A stretch of 58,835 nt of DNA from Candidatus Eiseniibacteriota bacterium (lineage in GTDB: Bacteria > Eisenbacteria > RBG-16-71-46). Where the stretch lies: the NCBI GenBank assembly GCA_044222065.1, contig JBGAOA010000021.1:1-58835 (forward strand), written 5' to 3'. A program made the translations under genes and the position numbers. The notes under the pieces were generated by a model, which saw nothing but the letters and a program-made list of their open reading frames with translations, was not told the origin of the DNA and ran no database searches. Of the stretch, positions 1-58,835 are shown piece after piece. The number at the start of each line of letters is the position of its first letter. Position 1 is the stretch's first letter.

Positions 1-1
1 T

Positions 2-169
2 GGCGAATCATTGGCGGCCGTCGACTATCAAGTCGGCCCGCTTGGCTGGAGCCTCAGCACGTTTCTTCTCAACAAACAGAACGGGCTCGCCGTCTGGACG
101 AAGTCGCGCCCGTCATTCCTGACAATCAAGGAGCCTGACACGCAGTCCTTCTATCTGGTCTGCCAGTGA
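2..169 (+). CDS. 3' end of a hypothetical protein (partial, probable integron gene cassette)
   Basis: Open frame from the window edge (GESLAAVDYQ...SFYLVCQ) ending TGA at 167-169, directly before the attC site; visibly more AT-rich than core genes. Confidence 0.6.
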   Translation, partial: GESLAAVDYQVGPLGWSLSTFLLNKQNGLAVWTKSRPSFLTIKEPDTQSFYLVCQ

Positions 170-178
170 CGTGATCCG

Positions 179-278
179 GCCTAACATGTGGCTGCAGCCG
201 AGGGGCTCGCGCGTCACGCGCGCTGCGACGCATCGGGCGCGCCGCACGCTCCCGTGACTGAGCGGCCATGCGTTAGGC
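179..278 (+). mobile_element. Integron attC site (intact)
   Basis: R'' GCCTAAC (179-185) exactly complementary to R' GTTAGGC (272-278); L'' GCTGCAGC 5 nt after R'', L' ACTGAGC; intergenic, just after a stop codon. Confidence 0.88.
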
Positions 279-328
279 GCAAGCCCGGCGTCGACCCGCC
301 CCCGGCCTGCGGAAGTGAGGAACGCAAG

Positions 329-553
329 ATGAGTGGTGATCCGGAACGTCGCGATCCCGAGGAACTCTCCGTGCCGGAGAAGATCCTTCGCGTTCAAGAC
401 CTGTGGGATGACATTGCGCGGTCGCCTCGCGATGTCGAACTCACGCCGGAACAGCGCGAGGAGGCTGAGCGCCGGCTTCTGGCGCACGAGAGCAGTCCGA
501 GGGAATGCTCGTCGTGGGAGGAGATCAAGCGCAGATTGGAAGGCGGGCGATGA
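329..553 (+). CDS. Addiction module antitoxin component (TIGR02574/Unstab_antitox-like)
   Basis: 74 aa, LSVPEKILRVQDLWDDI...LTPEQREEAERRL...SWEEIKRRL signature; ATGA overlap with downstream toxin. Confidence 0.85.
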   Translation: MSGDPERRDPEELSVPEKILRVQDLWDDIARSPRDVELTPEQREEAERRLLAHESSPRECSSWEEIKRRLEGGR

Positions 554-897
554 GTCGCCCGGTCCATCTCCTGCCGGAGGCAGAACGGGAAGTGGAGGAC
601 GCGTTCGAGTGGTATGAACGCCAGAGGAGGGGCCTTGGTCTCGAGTTCCTGCTCGCGTTCGACGCTGCGGTCGAGAGTCTGCGGCGTCTTCCCGAGGGGC
701 ACGAGCTTGTCGCGCTGAAGACGCGCAAGGCGTTGCTCCGGCGCTTTCCGTACCTCGTGCTGTACGCGGTGGAGACTGAGCGCATTCTCATCACGGCAGT
801 GTTCCATGGTCGGCGAGATCCGCGTGGATGGACCGATCGCGTGCGGGAGGGTCTCTCCAGAGTGGGAGAGCTCGTTGCGGCGCGCATTCCCGCCTAG
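550..897 (+). CDS. Type II toxin, RelE/ParE family
   Basis: PEAEREVEDAFEWYE...GLGLEF...RRFPYLVLY...ITAVFHGRRDP; stop codon lies within the R''-like box of the next attC. Confidence 0.9.
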   Translation: MSRPVHLLPEAEREVEDAFEWYERQRRGLGLEFLLAFDAAVESLRRLPEGHELVALKTRKALLRRFPYLVLYAVETERILITAVFHGRRDPRGWTDRVREGLSRVGELVAARIPA

Positions 898-956
898 GAA
901 CCGATTGCAGCCAACGGTCCGCTGCGCTGCCCACGGCTGAAACTGAAGCGTCAGCC
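892..956 (+). mobile_element. Degenerate attC site
   Basis: GCCTAGG...TTGCAGCC...GGTCCGCTGCGCTGCCC...GGCTGAA...GTCAGCC: L boxes retained, conserved AAC and GTT triplets mutated. Confidence 0.7.
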
Positions 957-1002
957 GCCGGCACTCCGTCGCCCACAACCATCGGGGAAGGAAGGCGCAA
1001 GC

Positions 1003-1449
1003 ATGCAGATCCTCGATCACCTGTTCCTCGTCGGCGAGTTCGCGGAGAGATCGCGCCTGCTCTCGGGGCTGACGCTCGAGCAAGTGACGCAGCGGCCGGA
1101 CGGCGCGTCGCACTCCATCTATGACGAGCTGTGGCACCTCGTGCTCTATCAGCAGAGCATCCTCGAGCCGGGAAGCGTGCCGGCGGACGCGGAGTATTAC
1201 CCGACCGCCGCGCCGCAACACGAGAACCAATGGCACGAACTCGTGGAGCTCTTCCTGACCGGCGCTCGCGCCGCGGCAGCCCTGGGGCGCACGCCCGAGC
1301 GACTCGCCGTTGAGCTCGAGCCAGGGGTGACTCTTGCCGACGAGCTGAACTGCGTCGCGGTGCACAACGCGTATCACTTCGGAAAGATCGTCGCCCTGCG
1401 TCAGCGGATCGGCGCGTGGCCGCCCAGGGTCGCGTCGAACGCGTCGTGA
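1003..1449 (+). CDS. DinB/YfiT-family protein
   Basis: HSIYDELWHL...HNAYHFGKIVALRQ His motifs; GGAAGG RBS. Confidence 0.85.
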   Translation: MQILDHLFLVGEFAERSRLLSGLTLEQVTQRPDGASHSIYDELWHLVLYQQSILEPGSVPADAEYYPTAAPQHENQWHELVELFLTGARAAAALGRTPERLAVELEPGVTLADELNCVAVHNAYHFGKIVALRQRIGAWPPRVASNAS

Positions 1450-1475
1450 ACGAGGACAGCCCGTCGCCGCCGACT

Positions 1476-1577
1476 GCCTCGAGAGCCGCACCGGACGCCC
1501 GCCACGTCGCGAGCACCGAATCCAGCTGCAGTGCCTCGCGCGGTTGGCGCCGGTGAGCACCCGATCATCCGCTGGCC
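1476..1577 (+). mobile_element. Heavily eroded attC-like remnant
   Basis: Paired L-box arms GCCGCACCGGACGCC (1485-1499) / GGCGCCGGTGAGC (1546-1558); R boxes not recognisable, ends approximate. Confidence 0.45.
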
Positions 1578-1599
1578 AACACCAAGAACGGAGGCTCAA

Positions 1600-2040
1600 A
1601 TGACTCGGTCACGCATGCTGCTGCTCTTGTTCGTGTTCGCGGCCGGCCTCGCCGCGGGGCTTGCCATTCCCGCCCTCGGTGGCTCGGCCGGATCGAAGGT
1701 GACCAATCTGCTTACCACGAGCCTCTCGACGGAATTCACGCCCGGGCGCGAGGTGCTCATTGACCTCGTGGAGATTCCTCCCAACCAGAAGCTGGACTGG
1801 CATTGGCACCCGGGCGAGGAGTTCCACTACTACCTGAAAGGCAATCCCGTCATTGAACGCGACGATGCGCCGCCCATCGTCGGCAAGCCCGGCACCGTGG
1901 GACATGTCGCGTTCAAGCAACGGCACCAGGCGAGCGCCGGGAATAAGGGCGCGAGGATCCTCGTGTTTCGCGTCCACACCAAGGGCGAGCCGTGGCGCTA
2001 TGTGGACGAGAAGCACAGCCCGCAAGGCAATGGTGAGTAG
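1600..2040 (+). CDS. Exported cupin-domain protein
   Basis: Signal peptide; WHWHPGEEFHYYLKG and later H cupin motifs; GGAGG RBS. Confidence 0.85.
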   Translation: MTRSRMLLLLFVFAAGLAAGLAIPALGGSAGSKVTNLLTTSLSTEFTPGREVLIDLVEIPPNQKLDWHWHPGEEFHYYLKGNPVIERDDAPPIVGKPGTVGHVAFKQRHQASAGNKGARILVFRVHTKGEPWRYVDEKHSPQGNGE

Positions 2041-2054
2041 CGCTTGACCGCGCC

Positions 2055-2117
2055 AGCCAACAACCGCGAGCAGCGGCCGATCCGCCGCGCGGACCGCCGA
2101 TGGACCGGGCGTCCTGC
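2055..2117 (+). mobile_element. Degenerate attC site
   Basis: AGCCAAC-AACCGC-GAGCAGCGG...TCCGCCGCGCGGACCGCCGATGGACCGGGC-GTCCTGC; same size and central sequence type as 892-956; R' decayed. Confidence 0.6.
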
Positions 2118-2150
2118 CTCGCACAACTGACGAGCCGGGTGACTGACAGC

Positions 2151-2696
2151 ATGATCTCTCCTCCGATCGACACCCCATCCTTGCGGCTGCGACGCATCGT
2201 CGTCGAAGACGCGGCGCGGATGATGGAACTGAACGGCGAGCCGACCACGCGGCGCTGGCTGCCTTCGCACGTCTACCAGGACATGAACGAAGCGACGTCT
2301 CGCACGAGCTACCTGGTCTCGTGCTACGCGTCGCCGGGCGATCCGCGCCTGGGCCCGTACGTGCTCGCCGTCGAACACCTCGCGAGCGGGACGTTGCTCG
2401 GACACGTCGGGTTCAGTCCCTATCACGACGAAGTGGAGGTGTCCTACGCCATCGCCGAAAGCGCTCGCGGGCGCGGGTACGGATCGGAGGCTCTGCTCTT
2501 CGCGTGTCGATGGGCGGCCGCGAGCTTCGATCTGCCGAGCATCCTCGCCATCACCGAAACCGCGAACGCGCCGTCGCGTCGCACTCTGGAGCGCGCCCGA
2601 TTCGTGCACGACCGGGACGAGGTCCTGCAGTTCCAGGGCAGAGAGGAAGCCGTCAGTCGCTACTTGTGGCGCCCGTCCGGGGAGCCAGCGAGGTGA
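2151..2696 (+). CDS. GNAT N-acetyltransferase (RimJ/RimL-like)
   Basis: IDTPSLRLR...EVSYAIAESARGRGYGSEAL...NAPSRRTLE; alternative GTG start at 2139. Confidence 0.85.
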   Translation: MISPPIDTPSLRLRRIVVEDAARMMELNGEPTTRRWLPSHVYQDMNEATSRTSYLVSCYASPGDPRLGPYVLAVEHLASGTLLGHVGFSPYHDEVEVSYAIAESARGRGYGSEALLFACRWAAASFDLPSILAITETANAPSRRTLERARFVHDRDEVLQFQGREEAVSRYLWRPSGEPAR

Positions 2697-2841
2697 GGCG
2701 TGACGGTTTGATCGAGTCGACCCGATGCAGTGGGTCCAACGGCTCCGCACTACGATCGGAGAGCATCGTCGCTGCGCGTCTCGGCAACGCCTGCCCTCGC
2801 GGGCGCGATCCGTTCGAACGTTGCACTCCCACGAGGCCTTC

Positions 2842-3318
2842 ATGACCGTCCAACGCATGGACAACGTCGGCATCGTCGTCGAAGACCTCGATGCGACGAT
2901 CGCCTTCTTCGCCGAACTCGGCCTCACGCTCGAGGGCCGCATGCGCATCGATGGCGAGTGGGCCGGGCGCGTCACCGGCGTGCGCGGCCAGCGCGTCGAG
3001 ATCGCCATGATGCGCACGCCCGACGGCCACGGCCGGCTCGAGCTATCGCGCTTCGACGCGCCGGCGATCGCCTCCGATCACCGCACGGCCCCGGTGAATT
3101 CGCTCGGCTACCTGCGCGTCATGTTCGCCGTCGACGACCTCGACGACACGCTCGCGCGTCTCGCGAAGCGCGGCGCGACGGTCGTGGACGAAGTCGTGGA
3201 CTACGAGGGCATCTATCGGCTCTGCTACCTCCGCGGCCCCGAGGGGATTCTCATCGGGCTCGCCGAGGAACTGAGGCGGCCTGCGGGCCGCGAGAATCCC
3301 GGCGCACGCGAGGGTTGA
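2842..3318 (+). CDS. VOC/glyoxalase family protein
   Basis: RMDNVGIVVEDLDATIAFFAELG...RLCYLRGPEGILIGLAE. Confidence 0.9.
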   Translation: MTVQRMDNVGIVVEDLDATIAFFAELGLTLEGRMRIDGEWAGRVTGVRGQRVEIAMMRTPDGHGRLELSRFDAPAIASDHRTAPVNSLGYLRVMFAVDDLDDTLARLAKRGATVVDEVVDYEGIYRLCYLRGPEGILIGLAEELRRPAGRENPGAREG

Positions 3319-3381
3319 AGGCGCAGGCGGTCGCGTCCGGCATCCGGTCACGCAGAGCCCGCCGACTGCGCGATCGCCGTC

Positions 3382-3507
3382 AAGATCACCGGCATCTGCG
3401 GCGTTCGATTCGAGGAGATCGAAGACCCGCTGATGCGGAAGATCTGCGACTTGGCCGGGCTCGCGGACGAACTCGCCCAGGGCCGGCCGTTGGAAACAAC
3501 TCTCCGC
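3382..3507 (+). pseudogene. Relic of a DUF2200-family gene (C-terminal part only)
   Basis: Translates KITGICGVRFEEIEDPLMRKICDLAGLADELAQGRPLETTLR, resembling the conserved DUF2200 C-terminus; no room for the N-terminus and no stop at the expected position. Confidence 0.65.
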
Positions 3508-3616
3508 GAGTATGCTGCCTGCCCCGTCGAGGCCGGCTGCCCTCGATCGCTCGAATCGTGCAGCACCGTCACCCTGACGACGGCGCGGTCTCACCGACTG
3601 GCCGCGGAGGTCGCAC

Positions 3617-4009
3617 ATGCAAACCGAAGAACACGCCGTCCGCGAAACCCACGCCGCCTGGATCGCCGCCGTCAACGCCGGCGACCTCGACCGGCTGCTG
3701 GCCTCGATGACCGACGACGCCTCGCTCCTCAGTCCCGGCGAGGCGCCGATCGGACGCGACGGATTCGCCGCGAACTTCACGGCCGCGAAGGAGCGGATCC
3801 GGTTCCGCTGCGCGAGCGAGATCGAAGACGTCGTCGTCGCGGGCGACGTCGCCTACACGCAGTGCCGCGATTCGCTGTCCGTGACGCCGCATTCGGGAGG
3901 CGACACCGTGCGGTACGCCGGTCATCGGCTCACGGTGTACCGCAGGCAGCCGGACGGCCGCTGGCTGCTCGCGCGCGACGCGCACACGCTGTCGCCCGTC
4001 GCGAACTGA
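3617..4009 (+). CDS. NTF2-like protein (SgcJ/EcaC, DUF4440 type)
   Basis: WIAAVNAGDLDRLL...LTVYRRQPDGRWLLARDAH; GGAGG RBS. Confidence 0.85.
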   Translation: MQTEEHAVRETHAAWIAAVNAGDLDRLLASMTDDASLLSPGEAPIGRDGFAANFTAAKERIRFRCASEIEDVVVAGDVAYTQCRDSLSVTPHSGGDTVRYAGHRLTVYRRQPDGRWLLARDAHTLSPVAN

Positions 4010-4036
4010 GGCCGGGAACCCGGGAGGACACAGGTC

Positions 4037-4402
4037 GTGAATTCCGCTTCGCTCAGCATGAAGGTGTTCGGCGGCTACGTCGCCGTGATCGGCGTCGGCC
4101 TGCTGCTCGCTCCGGCGCTCGTGTTCGCGCCACTCGGTCTGCCGGCGCCCGCGGACGCGTGGGTGCGCGTGCTCGGCGCGCTCTCGATCGTCGTCAGCTA
4201 CTACTACTGGCGGTGCGGCTCCGAGGGCGTGACCGCGTTCATGCGCGCCTCGGTGATGGGGCGGATGATCTTCGCCCTGCTGTGCGTGGCGCTCGTGGCG
4301 GCGCGCACGGGGCCGATCCAGCTGCTGCTCTTCGGCGCCATCGACGCGCTCAGCGCCGTTTGGACGGCGCGCGCGCTCAAGTCCGCGGCGGCGGCGAACT
4401 GA
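4037..4402 (+). CDS. Small integral membrane protein (about 4 TM), function unknown
   Basis: Hydrophobic segments; GGAGG upstream; GC3-rich codon usage. Confidence 0.7.
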   Translation: MNSASLSMKVFGGYVAVIGVGLLLAPALVFAPLGLPAPADAWVRVLGALSIVVSYYYWRCGSEGVTAFMRASVMGRMIFALLCVALVAARTGPIQLLLFGAIDALSAVWTARALKSAAAAN

Positions 4403-4478
4403 CGACGGGGCCCGGCATCGGCACGCCGCGATCCTCGGCGGGCGACCGCCCCACGAACGTTTTCGGAGACGACTTCGC

Positions 4479-5351
4479 GTGACCGACCGATCGAAGCGCG
4501 CGGCGATCCCGCCGATTCCCGCCGTGCTGCTCGGCGTGCTGAGCGTGCAGGGCGGCGCGGCGATCGCGAAGAGCCTGTTCCCGGCGCTCGGCGTCTTCGG
4601 CACGGTCGGTCTGCGCATCGTGCTCTCGGCGCTCATGCTCGCGGTCGTGTTCCGGCCGCGCGTCGCGCGCTTCACGGCGGAGCAGTGGCGCGCGGTGATC
4701 CCGTACGGCGTGGTGCTCGGGGTGATGAACGTGTCGTTCTACCTCGCGATCTCGCGCATTCCGCTCGGGCTCGGCGTCACGCTCGAGTTCCTCGGCCCGC
4801 TCGGCGTGGCGGTCGCGGGATCGCGCCGCGCGCTCGACCTGCTGTGGGTCGTCCTCGCCGCGGCGGGCATCGCGCTGATCGCGCCGTGGCGCGCGGGCGG
4901 GGTGGACCCGCTCGGCGTCGTCTTCGCGCTCGTGGCCGCCGCGCTCTGGGCCGCCTACATCCTGCTCGGCGCGCGCGTCTCGCGAGCGATGCCGGGCGGA
5001 GTGGCGGTCGCGGTCGGCATGGCGATCGCCACGCTCTTCGTTCTGCCGGTGTCGGTCGCGAGCGGCGGCCTCGCCCGACTGTCGCCGCCGCTGCTCCTCG
5101 CCGGCGCCGGCGTCGCGCTGCTCTCGAGCGCGTTGCCCTACACGCTCGAGATGGTCGCGCTCAAGGCGCTCCCCGCGCGCACGTTCGGAATCCTGATGAG
5201 CCTCGAGCCCGCGATGGCGGCGCTCGCGGGGCTCGTGTTCCTGCACGAGATGCTGACGGGGGCGCAGTGGCTCGCGGTCGTGCTCGTGATCGCGGCGAGC
5301 GCCGGCGCCGCCGTCACCGCGCGCGAGGTCGCGACGTCCGCGGAGGTGTGA
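4479..5351 (+). CDS. EamA/DMT transporter, RhtA-like (threonine/homoserine efflux type)
   Basis: SVQGGAAIAKSLFP...RIPLGLGVTLEFLGPL...PYTLEMVAL...FGILMSLEPA. Confidence 0.9.
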   Translation: MTDRSKRAAIPPIPAVLLGVLSVQGGAAIAKSLFPALGVFGTVGLRIVLSALMLAVVFRPRVARFTAEQWRAVIPYGVVLGVMNVSFYLAISRIPLGLGVTLEFLGPLGVAVAGSRRALDLLWVVLAAAGIALIAPWRAGGVDPLGVVFALVAAALWAAYILLGARVSRAMPGGVAVAVGMAIATLFVLPVSVASGGLARLSPPLLLAGAGVALLSSALPYTLEMVALKALPARTFGILMSLEPAMAALAGLVFLHEMLTGAQWLAVVLVIAASAGAAVTAREVATSAEV

Positions 5352-5463
5352 TTTTCGTCCCGCTTCGTCGACGCAGCCGGTACCTTCGCCGCTCGGGCAC
5401 GCCCGCAACGACGCGCGGCGCGCCACGGAGTTCGCAGGACTCGTTCCGAAGGAGGCGCCTGCC

Positions 5464-6456
5464 ATGAGGACCGCCGCGTGGGTGGCGTTCGCGTTCGCGA
5501 TCGCGCTGCCCGCCGTCGCGAGGGCCGAACCCGAAACGGCCGCGCCGCGCGCCGGGCACGGCCTGCGCGTCGTGCTGCTCGGCACCCAGGGCGGCCCGAC
5601 CTTCAGCGCGCAACGGCTCGGCATCGGGACGCTCGTCGTGGCGGGCGAGGAGCGACTGCTGTTCGACGCCGGCCGCGGCATCACGACCGGCATGATGCGG
5701 GCGGGCGTGAATCCCGCCGAGGTCACGCGCGTGTTCCTCACGCACCTGCACTCGGACCACGTGATCTCGCTGCCCGAACTGCTCCTCTCGCCGTGGGCGT
5801 CGCAGGGGCGGGCGGTGCCGCTCGAAGTGTGGGGGCCCGCGGGCACGCGCGCCATGATGCGGAACTTCGAAGAGGCGCTCGCGTTCGACATCCACGTGCG
5901 GCGCGACGTGGACGAGAAGTTCCCCGCCGCGGGCGTCCGCGTCGTCACGACCGAGATCCGCGAGGGCACGGTCTACGAGTCGAACGGCGTGAAGGTGACG
6001 GCGTTCCTCGTGGACCACGGTCCGGTGAAGCCGGCGTTCGGCTACCGGGTGGACTTCGGCGGCCGTTCGGTCGCGATCTCGGGCGACACGGGGCCTTCGG
6101 CGAACCTCGTGAAGTTCACCGCGGGCGTGGATCTGCTCGTTCACGAGGTGGGGCGGTGGAAGCAGGACCCGCTGCTGACGGGGCCGCCGGACGAGGTGCT
6201 GCCGAACTCGAGGATCACGCGCCGGCAGGCGCGTGTGATCGCGGAGCACCACACCGACGGCGTCGAGGCGGGCCGCGTGCTCGCGCAGGTCCGTCCGAAG
6301 CTCGCCGTGTTCTCCCACTACAACGCCGATCCGAAGGCGACGCTGGAACTGGTCCGTCGGAACTACGACGGCGCGGTCGAGTTCGGCGAGGACGGCATGC
6401 GCATCGACGTCGGCGACGAGGTGACGATCGAGCGACCCGGCGGCGCGAACCGATGA
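5464..6456 (+). CDS. Exported MBL-fold metallo-hydrolase (RNase Z/arylsulfatase-like)
   Basis: Signal peptide; LLGT, FDAGRG, THLHSDH, ISGDT, LLVHE, HH motifs. Confidence 0.88.
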   Translation: MRTAAWVAFAFAIALPAVARAEPETAAPRAGHGLRVVLLGTQGGPTFSAQRLGIGTLVVAGEERLLFDAGRGITTGMMRAGVNPAEVTRVFLTHLHSDHVISLPELLLSPWASQGRAVPLEVWGPAGTRAMMRNFEEALAFDIHVRRDVDEKFPAAGVRVVTTEIREGTVYESNGVKVTAFLVDHGPVKPAFGYRVDFGGRSVAISGDTGPSANLVKFTAGVDLLVHEVGRWKQDPLLTGPPDEVLPNSRITRRQARVIAEHHTDGVEAGRVLAQVRPKLAVFSHYNADPKATLELVRRNYDGAVEFGEDGMRIDVGDEVTIERPGGANR

Positions 6457-6547
6457 GTTCGCGCGTCGCGGCATTCCGCGCGCTCGGCGGGCGTCTCGAC
6501 TCTGCCGGCGCGCGAGGCGCGCGACGCGCTCGCGGTCACGCGGCCGC

Positions 6548-7105
6548 GTGAGGATCCTCGAAGCGACGCACTGCACGCTCGAGCCGCTGACGGTGGCTCA
6601 TGCGCGCGAGATGTTCGGCGTGCTCGGCGACCCGGCGATCTACGAGTTCGAGAACGAACCGCCGCCGTCCGAGTCGTGGCTCGAGGAGCGGTACGCGCGC
6701 CTCGAGCGCCGCGCCTCGCCGGACGGCCGCGAAGCGTGGCTCAACTGGGTCGTGCGCCTTCCCGGCGGCGAGGCGGCGGGCTACGTCCAGGCCACGGTGC
6801 GCGGCTCGGGCGACGCGCTCGTCGCGTACGAGCTGGCGAGCTGGCACTGGCGCAAGGGCATCGGTTCGAGCGCGGTCTCTGCCGTGCTGGATGAACTACG
6901 CTCGAACTACGGCGTGCGCACGTTCGTCGCGGTGCTCAAGGCCGCGAACCATCGGTCGCGCGGCCTGCTGCAGAAGCTCGGCTTCGAGCCGGCATCGCCG
7001 GCGCACTCCGAAGCGTTCGGCGCCGGGCCGGACGAAGCGGCTATGGTCCGGGGCGTCGACCCCCGCGAACACGGTCGAGCGGCAGGGTCGGCCCGGGAGC
7101 GCTGA
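6548..7105 (+). CDS. GNAT N-acetyltransferase (RimJ/RimL-like)
   Basis: LEPLTVAHAREMF...WLNWVVR...GYVQATV...WRKGIGS...NHRSRGLLQKLGF. Confidence 0.88.
   Translation: MRILEATHCTLEPLTVAHAREMFGVLGDPAIYEFENEPPPSESWLEERYARLERRASPDGREAWLNWVVRLPGGEAAGYVQATVRGSGDALVAYELASWHWRKGIGSSAVSAVLDELRSNYGVRTFVAVLKAANHRSRGLLQKLGFEPASPAHSEAFGAGPDEAAMVRGVDPREHGRAAGSARER
6817..6999 (+). repeat. Direct repeat, left copy (183 bp; pairs with 19967-20149)
   Basis: Ungapped manual alignment at offset 13,150 with 15 mismatches. Confidence 0.95.
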
Positions 7106-7237
7106 ACCCCGAGGGGTCTCACTCTTCCTCGCGCGACTCGATCTCCATCGGCAGGTCTGCGGCGGTCACGGTCCGATCCGGCAGCACTCGCTCCGAAGTT
7201 CCGGGCGCACGCGTCGAGCGCCGCGCCCGCGGCCGTG

Positions 7238-10200
7238 TCACGGACCGTAGGCGCGAAACGCGGCCCAGTAGAACGGGTGCGTGGAGCGTCCGGTCCGGCG
7301 TCGCTCGGCGAGGACGCTCCGGCAGGCGGAGGCGAGAGCCGCCGAGGCCCGAACTTCGCCCCTGCTCCGTGCGCCATACAGCGAGCGCATCCACTGCACA
7401 GTGGAGGCATCCTCGACCGGCCACTGACTGGCGATCACGCTTCGTGCGCCCGCGAGTCTGAACGCGCGCTGCATGCCGAGCGTTCCCTCGCGCGACCAGT
7501 TCTCTGCGTAGCCGGACTGACAGGCGGAGAGCACCACCCAGTCAGCCTGTGAAAGGTCGAGCGTGACCACTTCCTCGGCGGTGAGCAGGCCGTCGTCCTC
7601 ATCATGCGCGGCATCGGGTGCATGATCGGCAGCGGCAAGCGCGAGCCAGACTCGACGGCCCATCCAAGGTGAGGCCGGCGGCGGCGGCTCGGGCGAGGAG
7701 GCCCGGGGGCGGGAGCGAACCGCCGGCGGACCGCCGACGATCGCGATACCGCCGAAGCCGCGCTCGCCGCCGGAGGCGCCGCGACACGCGTTCCCGAGAA
7801 CGTAGCCGTGCGTGGCGACGTGGATCACGCGCGCTCGTGGCGCGAATTCCCGGAACGCACTTTCCGTCGCGTCGTCGCCGACCAGCACGCGCGCCTCGGC
7901 GCCGCGTTCCGATTCCCACGACTGCGCGGCGTCGCGAACTTCAGTCGCCGTGTTCGGCAGCGGGCGGAAGCGCGGCCAGGCCCGAATGGCGCACGTATCG
8001 ACGGCCGCACGCAGGACGAAAGCACTTCCACGGTCCGTCGGGGCTTCCCCGTAGCTCGGGTCCCCGAGAGCCAGCAGCACGCGGCTGATCGTCGGCGAGG
8101 AGTCGGGGAGAAGATCGCGTTCGCTATCGGCGATCCGAATGGACCGGTCTTCCTCGACGAGGTAGCGATCGTCACCGACCGGAAGCGCCAGCCACGCGAC
8201 ATCGGCGAGGGGGTCATCGGGAACGATCACGAGATCCTGGGCGTTCCCGATGGCGGCCGCGATCGGATCCCAGAGCATCGTGCGTACTCGGGCGCCGAGA
8301 CGCCGGCACTCACGCTCCGCCCGGCCTCCTGTCCGCGCGGCCGCACCGGGCGAGTTCGCGAGCCGCTCGCGCCAGGGCTCGAGCACGGCCCTCAGCTCGG
8401 CTGAAGTGCCGAACGATAGCCGCGTGATCGCCGATTCGCCTCCGCGCGTCACGTACGCGAGCACCCGTCGCGTGCCGTCTCGCGCCTCCACCTCGGCGAA
8501 CGCCACGAGCGCCTGCCCGGGCGAGAGCGCCGCGCGCACGTCGCCGAGGCCGACATCGGTGCGCGTCGTGTCCGTGCCACGCGATCTCAGGGCGCGCGTG
8601 TAGCTCGCGGACGCCTCGTCGGCAGCGAGCGCCAGGCCCGCCAGGGCGGATCGACTGGCCGAGTCCTCTGCCGACGCCGCGCCGCGGACGAGTCGGCGGG
8701 CGAACTCCCGCTGCGCGGAGGTCCAGCGCCGATGCGCCGCGACGAGCGCAGAGTCGGATTGGAGGCCCGTGGGCAAGCGGCGATGCTGCAGTTCCGCCCT
8801 CACCAGCCCCCGTCTTCGGACGAGTCGATCCCACGACGTCTCCCAGCGCTCCGGACGCTGTTCGTCGGCCTGATCGAGCACCTGGTCGAGGATGTACGAG
8901 CGGCGGCGGACGAGTTGCAGCGCGCGCGAGTCCGGCAGCATCGCGAGGTCGAGCCGCAGGACCTCACGATCCATCCGATCGGCTTCGAGCGCGCCCGACC
9001 AAGCGAGGTCCGCCCGGCCGAGATCCCGGTCCGCGCGGGCCATCCAGTGCGCGAGCATCGCGCCGGTGGACGTCCCTGCGAGCCCGAATCGTGAGCGGAT
9101 CGCTTCGAGTTCGCGGCGCGCGGTTGCGATCTGGTTCGTATCGCCCATGGCCTCGGCGATGCGGATCTGCAGCGCACGTGAACTGACCTGTGAAATGCGA
9201 TCGGGCACCGCGGAGGAGTCGTTGAGCGCGATGCCTCGCCGGCACGCGGCAAGCGCTTCGGCGTGGTGCTTCTTCGCCTGGTGCACCTGGGCCTGACCGA
9301 GCACCGCGATTGCGCGCACACCGGGATCGAGGGGGTCGGGGTGAGCGCGAGCCTCGGCTTCAACCTGCTCGAAGTGAATCAGGGCTTCGTCGTACCGGCC
9401 GAGTGCCAGGTAGCAAGCCGCGAGATTGAGGCGCGCGGTGCGCACGACCAACTCCTCGGGAGTCGCGATGCCCTTCACCGCGCTCATCCCGGCTTCGAGT
9501 TCGCGGAGCGCTCCCTCGTCGTCCTCGAACTGCATCAGGATCGTCGCCAGGTTGCTCCTGCCTGCCAGGACATCACGCGGGTCTCCGCCGGCCTCGAGGT
9601 CGCGGAGGCTGGCGTAGCCGAGGTCGATCGCGCGCGACAGGTCTCCCGACAGCGTGGCCAGCTCCATGAGATTGACCATCGGGGTGCTCCTCGCCCGGTC
9701 GCTCGGAGTCGCGATGGCATCGAGCACGCGAAGCGCCTCTTCGTGCGAGAAGCGCGCGGAGTCGGAGTCGCCCACCTGCAAGTACGCTTTGCCGATCCAG
9801 CTCAGCGGGTTCAGCATCCGGCGGTAGGGGCCGCCTGCGTAGCGCCGCCAGTCTTCGACCGCTGCGCGAAGGATCGGGATCGCTTCCCGCCCGCGGCCGG
9901 CCAGGACGCGCATCACTCCGATGTCGACTTTGGCGGTCGTGACCAGCGAGTCGAGCGGTGTCGGCTGGCTCGCGAGGATGGACAACGCCAGTTCAGCGTG
10001 CGCGAGGGCGCGGGCCGGATCGGAATCGAAGGCCTGCTCGGCGTACACCAACTCGGCCTCGCCAATCGCTTCGTCGTTCGGCGGCAGGTGGCGGATCCGG
10101 ATGCCGAGGGACTGCGCGATCCGGCTTCGAGCGAGGTCGTCGGAACCGAGCCGCTCGTTTCGAGCATGGGCAAGGCGGAAAGCGAGCTCGGCGATCCACA

Positions 10201-10396
10201 ACGAGTCGGCCGCGGGCCGAGCCTCCTCGTCCCGCAGCAACGCGGTCGCGAGGCTCTCCACGACCGCCCCGTTGTGGCCGGTCAGGACCGCACGCCAGCG
10301 CTCGTTCGGAGGATCGGGGCGCGCGGATGCGGCGAGCGGCCCGGACGCCAATGCGAGTGCGGCCGGCAGGAGTGAGGCGATCCAGAGTCGGTGCAT
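7238..10396 (-). CDS. Exported TPR-CHAT (caspase-like, clan CD) protease
   Basis: Signal peptide MHRLWIASLLPAALALASGPLAASA; helical TPR-like repeats; CHAT motifs LVIVPD, DDATESAF, IHVATHG (catalytic His), VVLSACQS (catalytic Cys), HPFYWAAF; alternative GTG start at 10402. Confidence 0.92.
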   Translation of the reverse strand: MHRLWIASLLPAALALASGPLAASARPDPPNERWRAVLTGHNGAVVESLATALLRDEEARPAADSLWIAELAFRLAHARNERLGSDDLARSRIAQSLGIRIRHLPPNDEAIGEAELVYAEQAFDSDPARALAHAELALSILASQPTPLDSLVTTAKVDIGVMRVLAGRGREAIPILRAAVEDWRRYAGGPYRRMLNPLSWIGKAYLQVGDSDSARFSHEEALRVLDAIATPSDRARSTPMVNLMELATLSGDLSRAIDLGYASLRDLEAGGDPRDVLAGRSNLATILMQFEDDEGALRELEAGMSAVKGIATPEELVVRTARLNLAACYLALGRYDEALIHFEQVEAEARAHPDPLDPGVRAIAVLGQAQVHQAKKHHAEALAACRRGIALNDSSAVPDRISQVSSRALQIRIAEAMGDTNQIATARRELEAIRSRFGLAGTSTGAMLAHWMARADRDLGRADLAWSGALEADRMDREVLRLDLAMLPDSRALQLVRRRSYILDQVLDQADEQRPERWETSWDRLVRRRGLVRAELQHRRLPTGLQSDSALVAAHRRWTSAQREFARRLVRGAASAEDSASRSALAGLALAADEASASYTRALRSRGTDTTRTDVGLGDVRAALSPGQALVAFAEVEARDGTRRVLAYVTRGGESAITRLSFGTSAELRAVLEPWRERLANSPGAAARTGGRAERECRRLGARVRTMLWDPIAAAIGNAQDLVIVPDDPLADVAWLALPVGDDRYLVEEDRSIRIADSERDLLPDSSPTISRVLLALGDPSYGEAPTDRGSAFVLRAAVDTCAIRAWPRFRPLPNTATEVRDAAQSWESERGAEARVLVGDDATESAFREFAPRARVIHVATHGYVLGNACRGASGGERGFGGIAIVGGPPAVRSRPRASSPEPPPPASPWMGRRVWLALAAADHAPDAAHDEDDGLLTAEEVVTLDLSQADWVVLSACQSGYAENWSREGTLGMQRAFRLAGARSVIASQWPVEDASTVQWMRSLYGARSRGEVRASAALASACRSVLAERRRTGRSTHPFYWAAFRAYGP

Positions 10397-10473
10397 GCGC
10401 ACAGTCTAGGAGCGCGACCCACGATGAGCCACGATCCTTTTCGCTCTCGTCCGAAGAAATGGCGGCACGGGCG

Positions 10474-10503
10474 TTGTCCACGCGCTCGCACACTGCCTAT
10501 ACT
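10474..10503 (+). promoter_or_regulatory. Putative sigma70 promoter for the ECF-kinase operon
   Basis: TTGTCC-N18-TATACT, 36 nt upstream of the TTG start. Confidence 0.5.
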
Positions 10504-10539
10504 CCCGCGTCGCATCGGGGTCACGTGTCGAGGTGCTCC

Positions 10540-11136
10540 TTGAACGAGTCGAAGAAACCCTCTCCCGAGCTCGCCTTGACCGTCGACCTCCTGCGCCGCG
10601 CCAAGTGCGGGGAGAGCGCCGCCCTCGACGAGTTGATCAGCCGCTTCGTCCCTCGCCTCACGCGATGGGCCACCGGTCGTCTGCCCATGCGCGCGCGCGC
10701 GCTGCTCGACACCGCCGACCTCGTTCAGGACGCGCTGGTCGGGACGCTGCAGACGCTCGACCGGATCGAAGTCCGCGGGCCGACCAGTTTCCAAGCCTAT
10801 GTTCGCCAGGCCGTGCTGAACCGTGTCAGGGATCAGGTGAGGTGGGCGGACCTTCGGCGGGGCTCCGAAAACGCCGAGGATCTCGAGTTCGTCGATCCGT
10901 CACCCTCGCCGCTCGAGCAGGCCATCGGGGCCGACGTAGTCAGGCGATACGAGCGCTCGCTGGCCACGCTGTCGGAGGAGGAGCGTCAGGTGATCCATCT
11001 GCACGTCGAGCTCGACTACGACTACGGCGCGATCGCGGAGATGACCGGAAGGCCAAGCCGGGACGCGGCGCGCATGGCGGTGCAACGCGCATTGAAGCGC
11101 CTCGCGGAGGCGATGGGGCACGAGGAGACGACGTGA
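10540..11136 (+). CDS. ECF sigma-70 factor
   Basis: DLLRRAKCGESAALDEL...DTADLVQD...FQAYVRQAVLNRVRD (region 2); LSEEERQVI...IAEMTG...AARMAVQRALKRL (region 4); TTG start after GAGGTG. Confidence 0.9.
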   Translation: MNESKKPSPELALTVDLLRRAKCGESAALDELISRFVPRLTRWATGRLPMRARALLDTADLVQDALVGTLQTLDRIEVRGPTSFQAYVRQAVLNRVRDQVRWADLRRGSENAEDLEFVDPSPSPLEQAIGADVVRRYERSLATLSEEERQVIHLHVELDYDYGAIAEMTGRPSRDAARMAVQRALKRLAEAMGHEETT

Positions 11137-12848
11137 GCGAGGATCCGCGCGCACTCGATCACCTGATCGAGTCGTGGTCCGAGACCTCGACCGAGAGTCT
11201 GGCCGCCGGCGAGTCCGGTGCCCGGAGGGTCGAAGGCGCGAGCGTTCGCGCGTTGCGCGACATCGCGAGGATCGCCGACTTCAATCGCACGTTGCAGCGC
11301 GCCGAGTCGGCCGCAGGGCCGATGCCCGAGCGGTGGGGCGATCTGTTCCTCATGGAGCACGTGCGGTCCGGAGCGAGCGCGGACGTCTACCGGGCCTGGG
11401 ATCCCTCGCTCCGCCGCGACGTCGCGCTCAAGTTGCTGCGCGCGCCGCGCGGCGATTCGGACGGGGTGGACGAAGCGCGCGCGAGCGCTCGTATCCGGCA
11501 TCCGGGAGTCGTTACCGTATTCGGCGCCGCCGAGCACGACGGGCGCCACGGCGTCTGGATGGAGTTCGTCCGCGGTGAGACGCTGGCCGAGAGGATCGAG
11601 CGCGCAGGCCCGCTCGACGCGCTCGAGGTTGCCCGCATCGGCGCCGCGCTCGCCGAAGCGCTGAACGCCGTGCACGCGGACGGACTCGTCCACGGCGACG
11701 TGAAGCCTGCGAACGTGATCCTCGAACCGGGCGGACGCGTCGTTCTGACCGACTTTGGCCTCGGGCACCCCTGGACGCGCGAGCGACGCGGAGCCTTCAA
11801 CGTGTCGGGCACGCCGCTGTTCCTCTCACCCGAGCGTCTCGAAGGTGAGCCTGCGACGCCCCGGTCCGACCAGTACGCGCTCGGTGTGACGCTCTGGTTC
11901 GCCGCGACCGCGCGCTACCCTTACGAAGCCGCGACCTTCGAGCAGTTGAACGCCGCCGTCGCGAGCGGGGTGCGTGCGGCGCTGCGGGAACAGCGACCGG
12001 AATTGCCCGAGGCGCTGTCGGCCACGATCGAGCGCGCCACGAATCCCCGTGCCGCCGATCGCTTCCCGGGCCTCGAGGCGCTCGGCGCGGCGCTCGGGAG
12101 CCGCGCACACGAGCCGGCCGCTCGGACGCCGCCCCGCTCGCGCCCGGCACTCGCCCTCGCGGCGGCCGGCGTCCTGTTGCTGGCGGCAGTCACGTGGCTC
12201 CTCGTTCCGCGCCCGCGTCTTGATTCCCGCGATGCGACGACGCTCCGTGAAACGCCGGCGGCCGAAGGCTCGACTGTCTACGACGTGGACGCGACGTTCG
12301 TGCGCCGCACCCTCGGCGGCTACGAACCGCTGACCTCCGGCGATCGGGTGGCGCCCGGCGACGACGTGTCGCTCGAGTTCCGATCCACGCAACGGGCCTG
12401 GGTCTACGTGATGAACCAGGACGATCTCGGTTCGACGTTTCTGCTTTTTCCCCAACCGGTGTTCGACCTCGACAACCCGCTCGCCGCGGACTCCACGCTC
12501 GTCCTGCCGGGGCCCATCGCCGGACGCGAGAGCGCGTGGAAGGTCACGAGCCGCGGCGGGCGCGAACAGTTGCTCGTGATCGTGAGTCCTGCGCCAGTAC
12601 CCGAGCTCGAGGCCGATCTCGACCGGATGCCGGCGCCGCGTCGGAACGAGCCCGTTCGGTACGCGCCAGTCACCGGGCCGACCACCGAGTGGCTGCGCGG
12701 AATGGGTGGCATCACCGATGCAGCGCCACCGCCCCGGCTGGCGGCGCCGACGCGTGCGTTCGATCGGTTCCGAGCGCTGGCGGGGCGGGAGAGCGGCGTA
12801 CGTGGTGTCTGGGTGAGGCGAGTCGTGTTCGAGAACCTGGCACCCTGA
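11133..12848 (+). CDS. Membrane Hanks-type Ser/Thr kinase with C-terminal DUF4384-like domain
   Basis: VALKLL, HGDVKPAN, DFG, GTPLFLSPE, SDQYALG; one TM helix (ALALAAAGVLLLAAVTWLLV); GDRVAPGDDVSLEF...WVYVMNQD...LLFP; GTGA overlap with the ECF gene. Confidence 0.9.
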   Translation: MSEDPRALDHLIESWSETSTESLAAGESGARRVEGASVRALRDIARIADFNRTLQRAESAAGPMPERWGDLFLMEHVRSGASADVYRAWDPSLRRDVALKLLRAPRGDSDGVDEARASARIRHPGVVTVFGAAEHDGRHGVWMEFVRGETLAERIERAGPLDALEVARIGAALAEALNAVHADGLVHGDVKPANVILEPGGRVVLTDFGLGHPWTRERRGAFNVSGTPLFLSPERLEGEPATPRSDQYALGVTLWFAATARYPYEAATFEQLNAAVASGVRAALREQRPELPEALSATIERATNPRAADRFPGLEALGAALGSRAHEPAARTPPRSRPALALAAAGVLLLAAVTWLLVPRPRLDSRDATTLRETPAAEGSTVYDVDATFVRRTLGGYEPLTSGDRVAPGDDVSLEFRSTQRAWVYVMNQDDLGSTFLLFPQPVFDLDNPLAADSTLVLPGPIAGRESAWKVTSRGGREQLLVIVSPAPVPELEADLDRMPAPRRNEPVRYAPVTGPTTEWLRGMGGITDAAPPPRLAAPTRAFDRFRALAGRESGVRGVWVRRVVFENLAP

Positions 12849-13001
12849 TCTCGGCTTCGGGCACCCCCTTCCCCGCAAGCTCGATCCGCCCGCCGAACGC
12901 GCCTGTTCGTCTGCGAGCGTTGCCCCGTTTCATCCGGCGGAGTGGGTCTGTGGACCTCCTCCGGCACGCCCACCCGGGCGTGCCCGCCCGCCGGAGGAGA
13001 C

Positions 13002-15776
13002 ATGCGCTGCGTTCGCGGACACCTCGCCGTCCTATTGCTTCTCGTCCAGATCGTCGCCGCAATCGCGACGACTTGCCCGGCCGGCGCGGCGCCCGGGGCA
13101 CTCGATCCCGCCTACGGCGCCGACGGCCGCGTCCGATTCGGATTCGGCGGAGGCGATGACTTCCCGGTCGCGGTCCTCGCGCAATCCAACGGGCGATTCG
13201 TGGTCGCGAGTTCGCGCCACGAGGGAGTCAACGCCTATGCGTGCTCGATCATCCGCTACAACGCGGACGGATCGCGCGACGGAGGCTTCGGCGTCTGGGG
13301 CGAAACGCGGGTCCAGTTCGGTGCGGGCTATTCCGACGCAGTTGGCCTCGCGGCGCAGTCCGACGGACGGCTGATTCTCCTTGCCTGGACTCCGGGGCAG
13401 TTTCATCTGGCGCGCTTCGAGGCCGACGGCCGGCCGGACACGACGTTCGGAATCGGCGGACGCGTGACCGGGCCATACACGAACGTCGAAGCGCGCGCCC
13501 TAGCGATCCAGGGCGATGACCGGATCCTGGTCGCCGGCAATCTCACCTACGGCGCATCCGGCAAGGACCTCGCGGTGTTCCGATTCACTTCCGGGGGCCA
13601 ACTCGATCCGACGTTCAATGGTTCGGGGGGCGCCTCCGCCAACGTCTTCACCTTCGACGAGGCCCGGGCGATGACGGTCCAGTCGAACGGGCGCATCGTG
13701 GTCGCGGGAGACGCCTATTCGTTTGGAGCCGGAATCGAAATGGTCCGCTTTCTCACGAACGGCGCACTCGACTCGAGCTTCGACGGCGACGGCAAGGCGT
13801 TCTTCAACCCCGGTTTCGACATCTACGCCGGCGGGCTGGCCCTTCAGTACAGCGACACGCAGCCCGATCGCATCATCGTCGCCGGTTCCTCCGAGAATGG
13901 TTACATGGTGGCGCGCGTGACGAGCGCGGGAGTTCTCGACCCCTCGTTCAGCGGCGACGGTGTCGCGGACATCCCGACGGCGACGGGCTACGGGCACCTG
14001 ACGGCCGTGCGCGTCGACTACAGCGGACTCTCCCCGCGCTTCATCGCGGCGGGGTTCGGCTACGGGCTGTACGGAGACACCGATTTCGTCCTGACCAAGC
14101 TGGTCACGAACGGCGCGTTGGACTCGGGTTTCGATGGTGACGGCATCCTGTCCACGCGCGTCGGACCCGGCGTCGACGCCCCCCGGGCCATGACCCTCTC
14201 CGGATCGAGCGCAATCGTGGTCGGAGTCTCGGCCGCGCTCTCGGCGTTTTCGACCAATCGTGACGTCGCGATTCTCAAGTACTCCGTCGCGAGCGGGGCG
14301 CTGGACTCCGGCTGGAACGGGAGCGGCATTCGCCTCGACGACGTCGGCGACATCGAGTGCTTCCTCCGTGCGGATGAGCTTCAGCCCGACGGCCGTCTCG
14401 TCCTGTGCGGGACCACCGCACGCCAGTCGGGCTCTTACGCCATCGCGCTCGCGAGGCGCATGCCTGACGGCTCACCCGATTCGACGTTTGGCGCGGACGG
14501 CCGAGTGGTCGTCGCGAGCAGCAGCGGCGCTACCGCGGTCGCCCTTCAGCCGGACGGACGCCTCGTGGTGGCCGACGAGAATTCGCAGGTCCACCGTCTC
14601 AACGGATCGGGTTCGATCGACTCGACGTTCGGGGCCGCAGGCCGTGTCGTACTGGCGATCGGAACGATCCAATCGACGGCGAGTTGCGTTGCGGTCCAGC
14701 CCGACGGCCGGATCGTCGTCGGACTGACGTTCAACTCGTCCCCGTCCCGCACGGCCATCGCCGTCGCCCGGCTGCTGTCGAACGGGGATCGGGACGCGTC
14801 GTTCGGAACCAATGGCGTTGCGACGTTCGTGGTGGGGAGCGGCAGCGCCGAGGTCCATGCCCTTCGCGTCCTGTCCGATGGTCGCATTGTGGTCGTCGGA
14901 ACCGGCGTCGACTTCGGGGGTGCGGGATTCCTCACGCTTCGACTGCAGTCGGGTGGGGCGCTCGACCCATCGTTCAGCGCAGACGGGCTGGTGATCACGC
15001 CGATCCAGGGCGTGGGTGGGCTCGCGTGCGACGTCGAAGTTCAGGACAGCGGCGGCATCGTCGTCTCCGGGATCGGCGGCCCCTTCGGCGGTCCCGCATT
15101 CGTGCGCTACCTGTCCGATGGCGCCCTCGACTTCACGTTCGGGAACTCCGGGGCGCTCGTGATCGGGAATTCCAATCAACGCGTGAGCGCCTCGCTCCAA
15201 CTTCCGGACGGCCGGATCCTGGCCGCGGGGGAAGGTCTCTCGAGCGACGTTCCGTCCAGCATCGACTTTCTCGCGCTGCGACTAACCGCGAACGGGTCGC
15301 TCGACTCGACGTACGGGGTTGCCGGCCTCGGCACAGCGGGATTCGAACCGTGGAGCGCGGACCACGGTGTGTCGCTTCGCCTCGACGCCTACGGCCGCGC
15401 CCTGGTCGCGGGCACGTCGGACTTTGCTTTCGCGGCGGCGCGACTGCTCGGTGACGACGTAGCGCTCGGCGTCGAGCCACGCACGGGTTCGAACCGTCTG
15501 CTCGGCCTCGGCGCGTTCGCGCCCAATCCGGCGGCAGCCTCGAGTCGGGCCGAGCTGACGCTTCCCGCCGCGAGCCTCGTGACCGCCGGACTCTTCGACG
15601 TCGGCGGACGTCTCGTGCGCCGCCTGCTCGAAGGAGCACCTCTCGATCGAGGCGTCCATTCGATTCAATGGGACGGCCTCGACGGCGACGGGCGGCGTGT
15701 TCCCGACGGCCTCTACTTCCTGCGGGTTCGCGCAGGCGACCGCACGGCCTCACGACGGCTCACGGTGCTGAGATGA
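13002..15776 (+). CDS. Secreted delta-60-repeat beta-propeller protein with C-terminal FlgD-Ig/T9SS-like sorting domain
   Basis: Signal peptide; 14 xDxxF/Y(G)xxG units with QxDGRIVV motifs; C-terminal PNP...FDVGGRLVRRL...WDGLD...GLYFLRV; GGAGGAGA RBS. Confidence 0.88.
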   Translation: MRCVRGHLAVLLLLVQIVAAIATTCPAGAAPGALDPAYGADGRVRFGFGGGDDFPVAVLAQSNGRFVVASSRHEGVNAYACSIIRYNADGSRDGGFGVWGETRVQFGAGYSDAVGLAAQSDGRLILLAWTPGQFHLARFEADGRPDTTFGIGGRVTGPYTNVEARALAIQGDDRILVAGNLTYGASGKDLAVFRFTSGGQLDPTFNGSGGASANVFTFDEARAMTVQSNGRIVVAGDAYSFGAGIEMVRFLTNGALDSSFDGDGKAFFNPGFDIYAGGLALQYSDTQPDRIIVAGSSENGYMVARVTSAGVLDPSFSGDGVADIPTATGYGHLTAVRVDYSGLSPRFIAAGFGYGLYGDTDFVLTKLVTNGALDSGFDGDGILSTRVGPGVDAPRAMTLSGSSAIVVGVSAALSAFSTNRDVAILKYSVASGALDSGWNGSGIRLDDVGDIECFLRADELQPDGRLVLCGTTARQSGSYAIALARRMPDGSPDSTFGADGRVVVASSSGATAVALQPDGRLVVADENSQVHRLNGSGSIDSTFGAAGRVVLAIGTIQSTASCVAVQPDGRIVVGLTFNSSPSRTAIAVARLLSNGDRDASFGTNGVATFVVGSGSAEVHALRVLSDGRIVVVGTGVDFGGAGFLTLRLQSGGALDPSFSADGLVITPIQGVGGLACDVEVQDSGGIVVSGIGGPFGGPAFVRYLSDGALDFTFGNSGALVIGNSNQRVSASLQLPDGRILAAGEGLSSDVPSSIDFLALRLTANGSLDSTYGVAGLGTAGFEPWSADHGVSLRLDAYGRALVAGTSDFAFAAARLLGDDVALGVEPRTGSNRLLGLGAFAPNPAAASSRAELTLPAASLVTAGLFDVGGRLVRRLLEGAPLDRGVHSIQWDGLDGDGRRVPDGLYFLRVRAGDRTASRRLTVLR

Positions 15777-15838
15777 GCCCGCCCGACGTCTTTCGCGCAA
15801 CAGCTCGGGAACGAGCGCAACGAGAAAGGAGCAAACGA

Positions 15839-18800
15839 ATGAAGCCCAGGCTCCCTGCGTGTTTGCCGCTGCTGGTCTCCCTGCTGTTCCCGAGCGTACC
15901 GAATGCGGCCGAGAACACCGCGGCCCTGGCCGGAAGTGTCGGTCTCCCGGCCGAGGACGCCTCCAAGCAGCCTGGAGCGGACGCGGCATGGTGGGATCGA
16001 GCGAGAGCCACGATCGAGGCCCAGGAGTACGAGGTGTCGCTCGGGACGTCCGGACTTCAAGCGCCGAACCGGGCGAATGGATTGCGCACGCGCTTTCGGG
16101 GGACGGGGATCGAGGTCGAAGCGCGGCGCGGGGATCGTGCGGAACTGCCGTGGCGATTCGAGTGGCGCACGTTGAGCTTCGGACGCGACGGCTCCAGGAC
16201 GGCGATCGATTCGACCGAAGCTCGGAGCGAAGGTACTCGCGTGCGTTACGAACACGGCGCGCTCGTCGAGTGGTACGAGAATCGGAGGGACGGACTGGAA
16301 CAGGGGTTCACGCTCGAGTCGCGGCCGCGCGGACGGGGCACGGTGCGCGTGGAAGGCGCCGTGAGCGGAGGTCTGCACGCGGAGGTCGCGGGGGACAGCT
16401 CGCTCGCGTGGTTCGACGAAAATGGAGTCGAGGTCCTTCGCTACTCGGGCCTCCGGTCCTGGGACGCGACCGGGCGGCCGCTGCCGTCGCGAATGGAGCT
16501 GCTTACCCGTTCCCCGGGCGATGCGGCGAGTGATCCCGTCGCGCGCGCGTGCCGCGTGGCCCTGGTCGTGAACGATCGCAATGCGGTTTATCCGATCACG
16601 ATCGATCCACTCCTGACGTCGCCCTCGTGGGTCGCCGAGTCGAACCAGGCGGGTTGCGGCTTCGGCTACGCGGTATCCACGGCGGGCGACGTGAACGGCG
16701 ACGGGTACTCCGACGTGATCGTCGGCGCGTTCGCGTACGACGATGGCGATCTGGATGAGGGCCGAGCGTTCGTGTACCACGGCTCGGCGGCCGGCCTGTC
16801 CGCAGCCTGGTCGTGGACCGTGGCCGGGGAACAGAGCGGAGCGCTGTTCGGCGGAGCGGTGTCGGCTGCAGGAGACGTCAACGGCGACGGATACGACGAT
16901 GTCATCGTGGGCGCGCAGTACTACGAGAACGGCACGCAGGACGAAGGCGGCGCGTTCGTTTACCACGGATCGGCGGCCGGGTTGAGCACCTCGGCGTCGT
17001 GGAGCGCGGAGGGAAATCAGGCGCTGTCGCTCTTCGGCGCCGCGGTCGCAAGTGCTGGAGATGTGAACGGAGATGGGTACGACGACGTGATCGTCGGGGC
17101 GTACGCCTACGACAACGGACAAACCGATGAAGGGCGCGCCTGGGTGTACCACGGATCGCCGGCAGGACTCGGTACGACGGCGTCGTGGACCGGGGAGGGC
17201 AATCAGGTCGGCGCAGCGTATGGGAGATCCGTGTCGACGGCCGGGGACGTGAACGGAGACGGCTACGCCGATGTGATCGTGGGCGCGTACCAGTACGACA
17301 ACGGGCAGGGTGACGAGGGACGCGTGATCGTCCACCTCGGGTCTGCGACCGGCCTCGCCGCCTCGCCGGCGTGGAGCGCGGAAAGCAATCAGGTGAACGC
17401 GCTGTTCGGGATCTCCGTGGGCAACGCCGGCGACGTCAACGGGGATGGCTACGCCGACGTGATCGTCGGGGCGTCCTGGTTCGACAACGGCGAGACCGAT
17501 GAGGGCAGGGCGTTTGTGTACCAGGGATCGTCGAGCGGGCTCGCCTCGTCCCCGGCGTGGACGAGCGAGGGCAATCAGGCGGGTGCGCTCTGGGGTCTGT
17601 CTGTGGCGACCGCGGGAGACGTGAACGGGGATGGCTATGCGGACGTGATCGTCGGAAGCTGGGGGTACGACCAGACCCAGCCCAACGAGGGGGCGGCGTG
17701 GCTCTACGTGGGTTCGGCGACGGGACTCCTCGACGCCGCTCAGTGGTCGGCCGCGGGTCAGCAGGCGCAGGCGGCGTTCGGGTACGCGGTGGCGACGGCG
17801 GGGGACGTGAACGGCGACGGCTACTCGGATGTCCTCGTGGGCTGTCCGAACCACGACAACGGGCAGACGGATGAGGGACGGGCGTCGGTGTACTACGGCG
17901 CGCCGGCCGGGCTTGCGACGTACTTCGCCTGGGATGATGAGGGGAGGCAATCCAACGAGAACTTCGGCTATTCGGTGTCGAGCGCGGGAGACGTGAACGG
18001 TGACGGGTACTCGGACGTGATCGTAGGTGCGCCCGACTTCACCACCAACTTCAACCAGGAGGGGCGCGCCTACGCGTATCTCGGTTCGGCGAATGGGCTC
18101 GCTCAGGCTCCGTCATGGACTGTGGAGGGCGACCAGGCCAACGGGTCGCTCGGTTTCTCGGTCTCGACCGCCGGCGACGTGAACGGCGATGGGTATTCGG
18201 ACGTGATCGTCGGTGAGGTCTTCTCGGAACACGGGCAACTCAGCGAAGGTCGAGCGTACGTCTACCACGGATCACCCACAGGGCTGGCTTCGTCTCCCGC
18301 GTGGACCGCGGAGGGCGATCAGAACGCGGCCCATTTCGGCTGGTCGGTCTCCACGGCCGGGGATGTCAATGGAGACGGCTACTCGGACGTGATCGTCAGT
18401 GCGCTCGACTACTTCGGTGGAGAGGCTTGGGAGGGGCGCGCATGCGTCTACCACGGATCGGCGACGGGGCTCGCCAGCTCTCCCGCATGGGTGACCGAAG
18501 GCAACCAGGTCGGGGCGAACTTCGGCTGGTCGGTCTCGACCGCAGGGGATGTGAATGGAGACGGGTACTCGGACGTGATCGTGGGGGCACGGTCCCACAC
18601 CGATGGGGAAGCGCAGGAAGGCCGAGCCAGCGTGTACCACGGATCGGCCACGGGGCTTGCCACCTCTCCCGCATGGGTGGCGGAGGGCAACCAGGTCGGG
18701 GCCTCTTTCGGCTGGTCGGTCTCGACGGCCGGCGACGTGAATGGGGACGGGTATTCGGACGTGATCGTGGGCGCGCCCGCGTTCGACGACGAAGAGATGC

Positions 18801-19924
18801 AGGAAGGCCTCGCCTGTGTGTTTCAGGGATCCGCCACGGGTCTCGCCGCCGCTCCCGCATGGAGCGTGGAGGGAAACCAGGCGAATGCACTGCTCGGGAA
18901 GGCTGTGTCCACCGCGGGCGACGTGAATGGCGATGGATACTCGGACGTCCTGGTGGGCTGCCCGGGCTTCGACCACGGGCTATCCGATGTCGGCGCGGCT
19001 TACTTTTACACCGGATCCGCGAGCGGGCTCTCCACTGTGGCCAGCTGGTCGGCCGAAGGAGACCAGACATTCGGGTTCTTCGCGACTGACGTCGCCGGCG
19101 CGGGGGACGTAAACGGAGACGGAGCTTCCGACGTGGCGATCGGCTATCCCAGTTTCTCCGGCGGCACGCTTCCGTATCAGGGACGAGTGAACGTCTACCT
19201 CGGCCACGACCGCGGAGGAGTGAACCGCATCGCTCGTCAGGCACGCCTCGCGGGTCCCGCGCCGATCGCGATCCTCGGGCGATCGGACTCCCCGGACGGC
19301 TTTCGCCTGAAGGCCTTAGGCCGCTCGGCCGCCGGACGAGGCGCCGTGCGTTTCCAGTTCGAAGTCAAACCGTCAGGAGTCCCATTCGATGGAACGGGCC
19401 TCGTCACCGGTCCGCTCGTTTGGACGGGAGCGCCGGCGCCGGGTTCGGGGAGTTCGGTTGCGCTCACGGGAGACGCCACGGGGCTCACGCCTTCCACCTG
19501 CTATCACTGGCGCGCCCGGATCCTCGCGGATTCTCCCTGGTTCCCTCACACGCCCTGGCTCTTCGCGCCGGACAACGCCGCGACCGAGACGGACCTGCGC
19601 ACGCCGGGCACCGCGGTCGCCGTGGAGGAAGGCCGTGCAGGTCCAGACTCGCGCGCGCTGGGTGTCCCCTCGCCCAATCCGTTCAGGACGTCGACCGACA
19701 TCGCCTACGCGCTCGGCCAGGGCGGTGCGCATCGCCTCGCGATCTACGATGTCGGCGGTCGAGAAGTCGCGGTGCTCTCCCAGGGATGGCTCGATGCCGG
19801 AGCGCATCGCGCGCACTGGGACGGCCGTGACGCGCGAGGTGGCCCGTCGCCCGATGGGATGTACTTCGTCCGGCTCGAGCTGTCCGATCACGTCGAGCAA
19901 CGCAAGCTCGTTCTGACGCGATGA
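15839..19924 (+). CDS. Secreted FG-GAP (integrin-alpha-like) repeat protein with C-terminal FlgD-Ig/T9SS-like domain
   Basis: Signal peptide; N-terminal domain (EWYEN...GLEQGF...YPITIDP); 14 AGDVNGDGxxDV repeats; C-terminal PNPFR...IYDVGGR...WDGRD...GMYFVRL. Confidence 0.9.
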   Translation: MKPRLPACLPLLVSLLFPSVPNAAENTAALAGSVGLPAEDASKQPGADAAWWDRARATIEAQEYEVSLGTSGLQAPNRANGLRTRFRGTGIEVEARRGDRAELPWRFEWRTLSFGRDGSRTAIDSTEARSEGTRVRYEHGALVEWYENRRDGLEQGFTLESRPRGRGTVRVEGAVSGGLHAEVAGDSSLAWFDENGVEVLRYSGLRSWDATGRPLPSRMELLTRSPGDAASDPVARACRVALVVNDRNAVYPITIDPLLTSPSWVAESNQAGCGFGYAVSTAGDVNGDGYSDVIVGAFAYDDGDLDEGRAFVYHGSAAGLSAAWSWTVAGEQSGALFGGAVSAAGDVNGDGYDDVIVGAQYYENGTQDEGGAFVYHGSAAGLSTSASWSAEGNQALSLFGAAVASAGDVNGDGYDDVIVGAYAYDNGQTDEGRAWVYHGSPAGLGTTASWTGEGNQVGAAYGRSVSTAGDVNGDGYADVIVGAYQYDNGQGDEGRVIVHLGSATGLAASPAWSAESNQVNALFGISVGNAGDVNGDGYADVIVGASWFDNGETDEGRAFVYQGSSSGLASSPAWTSEGNQAGALWGLSVATAGDVNGDGYADVIVGSWGYDQTQPNEGAAWLYVGSATGLLDAAQWSAAGQQAQAAFGYAVATAGDVNGDGYSDVLVGCPNHDNGQTDEGRASVYYGAPAGLATYFAWDDEGRQSNENFGYSVSSAGDVNGDGYSDVIVGAPDFTTNFNQEGRAYAYLGSANGLAQAPSWTVEGDQANGSLGFSVSTAGDVNGDGYSDVIVGEVFSEHGQLSEGRAYVYHGSPTGLASSPAWTAEGDQNAAHFGWSVSTAGDVNGDGYSDVIVSALDYFGGEAWEGRACVYHGSATGLASSPAWVTEGNQVGANFGWSVSTAGDVNGDGYSDVIVGARSHTDGEAQEGRASVYHGSATGLATSPAWVAEGNQVGASFGWSVSTAGDVNGDGYSDVIVGAPAFDDEEMQEGLACVFQGSATGLAAAPAWSVEGNQANALLGKAVSTAGDVNGDGYSDVLVGCPGFDHGLSDVGAAYFYTGSASGLSTVASWSAEGDQTFGFFATDVAGAGDVNGDGASDVAIGYPSFSGGTLPYQGRVNVYLGHDRGGVNRIARQARLAGPAPIAILGRSDSPDGFRLKALGRSAAGRGAVRFQFEVKPSGVPFDGTGLVTGPLVWTGAPAPGSGSSVALTGDATGLTPSTCYHWRARILADSPWFPHTPWLFAPDNAATETDLRTPGTAVAVEEGRAGPDSRALGVPSPNPFRTSTDIAYALGQGGAHRLAIYDVGGREVAVLSQGWLDAGAHRAHWDGRDARGGPSPDGMYFVRLELSDHVEQRKLVLTR

Positions 19925-19928
19925 CTTC

Positions 19929-20249
19929 GTGACTCTCTCCCCGAGCGCGGCGAGCGCCGGCGCCGGGCTCGTCGCATACGAGCTGGAGAGCTGGCACTGG
20001 CGCAAAGGCATCGGTTCGAGCGCGGTCTCTGCCGTGCTCGAGGAACATCGGTCGAACTGCGGCGTGCGCACCTTTGTCGCGGTGCTCAAGGCCGCGAACC
20101 ATCGGTCGCGAGGCTTGCTGCAGAAGCTCGGCTTCAGGCCGGCATCGCCCGAGGAGGTCGCGATGTACCGGGCGGGGCGAGACGAAGCGGTCCTCGTGCG
20201 GCCGGCGTCGTCGGACGTCCGAAGTCACCGAGAGGAGTCCGAAACGTGA
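19929..20249 (+). pseudogene. 5'-truncated paralogue of the GNAT gene at 6548-7105
   Basis: Only the C-terminal half (LVAYELESWHWRKGIGSSAVSAVL...LQKLGF) is present. Confidence 0.8.
19967..20149 (+). repeat. Direct repeat, right copy (pairs with 6817-6999)
   Basis: As for the left copy; weak similarity continues to GACGAAGCGG (7031-7040 / 20181-20190). Confidence 0.95.
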
Positions 20250-20668
20250 GCGTTGAATCGCGCGAGGGGGCAGCGCGCCCGTCCCTCGCCCTCGTCTCTC
20301 TGCTCGTTCGCGACTACGACGAAGCACTCGCCTTCTTCGTGGGCACGCTGGGATTCACGCTCGTGGAAGACTCCAGCGTCGAAGCGCGGGACAAGCGCTG
20401 GGTCGTCGTCGCTCCTCCGGGCGCCAACGGATGCCGGCTCCTGCTCGCGCGGGCGAGCACGCCGGAACAGTCGGCCCGAGTGGGTAATCAGGCGGGCGGC
20501 CGGGTCTTCCTGTTCCTGCACACGGACAACTTCTGGCGCGACTACGACGCGTACCGGGCGAGGGGCGTCGAGTTCGTGCGGGAACCGCGGGACGAATCTT
20601 ACGGAACCGTCGCGGTTTTCCGGGACCTGTACGGCAATCTCTGGGATCTTCTGGAGCCGGTTTCCTGA
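20246..20668 (+). CDS. VOC/glyoxalase family protein
   Basis: VSLLVRDYDEALAFF...KRWVVVAPPG...VGNQAGGRVFLFLHTDNF...YGTVAVFRDLYGNLWDL. Confidence 0.9.
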   Translation: MSVESREGAARPSLALVSLLVRDYDEALAFFVGTLGFTLVEDSSVEARDKRWVVVAPPGANGCRLLLARASTPEQSARVGNQAGGRVFLFLHTDNFWRDYDAYRARGVEFVREPRDESYGTVAVFRDLYGNLWDLLEPVS

Positions 20669-20729
20669 AAGCACGCTCGATTCCGGGCCGCTTTTCACCC
20701 GCGCCACACGATCCCCGAGAGGAATCCCC

Positions 20730-21827
20730 GTGAAGATCGTCGAACTCGCACTGATCGCACTCGCCGCCGCCGGTGGCGCGACCGCGGCGCCCGTGTCACG
20801 CGCGGATGCCGCTCGCTCGCCGGACCTCCCGGCGTTCGTCCGCAGTCTCGACTCGCTCCGCACCGCGGCGAAGATCGCCGGCCTGTCCGTCGCGGTCGTG
20901 AAGGACGGCGCGATCGTGCTCGCGCTGGGACTCGGCGAGGCGGACGTCGAGCATCACGTGCCGGCCACGGCCGAGACGCCCTACAACATCGCCTCGGTCA
21001 CGAAGCCCCTGTCCGCGGTCGTCGCGCTCCGGCTCGTGGAGCAGGGCGCACTGGATCTCGATCGTCCGCTCGCCGAGTACACCGAGTGGGCCGGATTCTG
21101 CGACGAGTTCGCGCAGCAGCCGTCGATCTTCGCGAAGGACCTTCGCTGCGTGCCCCGCGTACACACGCTGCGCCACCTGCTCTCGCACACGGCCACGGGC
21201 ACGCCGGGCACGCGCTTCTCGTACAACCCGCTGCTCTACTCGTGGGCGTCGCGCCCCATCCGGGCGGCGGCGGACACGACGTTCTCGGCACTGGTCGAGC
21301 GCATCGTGTTCGCGCCCGCGGGCATGACGCGGTCGGCGCGCATGAATCGCGACCTGCCGCTCCGCGCGGACCTCGCGAAGGCGCTCGCGCTGCCCTATCG
21401 CGTCGGCGCGTCCGGAGCGCTCGAGCGCGCGCCGATGCCGCCGCCGCAGGGCGACGGCGCCGCAGGCGGCGTCGTCACGACGGCGCTCGATCTCGCGAAG
21501 TTCGACCTCGCGCTCGATCGCGGCGCCCTGATCTCGGCCGCGTCGCGCGCGGCGATGATGTCGCCGATGCGAACGCCCGACGGCAAGCCGCTTCCCTACG
21601 GACTCGGCTGGTTCGTCGAGGAACACGACGGGCGCACGCTGGTGTGGCACTGCGGCCGGTGGGACGGCGCGTACACGGCGCTGTACCTCAAGGTCCCGGC
21701 CCGGAACGTGACGTTCATCGCGCTCGCGAACGGCGAGGGCGTCTGGAGCGAGAGCCCGCTCGACCGCGCCGACGTCGAGCAGTCGGCCTTCGCGCGCGCG
21801 TTCCTGCGGGCGTTCGCCGGGGACTAG
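20730..21827 (+). CDS. Exported serine hydrolase (beta-lactamase class C/AmpC-like fold)
   Basis: Signal peptide; IASVTK (SxxK), TLRHLLSHT, PGTRFSY, YGLGW, WHCG. Confidence 0.88.
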   Translation: MKIVELALIALAAAGGATAAPVSRADAARSPDLPAFVRSLDSLRTAAKIAGLSVAVVKDGAIVLALGLGEADVEHHVPATAETPYNIASVTKPLSAVVALRLVEQGALDLDRPLAEYTEWAGFCDEFAQQPSIFAKDLRCVPRVHTLRHLLSHTATGTPGTRFSYNPLLYSWASRPIRAAADTTFSALVERIVFAPAGMTRSARMNRDLPLRADLAKALALPYRVGASGALERAPMPPPQGDGAAGGVVTTALDLAKFDLALDRGALISAASRAAMMSPMRTPDGKPLPYGLGWFVEEHDGRTLVWHCGRWDGAYTALYLKVPARNVTFIALANGEGVWSESPLDRADVEQSAFARAFLRAFAGD

Positions 21828-21888
21828 GCGCGCCGACCGCGGCGCGCGCGCCCGTGCAACCTTCCGCGCCGCTCGATCACGAACGGGC

Positions 21889-22446
21889 ATGACTCCGGAC
21901 GCCGCCGACAACGCCGCCGATCGCGCCCTCGTTGAGGCCTACCTCCGCAGCCGCTCCGAGGCCGCGTTCCTCGCGCTCTACGACCGCCACACCGACGGGC
22001 TCCACCGCTTCGCGGCGCGGCTCTGCGGCGGCACCGGCCGCGAGGCGTCCGATCTCGTGCAGGAGACGTGGCTTCGCGCGCTCGCGGCACTCGAGGGTTT
22101 CCGCTGGGGCTCGCGCCTCGGCACCTGGCTGTGCGCGATCGCGCTCAACCAGTGGCGCGAGCAGAACCGCCGCGACGCGCGGCAGCGCGGCTTCGAAGTG
22201 ATCGAGGGCGGGCGCGCGGCGCACGTCGCGCCGCCGTCGCCGGACGCGATCGCGCTCGAGCGGGCGATCGCGAGCCTCGCCGAGGGCTATCGCGAGGTGC
22301 TGCTGCTGCACGATCTCGAGGGCTACACGCACGAGGAGATCGCGCGGCACTTCGGCATCGAGGTCGGCACGTCGAAGAGCCAGCTGAGCCGCGCGCGCCG
22401 CGCGCTTCGGGCGGCGCTCGGCGAGGGGAAAGGAGTGCGGGCATGA
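21889..22446 (+). CDS. ECF sigma-70 factor
   Basis: AFLALYDRH...DLVQETW...TWLCAIALN; YREVLLLHDLEGYTHEEIA...GTSKSQLSRAR. Confidence 0.92.
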   Translation: MTPDAADNAADRALVEAYLRSRSEAAFLALYDRHTDGLHRFAARLCGGTGREASDLVQETWLRALAALEGFRWGSRLGTWLCAIALNQWREQNRRDARQRGFEVIEGGRAAHVAPPSPDAIALERAIASLAEGYREVLLLHDLEGYTHEEIARHFGIEVGTSKSQLSRARRALRAALGEGKGVRA

Positions 22447-23084
22447 CGGACGAACGGAAGCCGAACGAAGACGAGCGGCCGGCGCCGCTCGGCGACTGGG
22501 GTTCCTCGTGGGAGGCCCCGCGCGAACTCAGGCAGTCCACGCTCGAGGCCGCGCGCCGGCGCGGTCTCGTGAGAGGAGGCTCCATGACGGGGCGTGGGTT
22601 CTGGATCGCCGCGGCCGCCGCGGCCGCGGTCGCACTGGTCGTGGGCTACGGGCTCGGCGCACGGCAGGCCGGGCGAGGAGGCGAGACGATGACGCAGACG
22701 CAATCCGAAGCGACGGCGCCCGCGGGCGAGGCGGCGGCGGCGCCGAAGTACGTGCTGTTCCTGTTCGAGGACGCGTCGTACGAGACGCCCGCCGAGAACG
22801 AGATCGCGGCGCGCGTCGGCGAGTACTCGGACTGGGCGCGTTCGCTCGCCGAGCGCGGCCGGTACGTGACGGGCGAGGAACTCGCGACCGGCGGCCGGTT
22901 CCTGCGCGTCGAGAGCGGCGCCGTGGCCGCGAGCGAGCTGCAGCGCGACGCGAATCGCGGCGGGCTCACCGGTTACTTCGTGATCGGTGCCGCGAACCTC
23001 GACGAGGCGCTCGAGGTCGCGCGCACCTGTCCGCACCTCAAGTACCACGGCTCGGTGGAGGTCCGGCCGATCCAGGCGAGCTGA
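22443..23084 (+). CDS. Putative anti-sigma factor: short N-terminus, one TM helix, C-terminal YCII-like domain
   Basis: ATGA overlap with the ECF gene; TM FWIAAAAAAAVALVVGYGLG; KYVLFL...LTGYFVIGAANLDEALEVARTCPHL..HGSVEVRPI. Confidence 0.75.
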   Translation: MTDERKPNEDERPAPLGDWGSSWEAPRELRQSTLEAARRRGLVRGGSMTGRGFWIAAAAAAAVALVVGYGLGARQAGRGGETMTQTQSEATAPAGEAAAAPKYVLFLFEDASYETPAENEIAARVGEYSDWARSLAERGRYVTGEELATGGRFLRVESGAVAASELQRDANRGGLTGYFVIGAANLDEALEVARTCPHLKYHGSVEVRPIQAS

Positions 23085-23119
23085 CCGGCGCCCCGCCGCG
23101 CCGAGCGCGGCAGGAGGCG

Positions 23120-23155
23120 GCGCGCACCCGGCCCGGTCCGGGTCGCGCGCGTTTC
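23120..23155 (+). terminator. Putative intrinsic terminator
   Basis: GCGCGCACCCGG / CCGGGTCGCGCGC stem followed by GTTTC. Confidence 0.35.
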
Positions 23156-23362
23156 ACCGCGAGCGGCGCGCGGAACCCGACCGCTGCTCGTTGCGACGAT
23201 CGCTCCGCCCGTCGTGCGAATCGCCTCGCCGACAAGAACCGGGAGCGTCCGCATCGCGCCGTTCGCCCGCGCGAGCCGTCGCTCCGACCGCCCGTTCGCG
23301 AGGATCGGTCCCGGTTCCCGCGCGCGCGCCTCGCCGGAGGATCGGGCCGCGCACTCGAGCTC

Positions 23363-23389
23363 TCAACTGGAGAAGCGGGCCGCCGAGAC
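23363..23389 (+). promoter_or_regulatory. Putative sigma28 (FliA)-type promoter
   Basis: TCAA-N15-GCCGAGAC versus consensus TAAA-N15-GCCGATAA; lies upstream of chemotaxis genes. Confidence 0.55.
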
Positions 23390-23479
23390 TCGTACCGAAC
23401 CTCCAACCTCGGATTCCGTCTCGGATCGCAGCGTCGCCGCGGGCTGGGTGTCGCGTTCCTCGCGAAAGGGAGTTCGCCA

Positions 23480-24586
23480 GTGTCCATTGCAGTGACTCCC
23501 ACGGTGCGACGACGGCTCGCGGCGAGCGCCCTGTTGCTCGCGGTGACGACGGGAGTCGCGTTCGCCGGACCCGGCGCCGCCGCGCCGCCCGACCGGCCCA
23601 CGTACAAGTTCGGATGCCTGCTGCAGGGGCGTGCCGAGTGGGAGCAGCTGTTCGAGAGTTCCCCCGCGACCGGCACGTACGTCGCGCAGAACCTCTACAT
23701 GCGGCGCGTGCGCCTGCTGTTGAACGGCACGGTCGGCCCGCGACTGAGCTTCTTCCTCGACACCGACAGCCCCAACTACGGGAAGGCGTCCGCGAGCGGC
23801 GCGAAGGACTTCTCCGACCTCTACATCCAGGACGCCGTCGCGACGTGGCGCACGAGCGAGCGATTCGGCGTGGACACCGGGCTGCTGCTGACCCCGGGAG
23901 CGTTCAATCACCTGCAGAGCGCGGCGAGCCTCCTCGCGCTCGACTACGGTCCGTACACGTTCGTGTCGTCGAGCGTCGCGCAGGAGCGGCTCGGGAGGGA
24001 CACGGGCATCCAGGCGCGCGGCCAGCTCGCGAGGCGTCACGTCGAGTACCGGATCGGCGCCTACCAGGGCCGGCGGACCGCCCGCGCCGACGAGCCGCTG
24101 CGGCTCGCGGGACGAGTGGCGTTCTCGCCGCTCCAGACCGACGGCGGCATGTTCTACACGGGCACGTCGCTCGGCGCCGCGGAGCGACTCGCGTTCGGCC
24201 TCGCCGCCGACCATCAGCGCGAACTCGTGAGCCTGCACGCCGACGTGCAGGCGGAACACCGGCTGACCTCGAAGCTCGCGCTCACCGCGCAGGCCGACCT
24301 CTCCGATCTCGACGGCCGCGGTGCGCTCGAGAACCTGCCCGACCAGACCGACTGGATGGTCGAGCTCGGCGCGCTGATCGTGCCGCTCCGACTCACGCCG
24401 TTCGTACAGGTCGCGCGCCAGGAGCTGCACGCCGAGGGCGCGGACGAGACCTCGGTGCAGTCGGGCGCGGCGTGGTGGCTGGACGGGCACCGCGCCGCGA
24501 TCAAGCTCGGATGGACGCGAATTCTCCGTGACGGTGCCGAGGCTCGCAGCCGCTTCGCCGCCCAGTACCAGGCGTTTTCATTCTGA
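23480..24586 (+). CDS. Outer-membrane porin (OprO/OprP-like)
   Basis: Signal peptide; LYMRRVRLLLNG, SDLYIQDA, GRDTGIQARG; terminal Phe; AAAGGGAG RBS. Confidence 0.7.
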   Translation: MSIAVTPTVRRRLAASALLLAVTTGVAFAGPGAAAPPDRPTYKFGCLLQGRAEWEQLFESSPATGTYVAQNLYMRRVRLLLNGTVGPRLSFFLDTDSPNYGKASASGAKDFSDLYIQDAVATWRTSERFGVDTGLLLTPGAFNHLQSAASLLALDYGPYTFVSSSVAQERLGRDTGIQARGQLARRHVEYRIGAYQGRRTARADEPLRLAGRVAFSPLQTDGGMFYTGTSLGAAERLAFGLAADHQRELVSLHADVQAEHRLTSKLALTAQADLSDLDGRGALENLPDQTDWMVELGALIVPLRLTPFVQVARQELHAEGADETSVQSGAAWWLDGHRAAIKLGWTRILRDGAEARSRFAAQYQAFSF

Positions 24587-24597
24587 AGGAGTGCGAC

Positions 24598-25086
24598 ATG
24601 AATGCGACCTCCACCGCTGCGAAGCGCGCGACGACCGCCGAAGCGCACCAGTTCCTGACGTTCCGCGTGGGCGGCGAGGAGTACGGCATCGAGATCCTGA
24701 AGGTGCAGGAGATCAAGGGCCTGACGACGATCACGCCGATCCCGAACGCACCGCCCTACGTCAGCGGCGTCATGAACCTGCGCGGCTCGGTCGTGCCGGT
24801 GATGGAGCTGCGCTCGTGTTTCGGACTGCCGGCGCGTGAGGACGCGACGTTCGCGGTGATCGTGGTCGTGAAGGTCGGACCCAAGGTCGTCGGTCTCGTC
24901 GCCGACGCCGTGAGCGAGGTGCTCGACACGACCGCCGACCAGATCGAACCGGCGCCCGAGATCGGCATCGCGCCCGCGCAGCAGTTCGTCACCGCGGTCA
25001 CGCGCGCCGGCGACCGGCTCGTCGGCCTGCTCGCGGTCGAACGCGTGGCCTGCGTCGGAGACCTCGACACTTCGCTCGCGGCCTGA
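24598..25086 (+). CDS. cheW: Chemotaxis coupling protein CheW
   Basis: QFLTFRVGGEEYGIEILKVQEIKG...ITPIPNAP..VSGVMNLRG.VVPV...VGLVADAVSEV. Confidence 0.95.
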   Translation: MNATSTAAKRATTAEAHQFLTFRVGGEEYGIEILKVQEIKGLTTITPIPNAPPYVSGVMNLRGSVVPVMELRSCFGLPAREDATFAVIVVVKVGPKVVGLVADAVSEVLDTTADQIEPAPEIGIAPAQQFVTAVTRAGDRLVGLLAVERVACVGDLDTSLAA

Positions 25087-25146
25087 CGGCCGGCTTCGCC
25101 TTCACACCCCCCCGGGCCCCCGGATCGGACGAAAGGGAATCGCGGC

Positions 25147-26862
25147 ATGGCTCGCCACGTCGTGTTCGGAATCAAGAAGAAGTTCGTCGGCATGCTGTCG
25201 ACGTTCACGGTCGGACTCGTGTTCGTGGGCGTGCTCGGCATCGTCGGCATCGACGTCCTGCGCGGACAGCGCGTCAACATGGACCGCGCGACGAGTCTCT
25301 CGACCGACGCGATCCCGCCGACCCTCAACGTCGGACCCGCCTACCTCGCTCTGGCGCGGATCGGGTACGAGGACGACGCGGGGCGGCAGGAAGCGATCGC
25401 GGCCTACGAAGAGGCCAAGTCGCAGTACCAGGAACGCTACGACCACTGGGCGAAGGACCTCGTCAAGGCGCCCGAGCTGCAGGCGTCGTTCCAGGCGGAG
25501 CACGCCCTCGCGGTGCGGTTCTTCGAACTGGCCGACGGCAAGGGGCTGATGCTCGCTCGCGCGGGCAACGTCGCCGGCTTCCGCACGTTCGTGATCGACG
25601 AGCTCGATCCGATGTACACCGAGTACAAGTCGGCGGGGGACGCGTTCGCGGCCGAGATCAAGCAGTACGGCGTGGCGCAGAGCAGCCGCTACATGAAGAT
25701 CCTCGCCGTCGTTCGCGGGACGCTGCTCGGCACGGCGCTGCTCATCGCCGCCCTGTGCGCGCTCCTCGGCGGACTGCTCGTGCGGGGGATCCTGGGCCGG
25801 CTCCTCGAGACGCGGCGGTTCCTCGCCGAGATGGCGAAGGGCGACCTGACGGGCGAACTCCACGACACGACGCAGGACGAACTCGGCGAGATGTCCGACT
25901 CGATGAACGAGGTCGTGCGCTCCATGCGTCAGGCGCTCTCGGGCGTGCTCAAGACCGCGGGCGGAGTGGCGTCGTCGTCGCGCGAGCTGTCGGCCGGGGC
26001 GTCGCAGATCTCGAGCGGCGCACAGCAGCAGGCGAGCGGGCTCGAGACGACGGCCGCGAGCCTCGAGGAAATCACCTCGACCGTCCGGCTCAACTCGGAC
26101 AGCGCGCAACAGGCGAACGGACTCGCGATCAGCGCGCGCGACGTCGCCGAGCGCGGCGGCGGCGTCGTCGGCTCGGCGGTCCACGCGATGGCCGAGATCA
26201 GCGCGCGCAGCAAGGCGATCGTGGACATCATCAGCACGATCGACGAGATCGCCTTCCAGACGAACCTGCTCGCGCTGAACGCCGCGGTCGAAGCGGCGCG
26301 GGCGGGCGAGCAGGGGCGGGGGTTCGCGGTCGTCGCGAGCGAGGTGCGAAACCTCGCGCAGCGCTCCGCGACCTCGGCGAAGGAGATCAAGGAACTCATC
26401 TAGGACTCGGTGCGCCAGATCGAGACGGGCACCGAGCTCGTGAACAAGTCGGGCGAGTCGCTGCAGGAGATCGTGCAGTCCGTCAAGCGCCTGACCGAGA
26501 TCGTCGGCGAGATCGCCTCGGCGAGCCGCGAGCAGTCCACGGGCATCGACCAGGTGAATCACGCGATCGCCTCGATGGACCAGATCACGCAGTCGAACGC
26601 GGCGCAGACCGAAGAGCTCGCCGCGACGGCGCAGGCGCTCTCGGGTCAGTCGGACGACCTGGTCGCGCTCGTCGCGCGGTTCCAGTTGGGCGCGGGTGGA
26701 GCGCCCCCCGCGGCGGCCGCCGCGAAGGCCTCCGTTCCGGCCGCGCGCGCGTCGCGCGTGATCCCGGGGAACTTCACGCCCGCGTCGGGTTCGACGCGAG
26801 AAGTGCATCCCGCCGCGGTCAAGGTGGCGGGTGCGGGCGAGGCGGAGTTCGACGAGTTCTGA
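25147..26862 (+). pseudogene. Methyl-accepting chemotaxis protein interrupted by an in-frame TAG (26401-26403)
   Basis: 2 TM, periplasmic domain, [34 protein letters not shown]; frame continues KELI*DSVRQIETG...EFDEF. Confidence 0.85.
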
Positions 26863-26883
26863 CGCGAGGCGAGCACGTGGAAC

Positions 26884-26913
26884 CGGGGCCGGGCGCCATC
26901 GCGTCCGGCCCCG
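26884..26913. terminator. Hairpin between convergent MCP and GH1 genes
   Basis: CGGGGCCGGGCGC-CATC-GCGTCCGGCCCCG. Confidence 0.45.
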
Positions 26914-26943
26914 CGCGTTGGGGCGGGATTCAGCGGTGCGCGC

Positions 26944-28299
26944 TCAGCGGCCCGGCACGGGAGCGCCGGCGCCGCGAATGGCGTCGCGATACCACTCGCC
27001 GCTCGCCTTCACCGTGCGCTCGAGCGTCTCGAAGTTCACGTGCACGATGCCGAAGCGCTTCGTGAACCCGCTCGACCACTCGAGATTGTCGAGCAGCGAC
27101 CACACGTAGTAGCCGCGCACGTCGGCGCCGGCGGCGATCGCGTCCTTCAGCGCATCGAGGTGCGTGCGCAGGTACTCGACGCGCAGCGGATCGTCCACCC
27201 GGCCGTTCGCCGCCGCGGGCGGGTCGGCGAACGCGGCGCCGTTCTCGGTGACGTAGAGCGGCAGGCGTCCGTAGCGCTCGGTCACCCAGTTCACGATGCG
27301 CGTGAAGCTCGGCGCGTGCACTTCCCAGCCGGTCTCGGTCGCGAGCGCGCCCTTCGGGAGCACGGAGCGGATGCCGTCGGGCCAGCCCGCGGGATCGTGC
27401 GCGACGACGCGGCGGGTGTAGTAGTTGATGCCGACCCAGTCGATCGGCTGCGCGATGCGCTTCAGGTCGCGGTCCGCGTGCGCGGGCCAGGCGTCGCCGT
27501 AGATCGCGGGCAGCCGCTCGGGCCAGCGGCCCTTCAGCGCCGGGTCCAGGTACTGGCGGTTGAAGTACGTGTCGCAGCGCGCCGCGGCTTCGACGTCTTC
27601 CGGAGCGTCGCTCGCGGGATCGATCGGCGCGAGGTTCACGACGAGCCCGATCCGGCCCTTCGCGCCGCTCGCGCGGAACGCGTCCACGCCGGCGCCGTGC
27701 GCGCGCATCAGGTTCACCGCGACGCGCGGCGCTTCGTAGAGGTTCACGTGGCCCGGCGCGTTGCAGCCCGACACGTAGCCGTCGTGGCACACGACCCACG
27801 GCTCGTTCAGCGTCGCCCACATCGGCACGCGGTCGCCGAACGCCTCGAACGCCACGCTCGCGTACTCCGCGAACCACTCGGCGACGTCCGGGTTGAGCCA
27901 GCCGCCGCGATCGTCGAGCGCCGCGGGCAGGTCCCAGTGGTAGAGCGTCACGTTCGGGGCGATGCCGCGCTCGAGCAGGCGGTCGATCACGCGGGCGTAG
28001 AAATCGAGGCCGCGCGGGTTCACGCGCCCCGTGCCTTCGGGCAGGAGCCGCGACCACGAAAGGCTCAGGCGGAAGCCCTGGAGGCCGAGCTGCGCCATCA
28101 GTTCGACGTCGGATTCCCAGCGCCGGTAGAAGTCGCACGCGACGTCGGCGCCGGCGCCGCTCCGCGTGCGGCCCGGCGTGTGCGACCAGCGGTGCCAGAT
28201 GCTCGGCCCCGCGCCGTCGGCGAGCGGCGAGCCCTCGATCTGGTACGCCGACGTCGCGGCGCCCCAGAGGAAGTCGTTCGGGAATCCCGCGCGGCTCAC
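26944..28299 (-). CDS. GH1 beta-glucosidase
   Basis: FLWGAATSAYQIEG, TLYHWDLP, TLNEP and VTENG catalytic Glu motifs, WSLLDNLEW; GTG start overlaps the upstream stop. Confidence 0.95.
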   Translation of the reverse strand: MSRAGFPNDFLWGAATSAYQIEGSPLADGAGPSIWHRWSHTPGRTRSGAGADVACDFYRRWESDVELMAQLGLQGFRLSLSWSRLLPEGTGRVNPRGLDFYARVIDRLLERGIAPNVTLYHWDLPAALDDRGGWLNPDVAEWFAEYASVAFEAFGDRVPMWATLNEPWVVCHDGYVSGCNAPGHVNLYEAPRVAVNLMRAHGAGVDAFRASGAKGRIGLVVNLAPIDPASDAPEDVEAAARCDTYFNRQYLDPALKGRWPERLPAIYGDAWPAHADRDLKRIAQPIDWVGINYYTRRVVAHDPAGWPDGIRSVLPKGALATETGWEVHAPSFTRIVNWVTERYGRLPLYVTENGAAFADPPAAANGRVDDPLRVEYLRTHLDALKDAIAAGADVRGYYVWSLLDNLEWSSGFTKRFGIVHVNFETLERTVKASGEWYRDAIRGAGAPVPGR

Positions 28300-30707
28300 C
28301 GCTTCGCGGTCCGCGCGAGCTTCACGTCCACGACGTGCGTGCGTCCGTCGGCGAACGCCGGCACGACGTTCCCGCGGATCGGCGCGCCGTCCACGACGAC
28401 GCGCGTCTCGCTGCCGCCCACCTTCACGCGAATCCGGTAGGTCGCGTCGCGGAAGCGGCGCGTCATCTCGAAGCCCTTCCACTTGGGCGGCAGGCACGGA
28501 TCCACGACGAGTCCGTTCCACGCCGGGCGCACGCCGAGGATCCACTCGGTCGCGACGCGGAACGTCCACGCGGCCGAACCCGTGTACCAGGTCCAGCCGC
28601 CGCGGCCGTAGTTCGGCGAATCGGGGCCGTCGACGTTCCCGGGCATGACGTACGGCTCGACCTTGTAGAAGTCGGGGTCCATGCCGCGATCCACGGGACA
28701 GAAACTCTTGAACAGCTTCCACGCGCGCTCGCCGTCCTTGAGCTTGCACTCGGCCTGGATCGCCCACAGGCCCGCGTGCGTGTAGAGCCCGCCGTTCTCG
28801 CGCGAGCCCGGCGAGTAGCGCGTGAGGTAGCCGATGCTCGCGTCGGGCGTGCGGTAGGCGGGCCACAGCAACAGGGGGCCATAGTCGCGGTACAGCAGCT
28901 TCTGCATCGAGCGCCGCATCACTTCGAGCCGACGCTTCGGCACGACGTCGTGCAGGATCGCCCACGTCTGCGCGTTCAGGAAGATCTTGCCGTCGCGGTT
29001 GCGCTTCGATCCGATCGCGGTGCCGTCGTCCTTCGTCGCGCGCTGGTACCACGCGCCGTCCCAGAAGTGGCGGTTCACGTTCGTGCGCAGCTTCGCCGCC
29101 TCGCGCGCGTACTTCGCGATCGTCTTCGCGTCGGGGCGCGCGCGGCGCTGCTCGAGCTCGACCCAGCCGTCGAGGATGCCGGCGAGGAAGTGCGCGAGCC
29201 ACACGCTCTCGGACTTGAGCTTGTTGCCGATCGCCGACAGGCCGTCGTTCCAGTCGCCCGCGCCCATGCGCGGAATGCCGCGATTCGAGAGCCGCGCCCA
29301 GAACGAATCGATCGCGCGGCGGCAGTGCTCGTACACCGTGCCGACGTCCTTCGACACCCGGCCGTCCTGCTCGAGGAACGGCACGCGCGCTTCGAGCAGC
29401 GGGAAGTCGGCCGTCTCGCGCAGGTAGGCGAGCGTCACGAACGGCAGCCACAGCAGGTCGTCGTTGAGCTTCTTGCGCGCGCCGTCCTCGGTGAGCGGAT
29501 GCCACCAGTGGTACGCGGTGCCGTCCACGAACTGGTGCGCGGCGTGCAGCAGGATCTGCCTGCGCGTGTGCTCGGGTGCGATCGGCAGGAACACCTGCGA
29601 GTCCTGCAGCTGGTCGCGGTAGCCGTAGGCGCCGCCCATCTGGAAGTAGCCCGTGCGTCCCCAGATGCGGCACGACATCGCCTGGTACTTGAGCCACGTG
29701 TTGTTGAGCACGTCGAACGCGCGGTCGGGCGTCTTCACTTCGAGGGGGGCGAGGAAGCGCTCCCAGTGCTTCTGCATGCCGCGCCACGCGCGCTCGACCG
29801 CCGCCGGCGAGTGGTAGCGCTTCGCGAGCCTGAGCGCTTCCGCGCGCGACTCGGCGATGCCGAGCGTGAACGTCAGCTCCTTCGTCTGCCCCGGAGCGAG
29901 CGTCACCGCGACGTGCAGCGCGCCGATGCCGTCGTGCCACTGGCCGAGCACCTTCGTGAGCTTGCCGCGACGCAGCGCCTCGGGATCTGCCTTCGAGCCG
30001 AGCCGGCCGAGGAACGCCTCCTTGTCGCCGTCCCATCCGATCGGACGCACGCTCGCCGCGTGGAAGGCGAAGTGCGGCCACTCGACGTTCCACGCCTGCC
30101 CGCGGCCGTGCTCGGCGATCGTGTTGAGCCGCTTCGTCGCGATCAGCCCCTGGGCTCCGGCCGAGTACTCGAGGTCGATGAACATCTTGTGGAACTCGCG
30201 GTGCGTGTCGGGCGCGGGCCCGAGGTTCCACTCGAGGTAGCTCATCAGGTCCAGCGTGCGCTTGCGGCGCGTCGTGTTCGTGAGGCGCACGCGCCAGATC
30301 TCGAGCGAATCGTCGGCCGGCACGAACACCGTCGTCTCGCTCTTCACACCCGCGTTCACCGACGTGATCGTCGTGTAGCCGATGCCGTGGCGGCACTCGT
30401 AGAACGACGGCTTCGCCTTCACGGGCTGGTAGGTGAGCGACCAGCGCTCGCCGCTCGCCCGGTCCCGCACGTAGACGTACTTGCCCCAGTCGTCGGCGAC
30501 GAGATCCTGCTCCCAGCGCGTCAGCCGGTTGAAGGTCGCGTGCGTCATCCAGGAGTAGCCGGAGCCGGCCTGCGTCAGCACGGTGCCGTATTCGCGCGGG
30601 CAGATGACGTTCACCCAGGGGCGGGGGGTGTCGGGCCGGGTGATGACGTACTCGCGGCCGTCGTCCGTGAAGTAGCCGTACTTGGTCTGGAACAGCTTGC
30701 GGTCCAT
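28296..30707 (-). CDS. GH94 glycoside phosphorylase (cellobiose/chitobiose phosphorylase family)
   Basis: [54 protein letters not shown]. Confidence 0.92.
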
Positions 30708-30942
30708 CGGGCCTCGTGTGGCGGCGCGGCTGCCCGGGCGGGCGGGCCGGCGCGGGGGAAGCGCGGCTTGAGTCGAGAAGAGGCCGCATTATGCGGGCAA
30801 CACGTCCGGGCGCAAAGCATGATGAAAGGGTTTTCATCGAAGGCGTTGAAGCGGTTGCGCCGATCGATCGGCGCGAACGCGCGACTCGTCCGGCCGTCCA
30901 CGCCGGAAGCCCGGGAGCGCTCCCACTCGCCAAAATCGCCCC

Positions 30943-30971
30943 TTGCACGTCACTGCTCAAATGTGTAGTGT
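30943..30971 (+). promoter_or_regulatory. recA sigma70 promoter with overlapping palindromic (LexA-like) operator
   Basis: TTGCAC-N17-TAGTGT; imperfect palindrome CACTGCTCAAATGTGTAGTG at 30951-30970. Confidence 0.65.
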
Positions 30972-31072
30972 GCCGCCCATCCCGAGCGACGCGTGCCTCC
31001 TTCCCAAGGGGATCGCGGCGCCACACACGAAGCACCGACACGGATGCCGCCCCTGCGAAGGAGACGCAGACC

Positions 31073-32230
31073 ATGAATTTCCCGACGCCCAACGCCAAAG
31101 AGAAGAACAAGGCTCTCGACCTCGCGCTGCAGCAGATCGAGAAGCAGTTCGGCAAGGGCTCCATCATGAAGCTCGGCGAGTCCCAGTCCGCGGGCGGCAT
31201 CGAGGTGATCTCGACCGGTTCGGTCGGCCTCGACATGGCCCTCGGCGTCGGCGGAGTTCCGCGCGGGCGCATCGTCGAGATCTACGGCCCCGAGTCGAGC
31301 GGCAAGACCACGCTCGCGCTCACGATCATCGCGAACGCCCAGCGCAACGGCGGGCACGCCGTGTTCATCGACGCCGAGCACGCGCTCGACGCGCAGTACG
31401 CGCAGAAGCTCGGCGTGGACATCGCGAACCTCCACGTCGCGCAGCCCGACACGGGCGAAGAGGCGCTCGAGATCGCCGACCAGCTCGTGCGCTCGGGCGC
31501 GGTGGACATCGTCGTGATCGACTCGGTCGCGGCGCTCGTCCCGCGCGCCGAGATCGAAGGCGAGATGGGCGACTCGCACGTCGGCCTCCAGGCGCGCCTC
31601 ATGTCGCAGGCGCTCCGCAAGCTCACGGGCTCGATCAACAAGAGCAACACGACCGTCATCTTCATCAACCAGATCCGCATGCAGATCGGCGTGATGTTCG
31701 GGAACCCCGAGACCACGGCCGGTGGCCGCGCGCTCAAGTTCTACGCGTCCGTGCGCCTCGACATCCGCCGCATCGCGACTCTCAAGGAGTCCGAGCAGGC
31801 GATCGGCAACCGCACCAAGGTCAAGGTCGTCAAGAACAAGGTCGCAGCACCCTTCCGCGAGGCCGAGTTCGACATCCTCTACAACGAGGGCATCTCGCGC
31901 GAAGGCGAGATCCTCGACTACGCGATCGACAAGCTCGTCGTGCAGAAGGCCGGCACCTGGTTCAGCTTCGGCGAAGAGCGCCTCGGTCAGGGCCGCGAGA
32001 ACGCGCGGCTGTTCCTCAAGGAGCACAAGGACGTCGCGCAGAAGATCGAGCAGAAGCTCTTCCCCTTGCTCGGCCTCAAGACTGCGGGCGCGACCCCCGA
32101 GGCGAGCGCGCCGGACAACGGCGTCGCGAAGCCCGCGCCCGCGGCCTCCGCTCCGACCGCACCGCCCAAGCCCGCGGCCGCACCCCAGCGCCCGCAACCC
32201 GCCATGGTCGCGAAGGACGGGCGGCGGTAG
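31073..32230 (+). CDS. recA: Recombinase RecA
   Basis: [43 protein letters not shown]; Pro/Ala-rich tail. Confidence 0.99.
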
Positions 32231-32240
32231 GAGAGGTTCG

Positions 32241-32267
32241 ACGCCCCGGGCCCCGCGCCCGGGGCGT
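32241..32267 (+). terminator. recA-recX intergenic hairpin
   Basis: ACGCCCCGGG / CCCGGGGCGT 10-bp stem. Confidence 0.5.
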
Positions 32268-32282
32268 TCGCACTTTCGAGAC

Positions 32283-32801
32283 ATGGCGCGACGCCACGAA
32301 CCCGACCCCGACGTCGCGACCGCCGATCCCGCGGCGGTTCGCGAAGCGGCGCTCAAGCTGCTCGAGCGCACGCGGCGCACGCGCAGCGATCTCGCGCGCC
32401 GGCTCCGCGACAAGGGCTTCGCGCCGCCGGCGGTGGACGACGTGCTCGACCGGCTCGCCGAGGTCGGCCTCGTGGACGACGCCGAGTTCGCCCGCGCCTG
32501 GCTCACCGGGCGCTGGGGCCGGCGAGCTTCGGGCTGGCGCTCGCTCGAACAGTCCCTGCGCCAGAAGGGCGTGGGCGCCGAAGACATCGCGCGCGGCCGG
32601 GCGCTGCTCGAATCGCGCGAGGGTGCGGCCGACGAGATCGCGCTCGCGCGCCGGGCGATCACCCAGTCGGAGCGCCGCTTCGCCGCGCTAGATCCTCACG
32701 TGCGGCGCCAGCGCCAGTACGCGCTGCTCGCCCGGCGTGGCTTCGACGGCGACGTCATCCGCCGCGCCCTCGCCGTGCCCGACGACGAGGCGTCCGAGTA
32801 G
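32283..32801 (+). CDS. recX: Regulatory protein RecX
   Basis: AALKLL..R.RT...[24 protein letters not shown]; directly after recA. Confidence 0.92.
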
Positions 32802-32984
32802 GGCGTTCCCGTCGGCGGCGCGGCGCTCGCGCCGCCCGGACGCGGCCCGGACCGCCGGATCGCGGCGATCGTGCAACGGTCCGGCCGAACGGCTATCTTC
32901 CGCCGATTCTTTCGAGTCCGCGTTCCCGGCCGACGCGCTTTCGCGGCGCCGGATCGCCGCTGCCCGCCCGCCTCCGGAGTCCGG

Positions 32985-35696
32985 ATGTCCGACGTTTCGA
33001 TCTCGACCAAGACCGCTGCCGAACTGCGCCGGGCGTTCCTCGACTTCTTCAAGGAGCGCGGCCACGTCGAGGTGCCGTCCGCCCCGCTCGTGCCGAACGA
33101 CCCGACCTTGCTGTTCACCACGGCCGGGATGGTGCAGTTCAAGCCCTACTACACGGCCGCCGGCGACGTGCCGTACACGCGCGCCGTGTCGGTGCAGAAG
33201 TGCCTGCGCACCGGCGACCTCGACAACGTCGGGCTCACGCCGCGACACGACACGTTCTTCGAGATGCTCGGCAACTTCTCGTTCGGCCCGCGCTCGAAGG
33301 GCGCCTACTTCAAGGACGAGGCGATCGCCTACGCGTGGGAGTTCGTCACGAAGGTGCTCGCGCTCCCGAAGGAGCGGCTCTACGTCTCGATCTTCGAGGG
33401 CGAGGGGAAGCTGCCGCGCGACGACGAGGCGGCGGCGCTGTGGAAGAGCCACGGCCTCCCGGCCGACCACATCGTGGCGCTCGGCCGCGCGGACAACTTC
33501 TGGGGCCCGGCGGGCGGCGCGGGCGCGTGCGGTCCGTGCAGCGAGATCTACTTCGACCTCGGCGAGAAGCGTCCGGACTACCTGCCCGACGGCGCGTTCT
33601 GGGGCGAGCGGCCCGGCGACCCCGGCGACCGCTTCATGGAGTTCTGGAACAACGTCTTCCCGCAGTTCGACGCGCAGGCCGACGGGACGCTGAAGCCGCT
33701 CGCGAACCCCGGCATCGACACCGGCATGGGGATCGAGCGGCTCGCGCTGATCCTGCAGGGCAAGCGCACGATCTTCGAGACGGACGTGTTCGCGCCGATG
33801 GTCGAGCAGGTGCTCGCGTTCGGCGCGAAGCGGCCGCAGGACGCGAAGGCCGCGCTGCGCGATGCGCGCATCATCGCCGACCACGTGCGCGGGCTCACGT
33901 TCGCGATCGCGGAAGGCGCGCTGCCCGGGAACGAGGGCGCGGGCTACGTGCTGCGCCGGCTGCTGCGGCGCGCGGTCACGCGCGGCCGCTCGCGCCAGGG
34001 GCTCGCGATCCACGCCACGTTCCTCGCGAAGTGCGCGGAGCACGCGATCACGGTCTTCGGCTCGCATTACAAGGAACTGCCCGCGCATCGCGAGCAGATC
34101 CTGAAGATCCTCGAACAGGAAGAGGCGGGCTTCGCCGAGACGTACGAAGCGGGCATGGAGCGGCTCGAGCGCCTGCTCGAGAAGTCGCCGAAGCTCGGCG
34201 GCCGCGACGCGTTCGAGCTTCACGACACGTACGGTTTCCCGATCGAGCTGACCGAGGAGATCGCGAAGCAGCGCGACGTCGCCGTGGACCGCGACGGCTT
34301 CGAAGCGGCCATGGACGAGCAGCGCGAACGCGCGCGCGCGGCGAGCAAGTTCGTGAAGGGCGCGGAACAGGCGGCGCCGTGGACCGAACTGACGAGCGGC
34401 GCCGATTCCGAGTTCGTCGGCTACACGCAGCTTTCGGCCGACGGCCTCACCGCGCGGCGCTGGCGCGAGTCGGCGGACGGCACGTTCGAAGTCGTGCTCG
34501 ACCGCACGCCGTGCTACGCCGAGAGCGGCGGACAGGTCGCCGACCGCGGCGCGCTGGACGCCGGCGGGGTCACGGCCGAACTCGTGCACGTCTACAAGGA
34601 CGCCGAGCACATCGTGCACCGCGTGAAGGCGGCCGGCGTGCGCGACGCGTTCCTCGCCGCGGCCGCGAAGGGCGGCGCGCGCGCGCGCGTGGACGCGGGC
34701 CATCGCGCGCCGACGCAGCGCCACCACACGGCGACCCACCTGCTGCACGCGGCGCTCCGGCACACGCTCGGCACGCACGTGCGTCAGGCCGGATCGCTCG
34801 TCGCGCCCGACCGCCTGCGCTTCGACTACACGCACTTCGAGGCGACGAAGCACGAGGAGCTGGCGGCGATCGAGCGCAGGGTGGTCGAGTGGACGCTCGC
34901 GAACCGCGACGTGAAGTGGCAGGTGATGCCGATCGCCGAAGCGAAGCAGCTCGGCGCGATGGCGCTGTTCGGCGAGAAGTACGGCGCCGAGGTGCGCATG
35001 GTCACGGTGGACGGGGAGCCGGCGCTGGGCATCGAACCGAGCCGCGAACTGTGCGGCGGCACGCACGTCGCGCGCACGGGCGACATCGGCGCGTTCGTGC
35101 TCGTCGCCGACTCGGCGATCGCGGCCGGCGTGCGGCGCATCGAGGCGCTGTGCGGGGTCGAAGCGCTCGCGTGGCTGCGCGTGCAGCAGGAGACGCTCGC
35201 GCGCGCCGCGCACCTGCTCCAGTCCTCGCCGCACGCGGTGCCCGAGCAGATCGAGAAGCTGCGCGCCGAGATCGCGGCGCTCAAGAAGTCGCAGGCCGAG
35301 GCGGCGCGCGGCGGGCTCGAAGCGGAGTTCGAGCGGCTCGCGGCGCAGGCGACCGCGGCCGGCAAGGGGCGCTGGATCGTGGCCGAGATCGCGTCCGAAG
35401 CCGACGCGAACGCGGTGCGCGAGGCGGCCGACCGGCTGCGCGGCTCGCTCAAGAGCGGCGCGGCGGTGCTGTCCTTGAAGAGCGGCGACAAGCTCACGTT
35501 CGTCGCCGCCGTCACCGACGACCTCGTGGCGTCGAAGGCGCTCAACGCGTCCGACCTCGTGAAGAAGGTCGCGACCGTCGCGGGCGGTTCCGGCGGCGGC
35601 AAGCCGCACCTGGCCCTCGCGGGCGGCAAGGATCCGTCGAAGCTCGGCGACGCGCTCGCGGAAGCGCGCCGCCTGCTCGCGGAGGCGCTCGCGTGA
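32985..35696 (+). CDS. alaS: Alanine--tRNA ligase
   Basis: DPTLLFTTAGMVQFK, HDTFFEMLGNFSF, IDTGMGIER, HTATHLLH, ELCGGTHV, GGSGGGKP. Confidence 0.99.
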   Translation: MSDVSISTKTAAELRRAFLDFFKERGHVEVPSAPLVPNDPTLLFTTAGMVQFKPYYTAAGDVPYTRAVSVQKCLRTGDLDNVGLTPRHDTFFEMLGNFSFGPRSKGAYFKDEAIAYAWEFVTKVLALPKERLYVSIFEGEGKLPRDDEAAALWKSHGLPADHIVALGRADNFWGPAGGAGACGPCSEIYFDLGEKRPDYLPDGAFWGERPGDPGDRFMEFWNNVFPQFDAQADGTLKPLANPGIDTGMGIERLALILQGKRTIFETDVFAPMVEQVLAFGAKRPQDAKAALRDARIIADHVRGLTFAIAEGALPGNEGAGYVLRRLLRRAVTRGRSRQGLAIHATFLAKCAEHAITVFGSHYKELPAHREQILKILEQEEAGFAETYEAGMERLERLLEKSPKLGGRDAFELHDTYGFPIELTEEIAKQRDVAVDRDGFEAAMDEQRERARAASKFVKGAEQAAPWTELTSGADSEFVGYTQLSADGLTARRWRESADGTFEVVLDRTPCYAESGGQVADRGALDAGGVTAELVHVYKDAEHIVHRVKAAGVRDAFLAAAAKGGARARVDAGHRAPTQRHHTATHLLHAALRHTLGTHVRQAGSLVAPDRLRFDYTHFEATKHEELAAIERRVVEWTLANRDVKWQVMPIAEAKQLGAMALFGEKYGAEVRMVTVDGEPALGIEPSRELCGGTHVARTGDIGAFVLVADSAIAAGVRRIEALCGVEALAWLRVQQETLARAAHLLQSSPHAVPEQIEKLRAEIAALKKSQAEAARGGLEAEFERLAAQATAAGKGRWIVAEIASEADANAVREAADRLRGSLKSGAAVLSLKSGDKLTFVAAVTDDLVASKALNASDLVKKVATVAGGSGGGKPHLALAGGKDPSKLGDALAEARRLLAEALA

Positions 35697-36817
35697 AGGC
35701 GCTCGTCCTCGCGGGCGGCCGCGGCACGCGGCTCAGGCCCATCACGCACACGAGCGCCAAGCAGCTCGTCCCGGTCGCGAACAAGCCGGTGCTCTTCTAC
35801 GGGCTCGAAGCGATCCGCGCCGCCGGCATCACCGAGGTCGGCATCATCGTGAGCGATCCGGCGGAGTTGCTGAGGCCCGATCACCGCACGGGCGAGATGG
35901 TCACCGTGATGGTCAACAGCCAGGAAGAGATCCGCGCCGCGGTCGGCGACGGCTCCAGGTTCGGGCTGAAAGTCACGTACCTCGTGCAGGAGGCGCCGCT
36001 CGGGCTCGCGCACGCGGTGAAGATCGCCGAGGACTACATGTCCGGCGAACCGTTCGTGATGTACCTCGGCGACAACCTCATCAAGGACGGCGTGACGCAC
36101 TTCGTGCGCGAGTTCGAGGCCGAGAAGCCCGACGCCCAGATCCTGCTCGCGAGCGTCAAGAACCCGCAGGAGTTCGGCGTCGCCGAGCTCGAGGGCGACC
36201 GTGTCGTGCGGCTGGAGGAGAAGCCGAAGCAGCCGAAGAGCGACCTCGCGCTCGTGGGCGTGTACCTGTTCAGCGCGTGCGTGTTCGACGCCGTGAAGGC
36301 GATCCGCCCTTCGAAGCGCGGCGAGCTCGAGATCACCGACGCGATCCAGTGGCTCATCACGAGCGGCAAGCGCGTGCGCTCGCACGTCATCAACGGCTGG
36401 TGGAAGGACACGGGCAAGGTCGAGGACATGCTCGAGGGCAACCGCATGATGCTCGGCTCGCTCGAACCCGTGAACGAGGGCACGGTGGACGCCGCGACCG
36501 AGATCGAGGGCCGCGTGACGATCGGCCCCGGCACGGTCGTCGAGCGCTCGCGGCTGCGCGGCCCGCTCGCGATCGGCGCGAACGCGCGCATCACGGACGC
36601 CTACGTGGGGCCGTTCACGTCGCTCGCCGACGGCGTCGTGGTCGAGCGTTGCGAGATCGAGCATTCGATCGTGCTCGAGCGCAGCCGCCTCGTGAACGTG
36701 GAGCGCCGCATCGAGTCGAGCCTCATCGGCCGCGAGGCCGTGGTCGAGGGCCGCGCGAGCATGCCGCGCACGAACCGCCTCGTGCTCGGCGACTCGAGCC
36801 GCGTGGAGCTGACGTGA
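35693..36817 (+). CDS. rfbA: Glucose-1-phosphate thymidylyltransferase, long form
   Basis: LAGGRGTRLRPITHTSAKQLVPVANKP, YLGDN, EEKP, RGELEITDA; C-terminal beta-helix. Confidence 0.92.
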   Translation: MKALVLAGGRGTRLRPITHTSAKQLVPVANKPVLFYGLEAIRAAGITEVGIIVSDPAELLRPDHRTGEMVTVMVNSQEEIRAAVGDGSRFGLKVTYLVQEAPLGLAHAVKIAEDYMSGEPFVMYLGDNLIKDGVTHFVREFEAEKPDAQILLASVKNPQEFGVAELEGDRVVRLEEKPKQPKSDLALVGVYLFSACVFDAVKAIRPSKRGELEITDAIQWLITSGKRVRSHVINGWWKDTGKVEDMLEGNRMMLGSLEPVNEGTVDAATEIEGRVTIGPGTVVERSRLRGPLAIGANARITDAYVGPFTSLADGVVVERCEIEHSIVLERSRLVNVERRIESSLIGREAVVEGRASMPRTNRLVLGDSSRVELT

Positions 36818-37662
36818 AGGTGATGATCACGGGCGCGGGCGGCCTGCTCGGCGCGGCGCTCGTTCCCGCGCTCCAGGCGCGGCGCGACGACGTGTTCGCG
36901 TTCCGCCACGCGGAGTGCGACGTGACCGACGCCGCCGCCTACGCGGCGCGCGCGCGCGAATGCCGGCCCGAGTGGATCCTGCACCTCGCGGCGCACACGA
37001 AGGTGGATGCGTGCGAGCAGGAGCCCGAGCGCGCCTCGCTCGTGAACGCGTTCGGCGCCCGCAACGCCGCCGCGGCCGCGAGCGAGTGCGGCGCGGCGCT
37101 GCTGTACGTCTCGACCGACTATGTCTTCGACGGCCGCGCCACGCGCCCCTACGAACCGGGCGATCCGGTCGCGCCGCTCGGCGTGTACGGCCGGACCAAG
37201 TGGGCGGGCGAGGAGGCGGTGCGCGAGCTGTGCGCGCGCCACGCGATCGTGCGCACGTCGTGGCTGTTCGGCCCCGGTGGCGCGAACTTCGTGGACACGA
37301 TGCTCGACAAGGCGCGCGCCGGACACGCGCTCACGGTCGTGGACGACCAGACGGGCTCGCCGACGTACACGCCCGACCTCGCGGCGCAACTGCTGCGGCT
37401 CGCGGACGGACGGCACTTCGGCACGTTCCACTGCACGAACTCGGGGAGCGCGACCTGGCGCGAACTCGCGCAGCACGCGATCGCGGCCGCCGGGCTCGAC
37501 GTGAAGGTCGCGCCGATCACGACGGCCGAGCTCGGCCGCCCCGCGCCGCGGCCGGCGTACTCGGTGCTCGGCAACGACTGGACGGAACGGCTCACGGGAC
37601 GGCGAATGCCGGAGTGGCGCGATGCGGTCGAGCGCCACGTGCGGTCGAAGGTGGCCGCGTGA
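36814..37662 (+). CDS. rfbD: dTDP-4-dehydrorhamnose reductase
   Basis: ITGAGGLLG, STDYVFDG, YGRTK, DQTGSPTY, APRPAYSVL. Confidence 0.95.
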   Translation: MKVMITGAGGLLGAALVPALQARRDDVFAFRHAECDVTDAAAYAARARECRPEWILHLAAHTKVDACEQEPERASLVNAFGARNAAAAASECGAALLYVSTDYVFDGRATRPYEPGDPVAPLGVYGRTKWAGEEAVRELCARHAIVRTSWLFGPGGANFVDTMLDKARAGHALTVVDDQTGSPTYTPDLAAQLLRLADGRHFGTFHCTNSGSATWRELAQHAIAAAGLDVKVAPITTAELGRPAPRPAYSVLGNDWTERLTGRRMPEWRDAVERHVRSKVAA

Positions 37663-37679
37663 CGAACAGGGAGGTCGGA

Positions 37680-38354
37680 ATGAAGCGCGCGCGCCGCACC
37701 GCGGCGACTCCGCTCGAACGCGAAGCGAAGACGTGGCTCAAGGACGCCGCCCGGACGCTGCAGCTCGTCGAACAGCGCTGCGCGCGCGACGTGGCCGAGG
37801 CGGCCGAGGCCGTGATCGGGTGCCTCGAAACGGGCGGCACGGTGTTCTTCTGCGGCAACGGCGGCAGCGCCGCCGACGCGCAGCATCTCGCGGCCGAGTT
37901 CGCGGGACGCTTCCAGATCGAGCGCGCTCCGCTCGCGGCGATGGCGCTCACGACGAACTCGTCGTCGCTCACCGCGATCGGCAACGACTACGGCTACGAC
38001 GCGGTGTTCGCGCGCCAGCTCGAGGGGCTCGGTACGCCGGGCGACGTGCTCGTCGCGATCAGCACGAGCGGCGGCGCAGAGAGCGTGCGGCGCGCCGTCG
38101 CGGTCGCGCGCCGGCTCGGCATGACGACGATCGGCATGACCGGCGAGAAGGGCCGCGCGTTCGCCGACCTGTGCGACATCGCACTCGTGACGCCGCACGC
38201 CGCGACGTCGCACATCCAGGAGGGGCACATCGCGATGGGCCACGCGCTGTGCCTGATCGTCGAGAAGGCGCTGTTCGGCGCCGCCGCGGCCGCGCCGAAG
38301 TCCGAGGGCGCGCGCCGCACGGCGTCGCCGCGCGGACGCGGGAGGCGACGCTGA
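37680..38354 (+). CDS. gmhA: Phosphoheptose isomerase (SIS domain)
   Basis: CGNGGSAADAQHLAAEF, TAIGNDYGY, ISTSG, IQEGH. Confidence 0.92.
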   Translation: MKRARRTAATPLEREAKTWLKDAARTLQLVEQRCARDVAEAAEAVIGCLETGGTVFFCGNGGSAADAQHLAAEFAGRFQIERAPLAAMALTTNSSSLTAIGNDYGYDAVFARQLEGLGTPGDVLVAISTSGGAESVRRAVAVARRLGMTTIGMTGEKGRAFADLCDIALVTPHAATSHIQEGHIAMGHALCLIVEKALFGAAAAAPKSEGARRTASPRGRGRRR

Positions 38355-39238
38355 TGTTCGCGCTCGTCGAAGCGCTGCGCCCGAAGCAGTGGACGAAGAA
38401 CCTGCTCGTCTTCGCCGGCATCCTGTTCTCGCAGCAGGCGTCGAACCCGGCGCTGCTGCTGCGCGCGACGATCGGCTTCTTCACGTTCTCGCTCGTCGCC
38501 GGGACCGTGTACCTGCTCAATGACCTGCGCGACCTCGAAGCCGACCGCCTGCACCCGAAGAAGCGCAAGCGCCCGCTCGCTTCGGGCCGGCTTCCGGTCG
38601 CAGTAGCTCGCGTCGCGCTCGTGCCGATCGTCGCCGTCGTGGCCGCCGCCGCGTGGTGGCTCGGCCGCGAGTTCGTGGTCGTGTGCGGTCTCTATCTGGC
38701 GATGAACTTCGCGTACAGCTACTGGCTCAAGCGCCAGGTGCTCATCGACGTGTTCGTGATCGCGCTCGGCTTCGTGCTGCGGGCGATCGCCGGCGTCGAA
38801 CTGCTGCGGCCGGTGTCGCCCGACACCGCGATCTCGCCGTGGCTGCTGCTGTGCACGTTCTTCGGCGCGTTGTTCCTCGGACTCGGCAAGCGCCGGCGCG
38901 AGATCGAGAACGCCGGTGACTCGGCGTCGAGCCAGCGTTCCGTGCTGCGCCAGTACTCGGTGACCTCGCTCGACTCGCTGCTCGTCGTCACCGCCTCGTC
39001 GAGCCTGCTGAGCTACGCGCTCTACACGATCTGGCCCGCGACGGTCGAGAAGTTCGGCACCGAGAACCTCATCTACACGGTGCCGATCGTGGCGTACGGC
39101 ATCTTCCGCTACCTGCACCTGCTGCACGCCTCGAACGAAACCGAGGACCCGTCGCAGGTGCTGCTCGCGGATCGTCCGCTCGGGGCGACCGTCGTCGTGT
39201 ATCTCGTGACGGTGCTGCTCACGCTCTACCTGCGATGA
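38354..39238 (+). CDS. UbiA-family polyprenyl-phosphate phosphoribosyltransferase-like protein
   Basis: LRPKQWTKN, YLLND..D.EADRLHPKKR.RPLASG, GFVLRAIAG, KRR.E. Confidence 0.88.
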   Translation: MFALVEALRPKQWTKNLLVFAGILFSQQASNPALLLRATIGFFTFSLVAGTVYLLNDLRDLEADRLHPKKRKRPLASGRLPVAVARVALVPIVAVVAAAAWWLGREFVVVCGLYLAMNFAYSYWLKRQVLIDVFVIALGFVLRAIAGVELLRPVSPDTAISPWLLLCTFFGALFLGLGKRRREIENAGDSASSQRSVLRQYSVTSLDSLLVVTASSSLLSYALYTIWPATVEKFGTENLIYTVPIVAYGIFRYLHLLHASNETEDPSQVLLADRPLGATVVVYLVTVLLTLYLR

Positions 39239-40233
39239 ACGCCGCGCGCCGCGCGGCCGCGCGCGAGGTGCGGGTCGAGGCGCGCGCGAAGCTGAACCTC
39301 GGCCTCGCGGTGGGGCCGCGACGCGAAGACGGCTTCCACGACCTCGTCACCGTCTTCCAGTCGATCTCGCTCGCCGACACGCTCGTCGTGCGGCCGCGCA
39401 CGCGCGGTTTCCGTCTGCGCGTGCGCTTCGAAGACGCGAGCTTCGGCGCCGCGAAGCGGAAAAGCTTGCCGCGTACGGAAAGCGTTTCCGAAGGCGACGA
39501 CAATCTCGTGATGCGCGCCGCGCGACTCTTCCACGAGGTCTCGGGACGCGGCGGCGGCGCCGACTTCACGCTCGTGAAGCGCATTCCCGCGCAGTCGGGG
39601 CTCGGCGGCGGCAGCGCGGACGCAGCCGCGACGATCGCGGCGCTCGCGCGCCTGCACGGCTGGCGCGCACCTCTCGAGCGACGACTCGAACTCGCCGCGC
39701 GACTCGGTTCCGACGTGCCGTTCGCGATGTTCGGCGGCACCGCACTCGGACGCGGACGCGGCGAGCGACTCGCGCGTCTTCGCCTCGCAACGCCCTTTCG
39801 CGCACTCGTCGCGGTGCCGACGTGGGGCGTGTCCACGCGCGAAGCGTTCGCGCGCATCGATCGGGACAAATATGGCTTGACTTCGTGGTCGGCCAAAATC
39901 AGATTCGCGAACGAAATGGAGCGACGCGCCGTGGACGTCTTGCGTGCGCTCCGAATGGGCAACACGTTCGAGGACGTGCTGGGACGCCGGCGTGCCGAGT
40001 TCGATTCCCTGCGTTCGCGCTTCGAGAGCGCCGGGGCCTCCGCGGTTCGTATGACCGGAAGCGGATCCGCGGTATTCGCAGTGGTGCCGCACGGAAGTCC
40101 CATTCGACTAGTCGCAGGCCGCTTCAAGGGCGACGAAACGTTGTTCGCAGTGCGCTCGGTCGCCTCGGGAATGCGGCTTCAAACACGATCAGTTCTGGAG
40201 CCGGAGGCAAGGAAGCGCGCGGTCCCCGAGTGA
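39235..40233 (+). CDS. ispE: 4-diphosphocytidyl-2-C-methyl-D-erythritol kinase
   Basis: AKLNLGL, DGFHDL.TVFQ, KRIPAQSGLGGGSADAA, GSDVPF, MTGSGS. Confidence 0.95.
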   Translation: MNAARRAAAREVRVEARAKLNLGLAVGPRREDGFHDLVTVFQSISLADTLVVRPRTRGFRLRVRFEDASFGAAKRKSLPRTESVSEGDDNLVMRAARLFHEVSGRGGGADFTLVKRIPAQSGLGGGSADAAATIAALARLHGWRAPLERRLELAARLGSDVPFAMFGGTALGRGRGERLARLRLATPFRALVAVPTWGVSTREAFARIDRDKYGLTSWSAKIRFANEMERRAVDVLRALRMGNTFEDVLGRRRAEFDSLRSRFESAGASAVRMTGSGSAVFAVVPHGSPIRLVAGRFKGDETLFAVRSVASGMRLQTRSVLEPEARKRAVPE

Positions 40234-40314
40234 CGTTGCTCGACGAAACGAGAACGGCTTCGGCGGCTGCGAACCCGACTGCGCTCCACAGGAAGGATCC
40301 GAGGTGAGCGTCTC

Positions 40315-40611
40315 ATGATCGAGATCACCGAGGTTCGGGTTTCGCTGCGGAACGACGACAAGTTGAAGGCGTTCGTCAGCATCACGCTCAACGACTCGTT
40401 CGTCATCCGCGGGCTGAAGATCATCAAGGGCAACTCCGGATTGTTCGTCGCGATGCCGAGTCGCAAGCGCCCCGATGGTCAGCACCAGGACCTGGCGCAT
40501 CCGATCAACGACTCGACCCGGAAGTACCTGACCGATCGCGTCATGGCGGAGTACGAGCGGGAGCTCAAGAACCCCTCGGCCCACAGCTACGCCGGGGACG
40601 GCCACCTCTAA
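40315..40611 (+). CDS. spoVG: SpoVG family nucleic-acid-binding protein
   Basis: EITEVRV...KLKAFVSITL.DSFVIRGLKII.G..GLFVAMPSRK..DG..QDLAHPIN. Confidence 0.95.
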   Translation: MIEITEVRVSLRNDDKLKAFVSITLNDSFVIRGLKIIKGNSGLFVAMPSRKRPDGQHQDLAHPINDSTRKYLTDRVMAEYERELKNPSAHSYAGDGHL

Positions 40612-40684
40612 AGAGCGCGCCCGCCCACCCCGCACCGCTCGCGCCCCCGACGGACTGCCGCCCACCCGGTGTCCGCCCGGCGCA

Positions 40685-40714
40685 TTGACGCCGGGCGACC
40701 CGTCCGGATAGTCT
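40685..40714 (+). promoter_or_regulatory. Putative sigma70 promoter for tRNA-Gln/prs operon
   Basis: TTGACG-N18-TAGTCT. Confidence 0.45.
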
Positions 40715-40822
40715 CCCCGCCTCAATTTTCCCGAGCCGTTCTTCGGGCCAACCGCCATCACCCCGGCATCGCGCTCGATTCCGAGCGCCGATCCGGACCG
40801 TGACGGAAATCAGTTCTGTTGG

Positions 40823-40897
40823 TGGGGCGTGGCCAAGCGGTAAGGCACGAGACTTTGGATCTCGCATCCGGAGGTTCGAATCCTCCCGCCCCAGCCA
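40823..40897 (+). tRNA. tRNA-Gln (anticodon TTG)
   Basis: Cloverleaf: acceptor TGGGGCG/CGCCCCA, anticodon arm CGAGA-CTTTGGA-TCTCG, T arm GGAGG-TTCGAAT-CCTCC, encoded CCA. Confidence 0.97.
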
Positions 40898-41088
40898 ACT
40901 CCCACGGCTGCCGGCGCGGCGGACGAGTGCCCTTGCTGCTCGCCCACTCCACATCCTTCCGAACCTGATCGCGGCCCTGCGCGCGGCGCCCCGCACCGGT
41001 GTCTCCGGTGCGCGGGGATCCGGGGCTCGTTCATCGTTCCGTGCGCGGTTCCCGTGAGGGCCGCGATCACGTCAGGAGGATCGTCCGC

Positions 41089-42021
41089 GTGGAGCCGTGT
41101 CGTGTGTTCGCCGGAAACGCCAGCCGTGCGCTGGCGCAGGCCATCTGCGACAAGCTGAAGACCCCGCTCGGTGACATCGAGGTGGGCCGCTTCGAGGACG
41201 GCGAGGTGTCCGTCCGCTTCAACGAGAACATCCGCGGCAGCGACGTGTTCATCGTGCAGGCGACCGGCGCTCCGTCGGACAACCTCATGGAGCTGCTCGT
41301 CATGCTCGACGCCGCGAAGCGCGCGTCGGCGCGGCGCGTGACCGCGGTGCTTCCGTACTTCGGATACGCGCGCCAGGACCGCAAGGACCAGCCGCGGGCG
41401 CCGATCACCGCGAAGCTCGTCGCGAACCTCATCACCGTGGCGGGCGCCGATCGCGCGCTCACGATGGATCTGCACAGCGCGCAGATCCAGGGCTTCTTCG
41501 ACATCCCGTTCGACCATCTCTATTCGGCGCCCGTGCTGATCGAGTACTTCTCGTCGCTCAAGATCCCGAACCTGATGGTCGTCGCCCCCGACATCGGCAG
41601 CGTGAAGATGGCGCGCGCCTACGCGAAGCGGCTGAACGCCGACCTCGGTCTCGTGGACAAGCGCCGCCCGCGTCCGGACGCCGTCGAGATGATGAACCTG
41701 ATCGGCGACGTCGAGGGAAAGAACGTCGTGCTGTTCGACGACGTCGTCACGACGGCGCGCACGCTGTGCCAGGCGGCGATCGCGATCCGCAAGGCCGGCG
41801 CCCAGTCGGTGCGCGCCGGGGTCACGCACGGCGTGTTCAGCCCGGGCGCGTTCGATCGCATCGCGGAGGCGCCGCTCGAGGAACTCGTCATCACCGACAC
41901 GGTCAGTCACGAAGGCATGGCGCTGCCGAAGAACCTGCGCGTGCTCACGGTCGCCGGCCTGCTCGGCGAAGCCGTGCAGCGCATCCACGAGGAGCGCTCG
42001 CTGAGCTCGTTGTTCGTCTGA
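41089..42021 (+). CDS. prs: Ribose-phosphate pyrophosphokinase
   Basis: FEDGE, PYFGYARQDRK, DLHSAQIQGFF, DKRR; AGGAGG RBS. Confidence 0.97.
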   Translation: MEPCRVFAGNASRALAQAICDKLKTPLGDIEVGRFEDGEVSVRFNENIRGSDVFIVQATGAPSDNLMELLVMLDAAKRASARRVTAVLPYFGYARQDRKDQPRAPITAKLVANLITVAGADRALTMDLHSAQIQGFFDIPFDHLYSAPVLIEYFSSLKIPNLMVVAPDIGSVKMARAYAKRLNADLGLVDKRRPRPDAVEMMNLIGDVEGKNVVLFDDVVTTARTLCQAAIAIRKAGAQSVRAGVTHGVFSPGAFDRIAEAPLEELVITDTVSHEGMALPKNLRVLTVAGLLGEAVQRIHEERSLSSLFV

Positions 42022-42111
42022 GTTTCGTCACACCCCGCGCGGCGCCTTCGGGCGCGCGTGCGGTACCGCCGGGGCCGCCGGTCCCGGCATCGCAGCCAGG
42101 AGGAGGAGTTC

Positions 42112-42789
42112 ATGGCAGTCATCCCGATGAAGGGCCTGCGCCGGACGGGGCTCGGCAAGGGCGGCGCCCGCAAGGCGCGCGCGGCCGGCGCCATTCCCGG
42201 CGTGATCTACGGGCACGGCGAGACGCCGGTGCCGGTGTCGGTCTCGGCCCGCGAGTTCGAAGTCGCGCTCCGCTCTCACAAGGGCGGGAACGCGATCGTG
42301 AACCTCGCGCTGGAAGCCGGCAGCGAGTACACCGCGCTCATCCGTGACGTGCAGTACGACCCGATCGACCACTCGATCCTGCATCTCGACTTCCAGCACA
42401 TCTCGCTCACCGAGACGGTCGAAGTCGAGGTCTCGACGCACCTCGTCGGCACGCCGCTGGGCGTGAAGGACGGCGGCGGCATCCTCGAGCACATCACGCG
42501 ACACCTGAAGGTGCGCTGCCTGCCGACCGCGATCCCGCCGTACGTGGACGTGGACGTGAGCGCGCTCAACGTCGGCCAGTCGATGCACGTCGGCGACGTG
42601 AAGCTCGCGGACGTCGAGATCCTCACCGATCCGGACGCGACGATCGCCGTGGTGGTGTCGCCGACGGTCGAGGAAACGCCGACCGACGCGGCCGCGACGG
42701 AGCAGGCCGAGCCCGAGGTCATCACCGCGAAGAAGCCGGAAGCCGGCGAAGAGGCCGGGAAGAAGGGCGACAAGAAGGAGGAGAAGTAG
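42112..42789 (+). CDS. rplY: 50S ribosomal protein L25/general stress protein Ctc
   Basis: GKGGARKAR..G.IPGVIYG, DVQYDP....LHLDF, GVKDGGG. Confidence 0.95.
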   Translation: MAVIPMKGLRRTGLGKGGARKARAAGAIPGVIYGHGETPVPVSVSAREFEVALRSHKGGNAIVNLALEAGSEYTALIRDVQYDPIDHSILHLDFQHISLTETVEVEVSTHLVGTPLGVKDGGGILEHITRHLKVRCLPTAIPPYVDVDVSALNVGQSMHVGDVKLADVEILTDPDATIAVVVSPTVEETPTDAAATEQAEPEVITAKKPEAGEEAGKKGDKKEEK

Positions 42790-42795
42790 TCACCC

Positions 42796-43380
42796 GTGGC
42801 ACTGGTGCTCGCGCTCGGGAATCCCGGTGCGCGTTACGCCCGCACGCGTCACAACGTGGCGTGGTGGGTGGTGGACGAGGCGGTCGCGCGCTGGTCGGCG
42901 CGTCCCGCGGAGACCACGAGCGAGTACCGGTCGTGGATCGCGACGGTCGCGGGCCGCGACGTCCGGCTGGTCGAACCGCTGTTGTTCATGAACTTGAGCG
43001 GTGAGGCGCTGACGGCGTGGCGGACTCGGAACGAGTTCGATCCCGAATCGCTGCTGGTGATGTGTGACGACGTGTACCTGCCGGTGGGCGCGCTGCGGCT
43101 GCGTCCGCGCGGCTCGAGCGGCGGACATCGCGGGCTCGAGAGCGTGGAAGCCGCACTCGGCACCCGCGAGTACGCGCGGCTCCGTCTCGGAGTGGGCGGA
43201 GTCGAGAGCGAGCGGTTGCGCGAGCACGTGCTCGACGGATTCTCGAAGGACGAGGAGCAGACGATGAACGAAGCCGTGCGTTCGGCCGCAGCCGCGGTGG
43301 AGTGCTGGCTTCGGGACGGCCTGACGGCCGCCATGAACCGGTTCAATCGCCGGACCGGCGAGGAGGTTTCCGAAACGTGA
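42796..43380 (+). CDS. pth: Peptidyl-tRNA hydrolase
   Basis: LGNPGARYARTRHN, FMNLSG, DD, GSSGGHRG, RLRLGVG. Confidence 0.95.
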   Translation: MALVLALGNPGARYARTRHNVAWWVVDEAVARWSARPAETTSEYRSWIATVAGRDVRLVEPLLFMNLSGEALTAWRTRNEFDPESLLVMCDDVYLPVGALRLRPRGSSGGHRGLESVEAALGTREYARLRLGVGGVESERLREHVLDGFSKDEEQTMNEAVRSAAAAVECWLRDGLTAAMNRFNRRTGEEVSET

Positions 43381-43733
43381 ACAAGTACGAGACGACCTTC
43401 ATCCTCGAGCCGGGCCTCGAAGAGGCGCGGGTCAACGAGGAGATCGAGAAGGTCACGGGCTGGATCACCGCGAGCGGTGGCGAAGTGATCGAGACGCAAC
43501 GCTGGGGCAAGCGCCGGCTCGCGTACGAGATCGGCAAGAAGCGCGACGGGATCTACACGCTGATGCTGTACTCGGCGCCGGGCGCGGTTCCGAAGGACAT
43601 CGAGCGCCGCATGAGGCTCAACGAGTCCGTGCTGCGCGTGCTCACCGTGATCCACGTGCCGCTCGAGCTGACGCAGGGCAAGGTGGACGCGGAAGCGGTC
43701 GCCGCGGCGGCGGAAGACGGCGGCGACGACTGA
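43377..43733 (+). CDS. rpsF: 30S ribosomal protein S6
   Basis: KYETTFILEP, WGKRRLAYEI, VLRVL. Confidence 0.96.
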   Translation: MNKYETTFILEPGLEEARVNEEIEKVTGWITASGGEVIETQRWGKRRLAYEIGKKRDGIYTLMLYSAPGAVPKDIERRMRLNESVLRVLTVIHVPLELTQGKVDAEAVAAAAEDGGDD

Positions 43734-43845
43734 CGTCCGCGCCGGCGAACCGCCGGACGCGACTCCCAGAGGTGGTCCGGCGCGTGCGCCGGACCGGTGA
43801 GGCCCCGGAGCGAGGCTCCGGCGCCGGAGGTGAGAACAGACAGCG

Positions 43846-44088
43846 ATGGCCAAGGATCGCGAAGGAAAAGGCGTCAAGAAGAAGTACTGCAAGCTGTGTC
43901 TCGAGAAGGTCGGATTCGTGGACTACAAGGACGAGAAGCGTCTCGGCCGGTTCATCACCGACCGTGGCAAGATCGTTCCGCGCCGCGTCTCCGGCACGTG
44001 CGCCCGGCACCAGAAGCAGCTGACGACGGCGATCAAGCGCGCTCGCATCCTCGCGCTGATTCCGTTCACCAGTGACTTCTATCGCTGA
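43846..44088 (+). CDS. rpsR: 30S ribosomal protein S18
   Basis: [37 protein letters not shown]. Confidence 0.97.
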
Positions 44089-45061
44089 TCGCACGCCGGG
44101 CGGAGCGCTGTGGCTCCGGCTCGTGTCGCTCCTGCTGCTGCTCGGGCTGCTCGGATTCTCGGCGCCCGCGCCGTGGGGGTGGCTGTGGATCGCCGTGCCC
44201 GTGAGCGTCGCCGCTTCGCTGCTCGCGGCGTGGCGCTTCGGGCGCTGGAGCGTGCTGATCCCGGTGGCGCTGCTCGGCGCGGGGCTCGGCATCGGCGGTC
44301 CTCAGAGCCTGTGGATCTGGTGGGCGCCGGCCGCGGCGTTGGCCGGCGTGTGGATGGGGCTCCGCGAGGAGACCTCGCCCGCGGTGGGGGAACGCGCGTG
44401 GTCGCTGTGGCCCGTGCTGCTGCTCGCGGCGCTATTACCGTGGGCGACGCACTACCGCGAGGCGGTCCGCACGATCGACTCGGCGATGCCGCCGCCCGAT
44501 GCGACCTCCGTGCGGTGGCTCGAGCGCTTCGGCTACTCGGGCGCTTCGCTCCAGACGATGCAGGCGATGCTCAACGAGAGCGACGCGATGCTCCGCAAGG
44601 CGCTGCCGTCCCTGCTGCCGACGGCGCTGTTCCTGTGGCTCGCCCTGCTCGTGGGCGCGGGGCGCGCGCTGTCGTCACGGTTCTCGGCGCTGCTGCGCTG
44701 GCCGCCGCTCACCCGCGGCCGCCTGTCGGAGTGGCGCCTTCCGGATGGCGCGCTCTGGGTGTTCCTCGCCGGGCTCGGGCTCGTGCTCGCCGAGTGGAAG
44801 GACGGTTCGGCGACCGCATGGACGCTGCTGCTCAATTCGAGTCTCGGTTTTTGTGTGCAAGGAATCGCGGTCGTAGAATCCCTCGCGCTCGCGCGCGGTG
44901 TGCCGGCCGCCATCCTCTATCCGACGATGTTGTTCCTGTTTCTCGCCACCCTTCCGTACTTCGTGCTCTGCGCGGGGGCGCTGGGGTTGAGCGACGTGTG
45001 GCTGGACTACCGCCGGCTCGAACGCTCGGCGGACGACCCTCGGGACGGAGCGAACCGATGA
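44072..45061 (+). CDS. YybS/DUF2232-family membrane protein
   Basis: Multi-TM; WRLPD, QGIAV, G..D.WLDYR; conserved position between rpsR and rplI. Confidence 0.75.
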
Positions 45062-45501
45062 ACGTGATCCTGCTCGAAGACATGAAGGGCCTGGGCCAGC
45101 GTGGCGAAGTCGTCCACGTGAAGCCCGGGTTCGCCCGCAACTTCCTGCTGCCGCGCCAGCTCGCGATTCCCGCGGGCGAAAAGGCCGCGAACCTCTTCCA
45201 GGAGCTTCTGCGCCAGCGTCAGCTCGTGGAAGAGAAGAAAGTCGCCGCCGCGCGCATCGAGGCCGCGAAGCTCGACGGCGTCGAAGTGAACCTCGTGGCG
45301 CAGGCAAACGAAGAGGACACGCTGTTCGGCTCGATCACGAACGTGGACGTCGCCGAAGCGCTCGCGAAGGCCGGTCACGTCGTGGACCGCCGCCAGATCG
45401 AGCTCGAGGAGCACATCAAGACGCTCGGCAAGTACGACGTGCCGGTGAAGTTCTTCGGCGGCGTCACGGCGACCGTCAAGGTCTGGGTGGTGCGCGCATG
45501 A
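45058..45501 (+). CDS. rplI: 50S ribosomal protein L9
   Basis: [38 protein letters not shown]. Confidence 0.97.
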   Translation: MNVILLEDMKGLGQRGEVVHVKPGFARNFLLPRQLAIPAGEKAANLFQELLRQRQLVEEKKVAAARIEAAKLDGVEVNLVAQANEEDTLFGSITNVDVAEALAKAGHVVDRRQIELEEHIKTLGKYDVPVKFFGGVTATVKVWVVRA

Positions 45502-46781
45502 GCCCCCGCGCCCGCGTCTCCGGTCTCGTGCTGATCGCGCTCGCCGCGGCGGCCGGTCTCGCGATCGGCGCGCCCGCGGCGCGTCGCGCTTCGTCCGCGG
45601 CGCTGCCCGACAGCCAGCGCGTGCTCGTTCGTCTCGGCAAGGAGACGATCACGCGCGGCGACGTGGACCGCCGGCTGCGCGACCTGCCCGAGCAGTTCCG
45701 CGCCAATTACTCGACGCCCGAGGGCCGCCAGCAGCTCCTGGACCGCATGGTCGAAGAGCGCGTCTGGTACATGGCCGCGCAGCGCGCCGGCGTCGGCACG
45801 CGTCCGTCGCTCGAACGGCAGCTCGAGCAGCAGCGGCGCGACCTCATCATCCGCACGTACGTCAACGAAGTGATGCAGGGCAACACGACGCCGGGCGACG
45901 ACGAAGCGCAGCGCTACTACGACGAGCACCTGTCCGAGTACAAGATCCCGGCGACGGTCGGGCTGCGTCACATCCAGCTCAAGACCGAGGCCGAGGCGAA
46001 GCGCCTGCTGCCCTTCGTCCGCAACCCGAAGGAAGACTGGAACAAGCTCGCGCAGAAGTACTCGGGCGACACGCTCACGCGCGCGAGCGGCGGCCAGCTC
46101 GGCACGGTGACGCTCGACGGCGTGTTCGCGTCCATCGGCCGCCAGCCGGCGCTCGCCGAATCGGCGTTCGCGCTCGGCGAGGGCAAGGTCGGCGGGCCGT
46201 ACCGCACGGATCGCGGCTGGCACCTCGTGAAGGTCGAGTCGGCGAAGCCCGAGAGCTTCCGTCCGTTCGACCAGGTGCGCCCGATGATCGTGCGCCAGCT
46301 CGGCTCGACGCGCGCGCAGGACTACTACAAGAGCCGGCTCGACTCGCTGCGGCGTGTGATCGGCGTCTCGAGCGACAGCTCGGCCGTGCGCGGCTTCCTC
46401 GAGCAGAAGAAGAGCGCGCGCGACCTGTTCAAGGAGGCGCAGGAGGCGGGGACGCCGCAGGCGCGCATCGACGGCTACCGCAAGCTCCTGCAGCAGTACC
46501 CGACCGACGAGGTCAGCCCGCAGGCGCAGTTCATGATCGGGTTCGTGAACTCGGAGGAGCTCAAGAACTACGAGGCAGCCGAGCAGGCGTTCCGCGACCT
46601 GCTCGCGAACTACCCGAAGTCGGAGCTCGTGTCGTCGGCGCAGTGGATGATCGAGCACATGCGCACGGAGGAGGCGCCCGCGTTCCTCGACGCGGCGGGC
46701 GATACGCTCGCGAAGCCCGCGACGGACAAGCGGCCGGCTCCCTGGTCGCCGGGCAAGAAGGGCAACGGCGGAAAGCCGTGA
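45498..46781 (+). CDS. Exported parvulin-type peptidyl-prolyl isomerase with C-terminal TPR
   Basis: Signal peptide; RHIQL, LAQKYS.D, GGQLG, GWHLVK; LLQQYP...AQFMIG...LLANYP TPR. Confidence 0.85.
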   Translation: MSPRARVSGLVLIALAAAAGLAIGAPAARRASSAALPDSQRVLVRLGKETITRGDVDRRLRDLPEQFRANYSTPEGRQQLLDRMVEERVWYMAAQRAGVGTRPSLERQLEQQRRDLIIRTYVNEVMQGNTTPGDDEAQRYYDEHLSEYKIPATVGLRHIQLKTEAEAKRLLPFVRNPKEDWNKLAQKYSGDTLTRASGGQLGTVTLDGVFASIGRQPALAESAFALGEGKVGGPYRTDRGWHLVKVESAKPESFRPFDQVRPMIVRQLGSTRAQDYYKSRLDSLRRVIGVSSDSSAVRGFLEQKKSARDLFKEAQEAGTPQARIDGYRKLLQQYPTDEVSPQAQFMIGFVNSEELKNYEAAEQAFRDLLANYPKSELVSSAQWMIEHMRTEEAPAFLDAAGDTLAKPATDKRPAPWSPGKKGNGGKP

Positions 46782-47293
46782 ACGTCGTCGAGGCGCGGGT
46801 TCACGGCGTCGTGATCGAGAAGTCCTCGGGCGCGAACGTCGTGATCCTGCGCGAGGCGGGAGGCGAACGCATCCTGCCGATCTGGATCGGCCCGGGTGAG
46901 GCGCAGGCGATCAGCCGGCTGCTCTCCGGGGAGGCGCCGCCCCGTCCGTTCACGCACGACCTGCTCGCGATGATCGTCGAGGGCCTCAAGGGCCGCGTCA
47001 CGCGCGTCGTGATCTCGGACCTGCGCGAGAGCACGTTCTTCGCGCACCTGTTCGTCGAACGCGAGGGCGAGGTGCTGTCGGTGGACGCGCGGCCTTCGGA
47101 CTCGATCGCCGTCGCGCTGCGCACGCGGGCGCCCATCTACGTCAACGAACTCCTCATGCAGGATCCGCCGACGCAGGAAGCCGAGGCGGAACCGACGCCC
47201 GAGCCGCCGGCCGCGGCGCCCGACGACGCGGAGCAGCTCCGACGACGCCTCGAACGGCTGAAGCCCGAGGACTTCGGGAAGTTCGAGCCTTGA
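46778..47293 (+). CDS. Bifunctional nuclease family protein (DUF151)
   Basis: LPIWIG..EAQAI, RPFTHDL, DARPSDSIAVALR. Confidence 0.92.
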   Translation: MNVVEARVHGVVIEKSSGANVVILREAGGERILPIWIGPGEAQAISRLLSGEAPPRPFTHDLLAMIVEGLKGRVTRVVISDLRESTFFAHLFVEREGEVLSVDARPSDSIAVALRTRAPIYVNELLMQDPPTQEAEAEPTPEPPAAAPDDAEQLRRRLERLKPEDFGKFEP

Positions 47294-48705
47294 GGCTCGC
47301 GCGCCCGCTCGCCGCCGCCGTGGCCGCACTCGCGATCGCGCCGCTCCTCGCGCACGCCGCCGCGCGGCTCGAGACGCCGCGCTCGCTCGGCGAGGCCGAA
47401 GCGCTCGTCGCGACGGCGGGGGGCGCCGAGCGCGACCGGGCGCTCGAGGCGTGGGGCGCGCGCGCGGCGCTCGACGAGATCGTCTTCGTGCTGCGGCGCG
47501 ACGCGCGCGAACTGGGCGGCGCCGAGGGTCCGCTGTGCCGCGTGGCGCTCGCGAAGGCGCCCGCGTCGAACGCGCCGCTGCGCGCGCGCCTCGTCGCGCG
47601 CCTCGCGCGCACGAACGACAAGGGCGCGAAGGCCGCCGCCGCCGAACTCGCGGCTCGCCTTCCCGACTTCACGGGCGATCCGCGCGCCTCGGTGTTCCGG
47701 CTCGCGGTCGTCGCGCCGACCCGGGGCGACTACGCGGCCTACGGGGCCTCGCTACGCGCCGGCGTTGCGGCCGCGCTCGAAGCGGCGAACCGCGATGCGC
47801 GGGCGCCGATCGCGCTCGAGTCGTACGACTCCGGCTCGGGCGATCCCGTGGACGCGCTGCTCGCGGCCGACTCGGCCGCCGCGCGCGCCGCCGCGATCGT
47901 CGGCGACCTGCTGAGCACCTCGACGTTCCCGGTCGCCGCGATCGCGCGTGCTCGCGGCGCCGTGCTCGTGTCGCCGACGGCGACCGACGAGTCCGTCGGG
48001 CGTGCGGGGCGCGGCACGTTCCAGATCGGCCCCTCGGGCGACCGGCGCGCCGAGCGACTCGTCGCCTGGGCGCGCGCGAACGGCGTGCAGCGCTTCGCGC
48101 GACTCGCGTCCACGGGCGCGAACCGTGCGCTCGCGGACGCATACGAGGCCGCGGTCGCGCGCACGGGCGGTACGCTCGCCTGGCGCGGCGACTACGCGCC
48201 CGGCGACGGCGACTTCCGCGGCGCCTCGGCGGCGATCCGCCGCGAGCAGGTCGAGGCGCTGTTCTGGGACGGCGAGTCCGCCGAGGCCGCCGCGCTGCTG
48301 CGGCAGCTCGTCAAGGACCGCGTCTCGGTGCGCATCGTGGGCGGCGAGGCGCTCGCGCCCGACCGCTTTCACGCGGACGCGCGCGCGCTGCTCGCGGGCG
48401 TGACGTTCGTCGCCGACGACTGGGAATTCGACGCCTCGTTCGCCGAGAAGCTCGACAGCGCGGCCGTCGCCGCGGGCGAGACCGGCGCGAACGCGGTGTT
48501 CGTGCGCGGCTGGCTCGCGGGCGAGGCGATCGCGGGCGCGGTGAAGGCGGGCGCGCTCACGCCCGAAGCGCTGCGCGACGCGCTCGAGGCGGCCTCGGAA
48601 CGCACGCCCGGGCGCGACCGCCTCGGGTTCCTCGCGCTCGAACGACTCGGCGCGCACGTCGCGCTCCGGACCGTGCAGCGCGGCAAGGCGGTGCCGCTGC
48701 CGTAG
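47290..48705 (+). CDS. Exported type-1 periplasmic-binding-fold protein (LppC/LivK-like)
   Basis: Signal peptide; LAVVAP.RGDYAAYG, IVGDLLS, LVSPTATD; TTG start overlapping the upstream stop. Confidence 0.7.
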   Translation: MRLARPLAAAVAALAIAPLLAHAAARLETPRSLGEAEALVATAGGAERDRALEAWGARAALDEIVFVLRRDARELGGAEGPLCRVALAKAPASNAPLRARLVARLARTNDKGAKAAAAELAARLPDFTGDPRASVFRLAVVAPTRGDYAAYGASLRAGVAAALEAANRDARAPIALESYDSGSGDPVDALLAADSAAARAAAIVGDLLSTSTFPVAAIARARGAVLVSPTATDESVGRAGRGTFQIGPSGDRRAERLVAWARANGVQRFARLASTGANRALADAYEAAVARTGGTLAWRGDYAPGDGDFRGASAAIRREQVEALFWDGESAEAAALLRQLVKDRVSVRIVGGEALAPDRFHADARALLAGVTFVADDWEFDASFAEKLDSAAVAAGETGANAVFVRGWLAGEAIAGAVKAGALTPEALRDALEAASERTPGRDRLGFLALERLGAHVALRTVQRGKAVPLP

Positions 48706-48778
48706 CGTCCGGTTCGAGCGGGCCGCGAGGCGCGCTCGCCCGCGCCCGGCGCTCGCGCGTCCCGGGCGGAACCGCGGC

Positions 48779-49453
48779 TCAGTTCCGGACGAGCGTGAAG
48801 CGGAACGGGAACAGCACCTGCACCTCGCTCGGCACGCCGCCGATGCGATAGGGGCGGAAGCGCCACTGCTTCACCGCGGTCGTCGCGGCGTCGGACAGCA
48901 GGCGGTCGGGGCTCGACATCACGTCCACGTCGCGCACGCGGCCGGTCGAGTCGATCACGGCGAGCAGCGTGACCTGGCCCTCGACGTCGCGCTCCTTCGC
49001 CTCTTCGGGGAAGATCGGCTCGACGCGCACCTCGATCACGAGGTCGTCCTTCGTCACGAACGGCACGTCGGCGCGCAGGCTCGGCGCGCGCCCGGCGAGG
49101 TCGGCGAGCGCGTCGCCTTCCTGCACGTCCCGCCGCTCCGCGGTGCGCGGCGCGGTCCCGCGCGGCGACGCCTTCCGCGTCTCGCCGCCGCGGCGCACGT
49201 TCGCACCCGGCAGCAGCGTGACGCGCGGCTGCTCGCCCGCGCCCGACGACTCGACGAGCCGGATGCGCTCGACGTAGCGCACCTGGCCCTCGAGGCCGAA
49301 GCGCGTCACGCGCACGATCTCCTGCTGCACCGGGTGCAGGCGGGCGAGCTGCAGCACGCCGAGCAGCGCGAGCGCGACACCGGCCGCGAGCGCGCTCGTG
49401 CGCCGCGCGACGCGTCGCCGCTCGAGGAAGAAGTGTTCGGTGCCGTGGGTCAT
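48779..49453 (-). CDS. Energy transducer TonB family protein
   Basis: One TM; PIFPEEAKERDVEGQV...IDSTGRV...AVKQWRFRP...PFRF. Confidence 0.85.
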   Translation of the reverse strand: MTHGTEHFFLERRRVARRTSALAAGVALALLGVLQLARLHPVQQEIVRVTRFGLEGQVRYVERIRLVESSGAGEQPRVTLLPGANVRRGGETRKASPRGTAPRTAERRDVQEGDALADLAGRAPSLRADVPFVTKDDLVIEVRVEPIFPEEAKERDVEGQVTLLAVIDSTGRVRDVDVMSSPDRLLSDAATTAVKQWRFRPYRIGGVPSEVQVLFPFRFTLVRN

Positions 49454-49669
49454 GGGACTCCGACCCCGGTCGGCGCTCCGCTCGCAAGGCCGGTGGCCGG
49501 ACCCGCCCACGGCGGGCGCCCGACTCGGTCGTTCATCACTGCGGAGCATCCTGCGGATACGACTCGCTGGTCACGCCCTCGCCGCCTTTCGCCCGGTCTT
49601 GCGAGCGGAGTCCGGTGACGCACGCGGAGGAGGCGGGGCACGCGGTGCTCGGTCTCCCGCGCCGTGCCG

Positions 49670-52015
49670 TCAGCGGCCGCGCGGTCCGGTCAGGACGAAA
49701 GCGTGCGCGGAGTCTAGCAAACGGCCGCGCGCGCGAACTCGCGAATCGTCCACCGCCGCCTCGTACGCGCCGGGTTCGGTGCGCGCGAATTTCACGACGC
49801 CGAACGCGTCGGATTCGAGCACGAGCGTGCCGAGCCGCACGGCGGCGCCCGCGACCGGCGCCCGGGCCTCGTCGCGCACGACGAGCGAATCGAGCGGCCA
49901 GTCGGCCGCGGGCGCGAACTCGTGCGCGAGCCCGAGGAACAGGGCGTACGCACGCGCTCGCAGGGCGCCGGGGGCGAGCAGGCGCTCCTCGACCGCGGCG
50001 TCGTCCAGCGGGCCGAGCATCGCGGCCATCGCGACGCACGAGGTCTGCGTGATCGGGTACTGAGCGTTCTCGCCGATCGGCGGCGCCGCGAGGCCGAGGC
50101 GTTCGAACTCGGCGCGCGTGCGGCCGGCCCACGCGCGGCCCGCGGCGCTCGAGAAATAGTGCCCGAGCTTCGCCGGCTCGTTCCGGAAGCCGACGCGCAG
50201 GAAGCGGTCCGCGCGGAACGCCTCGCTGATCTGGACGCGCTCGACGTCCGACACCGAAGCGTCGCCGTCGCGAGTCAGCCGCACGTCGGCGCCGGCCGCG
50301 CGCAGGAACGCCGCGAGCGCCCGGCACACCGCGAGCGCGAGTCCCGAGCCGCGCGCCCCGCTCGCGCCCACGCCCTGCGACTGGTCGCCGCCGCCGTCGG
50401 GGTCGAGCACGATGCGGCGGCCGTGGAGCGCGCCTCCCGCGATCGCGACGAATCGCGGGGGCCACGTCGTGTCGGAGGCGACGGCGCGGTAGCCGGCGAG
50501 GTCCGGCACGCCCACGTCTCCGAGCGAATCGAGCGGCAGCACGACGAACCCGTCGCGGTTGATCCAGCCCGCTCCGGGCTCGAGATCGCGGGTCGGCGTC
50601 GCCGGACGCAGCGCTGCGCCAGTCGCGGCGTCGAGGGCGAAGCCCGAGCGCACGGGCGAGGGCGCCGTGACGCCGGTGAGCGGGAAGTCCGCGAGCGGAG
50701 CGAACGGCGCGACGCGCCCCGCGACGACCGCCGCCCACTCGGGTCGTGGCGCGACGCGCCACGCGGCGACGCTCGCGCGCACGTAAGCCCAGCCGACGCC
50801 GTTCACGCACGTGATCGTCGTCTCGGCCGGCGCGAACGCGCCCGGGGACGGGAAGCGGAGCCGAACGTCGTGCGGACGCGCGGCCGCACGCGCGCCGTTC
50901 GAGAAGCGCGGCACGATCCGGATCGCGAGCACGCCGTCGCCGCTCGCGGGCAGCGGGCCCGGAACGTCCGCGTCGAGGCCGGCGATCGGTGCGAGCGTGT
51001 CGGCGCTCCACGAGAGGCTCGACCACGGCGAGGAGCCCTGCGCGGCGAGGCGCACGCGCGCCCGGGCCACGTGCGGCACGTCGGGCGCGAGCGCACGGGC
51101 GCTCCGGGCCCGGAGCCCGTCGGCCGTGCGCGTCCACGCGAGCGGTTCGCCGTCCACCTCGATGCGCGCGTCGTCGAACGCGCCGCGCACGCGCACCTCG
51201 AACGGCGGCGCCTCGCCTCCCGCGGCATCGGCGCGCGCGAAGCGCTCGATCACGGGCACCCGCCGCGCGAAGTAGTGCGCGAGCCCGAGGAAGAGCGCCT
51301 CGGCTTCGAGCCGCTGCTTCTCGGGCCGGCGGATCCGCGCCTCGACCTTCGGATGCGTGAGGTAGCTCGTCTCGGTGAGGATCGCGGGCGCGTTCGCGCC
51401 GCGGATCACGGCGAAGTTCCCGGGCGAGACCTTCTGCGCCGGGATCCCGACGTTGCGGACGAGCGCGCGGTGCACGCTCTCGGCGAGGTCGAGCGACGGG
51501 CCGTCGTCGCCGAGCTTGTAGTACGTCACCGTCTCGTTCACGTCGTGGCGCCCGGCGGGATCGGCGTTGTGGTGGATGGACACGACGACGTCGGCCGCGG
51601 CGTCGTTCAGCAACTTCACGCGCGCGTTCAGGTCCGAGCGCAGCGACGAGTCCGCGGGGGTGAGGAAGTCGCGGTCCGCCTCGCGCGTCAGCACGACCGT
51701 CGCGCCCGCGGCCTCGAGCAGTCGCCGCAGTTCGAGAGCGACGCCGAGGTTCACGGCGGCCTCGGTCGTGCCGTGGACGCCGATCGAGCCCGGGAAGAAC
51801 CCGCCGTGCCCGGGGTCGATCGCGACGCGCCGGCCGCGGAAGACGCGGGCCTCGACGCCGGCCGGGTCGTCCCGCAGGCGGTCGTAGCCGGGCAGCGCGC
51901 GGGCGCGCGGCGGGGCGTGAGGGGGCGGGGCGCACGCCCCGGCGAGCGCCGCCAGCGCGAGGAACAGGAGGGCGGCGCGAGCCGATCGCTTCCCTGCGCC
52001 GCGGCTCCGCATCAT
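49670..52015 (-). CDS. Lipoprotein N-acetylmuramoyl-L-alanine amidase with two Amidase_3-like domains
   Basis: Lipobox LAGAC; domain 1 IDPGHGG, TEA, LTRE, SIHHNA, ILTET; domain 2 VLDPDGGG, LTRDGD, degenerate. Confidence 0.85.
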   Translation of the reverse strand: MMRSRGAGKRSARAALLFLALAALAGACAPPPHAPPRARALPGYDRLRDDPAGVEARVFRGRRVAIDPGHGGFFPGSIGVHGTTEAAVNLGVALELRRLLEAAGATVVLTREADRDFLTPADSSLRSDLNARVKLLNDAAADVVVSIHHNADPAGRHDVNETVTYYKLGDDGPSLDLAESVHRALVRNVGIPAQKVSPGNFAVIRGANAPAILTETSYLTHPKVEARIRRPEKQRLEAEALFLGLAHYFARRVPVIERFARADAAGGEAPPFEVRVRGAFDDARIEVDGEPLAWTRTADGLRARSARALAPDVPHVARARVRLAAQGSSPWSSLSWSADTLAPIAGLDADVPGPLPASGDGVLAIRIVPRFSNGARAAARPHDVRLRFPSPGAFAPAETTITCVNGVGWAYVRASVAAWRVAPRPEWAAVVAGRVAPFAPLADFPLTGVTAPSPVRSGFALDAATGAALRPATPTRDLEPGAGWINRDGFVVLPLDSLGDVGVPDLAGYRAVASDTTWPPRFVAIAGGALHGRRIVLDPDGGGDQSQGVGASGARGSGLALAVCRALAAFLRAAGADVRLTRDGDASVSDVERVQISEAFRADRFLRVGFRNEPAKLGHYFSSAAGRAWAGRTRAEFERLGLAAPPIGENAQYPITQTSCVAMAAMLGPLDDAAVEERLLAPGALRARAYALFLGLAHEFAPAADWPLDSLVVRDEARAPVAGAAVRLGTLVLESDAFGVVKFARTEPGAYEAAVDDSRVRARGRLLDSAHAFVLTGPRGR

Positions 52016-52078
52016 GGTGCGCGACCGTAGCAGCGCCCGCGCGCGGCGGGCAAGGCCAACGCGCTGGAACGACGGGCC

Positions 52079-52107
52079 TTGCCTCACCCTCCGGGGCGTG
52101 CTAACCC
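52079..52107 (+). promoter_or_regulatory. Putative sigma70 promoter for the liv operon
   Basis: TTGCCT-N17-TAACCC with extended TG. Confidence 0.35.
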
Positions 52108-52201
52108 TCCCCGCTCGTTCCTCGACCTTAAGAGGCGTCCGCGCATCGCGCGCGGGCCCCGGCTTCCTCTCTGAGCCTCCCCATCCACAGGAGACGCTCG
52201 C

Positions 52202-53422
52202 ATGTCGCTGCGCGCACGGTTCGGTCTCGGCTTCGTTTCGATCGCGGTGTTGGCGCTGCTCGTCGCCGGATGCGGCGGAGGCGGCAAGGCGGGCGGCGGC
52301 GAGGAACTCGTCATCGGCGAGTACGGCTCGCTCTCGGGCAATGACGCCGACTTCGGGAAGTCCACGAAGAAGGGCGTCGAACTCGCCATGGACGATCTCC
52401 AGTCCGCGAAGCAGGGGATGATCGGCGGCATGCGCGTCCGCGTCGTCGTCGAGGACGACCAGGGCAAGCCCGAGGAGGCCGCGACCGTCGTCCAGAAGCT
52501 CGTCAATCAAGACCGCGTGATCGGCGTGATCGGCGAGGTCGCCTCCAGCCGCTCGATGGCGGCGGGCCCGATCTGCCAGAAGGCCGGCGTGCCGATGATC
52601 TCGCCGTCGTCGACGAACCCGAAGGTCACCGAGGTCGGCGACTACATCTTCCGCATGTGCTTCATCGATCCGTTCCAGGGCACGGTGATGGCGAAGTTCA
52701 CGGCCGAGTACCTGAAGCTCAAGAAGGTCGCGATCCTCACCGACATGAAGAACGAGTACAGCGTCGGCCTCACGGAGTTCTTCAAGCAGGTGTTCGTGCC
52801 GCTCGGCGGCGAGATCGTGGCCGAGCAGACGTACGCGTCGGGCGACCAGGACTTCCGCGGCCAGCTCACGGCGATCAAGGCGCGCAACCCCGAGGCGATC
52901 TACCTGCCGGGCTACTACACCGAAGCCGGCCTGATCGCGCGCCAGACGCGCGAACTCGGACTCAAGGTGCCGATCCTCGGCGGCGACGGCTGGGAGAGCG
53001 ACCAGCTCATCGGCATCGGCGGCGAGGCGCTCGAGGGCTGCTACTACTCGAACCACTTCGCGGCCGACAACCCCGAGCCGCGCCTGCAGGAGTTCCTGCA
53101 GAAGCACAAGACGAAGTACGGCGCGGATCCGAACGCCATCACCGGCCTCGCGTACGACGCGGCGAACGTGATGTTCCAGGCGCTCGAGCAGCTGCACGCG
53201 GCCGATCCGGCGGCGTTCGCGGCGCTCGGCTCGTCGAAGGCCGGCACGCCCGAGCGGCGGGCCGCCACGCAGAAGCTGCGCGACCTGATCGCCGCGACGA
53301 AGGACTTCGCGGGCGTGACGGGCAACATCACGCTGGATGCGAACCGCAACGCGACGAAGCCGGCCGTGGTGCTCGAGATCAAGGGCGGCAAGAAGGTCTA
53401 CACGACCACGATCAACCCCTGA
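52202..53422 (+). CDS. livK: Branched-chain amino acid ABC transporter substrate-binding lipoprotein
   Basis: Lipobox VAGC; IGEYGSLSG, EDDQGKP, IGEVASS, FRMCFID.FQG, LGGDGW. Confidence 0.9.
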   Translation: MSLRARFGLGFVSIAVLALLVAGCGGGGKAGGGEELVIGEYGSLSGNDADFGKSTKKGVELAMDDLQSAKQGMIGGMRVRVVVEDDQGKPEEAATVVQKLVNQDRVIGVIGEVASSRSMAAGPICQKAGVPMISPSSTNPKVTEVGDYIFRMCFIDPFQGTVMAKFTAEYLKLKKVAILTDMKNEYSVGLTEFFKQVFVPLGGEIVAEQTYASGDQDFRGQLTAIKARNPEAIYLPGYYTEAGLIARQTRELGLKVPILGGDGWESDQLIGIGGEALEGCYYSNHFAADNPEPRLQEFLQKHKTKYGADPNAITGLAYDAANVMFQALEQLHAADPAAFAALGSSKAGTPERRAATQKLRDLIAATKDFAGVTGNITLDANRNATKPAVVLEIKGGKKVYTTTINP

Positions 53423-53425
53423 TCC

Positions 53426-54328
53426 GTGTCCGAGTTCCTGCAGCAGCTCGTCAACGGCGTCACCTGGGGCAGCGTCTACGCCCTGATCGCGCTCGGCTAC
53501 ACGATGGTGTACGGCATCCTGCGGCTCATCAACTTCGCGCACGGTGACGTCTACATGCTCGGCGCGTTCTTCGCGTTCTACGTCGCGCGCTTCACCGGCG
53601 CGGCGATGAATCCGAATCCCGCGAAGGCGCTCATGGTGCTCGTCGCCGCGATGGCCGGTTGCGGCATCGCCGGGTTCCTGATCGAGCGGCTCGCGTACAA
53701 GCCCGTGCGCAAGTCCTCGCGGCTCGCCGCGCTCATCACCGCGATCGGCGTGTCGCTGCTGCTCGAGAACGGCGGCCTGCTGCTGTTCGGCTCCGATCCG
53801 AAGTTCTTCCCGCAGATCATCCCGGCCCGCAATCTCGCGCTCGGCGCCGGCGTCACGATCTCGAACCAGCAGATCATCGTGATCCTCGTGTCGGTCGTGC
53901 TGATGCTGCTGCTGCGCACGATCGTGCTGCACACGCGCGTCGGGAAGGCGATGCGCGCCGTGTCGCACAACCACGTCGCGGCCAGCCTCATGGGCATCTC
54001 GGTGGACCGCATCATCACGTTCACGTTCGTGCTCGGCTCGATGCTCGCGGCGGCCGCGGGCGTGCTCGTCGCGCTCCAGAACCCGAAGATCGAGCCCTAC
54101 ATGGGCATCATGCCGGGCCTCAAGGCGTTCGTGGCCGCCGTGCTCGGCGGCATCGGCAACATCCCGGGCGCCGTGCTCGGCGGGCTCGTGATGGGCGTGG
54201 CCGAGGTCATGGTTGTCGGCTACCTGTCGCCGAGCTGGCGCGACGCGATCGCGTTCGTGCTGCTCATCGTGATCCTGCTCGTGCGCCCGGCCGGCATCCT
54301 CGGCCGCAACGTGAGCGAGAAGGTCTGA
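53426..54328 (+). CDS. livH: Branched-chain amino acid ABC transporter permease
   Basis: GSVYALIALGYTMVYGILRLINFAHG, KAFVAAVLGGIG. Confidence 0.95.
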   Translation: MSEFLQQLVNGVTWGSVYALIALGYTMVYGILRLINFAHGDVYMLGAFFAFYVARFTGAAMNPNPAKALMVLVAAMAGCGIAGFLIERLAYKPVRKSSRLAALITAIGVSLLLENGGLLLFGSDPKFFPQIIPARNLALGAGVTISNQQIIVILVSVVLMLLLRTIVLHTRVGKAMRAVSHNHVAASLMGISVDRIITFTFVLGSMLAAAAGVLVALQNPKIEPYMGIMPGLKAFVAAVLGGIGNIPGAVLGGLVMGVAEVMVVGYLSPSWRDAIAFVLLIVILLVRPAGILGRNVSEKV

Positions 54329-54329
54329 C

Positions 54330-55316
54330 GTGCGCGGCCTCCTGTGGCTCGCGGGTTCGGTCGCGGTGCTCGCGGCGCTGAACGTGCTGCTGCCGCGGGT
54401 GCTGAACCCGTACCTGCTGCAGGTGCTCATGCTGTGCGGGATCAACGTCGTGCTCGCGGTCTCGCTCAACCTGATCAACGGCTTCACGGGCCAGTTCTCG
54501 ATCGGGCACGCCGGCTTCATGGCGGTCGGCGCGTACGGCTCCGCGATGTTCACGCTGCACCTCGGCAGCCGCTGGGTCGCGAACCTCGGCGCCGCCGGCG
54601 CCCCGGCCTGGTTCGCGGAAGGCGGCGCGCTGCTCGCGGCGCTGCTCGTCGGCGGTTTGCTCGCGGCGCTCGCGGGCTACCTCGTCGGCCTGCCGTCGCT
54701 GCGGTTGCGCGGCGACTACCTCGCGATCGTGACGCTCGGCTTCGGCGAGATCATCCGCGTGCTCATCCTGAACGTGGACGCCGTCGGCGGCGCGCGCGGG
54801 CTGCCGGGCATCCCGGGCTGGGTGAACTTCTTCTGGGTCGGCGGCGCGGTGCTCGCGGTCGTGCTCGTGTCGCGGCACCTCGCGCTCAGCACGCACGGAC
54901 GCGCGCTGTTCGCGATCCGCGACGACGAGGTCGCGGCCGAGGCGCTCGGCGTGGACACGACGCGCTACAAGGTGCTCGCGTTCGTGATCGGCTCGTTCTT
55001 CGCCGGCGTCGCGGGCGGACTGTTCGCGCACTACCTGTCGTACCTGAACCCGAACTCGTTCACGTTCCTGAAGAGCATCGAGGTCATCGCGATGGTCGTG
55101 CTCGGCGGCATGGGCAGCATCTCGGGCTCCGTGCTCGCCGCGATCCTTCTCACCGTGCTGCCCGAGGGGCTGCGGCCGGTGAAGGACTACCGCATGGTGC
55201 TCTACTCGCTGATGCTCGTCGTGCTCATGATCACGCGCCCGCAGGGCCTGCTCGGGAGCCGCGAGCTGTCGTGGCCCGCGTTCCTGAAGCCGCGCGCGCC
55301 GAAGGCCGTCCGATGA
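54330..55316 (+). CDS. livM: Branched-chain amino acid ABC transporter permease
   Basis: GFTGQFSIGHAGF, LRLRGDYLAIVTLGFGEI, VVLGGMGS. Confidence 0.95.
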   Translation: MRGLLWLAGSVAVLAALNVLLPRVLNPYLLQVLMLCGINVVLAVSLNLINGFTGQFSIGHAGFMAVGAYGSAMFTLHLGSRWVANLGAAGAPAWFAEGGALLAALLVGGLLAALAGYLVGLPSLRLRGDYLAIVTLGFGEIIRVLILNVDAVGGARGLPGIPGWVNFFWVGGAVLAVVLVSRHLALSTHGRALFAIRDDEVAAEALGVDTTRYKVLAFVIGSFFAGVAGGLFAHYLSYLNPNSFTFLKSIEVIAMVVLGGMGSISGSVLAAILLTVLPEGLRPVKDYRMVLYSLMLVVLMITRPQGLLGSRELSWPAFLKPRAPKAVR

Positions 55317-56101
55317 GCGACGCGCTGCTCCGGCTCGAGAACGTCACGATCCAGTTCGGCGGGCTCAAGGCCGTCGCGGACCTGGACCTCGCGCTGCCGA
55401 AGGGCTCGCTGTTCGGGCTCATCGGCCCGAACGGCGCCGGCAAGACGACCGTGTTCAACCTGATCACGGGCGTGTACGCGCCGACCGCCGGCCGCATCCT
55501 GCTGAACGGCGAGCCGATCCACGGCCTGCGTCCGAGCGCGATCGCGCGCAAGGGCGTCACGCGCACGTTCCAGAACATCCGGCTCTTCGCCTCGCGCACC
55601 TGCCTCGACAACGTGCGCATCGCCGCGCACCAGCACGCGCAGGCGTCGCTCGCGGACGCGCTGCTGCGCAACGACCGCTTCGCGCGCGACGAGGCCGCGA
55701 TGGAGAAGACCGCGCGCGAGCTGCTCGACCGCCTCGGCCTCGCGGCGTACGCCGACGTGCTCGCGCTCGAGCTGCCGTACGGGCAGCAGCGCCGGCTCGA
55801 GATCGCGCGCGCGCTCGCGGGCCGCCCGAGCCTGCTGCTGCTCGACGAGCCCGCCGCGGGCCTCAACCCGCAGGAGAGCGAGGCTCTCATGCACACGATC
55901 GAGCAGCTGCGCGAGAGCCTCGGGCTTACGATCCTGCTCATCGAGCACGACATGAAGGTCGTCATGGGCTGCTGCCGCCAGATCGCGGTGCTCGACTACG
56001 GCGTCAAGATCGCCGAGGGGTCCGCGGCCGCGATCCGCAACGACCCGAAGGTCGTCGAGGCGTACCTCGGCGAGGACGTTCACGCAGGCGGCGAGTCGTG
56101 A
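55313..56101 (+). CDS. livG: Branched-chain amino acid ABC transporter ATP-binding protein
   Basis: GPNGAGKTT, RTFQN, LPYGQQRRLEIARAL, LLDEPAAG, VVEAYLG. Confidence 0.95.
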   Translation: MSDALLRLENVTIQFGGLKAVADLDLALPKGSLFGLIGPNGAGKTTVFNLITGVYAPTAGRILLNGEPIHGLRPSAIARKGVTRTFQNIRLFASRTCLDNVRIAAHQHAQASLADALLRNDRFARDEAAMEKTARELLDRLGLAAYADVLALELPYGQQRRLEIARALAGRPSLLLLDEPAAGLNPQESEALMHTIEQLRESLGLTILLIEHDMKVVMGCCRQIAVLDYGVKIAEGSAAAIRNDPKVVEAYLGEDVHAGGES

Positions 56102-56805
56102 TCCTCGAGGTGAACGCGCTCGACGTCCGCTACGGCGCCGTCCAGGCGCTGAAGGGCGTCACGCTCGCGGCGGCCGAGGGCGAGATCGTCACGCTGATCG
56201 GCGCGAACGGTGCCGGCAAGTCCACGCTGCTGCGCGCGATCTCCGGACTCGTGCCCGCGCGTTCGGGCTCGATCCGCTTCGAGGGCCGCGACCTCGCGAA
56301 GGTGCCGCCCCACCAGATCGTCGGCCTCGGGATCTCGCACTCGCCCGAGGGGCGCATGGTGTTCGCGAACCTCACGGTCGAGGACAACCTCGAACTCGGC
56401 GCGTACCTGCGCAAGGACCGCCCGGGCGTGCAGAAGGACCGCGACGAGGTGTTCCGGCTGTTCCCGCGGCTGCTCGAGCGCCGCCGCCAGGCCGCGGGGA
56501 CGCTGTCCGGCGGCGAGCAGCAGATGCTCGCGATCGGCCGCGCGCTCATGAGCCGCCCGCGGCTGCTGCTGCTCGACGAACCGTCGCTCGGGCTCGCGCC
56601 GCTCCTGGTGCGCGAGATCTTCAGGACGATCGTCGAGATCAACCGACGCGGCGTCACCGTGCTGCTCGTCGAGCAGAACGCGCACATGGCGCTGTCCATC
56701 GCGGGACGCGGCTACGTGCTCGAGACGGGCGCCGTGCGGCTCGAGGATCGGGCGTCGTCGCTGCTCGCGAACGACGCGGTCAGGCAGGCGTACCTGGGCG
56801 GCTGA
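56098..56805 (+). CDS. livF: Branched-chain amino acid ABC transporter ATP-binding protein
   Basis: GANGAGKST, PEGR, LSGGEQQMLAIGRAL, LDEPSLGLAP, VEQN. Confidence 0.96.
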   Translation: MILEVNALDVRYGAVQALKGVTLAAAEGEIVTLIGANGAGKSTLLRAISGLVPARSGSIRFEGRDLAKVPPHQIVGLGISHSPEGRMVFANLTVEDNLELGAYLRKDRPGVQKDRDEVFRLFPRLLERRRQAAGTLSGGEQQMLAIGRALMSRPRLLLLDEPSLGLAPLLVREIFRTIVEINRRGVTVLLVEQNAHMALSIAGRGYVLETGAVRLEDRASSLLANDAVRQAYLGG

Positions 56806-56821
56806 GCCGCCGCCGGCACCG

Positions 56822-58834
56822 CTACGCCGCGCGCTTCGCGACGCGCTCCGCGCGCCACGCGTCGGCGCTCTCGAGGATGCGCGCGATGTCCTCGATCGAG
56901 AACGGCTTCGCGATCACGTCGTCGGCGCCCGCCTCGTGCGCTCGCTCGCGCTCGACTTCGTTGCCCCAGCCCGTCACGAACACGACCGGCGTCGCGTCGT
57001 CCACCTCGCGTACGAGCCGCACGAACTCCCAGCCCGTGACGCCCGGCATTCCGAGGTCGGTGAAGATGACGTCGAAGCGCCCCAGCTCGTAGGCCGCGAG
57101 CGCCGCCTCGGCGCGCGCGTAGCTCTCGCTCGTGTGCCCGAGCTCGCGCACGACGTCGGCGAGCAGGTCGCGCACGCTCTGCTGGTCGTCCACGACCATG
57201 ACGTGAAGCCGCCGCGCGGACGCGCCGGAGCTCGGATCCGGGCCCGGCGCGCGGTCGGGCGCCGCGGCGCGCGGCAGCGACACGTCGAACGCGGTGCCCT
57301 CGCCCGGCACGCTGCGCACGCTCATCTCGCCGCCGTGACGCTGCACGATGCCGTAGACGACCGACAGTCCGAGGCCGGTGCCGTGCAGGCCCTTCGTCGT
57401 GAAGAACGGATCGAAGATGCGCTGCTGCACTTCGGGGGAGATGCCGGCGCCCGTGTCCTCGACGCTGCCGACCACGCGGTCGCCGTTCGCGCGCACCGCG
57501 AGCCGCAGGCGGCCTCCTCCCGGCATCGCGTCGAGCGCGTTCAGGATCAGGTTCGTGAACACCTCGCGCAGCTGCGACGGATGGCCCGACACCCACGCGT
57601 CGGGCTCGAAATCGAACTCGACCGCGAGCCGCGACTCGTGCTCGGTCGCGCCGTGCTTCTCGCGCAGGCGCGACAGCTCCCACGCGGCGCGCACGATCTC
57701 TCCGAGGTCCGAGAGCGCGGGCGGCTCGGCGGCCTCGGGTTTGTGCAGGTGTCGGAGCCGCCGCACGGTGTCGGCGCCGTCGCGCGCCGCCGTTTCCATG
57801 ACGCCGAGCGCCTCGGACAGTTCGTGCGCCGGCAGCGCGCTGGCCGCGCTGCGCCGTCGCAGCAGCTGGATGCGCGCGAGGATCGCGCCGAGCACGTTGT
57901 TGAAGTCGTGCGCGATGCCGGACGCCATCTCGCCCGTCGCGCGCATCTTCTCGGTGTGGATGAGCCGCGTCTGAGCCTGCGCGAGCGTGTCGAACGCCTC
58001 GCGCAGGCTGCCGCGCAGCGCCGCGGCGTGCATCGTCGGCTGCAGGTGGGCCGCGAGTTCGAGCGCGAGCCGCAGCCGCGCCGCGATCGCGACTTCGGCG
58101 GCGCGCCCGGCGACGAGCAGGATCGCGGTCGTGCCGTCGGTCCAGGGCAGCGCGATCACGTGAACGACCGCGCATCCGCGGGCCGCGAGTTCGGCGGCGA
58201 GCCCGGCGGGCAGCGCGCCGTCGCGCGCGAGTTCGAGCGTGGTCCACTCGTCGCTCGACACGACGTTCCAGACGTGTGACTCGCCCTCGCTCGCCGGCAG
58301 CGCCACGTCGGCCGGGTGACGGTGCGCGAGCGCGTGGCCGCGGCCGTCGGGCGCGGGCTGCGCGAGCACGATCGCGGGGAACCCGGCGGCGCGCTCGATC
58401 TGGCGCGCGACGACCTCGAACGCCCCGGCCGGCGTGTCGCACGCCTGCGTCTCCTGGGCGATGCGGCCCGAGGCGTCGGCGAGCGTCCGCAGCGCCTCGG
58501 CTTCGGCGCGCTCGTGCGCGCGCGCGCGCTGCAGCGAGTCGGCCATGGCGTTGAGCGACGAGGCGAGCGCCCCGAGTTCGTCGGAGCCGCGCACGGGCAG
58601 CCGCTCCTCGAGGCGTCCCGCGGCGACCGCCGCCGCGAGGTCGCCGGCCTCGCGCAGCGGATGAACGACGATCTGCGTGAGCAGCAGCGAGCCGAAGAAC
58701 CCGATGAGCAGCGTCGCAGCGAGGAGCGCGTAGCCGAACCGCTGGGACTCGTGGAACGCCGCGAGCGGCCGGCGCGCGCTCACGACGACGCGCACAGCGC
58801 CCGAGGGGCGGGCGGCGTGCGCGCCGGGCGCGGC
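56822..58834 (-). CDS. Hybrid sensor histidine kinase (TM-HAMP-GAF-like-HisKA-HATPase-REC), 5' end outside window
   Basis: AHDFNN H-box, NLILNALDA, DTGAGI, FDPFFTTK, GTGLGL; REC VVDD, TDLGMP, KPF; frame open to the window edge. Confidence 0.92.
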   Translation of the reverse strand, partial: AAPGAHAARPSGAVRVVVSARRPLAAFHESQRFGYALLAATLLIGFFGSLLLTQIVVHPLREAGDLAAAVAAGRLEERLPVRGSDELGALASSLNAMADSLQRARAHERAEAEALRTLADASGRIAQETQACDTPAGAFEVVARQIERAAGFPAIVLAQPAPDGRGHALAHRHPADVALPASEGESHVWNVVSSDEWTTLELARDGALPAGLAAELAARGCAVVHVIALPWTDGTTAILLVAGRAAEVAIAARLRLALELAAHLQPTMHAAALRGSLREAFDTLAQAQTRLIHTEKMRATGEMASGIAHDFNNVLGAILARIQLLRRRSAASALPAHELSEALGVMETAARDGADTVRRLRHLHKPEAAEPPALSDLGEIVRAAWELSRLREKHGATEHESRLAVEFDFEPDAWVSGHPSQLREVFTNLILNALDAMPGGGRLRLAVRANGDRVVGSVEDTGAGISPEVQQRIFDPFFTTKGLHGTGLGLSVVYGIVQRHGGEMSVRSVPGEGTAFDVSLPRAAAPDRAPGPDPSSGASARRLHVMVVDDQQSVRDLLADVVRELGHTSESYARAEAALAAYELGRFDVIFTDLGMPGVTGWEFVRLVREVDDATPVVFVTGWGNEVERERAHEAGADDVIAKPFSIEDIARILESADAWRAERVAKRAA

Positions 58835-58835
58835 C

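Follow-up and report, generated by a model that had tools for sequence, protein, structure and literature searches.

We analysed a window of 58,835 nucleotides from Candidatus Eiseniibacteriota bacterium (GenBank assembly GCA_044222065.1, contig JBGAOA010000021.1, forward strand, positions 1 to 58,835), in which five genes are enclosed by two copies of a repeat:

6804..7051, plus strand: left repeat, the 3′ half of an intact GNAT gene (6548-7105)
7238..10396, minus strand: TPR-CHAT protease, predicted to be exported (1052 aa; other start at 10402; H863 at 7808-7810 and C959 at 7520-7522)
7745..7762, minus strand: CHAT loop motif R879-GFGGI, 16 residues past the catalytic His, in a loop predicted to be disordered
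10474..10503, plus strand: sigma-70-type promoter candidate for the ECF-kinase operon, TTGTCC-18-TATACT
10540..11136, plus strand: ECF sigma factor (198 aa; sigma2.2 motif D-T58-A-D)
11133..12848, plus strand: receptor Ser/Thr kinase (571 aa: helical N-terminal domain, kinase, TM 340-358, DUF4384 Ig-like ectodomain)
12696..12713, plus strand: ectodomain motif R522-GMGGI, a candidate scissile or bait loop at a loop-to-strand boundary in the model
13002..15776, plus strand: secreted delta-60/DUF5122 repeat protein with FlgD-like tail, a variable neighbour
15839..19924, plus strand: secreted FG-GAP repeat protein with FlgD-like tail, a variable neighbour
19954..20201, plus strand: right repeat, a truncated second copy of the GNAT 3′ half, 84% identical

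The protease gene is divergent from the ECF gene, whose stop overlaps the kinase start (GTGA at 11133-11136). Upon inspection, the five genes, the intact His/Cys dyad, this overlap, the enclosing repeat and the lack of a separate anti-sigma gene between the repeats, all described in an earlier sequence-only reading, were confirmed. A contig from another study matches 7928-11483 throughout (0 differences, 0 gaps), and across 4 runs no indel was listed. Contigs from RNA runs overlap the genes and one flank; they cannot be read as transcription.

Third-position GC content (GC3) was 0.80-0.86 for the five genes and 0.89-0.96 for six flanking genes; a glyoxalase gene just outside had 0.81, and the 3433 ORF, with no Pfam match, had 0.60. 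No integrase or transposase was matched among 14 proteins scanned, and in 2 of 6 relatives about 0.8 kb or less separates the GNAT gene from a beta-lactamase-like gene. Among the 43 window proteins, Pfam gave no match to Cas, SAVED or cyclase genes, and PADLOC reported only a generic kinase domain in the window.

A conserved trio with variable neighbours

The conserved unit is three genes, encoding the ECF, the DUF4384 receptor kinase and the exported TPR-CHAT protein. In this little-studied phylum, the ECF subfamily was found in 110 of 200 genomes (one unpublished genome left out). Of 38 DUF4384-kinase loci with full flanks, 26 had a CHAT gene no more than 7 kb away, in four gene arrangements, versus none of 21 related ECF loci without DUF4384 (0/12 having a kinase without DUF4384, 0/9 having no kinase); the other 12 of the 38 had no CHAT nearby. 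On the ECF tree, the DUF-less state requires at least four changes. Among 70 genomes, this CHAT type is encoded in all 30 that have the ectodomain, and 34 have neither, so the co-occurrence in other genomes that the sequence-only reading had anticipated is strong. In the reverse direction, 25 of 36 motif-called CHATs had no kinase in the region fetched. Most metagenome loci were too short (48 truncated); CHAT was present at 5 of the 21 that have DUF4384 and at none of the 8 that lack it. A scan of genome contigs using the single kinase as query returned only 4 distant kinases.

The two propeller genes look like interchangeable neighbours. Their candidacy as core parts was rejected, since a delta-60/DUF5122 gene was present at only 1 of 103 other loci and FG-GAP matches at 6 of 103, none a DUF4384-kinase locus, and secreted FlgD-tail genes (209 in the genome, 12% of bases) take up 16-27% in the vicinity of DUF4384 modules, compared with 9-32% for the others. 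We propose that they are passengers or locus-specific targets. Their assignment to the system, or as ECF targets, was not borne out, as they are not conserved and no target promoter emerged. Expectation-maximization over 103 ECF upstream regions gave no autoregulatory or target-promoter motif, nor did gapped-word counts over 28 near versus 33 far secreted genes give a target-promoter motif. The word TAnnnT precedes 59 of the 103 related ECFs, versus 28 in shuffles. The operon promoter candidate is weak alone, because 0.6 such sites were expected in shuffles for the one found.

Protease, receptor and a shared arginine motif

The protease has a hydrophobic N-terminus, TPR matches and a CHAT domain (PF12770, E 2e-54) in which H863 and C959 are invariant across 29 of 29 sequences. 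The best Foldseek matches were Csx29 (top), DdvA (second) and separase; the CHAT profile gave no credible match to PDB sequences, and neither an internal TM segment nor an N-terminal zinc domain was found. The protein looks exported, as had been suggested, because a hydrophobicity heuristic, used in place of SignalP, called signal-like N-termini in 58 of 70 relatives versus 0 of 99 kinase controls, and a Cys pair is jointly present or absent in 28 of 29. D996, also invariant, opens the helix after beta5; by topology it would occupy the place of the P1-Arg-binding Asp of separase, from which we infer a preference for Arg.

The receptor has a single TM segment between its Pkinase domain and DUF4384 (407-488, E 2.5e-12), with K100, E114, D189, N194 and DFG intact; it is non-RD and has no Cys anywhere. 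A helical N-terminal domain before the kinase is conserved in the family (motif called in 74 of 89), but the copy in the window is without the family's VDW motif, and no frameshift restoring it was found. Fold searches with DUF4384 returned generic Ig folds only (best Z 7.4). In the predicted fold R522 sits in a loop within the Ig-like domain, about 160 residues from the membrane, and the residues after it form a docked strand (141-146 of the ectodomain model); the model is weak around R522 (pLDDT <50 to 69). From this position, a cut at R522 would nick the ectodomain rather than shed it, so that the shedding by CHAT proposed previously finds no support in the model.

The sequence R-G-hydrophobic-G-G is common to the ectodomain (R522) and the CHAT active-site loop (R879, surrounding pLDDT <50). 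In ectodomains the Arg and the next Gly are each kept in 45 of 46 and the preceding Leu in 44 of 46, while the loop Arg is present in 29 of 29 aligned CHATs. Co-variation between the two is restricted to residues after the Arg, mostly at clade level: identity there was 127/155 versus 95.3 ± 4.2 when shuffled (0 of 20000 reached it), and positions before the Arg were at chance level. For 18 non-overlapping relative pairs the matched motif had 9 wins, 2 losses and 7 ties, in a window widened after the data were seen; against nearest relatives the five-residue co-variation was small (127 vs 119; 11 wins, 9 losses, 11 ties). A kinase and a CHAT that are both unlinked agree at residue two after the Arg in 8 genomes. 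Gene conversion or DNA copying between the motifs was rejected, as codon identity (86/186) was at the 47% background. The common motif suggests that the protease either nicks or docks onto a kinase that would control the sigma factor; conservation on the post-Arg side would be expected of a docking peptide no less than of a protease site.

The sigma factor and known systems

The ECF matches Sigma70_r2 and Sigma70_r4_2 in Pfam; as a gauge of ECF59/ECF217-like membership, TIGR02984 gave 61.7 bits (cut-off 183.75). Among 105 related ECFs, the sigma2.2 Thr (T58 here) and the last Asp are invariant and the first position is D or E in 99. Kinase-associated ECF groups comprise ECF43 (EcfP/PknT, EcfK/PknS), ECF59, 61, 62 and 217 (PMC8999054, PMC7826278), and share with this locus a membrane kinase at +1, no separate anti-sigma gene and the conserved sigma2.2 Thr. 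They differ in having been described from Proteobacteria or Planctomycetes and in motif, DTxD here rather than STTA; the ECF in the window reads DTAD and lacks the non-acidic ECF43 motif. With two acidic residues kept it may not need phosphorylation, and the EcfP/EcfK-type activation invoked earlier was not upheld. In place of the Sigma70_ECF class and extracytoplasmic-TPR kinase of ECF43, we found Sigma70_r2/r4_2 and a DUF4384 ectodomain. The accessible descriptions of these kinase-associated groups name neither CHAT nor DUF4384 (PMC7826278).

A close precedent is DdvA-DdvS of Myxococcus xanthus, where a periplasmic TPR-CHAT controls an ECF and a CHAT cut is proposed as the first step (PMC11506125). 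Like the arrangement predicted here, DdvA places a TPR-CHAT that bears a His/Cys dyad in the periplasm and upstream of an ECF, which also corrects the premise that sigma-controlling CHATs are cytoplasmic. However, DdvA joins zinc anti-sigma domain, TM segment and TPR-CHAT in a single membrane protein, whereas here a separate exported CHAT accompanies a kinase receptor; 'DUF4384' has 0 matches in the accessible text of that paper. In type III-E Csx29-Csx30-RpoE, a TPR-CHAT cleaves a sigma-binding partner and some Csx30 C-terminal domains are DUF4384 (10.1101/2022.08.17.504292), but Csx29 is RNA-triggered and bound to Cas7-11, with no kinase in the accessible account. In Haliangium ochraceum, the SAVED-CHAT/PCaspase/PCc-sigma/PCk cluster combines CHAT, sigma factor and Ser/Thr kinase, with protease-to-kinase signalling hypothesised (10.1101/2023.06.23.546230); according to the accessible text it differs in its cyclic-nucleotide trigger, second caspase and CRISPR/CBASS context, and its kinase is uncharacterised. 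ECF54 has a neighbouring TPR-CHAT and no anti-sigma, and ECF25 anti-sigmas can carry DUF4384; the accessible descriptions mention a kinase for neither, and ECF54, an actinobacterial group, has subtilase and carboxypeptidase-regulatory partners (PMC7826278). No publication on the ECF, DUF4384 kinase and exported TPR-CHAT trio was found in the accessible literature; periplasmic TPR-CHAT control of an ECF is already known from DdvA.

Candidate signalling mechanisms

Starting from the anatomy, linkage, common motif and predicted fold seen directly, we consider it an evenly balanced proposition that Arg-specific nicking by CHAT switches the kinase, which controls the ECF. The three components would form a trans-envelope signalling unit: ECF and kinase would be made from a housekeeping promoter; the exported protease, presumably Arg-specific and switched on by some cue, would cut R/G-hydrophobic-G-G in its own loop and in the kinase ectodomain; the nick in the Ig-like loop would free a Gly-led end and change receptor conformation or pairing; and the kinase would control the ECF, probably by phosphorylation, with T58 the first candidate. 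CHAT linkage and genome-level co-occurrence, identity after the Arg, the unlinked match in 8 genomes and D996 topology argue for this nicking, and the 12 loci without CHAT, the 25 CHATs without kinase, the small co-variation against nearest relatives, the WxVxD Asp (also present in 5 of 6 CHATs without the motif), the low pLDDT at R522 and the acidic pair kept in the ECF argue against it.

The linkage and motif data would also fit a model in which the loop of the ectodomain acts on CHAT much as securin or an inhibitor would, binding its active site and holding it in check, with the kinase reporting occupancy and cleavage absent or incidental. The modelled placement of the loop in a stable Ig fold favours such a bait, as does PCi, which is both cleaved by PCaspase and an inhibitor of it (10.1101/2023.06.23.546230, accessible text); we nevertheless regard it as rather unlikely, given that the Arg is almost never replaced, unlike in a pseudo-substrate, and that the motif in CHAT is more simply a self-processing site. 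Were CHAT to cut only itself, at R879, the freed Gly-led peptide could displace the kinase's copy from a DUF4384 groove and switch an uncut receptor; co-variation confined to the post-Arg side and the docked strand agree with this mimicry, but it is improbable, leaving the kinase's invariant Arg and preceding Leu unexplained.

The conserved helical domain before the kinase and the DdvA precedent invite comparison with a split DdvA, in which that domain would serve as anti-sigma and CHAT would carry out site-1 cleavage, with intramembrane proteolysis then freeing the ECF and phosphorylation secondary. The domain matches RseA in register but weakly (P 0.0085, probability 4.7%; zf-HC2 0.6%); it has no zf-HC2 match and no credible Pfam or PDB sequence match, and with R522 far from the membrane in a folded domain and the VDW motif missing from the window copy, this arrangement also seems improbable. 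Finally, the lower GC3 and repeat ends of the block, and the presence of RG-hydrophobic-GG at 6 places in the genome not in module proteins (214 k residues), would fit accessory cargo without a direct link, the motif match being convergence or ancestry; genome-level co-occurrence even when unlinked, the absence of CHAT at DUF-less sister loci and the matched motif variants make this very unlikely.

Returning to nicking, a more specific and tentative version, which we think possible but doubtful, is a protease-activated receptor kinase: an exported caspase/separase-type protease would nick the Ig-like ectodomain after Arg, the Gly-led peptide would act as a tethered ligand, and one peptide code would serve both protease self-activation and the pairing of several protease-kinase-sigma sets per genome. 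If true, the nicking mechanism would supply a named cut site and mutants, and the targets of exported CHAT proteases would become directly testable. It would also unite two known but separate ECF controls, extracytoplasmic caspase-like proteolysis and receptor kinases, and DUF4384 would gain a function.

The five-gene block and its surroundings

The five genes described in the sequence-only reading are all present in the window, with the TPR-CHAT gene on the strand opposite to the sigma factor:

7238-10396 (-), TPR-CHAT protein, H863/C959
10540-11136 (+), ECF sigma factor
from a GTG overlapping the ECF stop, non-RD, catalytically complete kinase domain with one TM helix and DUF4384
downstream of the kinase, delta-60/DUF5122 protein with an N-terminal signal-like segment and a FlgD-like tail
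after the delta-60/DUF5122 gene, FG-GAP protein with a signal-like N-terminal segment and a FlgD-like tail

Contigs of other studies (sludge, bioreactor and biofilm metagenomes) span the region with no indels listed, and the named kinase homologues carry the labels Ca. Eisenbacteria/Eiseniibacteriota, Ca. Sulfotelmatobacter and Acidobacteria. The block is bounded by a repeat, its copies 84% identical, that corresponds to the 3′ half of a GNAT gene. GC3 is lower inside the block than outside, and in 2 of 6 relatives GNAT lies ~0.8 kb from a beta-lactamase-like gene, the gene following the block here; both observations are compatible with an acquired block, and no mobility gene was seen. Elsewhere, a row of small genes in one orientation, encoding DinB, cupin, GNAT and glyoxalase proteins (1003-3318, +; GC3 0.82-0.89), echoes in its GNAT-glyoxalase order the stretch at 19929-20668, with no cassette-type repeat seen for this run. 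A chemoreceptor (MCP) gene adjoining cheW (25147-26862, +) is split by an in-frame TAG (26401-26403) within its signalling domain, and a tRNA-Gln gene (40823-40897, +) lies distant from the block.

Conservation of the protease, sigma factor and kinase

The ECF subfamily was matched in 111 of 201 genomes of the phylum (one of the 111 unpublished). We surveyed 100 of 261 matches, chosen among the 150 matches listed as the strongest and then weaker ones favouring long contigs, and added four loci from the window's own genome, giving 105 ECFs. At loci with full flanks, a CHAT gene lay within 7 kb of 26 of 38 DUF4384-kinase loci, versus 0/12 where the kinase bears another sensor (TPR, propeller, ATPase) and 0/9 kinase-less loci, which bears out the proposed co-occurrence; with short flanks the counts were 7/15, 1/14 and 0/4, 13 truncated loci being left unclassed. 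One kinase classed as lacking the domain (L128) resembles a diverged DUF4384, and its reassignment gives 26/39 versus 0/11. Four gene arrangements that include CHAT were seen, at 22, 5, 3 and 3 loci. On a quickly built tree, the DUF-less condition requires no fewer than 4 changes.

Among 71 genomes at least 90% complete, which include kin and hence are not independent, 31 have the ectodomain, 37 this CHAT type, 31 both and 34 neither (30, 36, 30 and 34 of 70 when the unpublished genome is excluded). Of the six CHAT-only genomes, two that were inspected have no canonical loop motif and four matched the C-terminal half only. The window's own genome holds four ECF-kinase pairs, three adjoining a TPR-CHAT gene and the fourth truncated where its contig stops. 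At its loci L002, L005 and L006, frameshifts or splits affect CHAT paralogues and one kinase, through assembly error or decay, and two unlinked, motif-bearing CHAT genes (L004:2298-5657 and L006:5830-9062) could serve kinases of other modules.

The two secreted repeat proteins, previously taken as part of the system, do not share this conservation: delta-60 was found at 1/103 and FG-GAP at 6/103 other loci, and the genomes concerned carry many secreted genes of this sort. The own genome has 209 ORFs ending in a FlgD-like tail weakly similar to the type IX sorting domain, suggesting a large secretome with one C-terminal tag.

A shared arginine motif and predicted structures

The kinase ectodomain carries the motif L-R-G-hydrophobic-G-G (Arg in 45/46); in CHAT, R-G-hydrophobic-G-G stands in the loop that follows the catalytic His (Arg in 29/29). 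Over the five post-Arg residues, 127/155 positions were identical between kinase and CHAT versus 95.3 when shuffled (31 loci with both called), with no co-variation at pre-Arg positions. Nearest relatives gave 119 matching positions (11 wins, 9 losses), so the agreement is in large part due to relatedness among loci; 18 non-overlapping relative pairs, compared over eight residues in a span widened post hoc, gave 9 wins, 2 losses and 7 ties. Codon identity between the motifs shows no excess above background, which argues for selection on the peptide. A reverse set of 43 CHAT hits in 40 regions, biased towards unlinked genes, had the motif in all 11 CHATs adjoining a DUF4384 kinase and in 25 without a kinase nearby (one call spurious), and none of its 7 motif-less CHATs had a kinase nearby. 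In 8 genomes the hydrophobic position agrees between an unlinked kinase and an unlinked CHAT.

The ectodomain is modelled as an Ig-like sandwich (pLDDT 80) in which R522 closes a disordered stretch; a strand modelled with moderate confidence comes next, and then the final sandwich strand. Cleavage at R522 would therefore nick rather than shed the ectodomain, both pieces staying attached. The model of CHAT resembles the structures of Csx29, DdvA and separase and places R879 in a disordered loop. The invariant CHAT residue D996, also found in motif-less CHATs, lies at the start of the helix that follows beta5, the position of the P1-Arg-binding Asp in separase (accessible text of PMC9729208 and PMC4626109), and we infer that the two are counterparts. 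Self-activation directed at Arg is described for the orthocaspase MaOC1 (PMC7475262, in part). CHAT residues C802 and C871 are both present or both absent in 28/29, as for a disulfide formed outside the cytoplasm.

Sigma factor control and candidate mechanisms

The ECF motif is DTxD (Thr 105/105) rather than the STTA of EcfP (PMC8999054, accessible portion), so the EcfP-type activation suggested earlier is not to be assumed. Sigma-70-type -10 boxes precede 59/103 ECF genes versus 28 expected, and a search for an ECF-type promoter motif yielded none, together pointing to post-translational control. The kinases open with a conserved helical domain of weak likeness to anti-sigma factors; the window kinase has lost its VDW motif, as independent contigs confirm, and may therefore be an atypical copy. 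The stretch 21889-23084 (+) contains a second, unrelated ECF gene and, behind it, a gene for a probable anti-sigma factor that has a YCII domain.

Control of an ECF by a periplasmic TPR-CHAT is already known from DdvA (PMC11506125, as far as accessible). Csx30 can end in DUF4384 (10.1101/2022.08.17.504292), a Haliangium cluster likewise joins CHAT, sigma factor and kinase (10.1101/2023.06.23.546230), ECF54 and ECF25 have CHAT or DUF4384 among their neighbours (PMC7826278) and a kinome atlas lists the kinase-DUF4384 architecture (10.1101/2025.01.12.632604), each according to the accessible part of the source. Our literature search, mostly outside subscription papers and some supplements, found no description of the trio or the shared motif.

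We give roughly an even chance to a mechanism in which a cue would activate an Arg-specific CHAT, which would nick its own loop and that of the receptor, and the nicked receptor would switch the kinase and thereby control the ECF. The same pair of arginine motifs could be read with the ectodomain loop as a bait or inhibitor of CHAT, which we consider unlikely, or with the CHAT loop mimicking the kinase motif, which seems rather improbable. A split DdvA working by anti-sigma release is a doubtful reading, and beside the linkage counts the absence of any link between CHAT and kinase is very improbable. The proposed readings presumably resemble eukaryotic protease-activated receptors and securin-type inhibitors.

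The evidence that the trio works as one unit is far stronger than that for nicking or any other single mechanism. At the DUF-less loci L059-L138, this ECF and the N-terminal helical domain recur with kinases that end differently, several of them lacking a TM helix; by eye, the ends resemble sensor regions of TPR, beta-propeller, FG-GAP or ATPase type. This modular ECF-kinase family deserves separate study.
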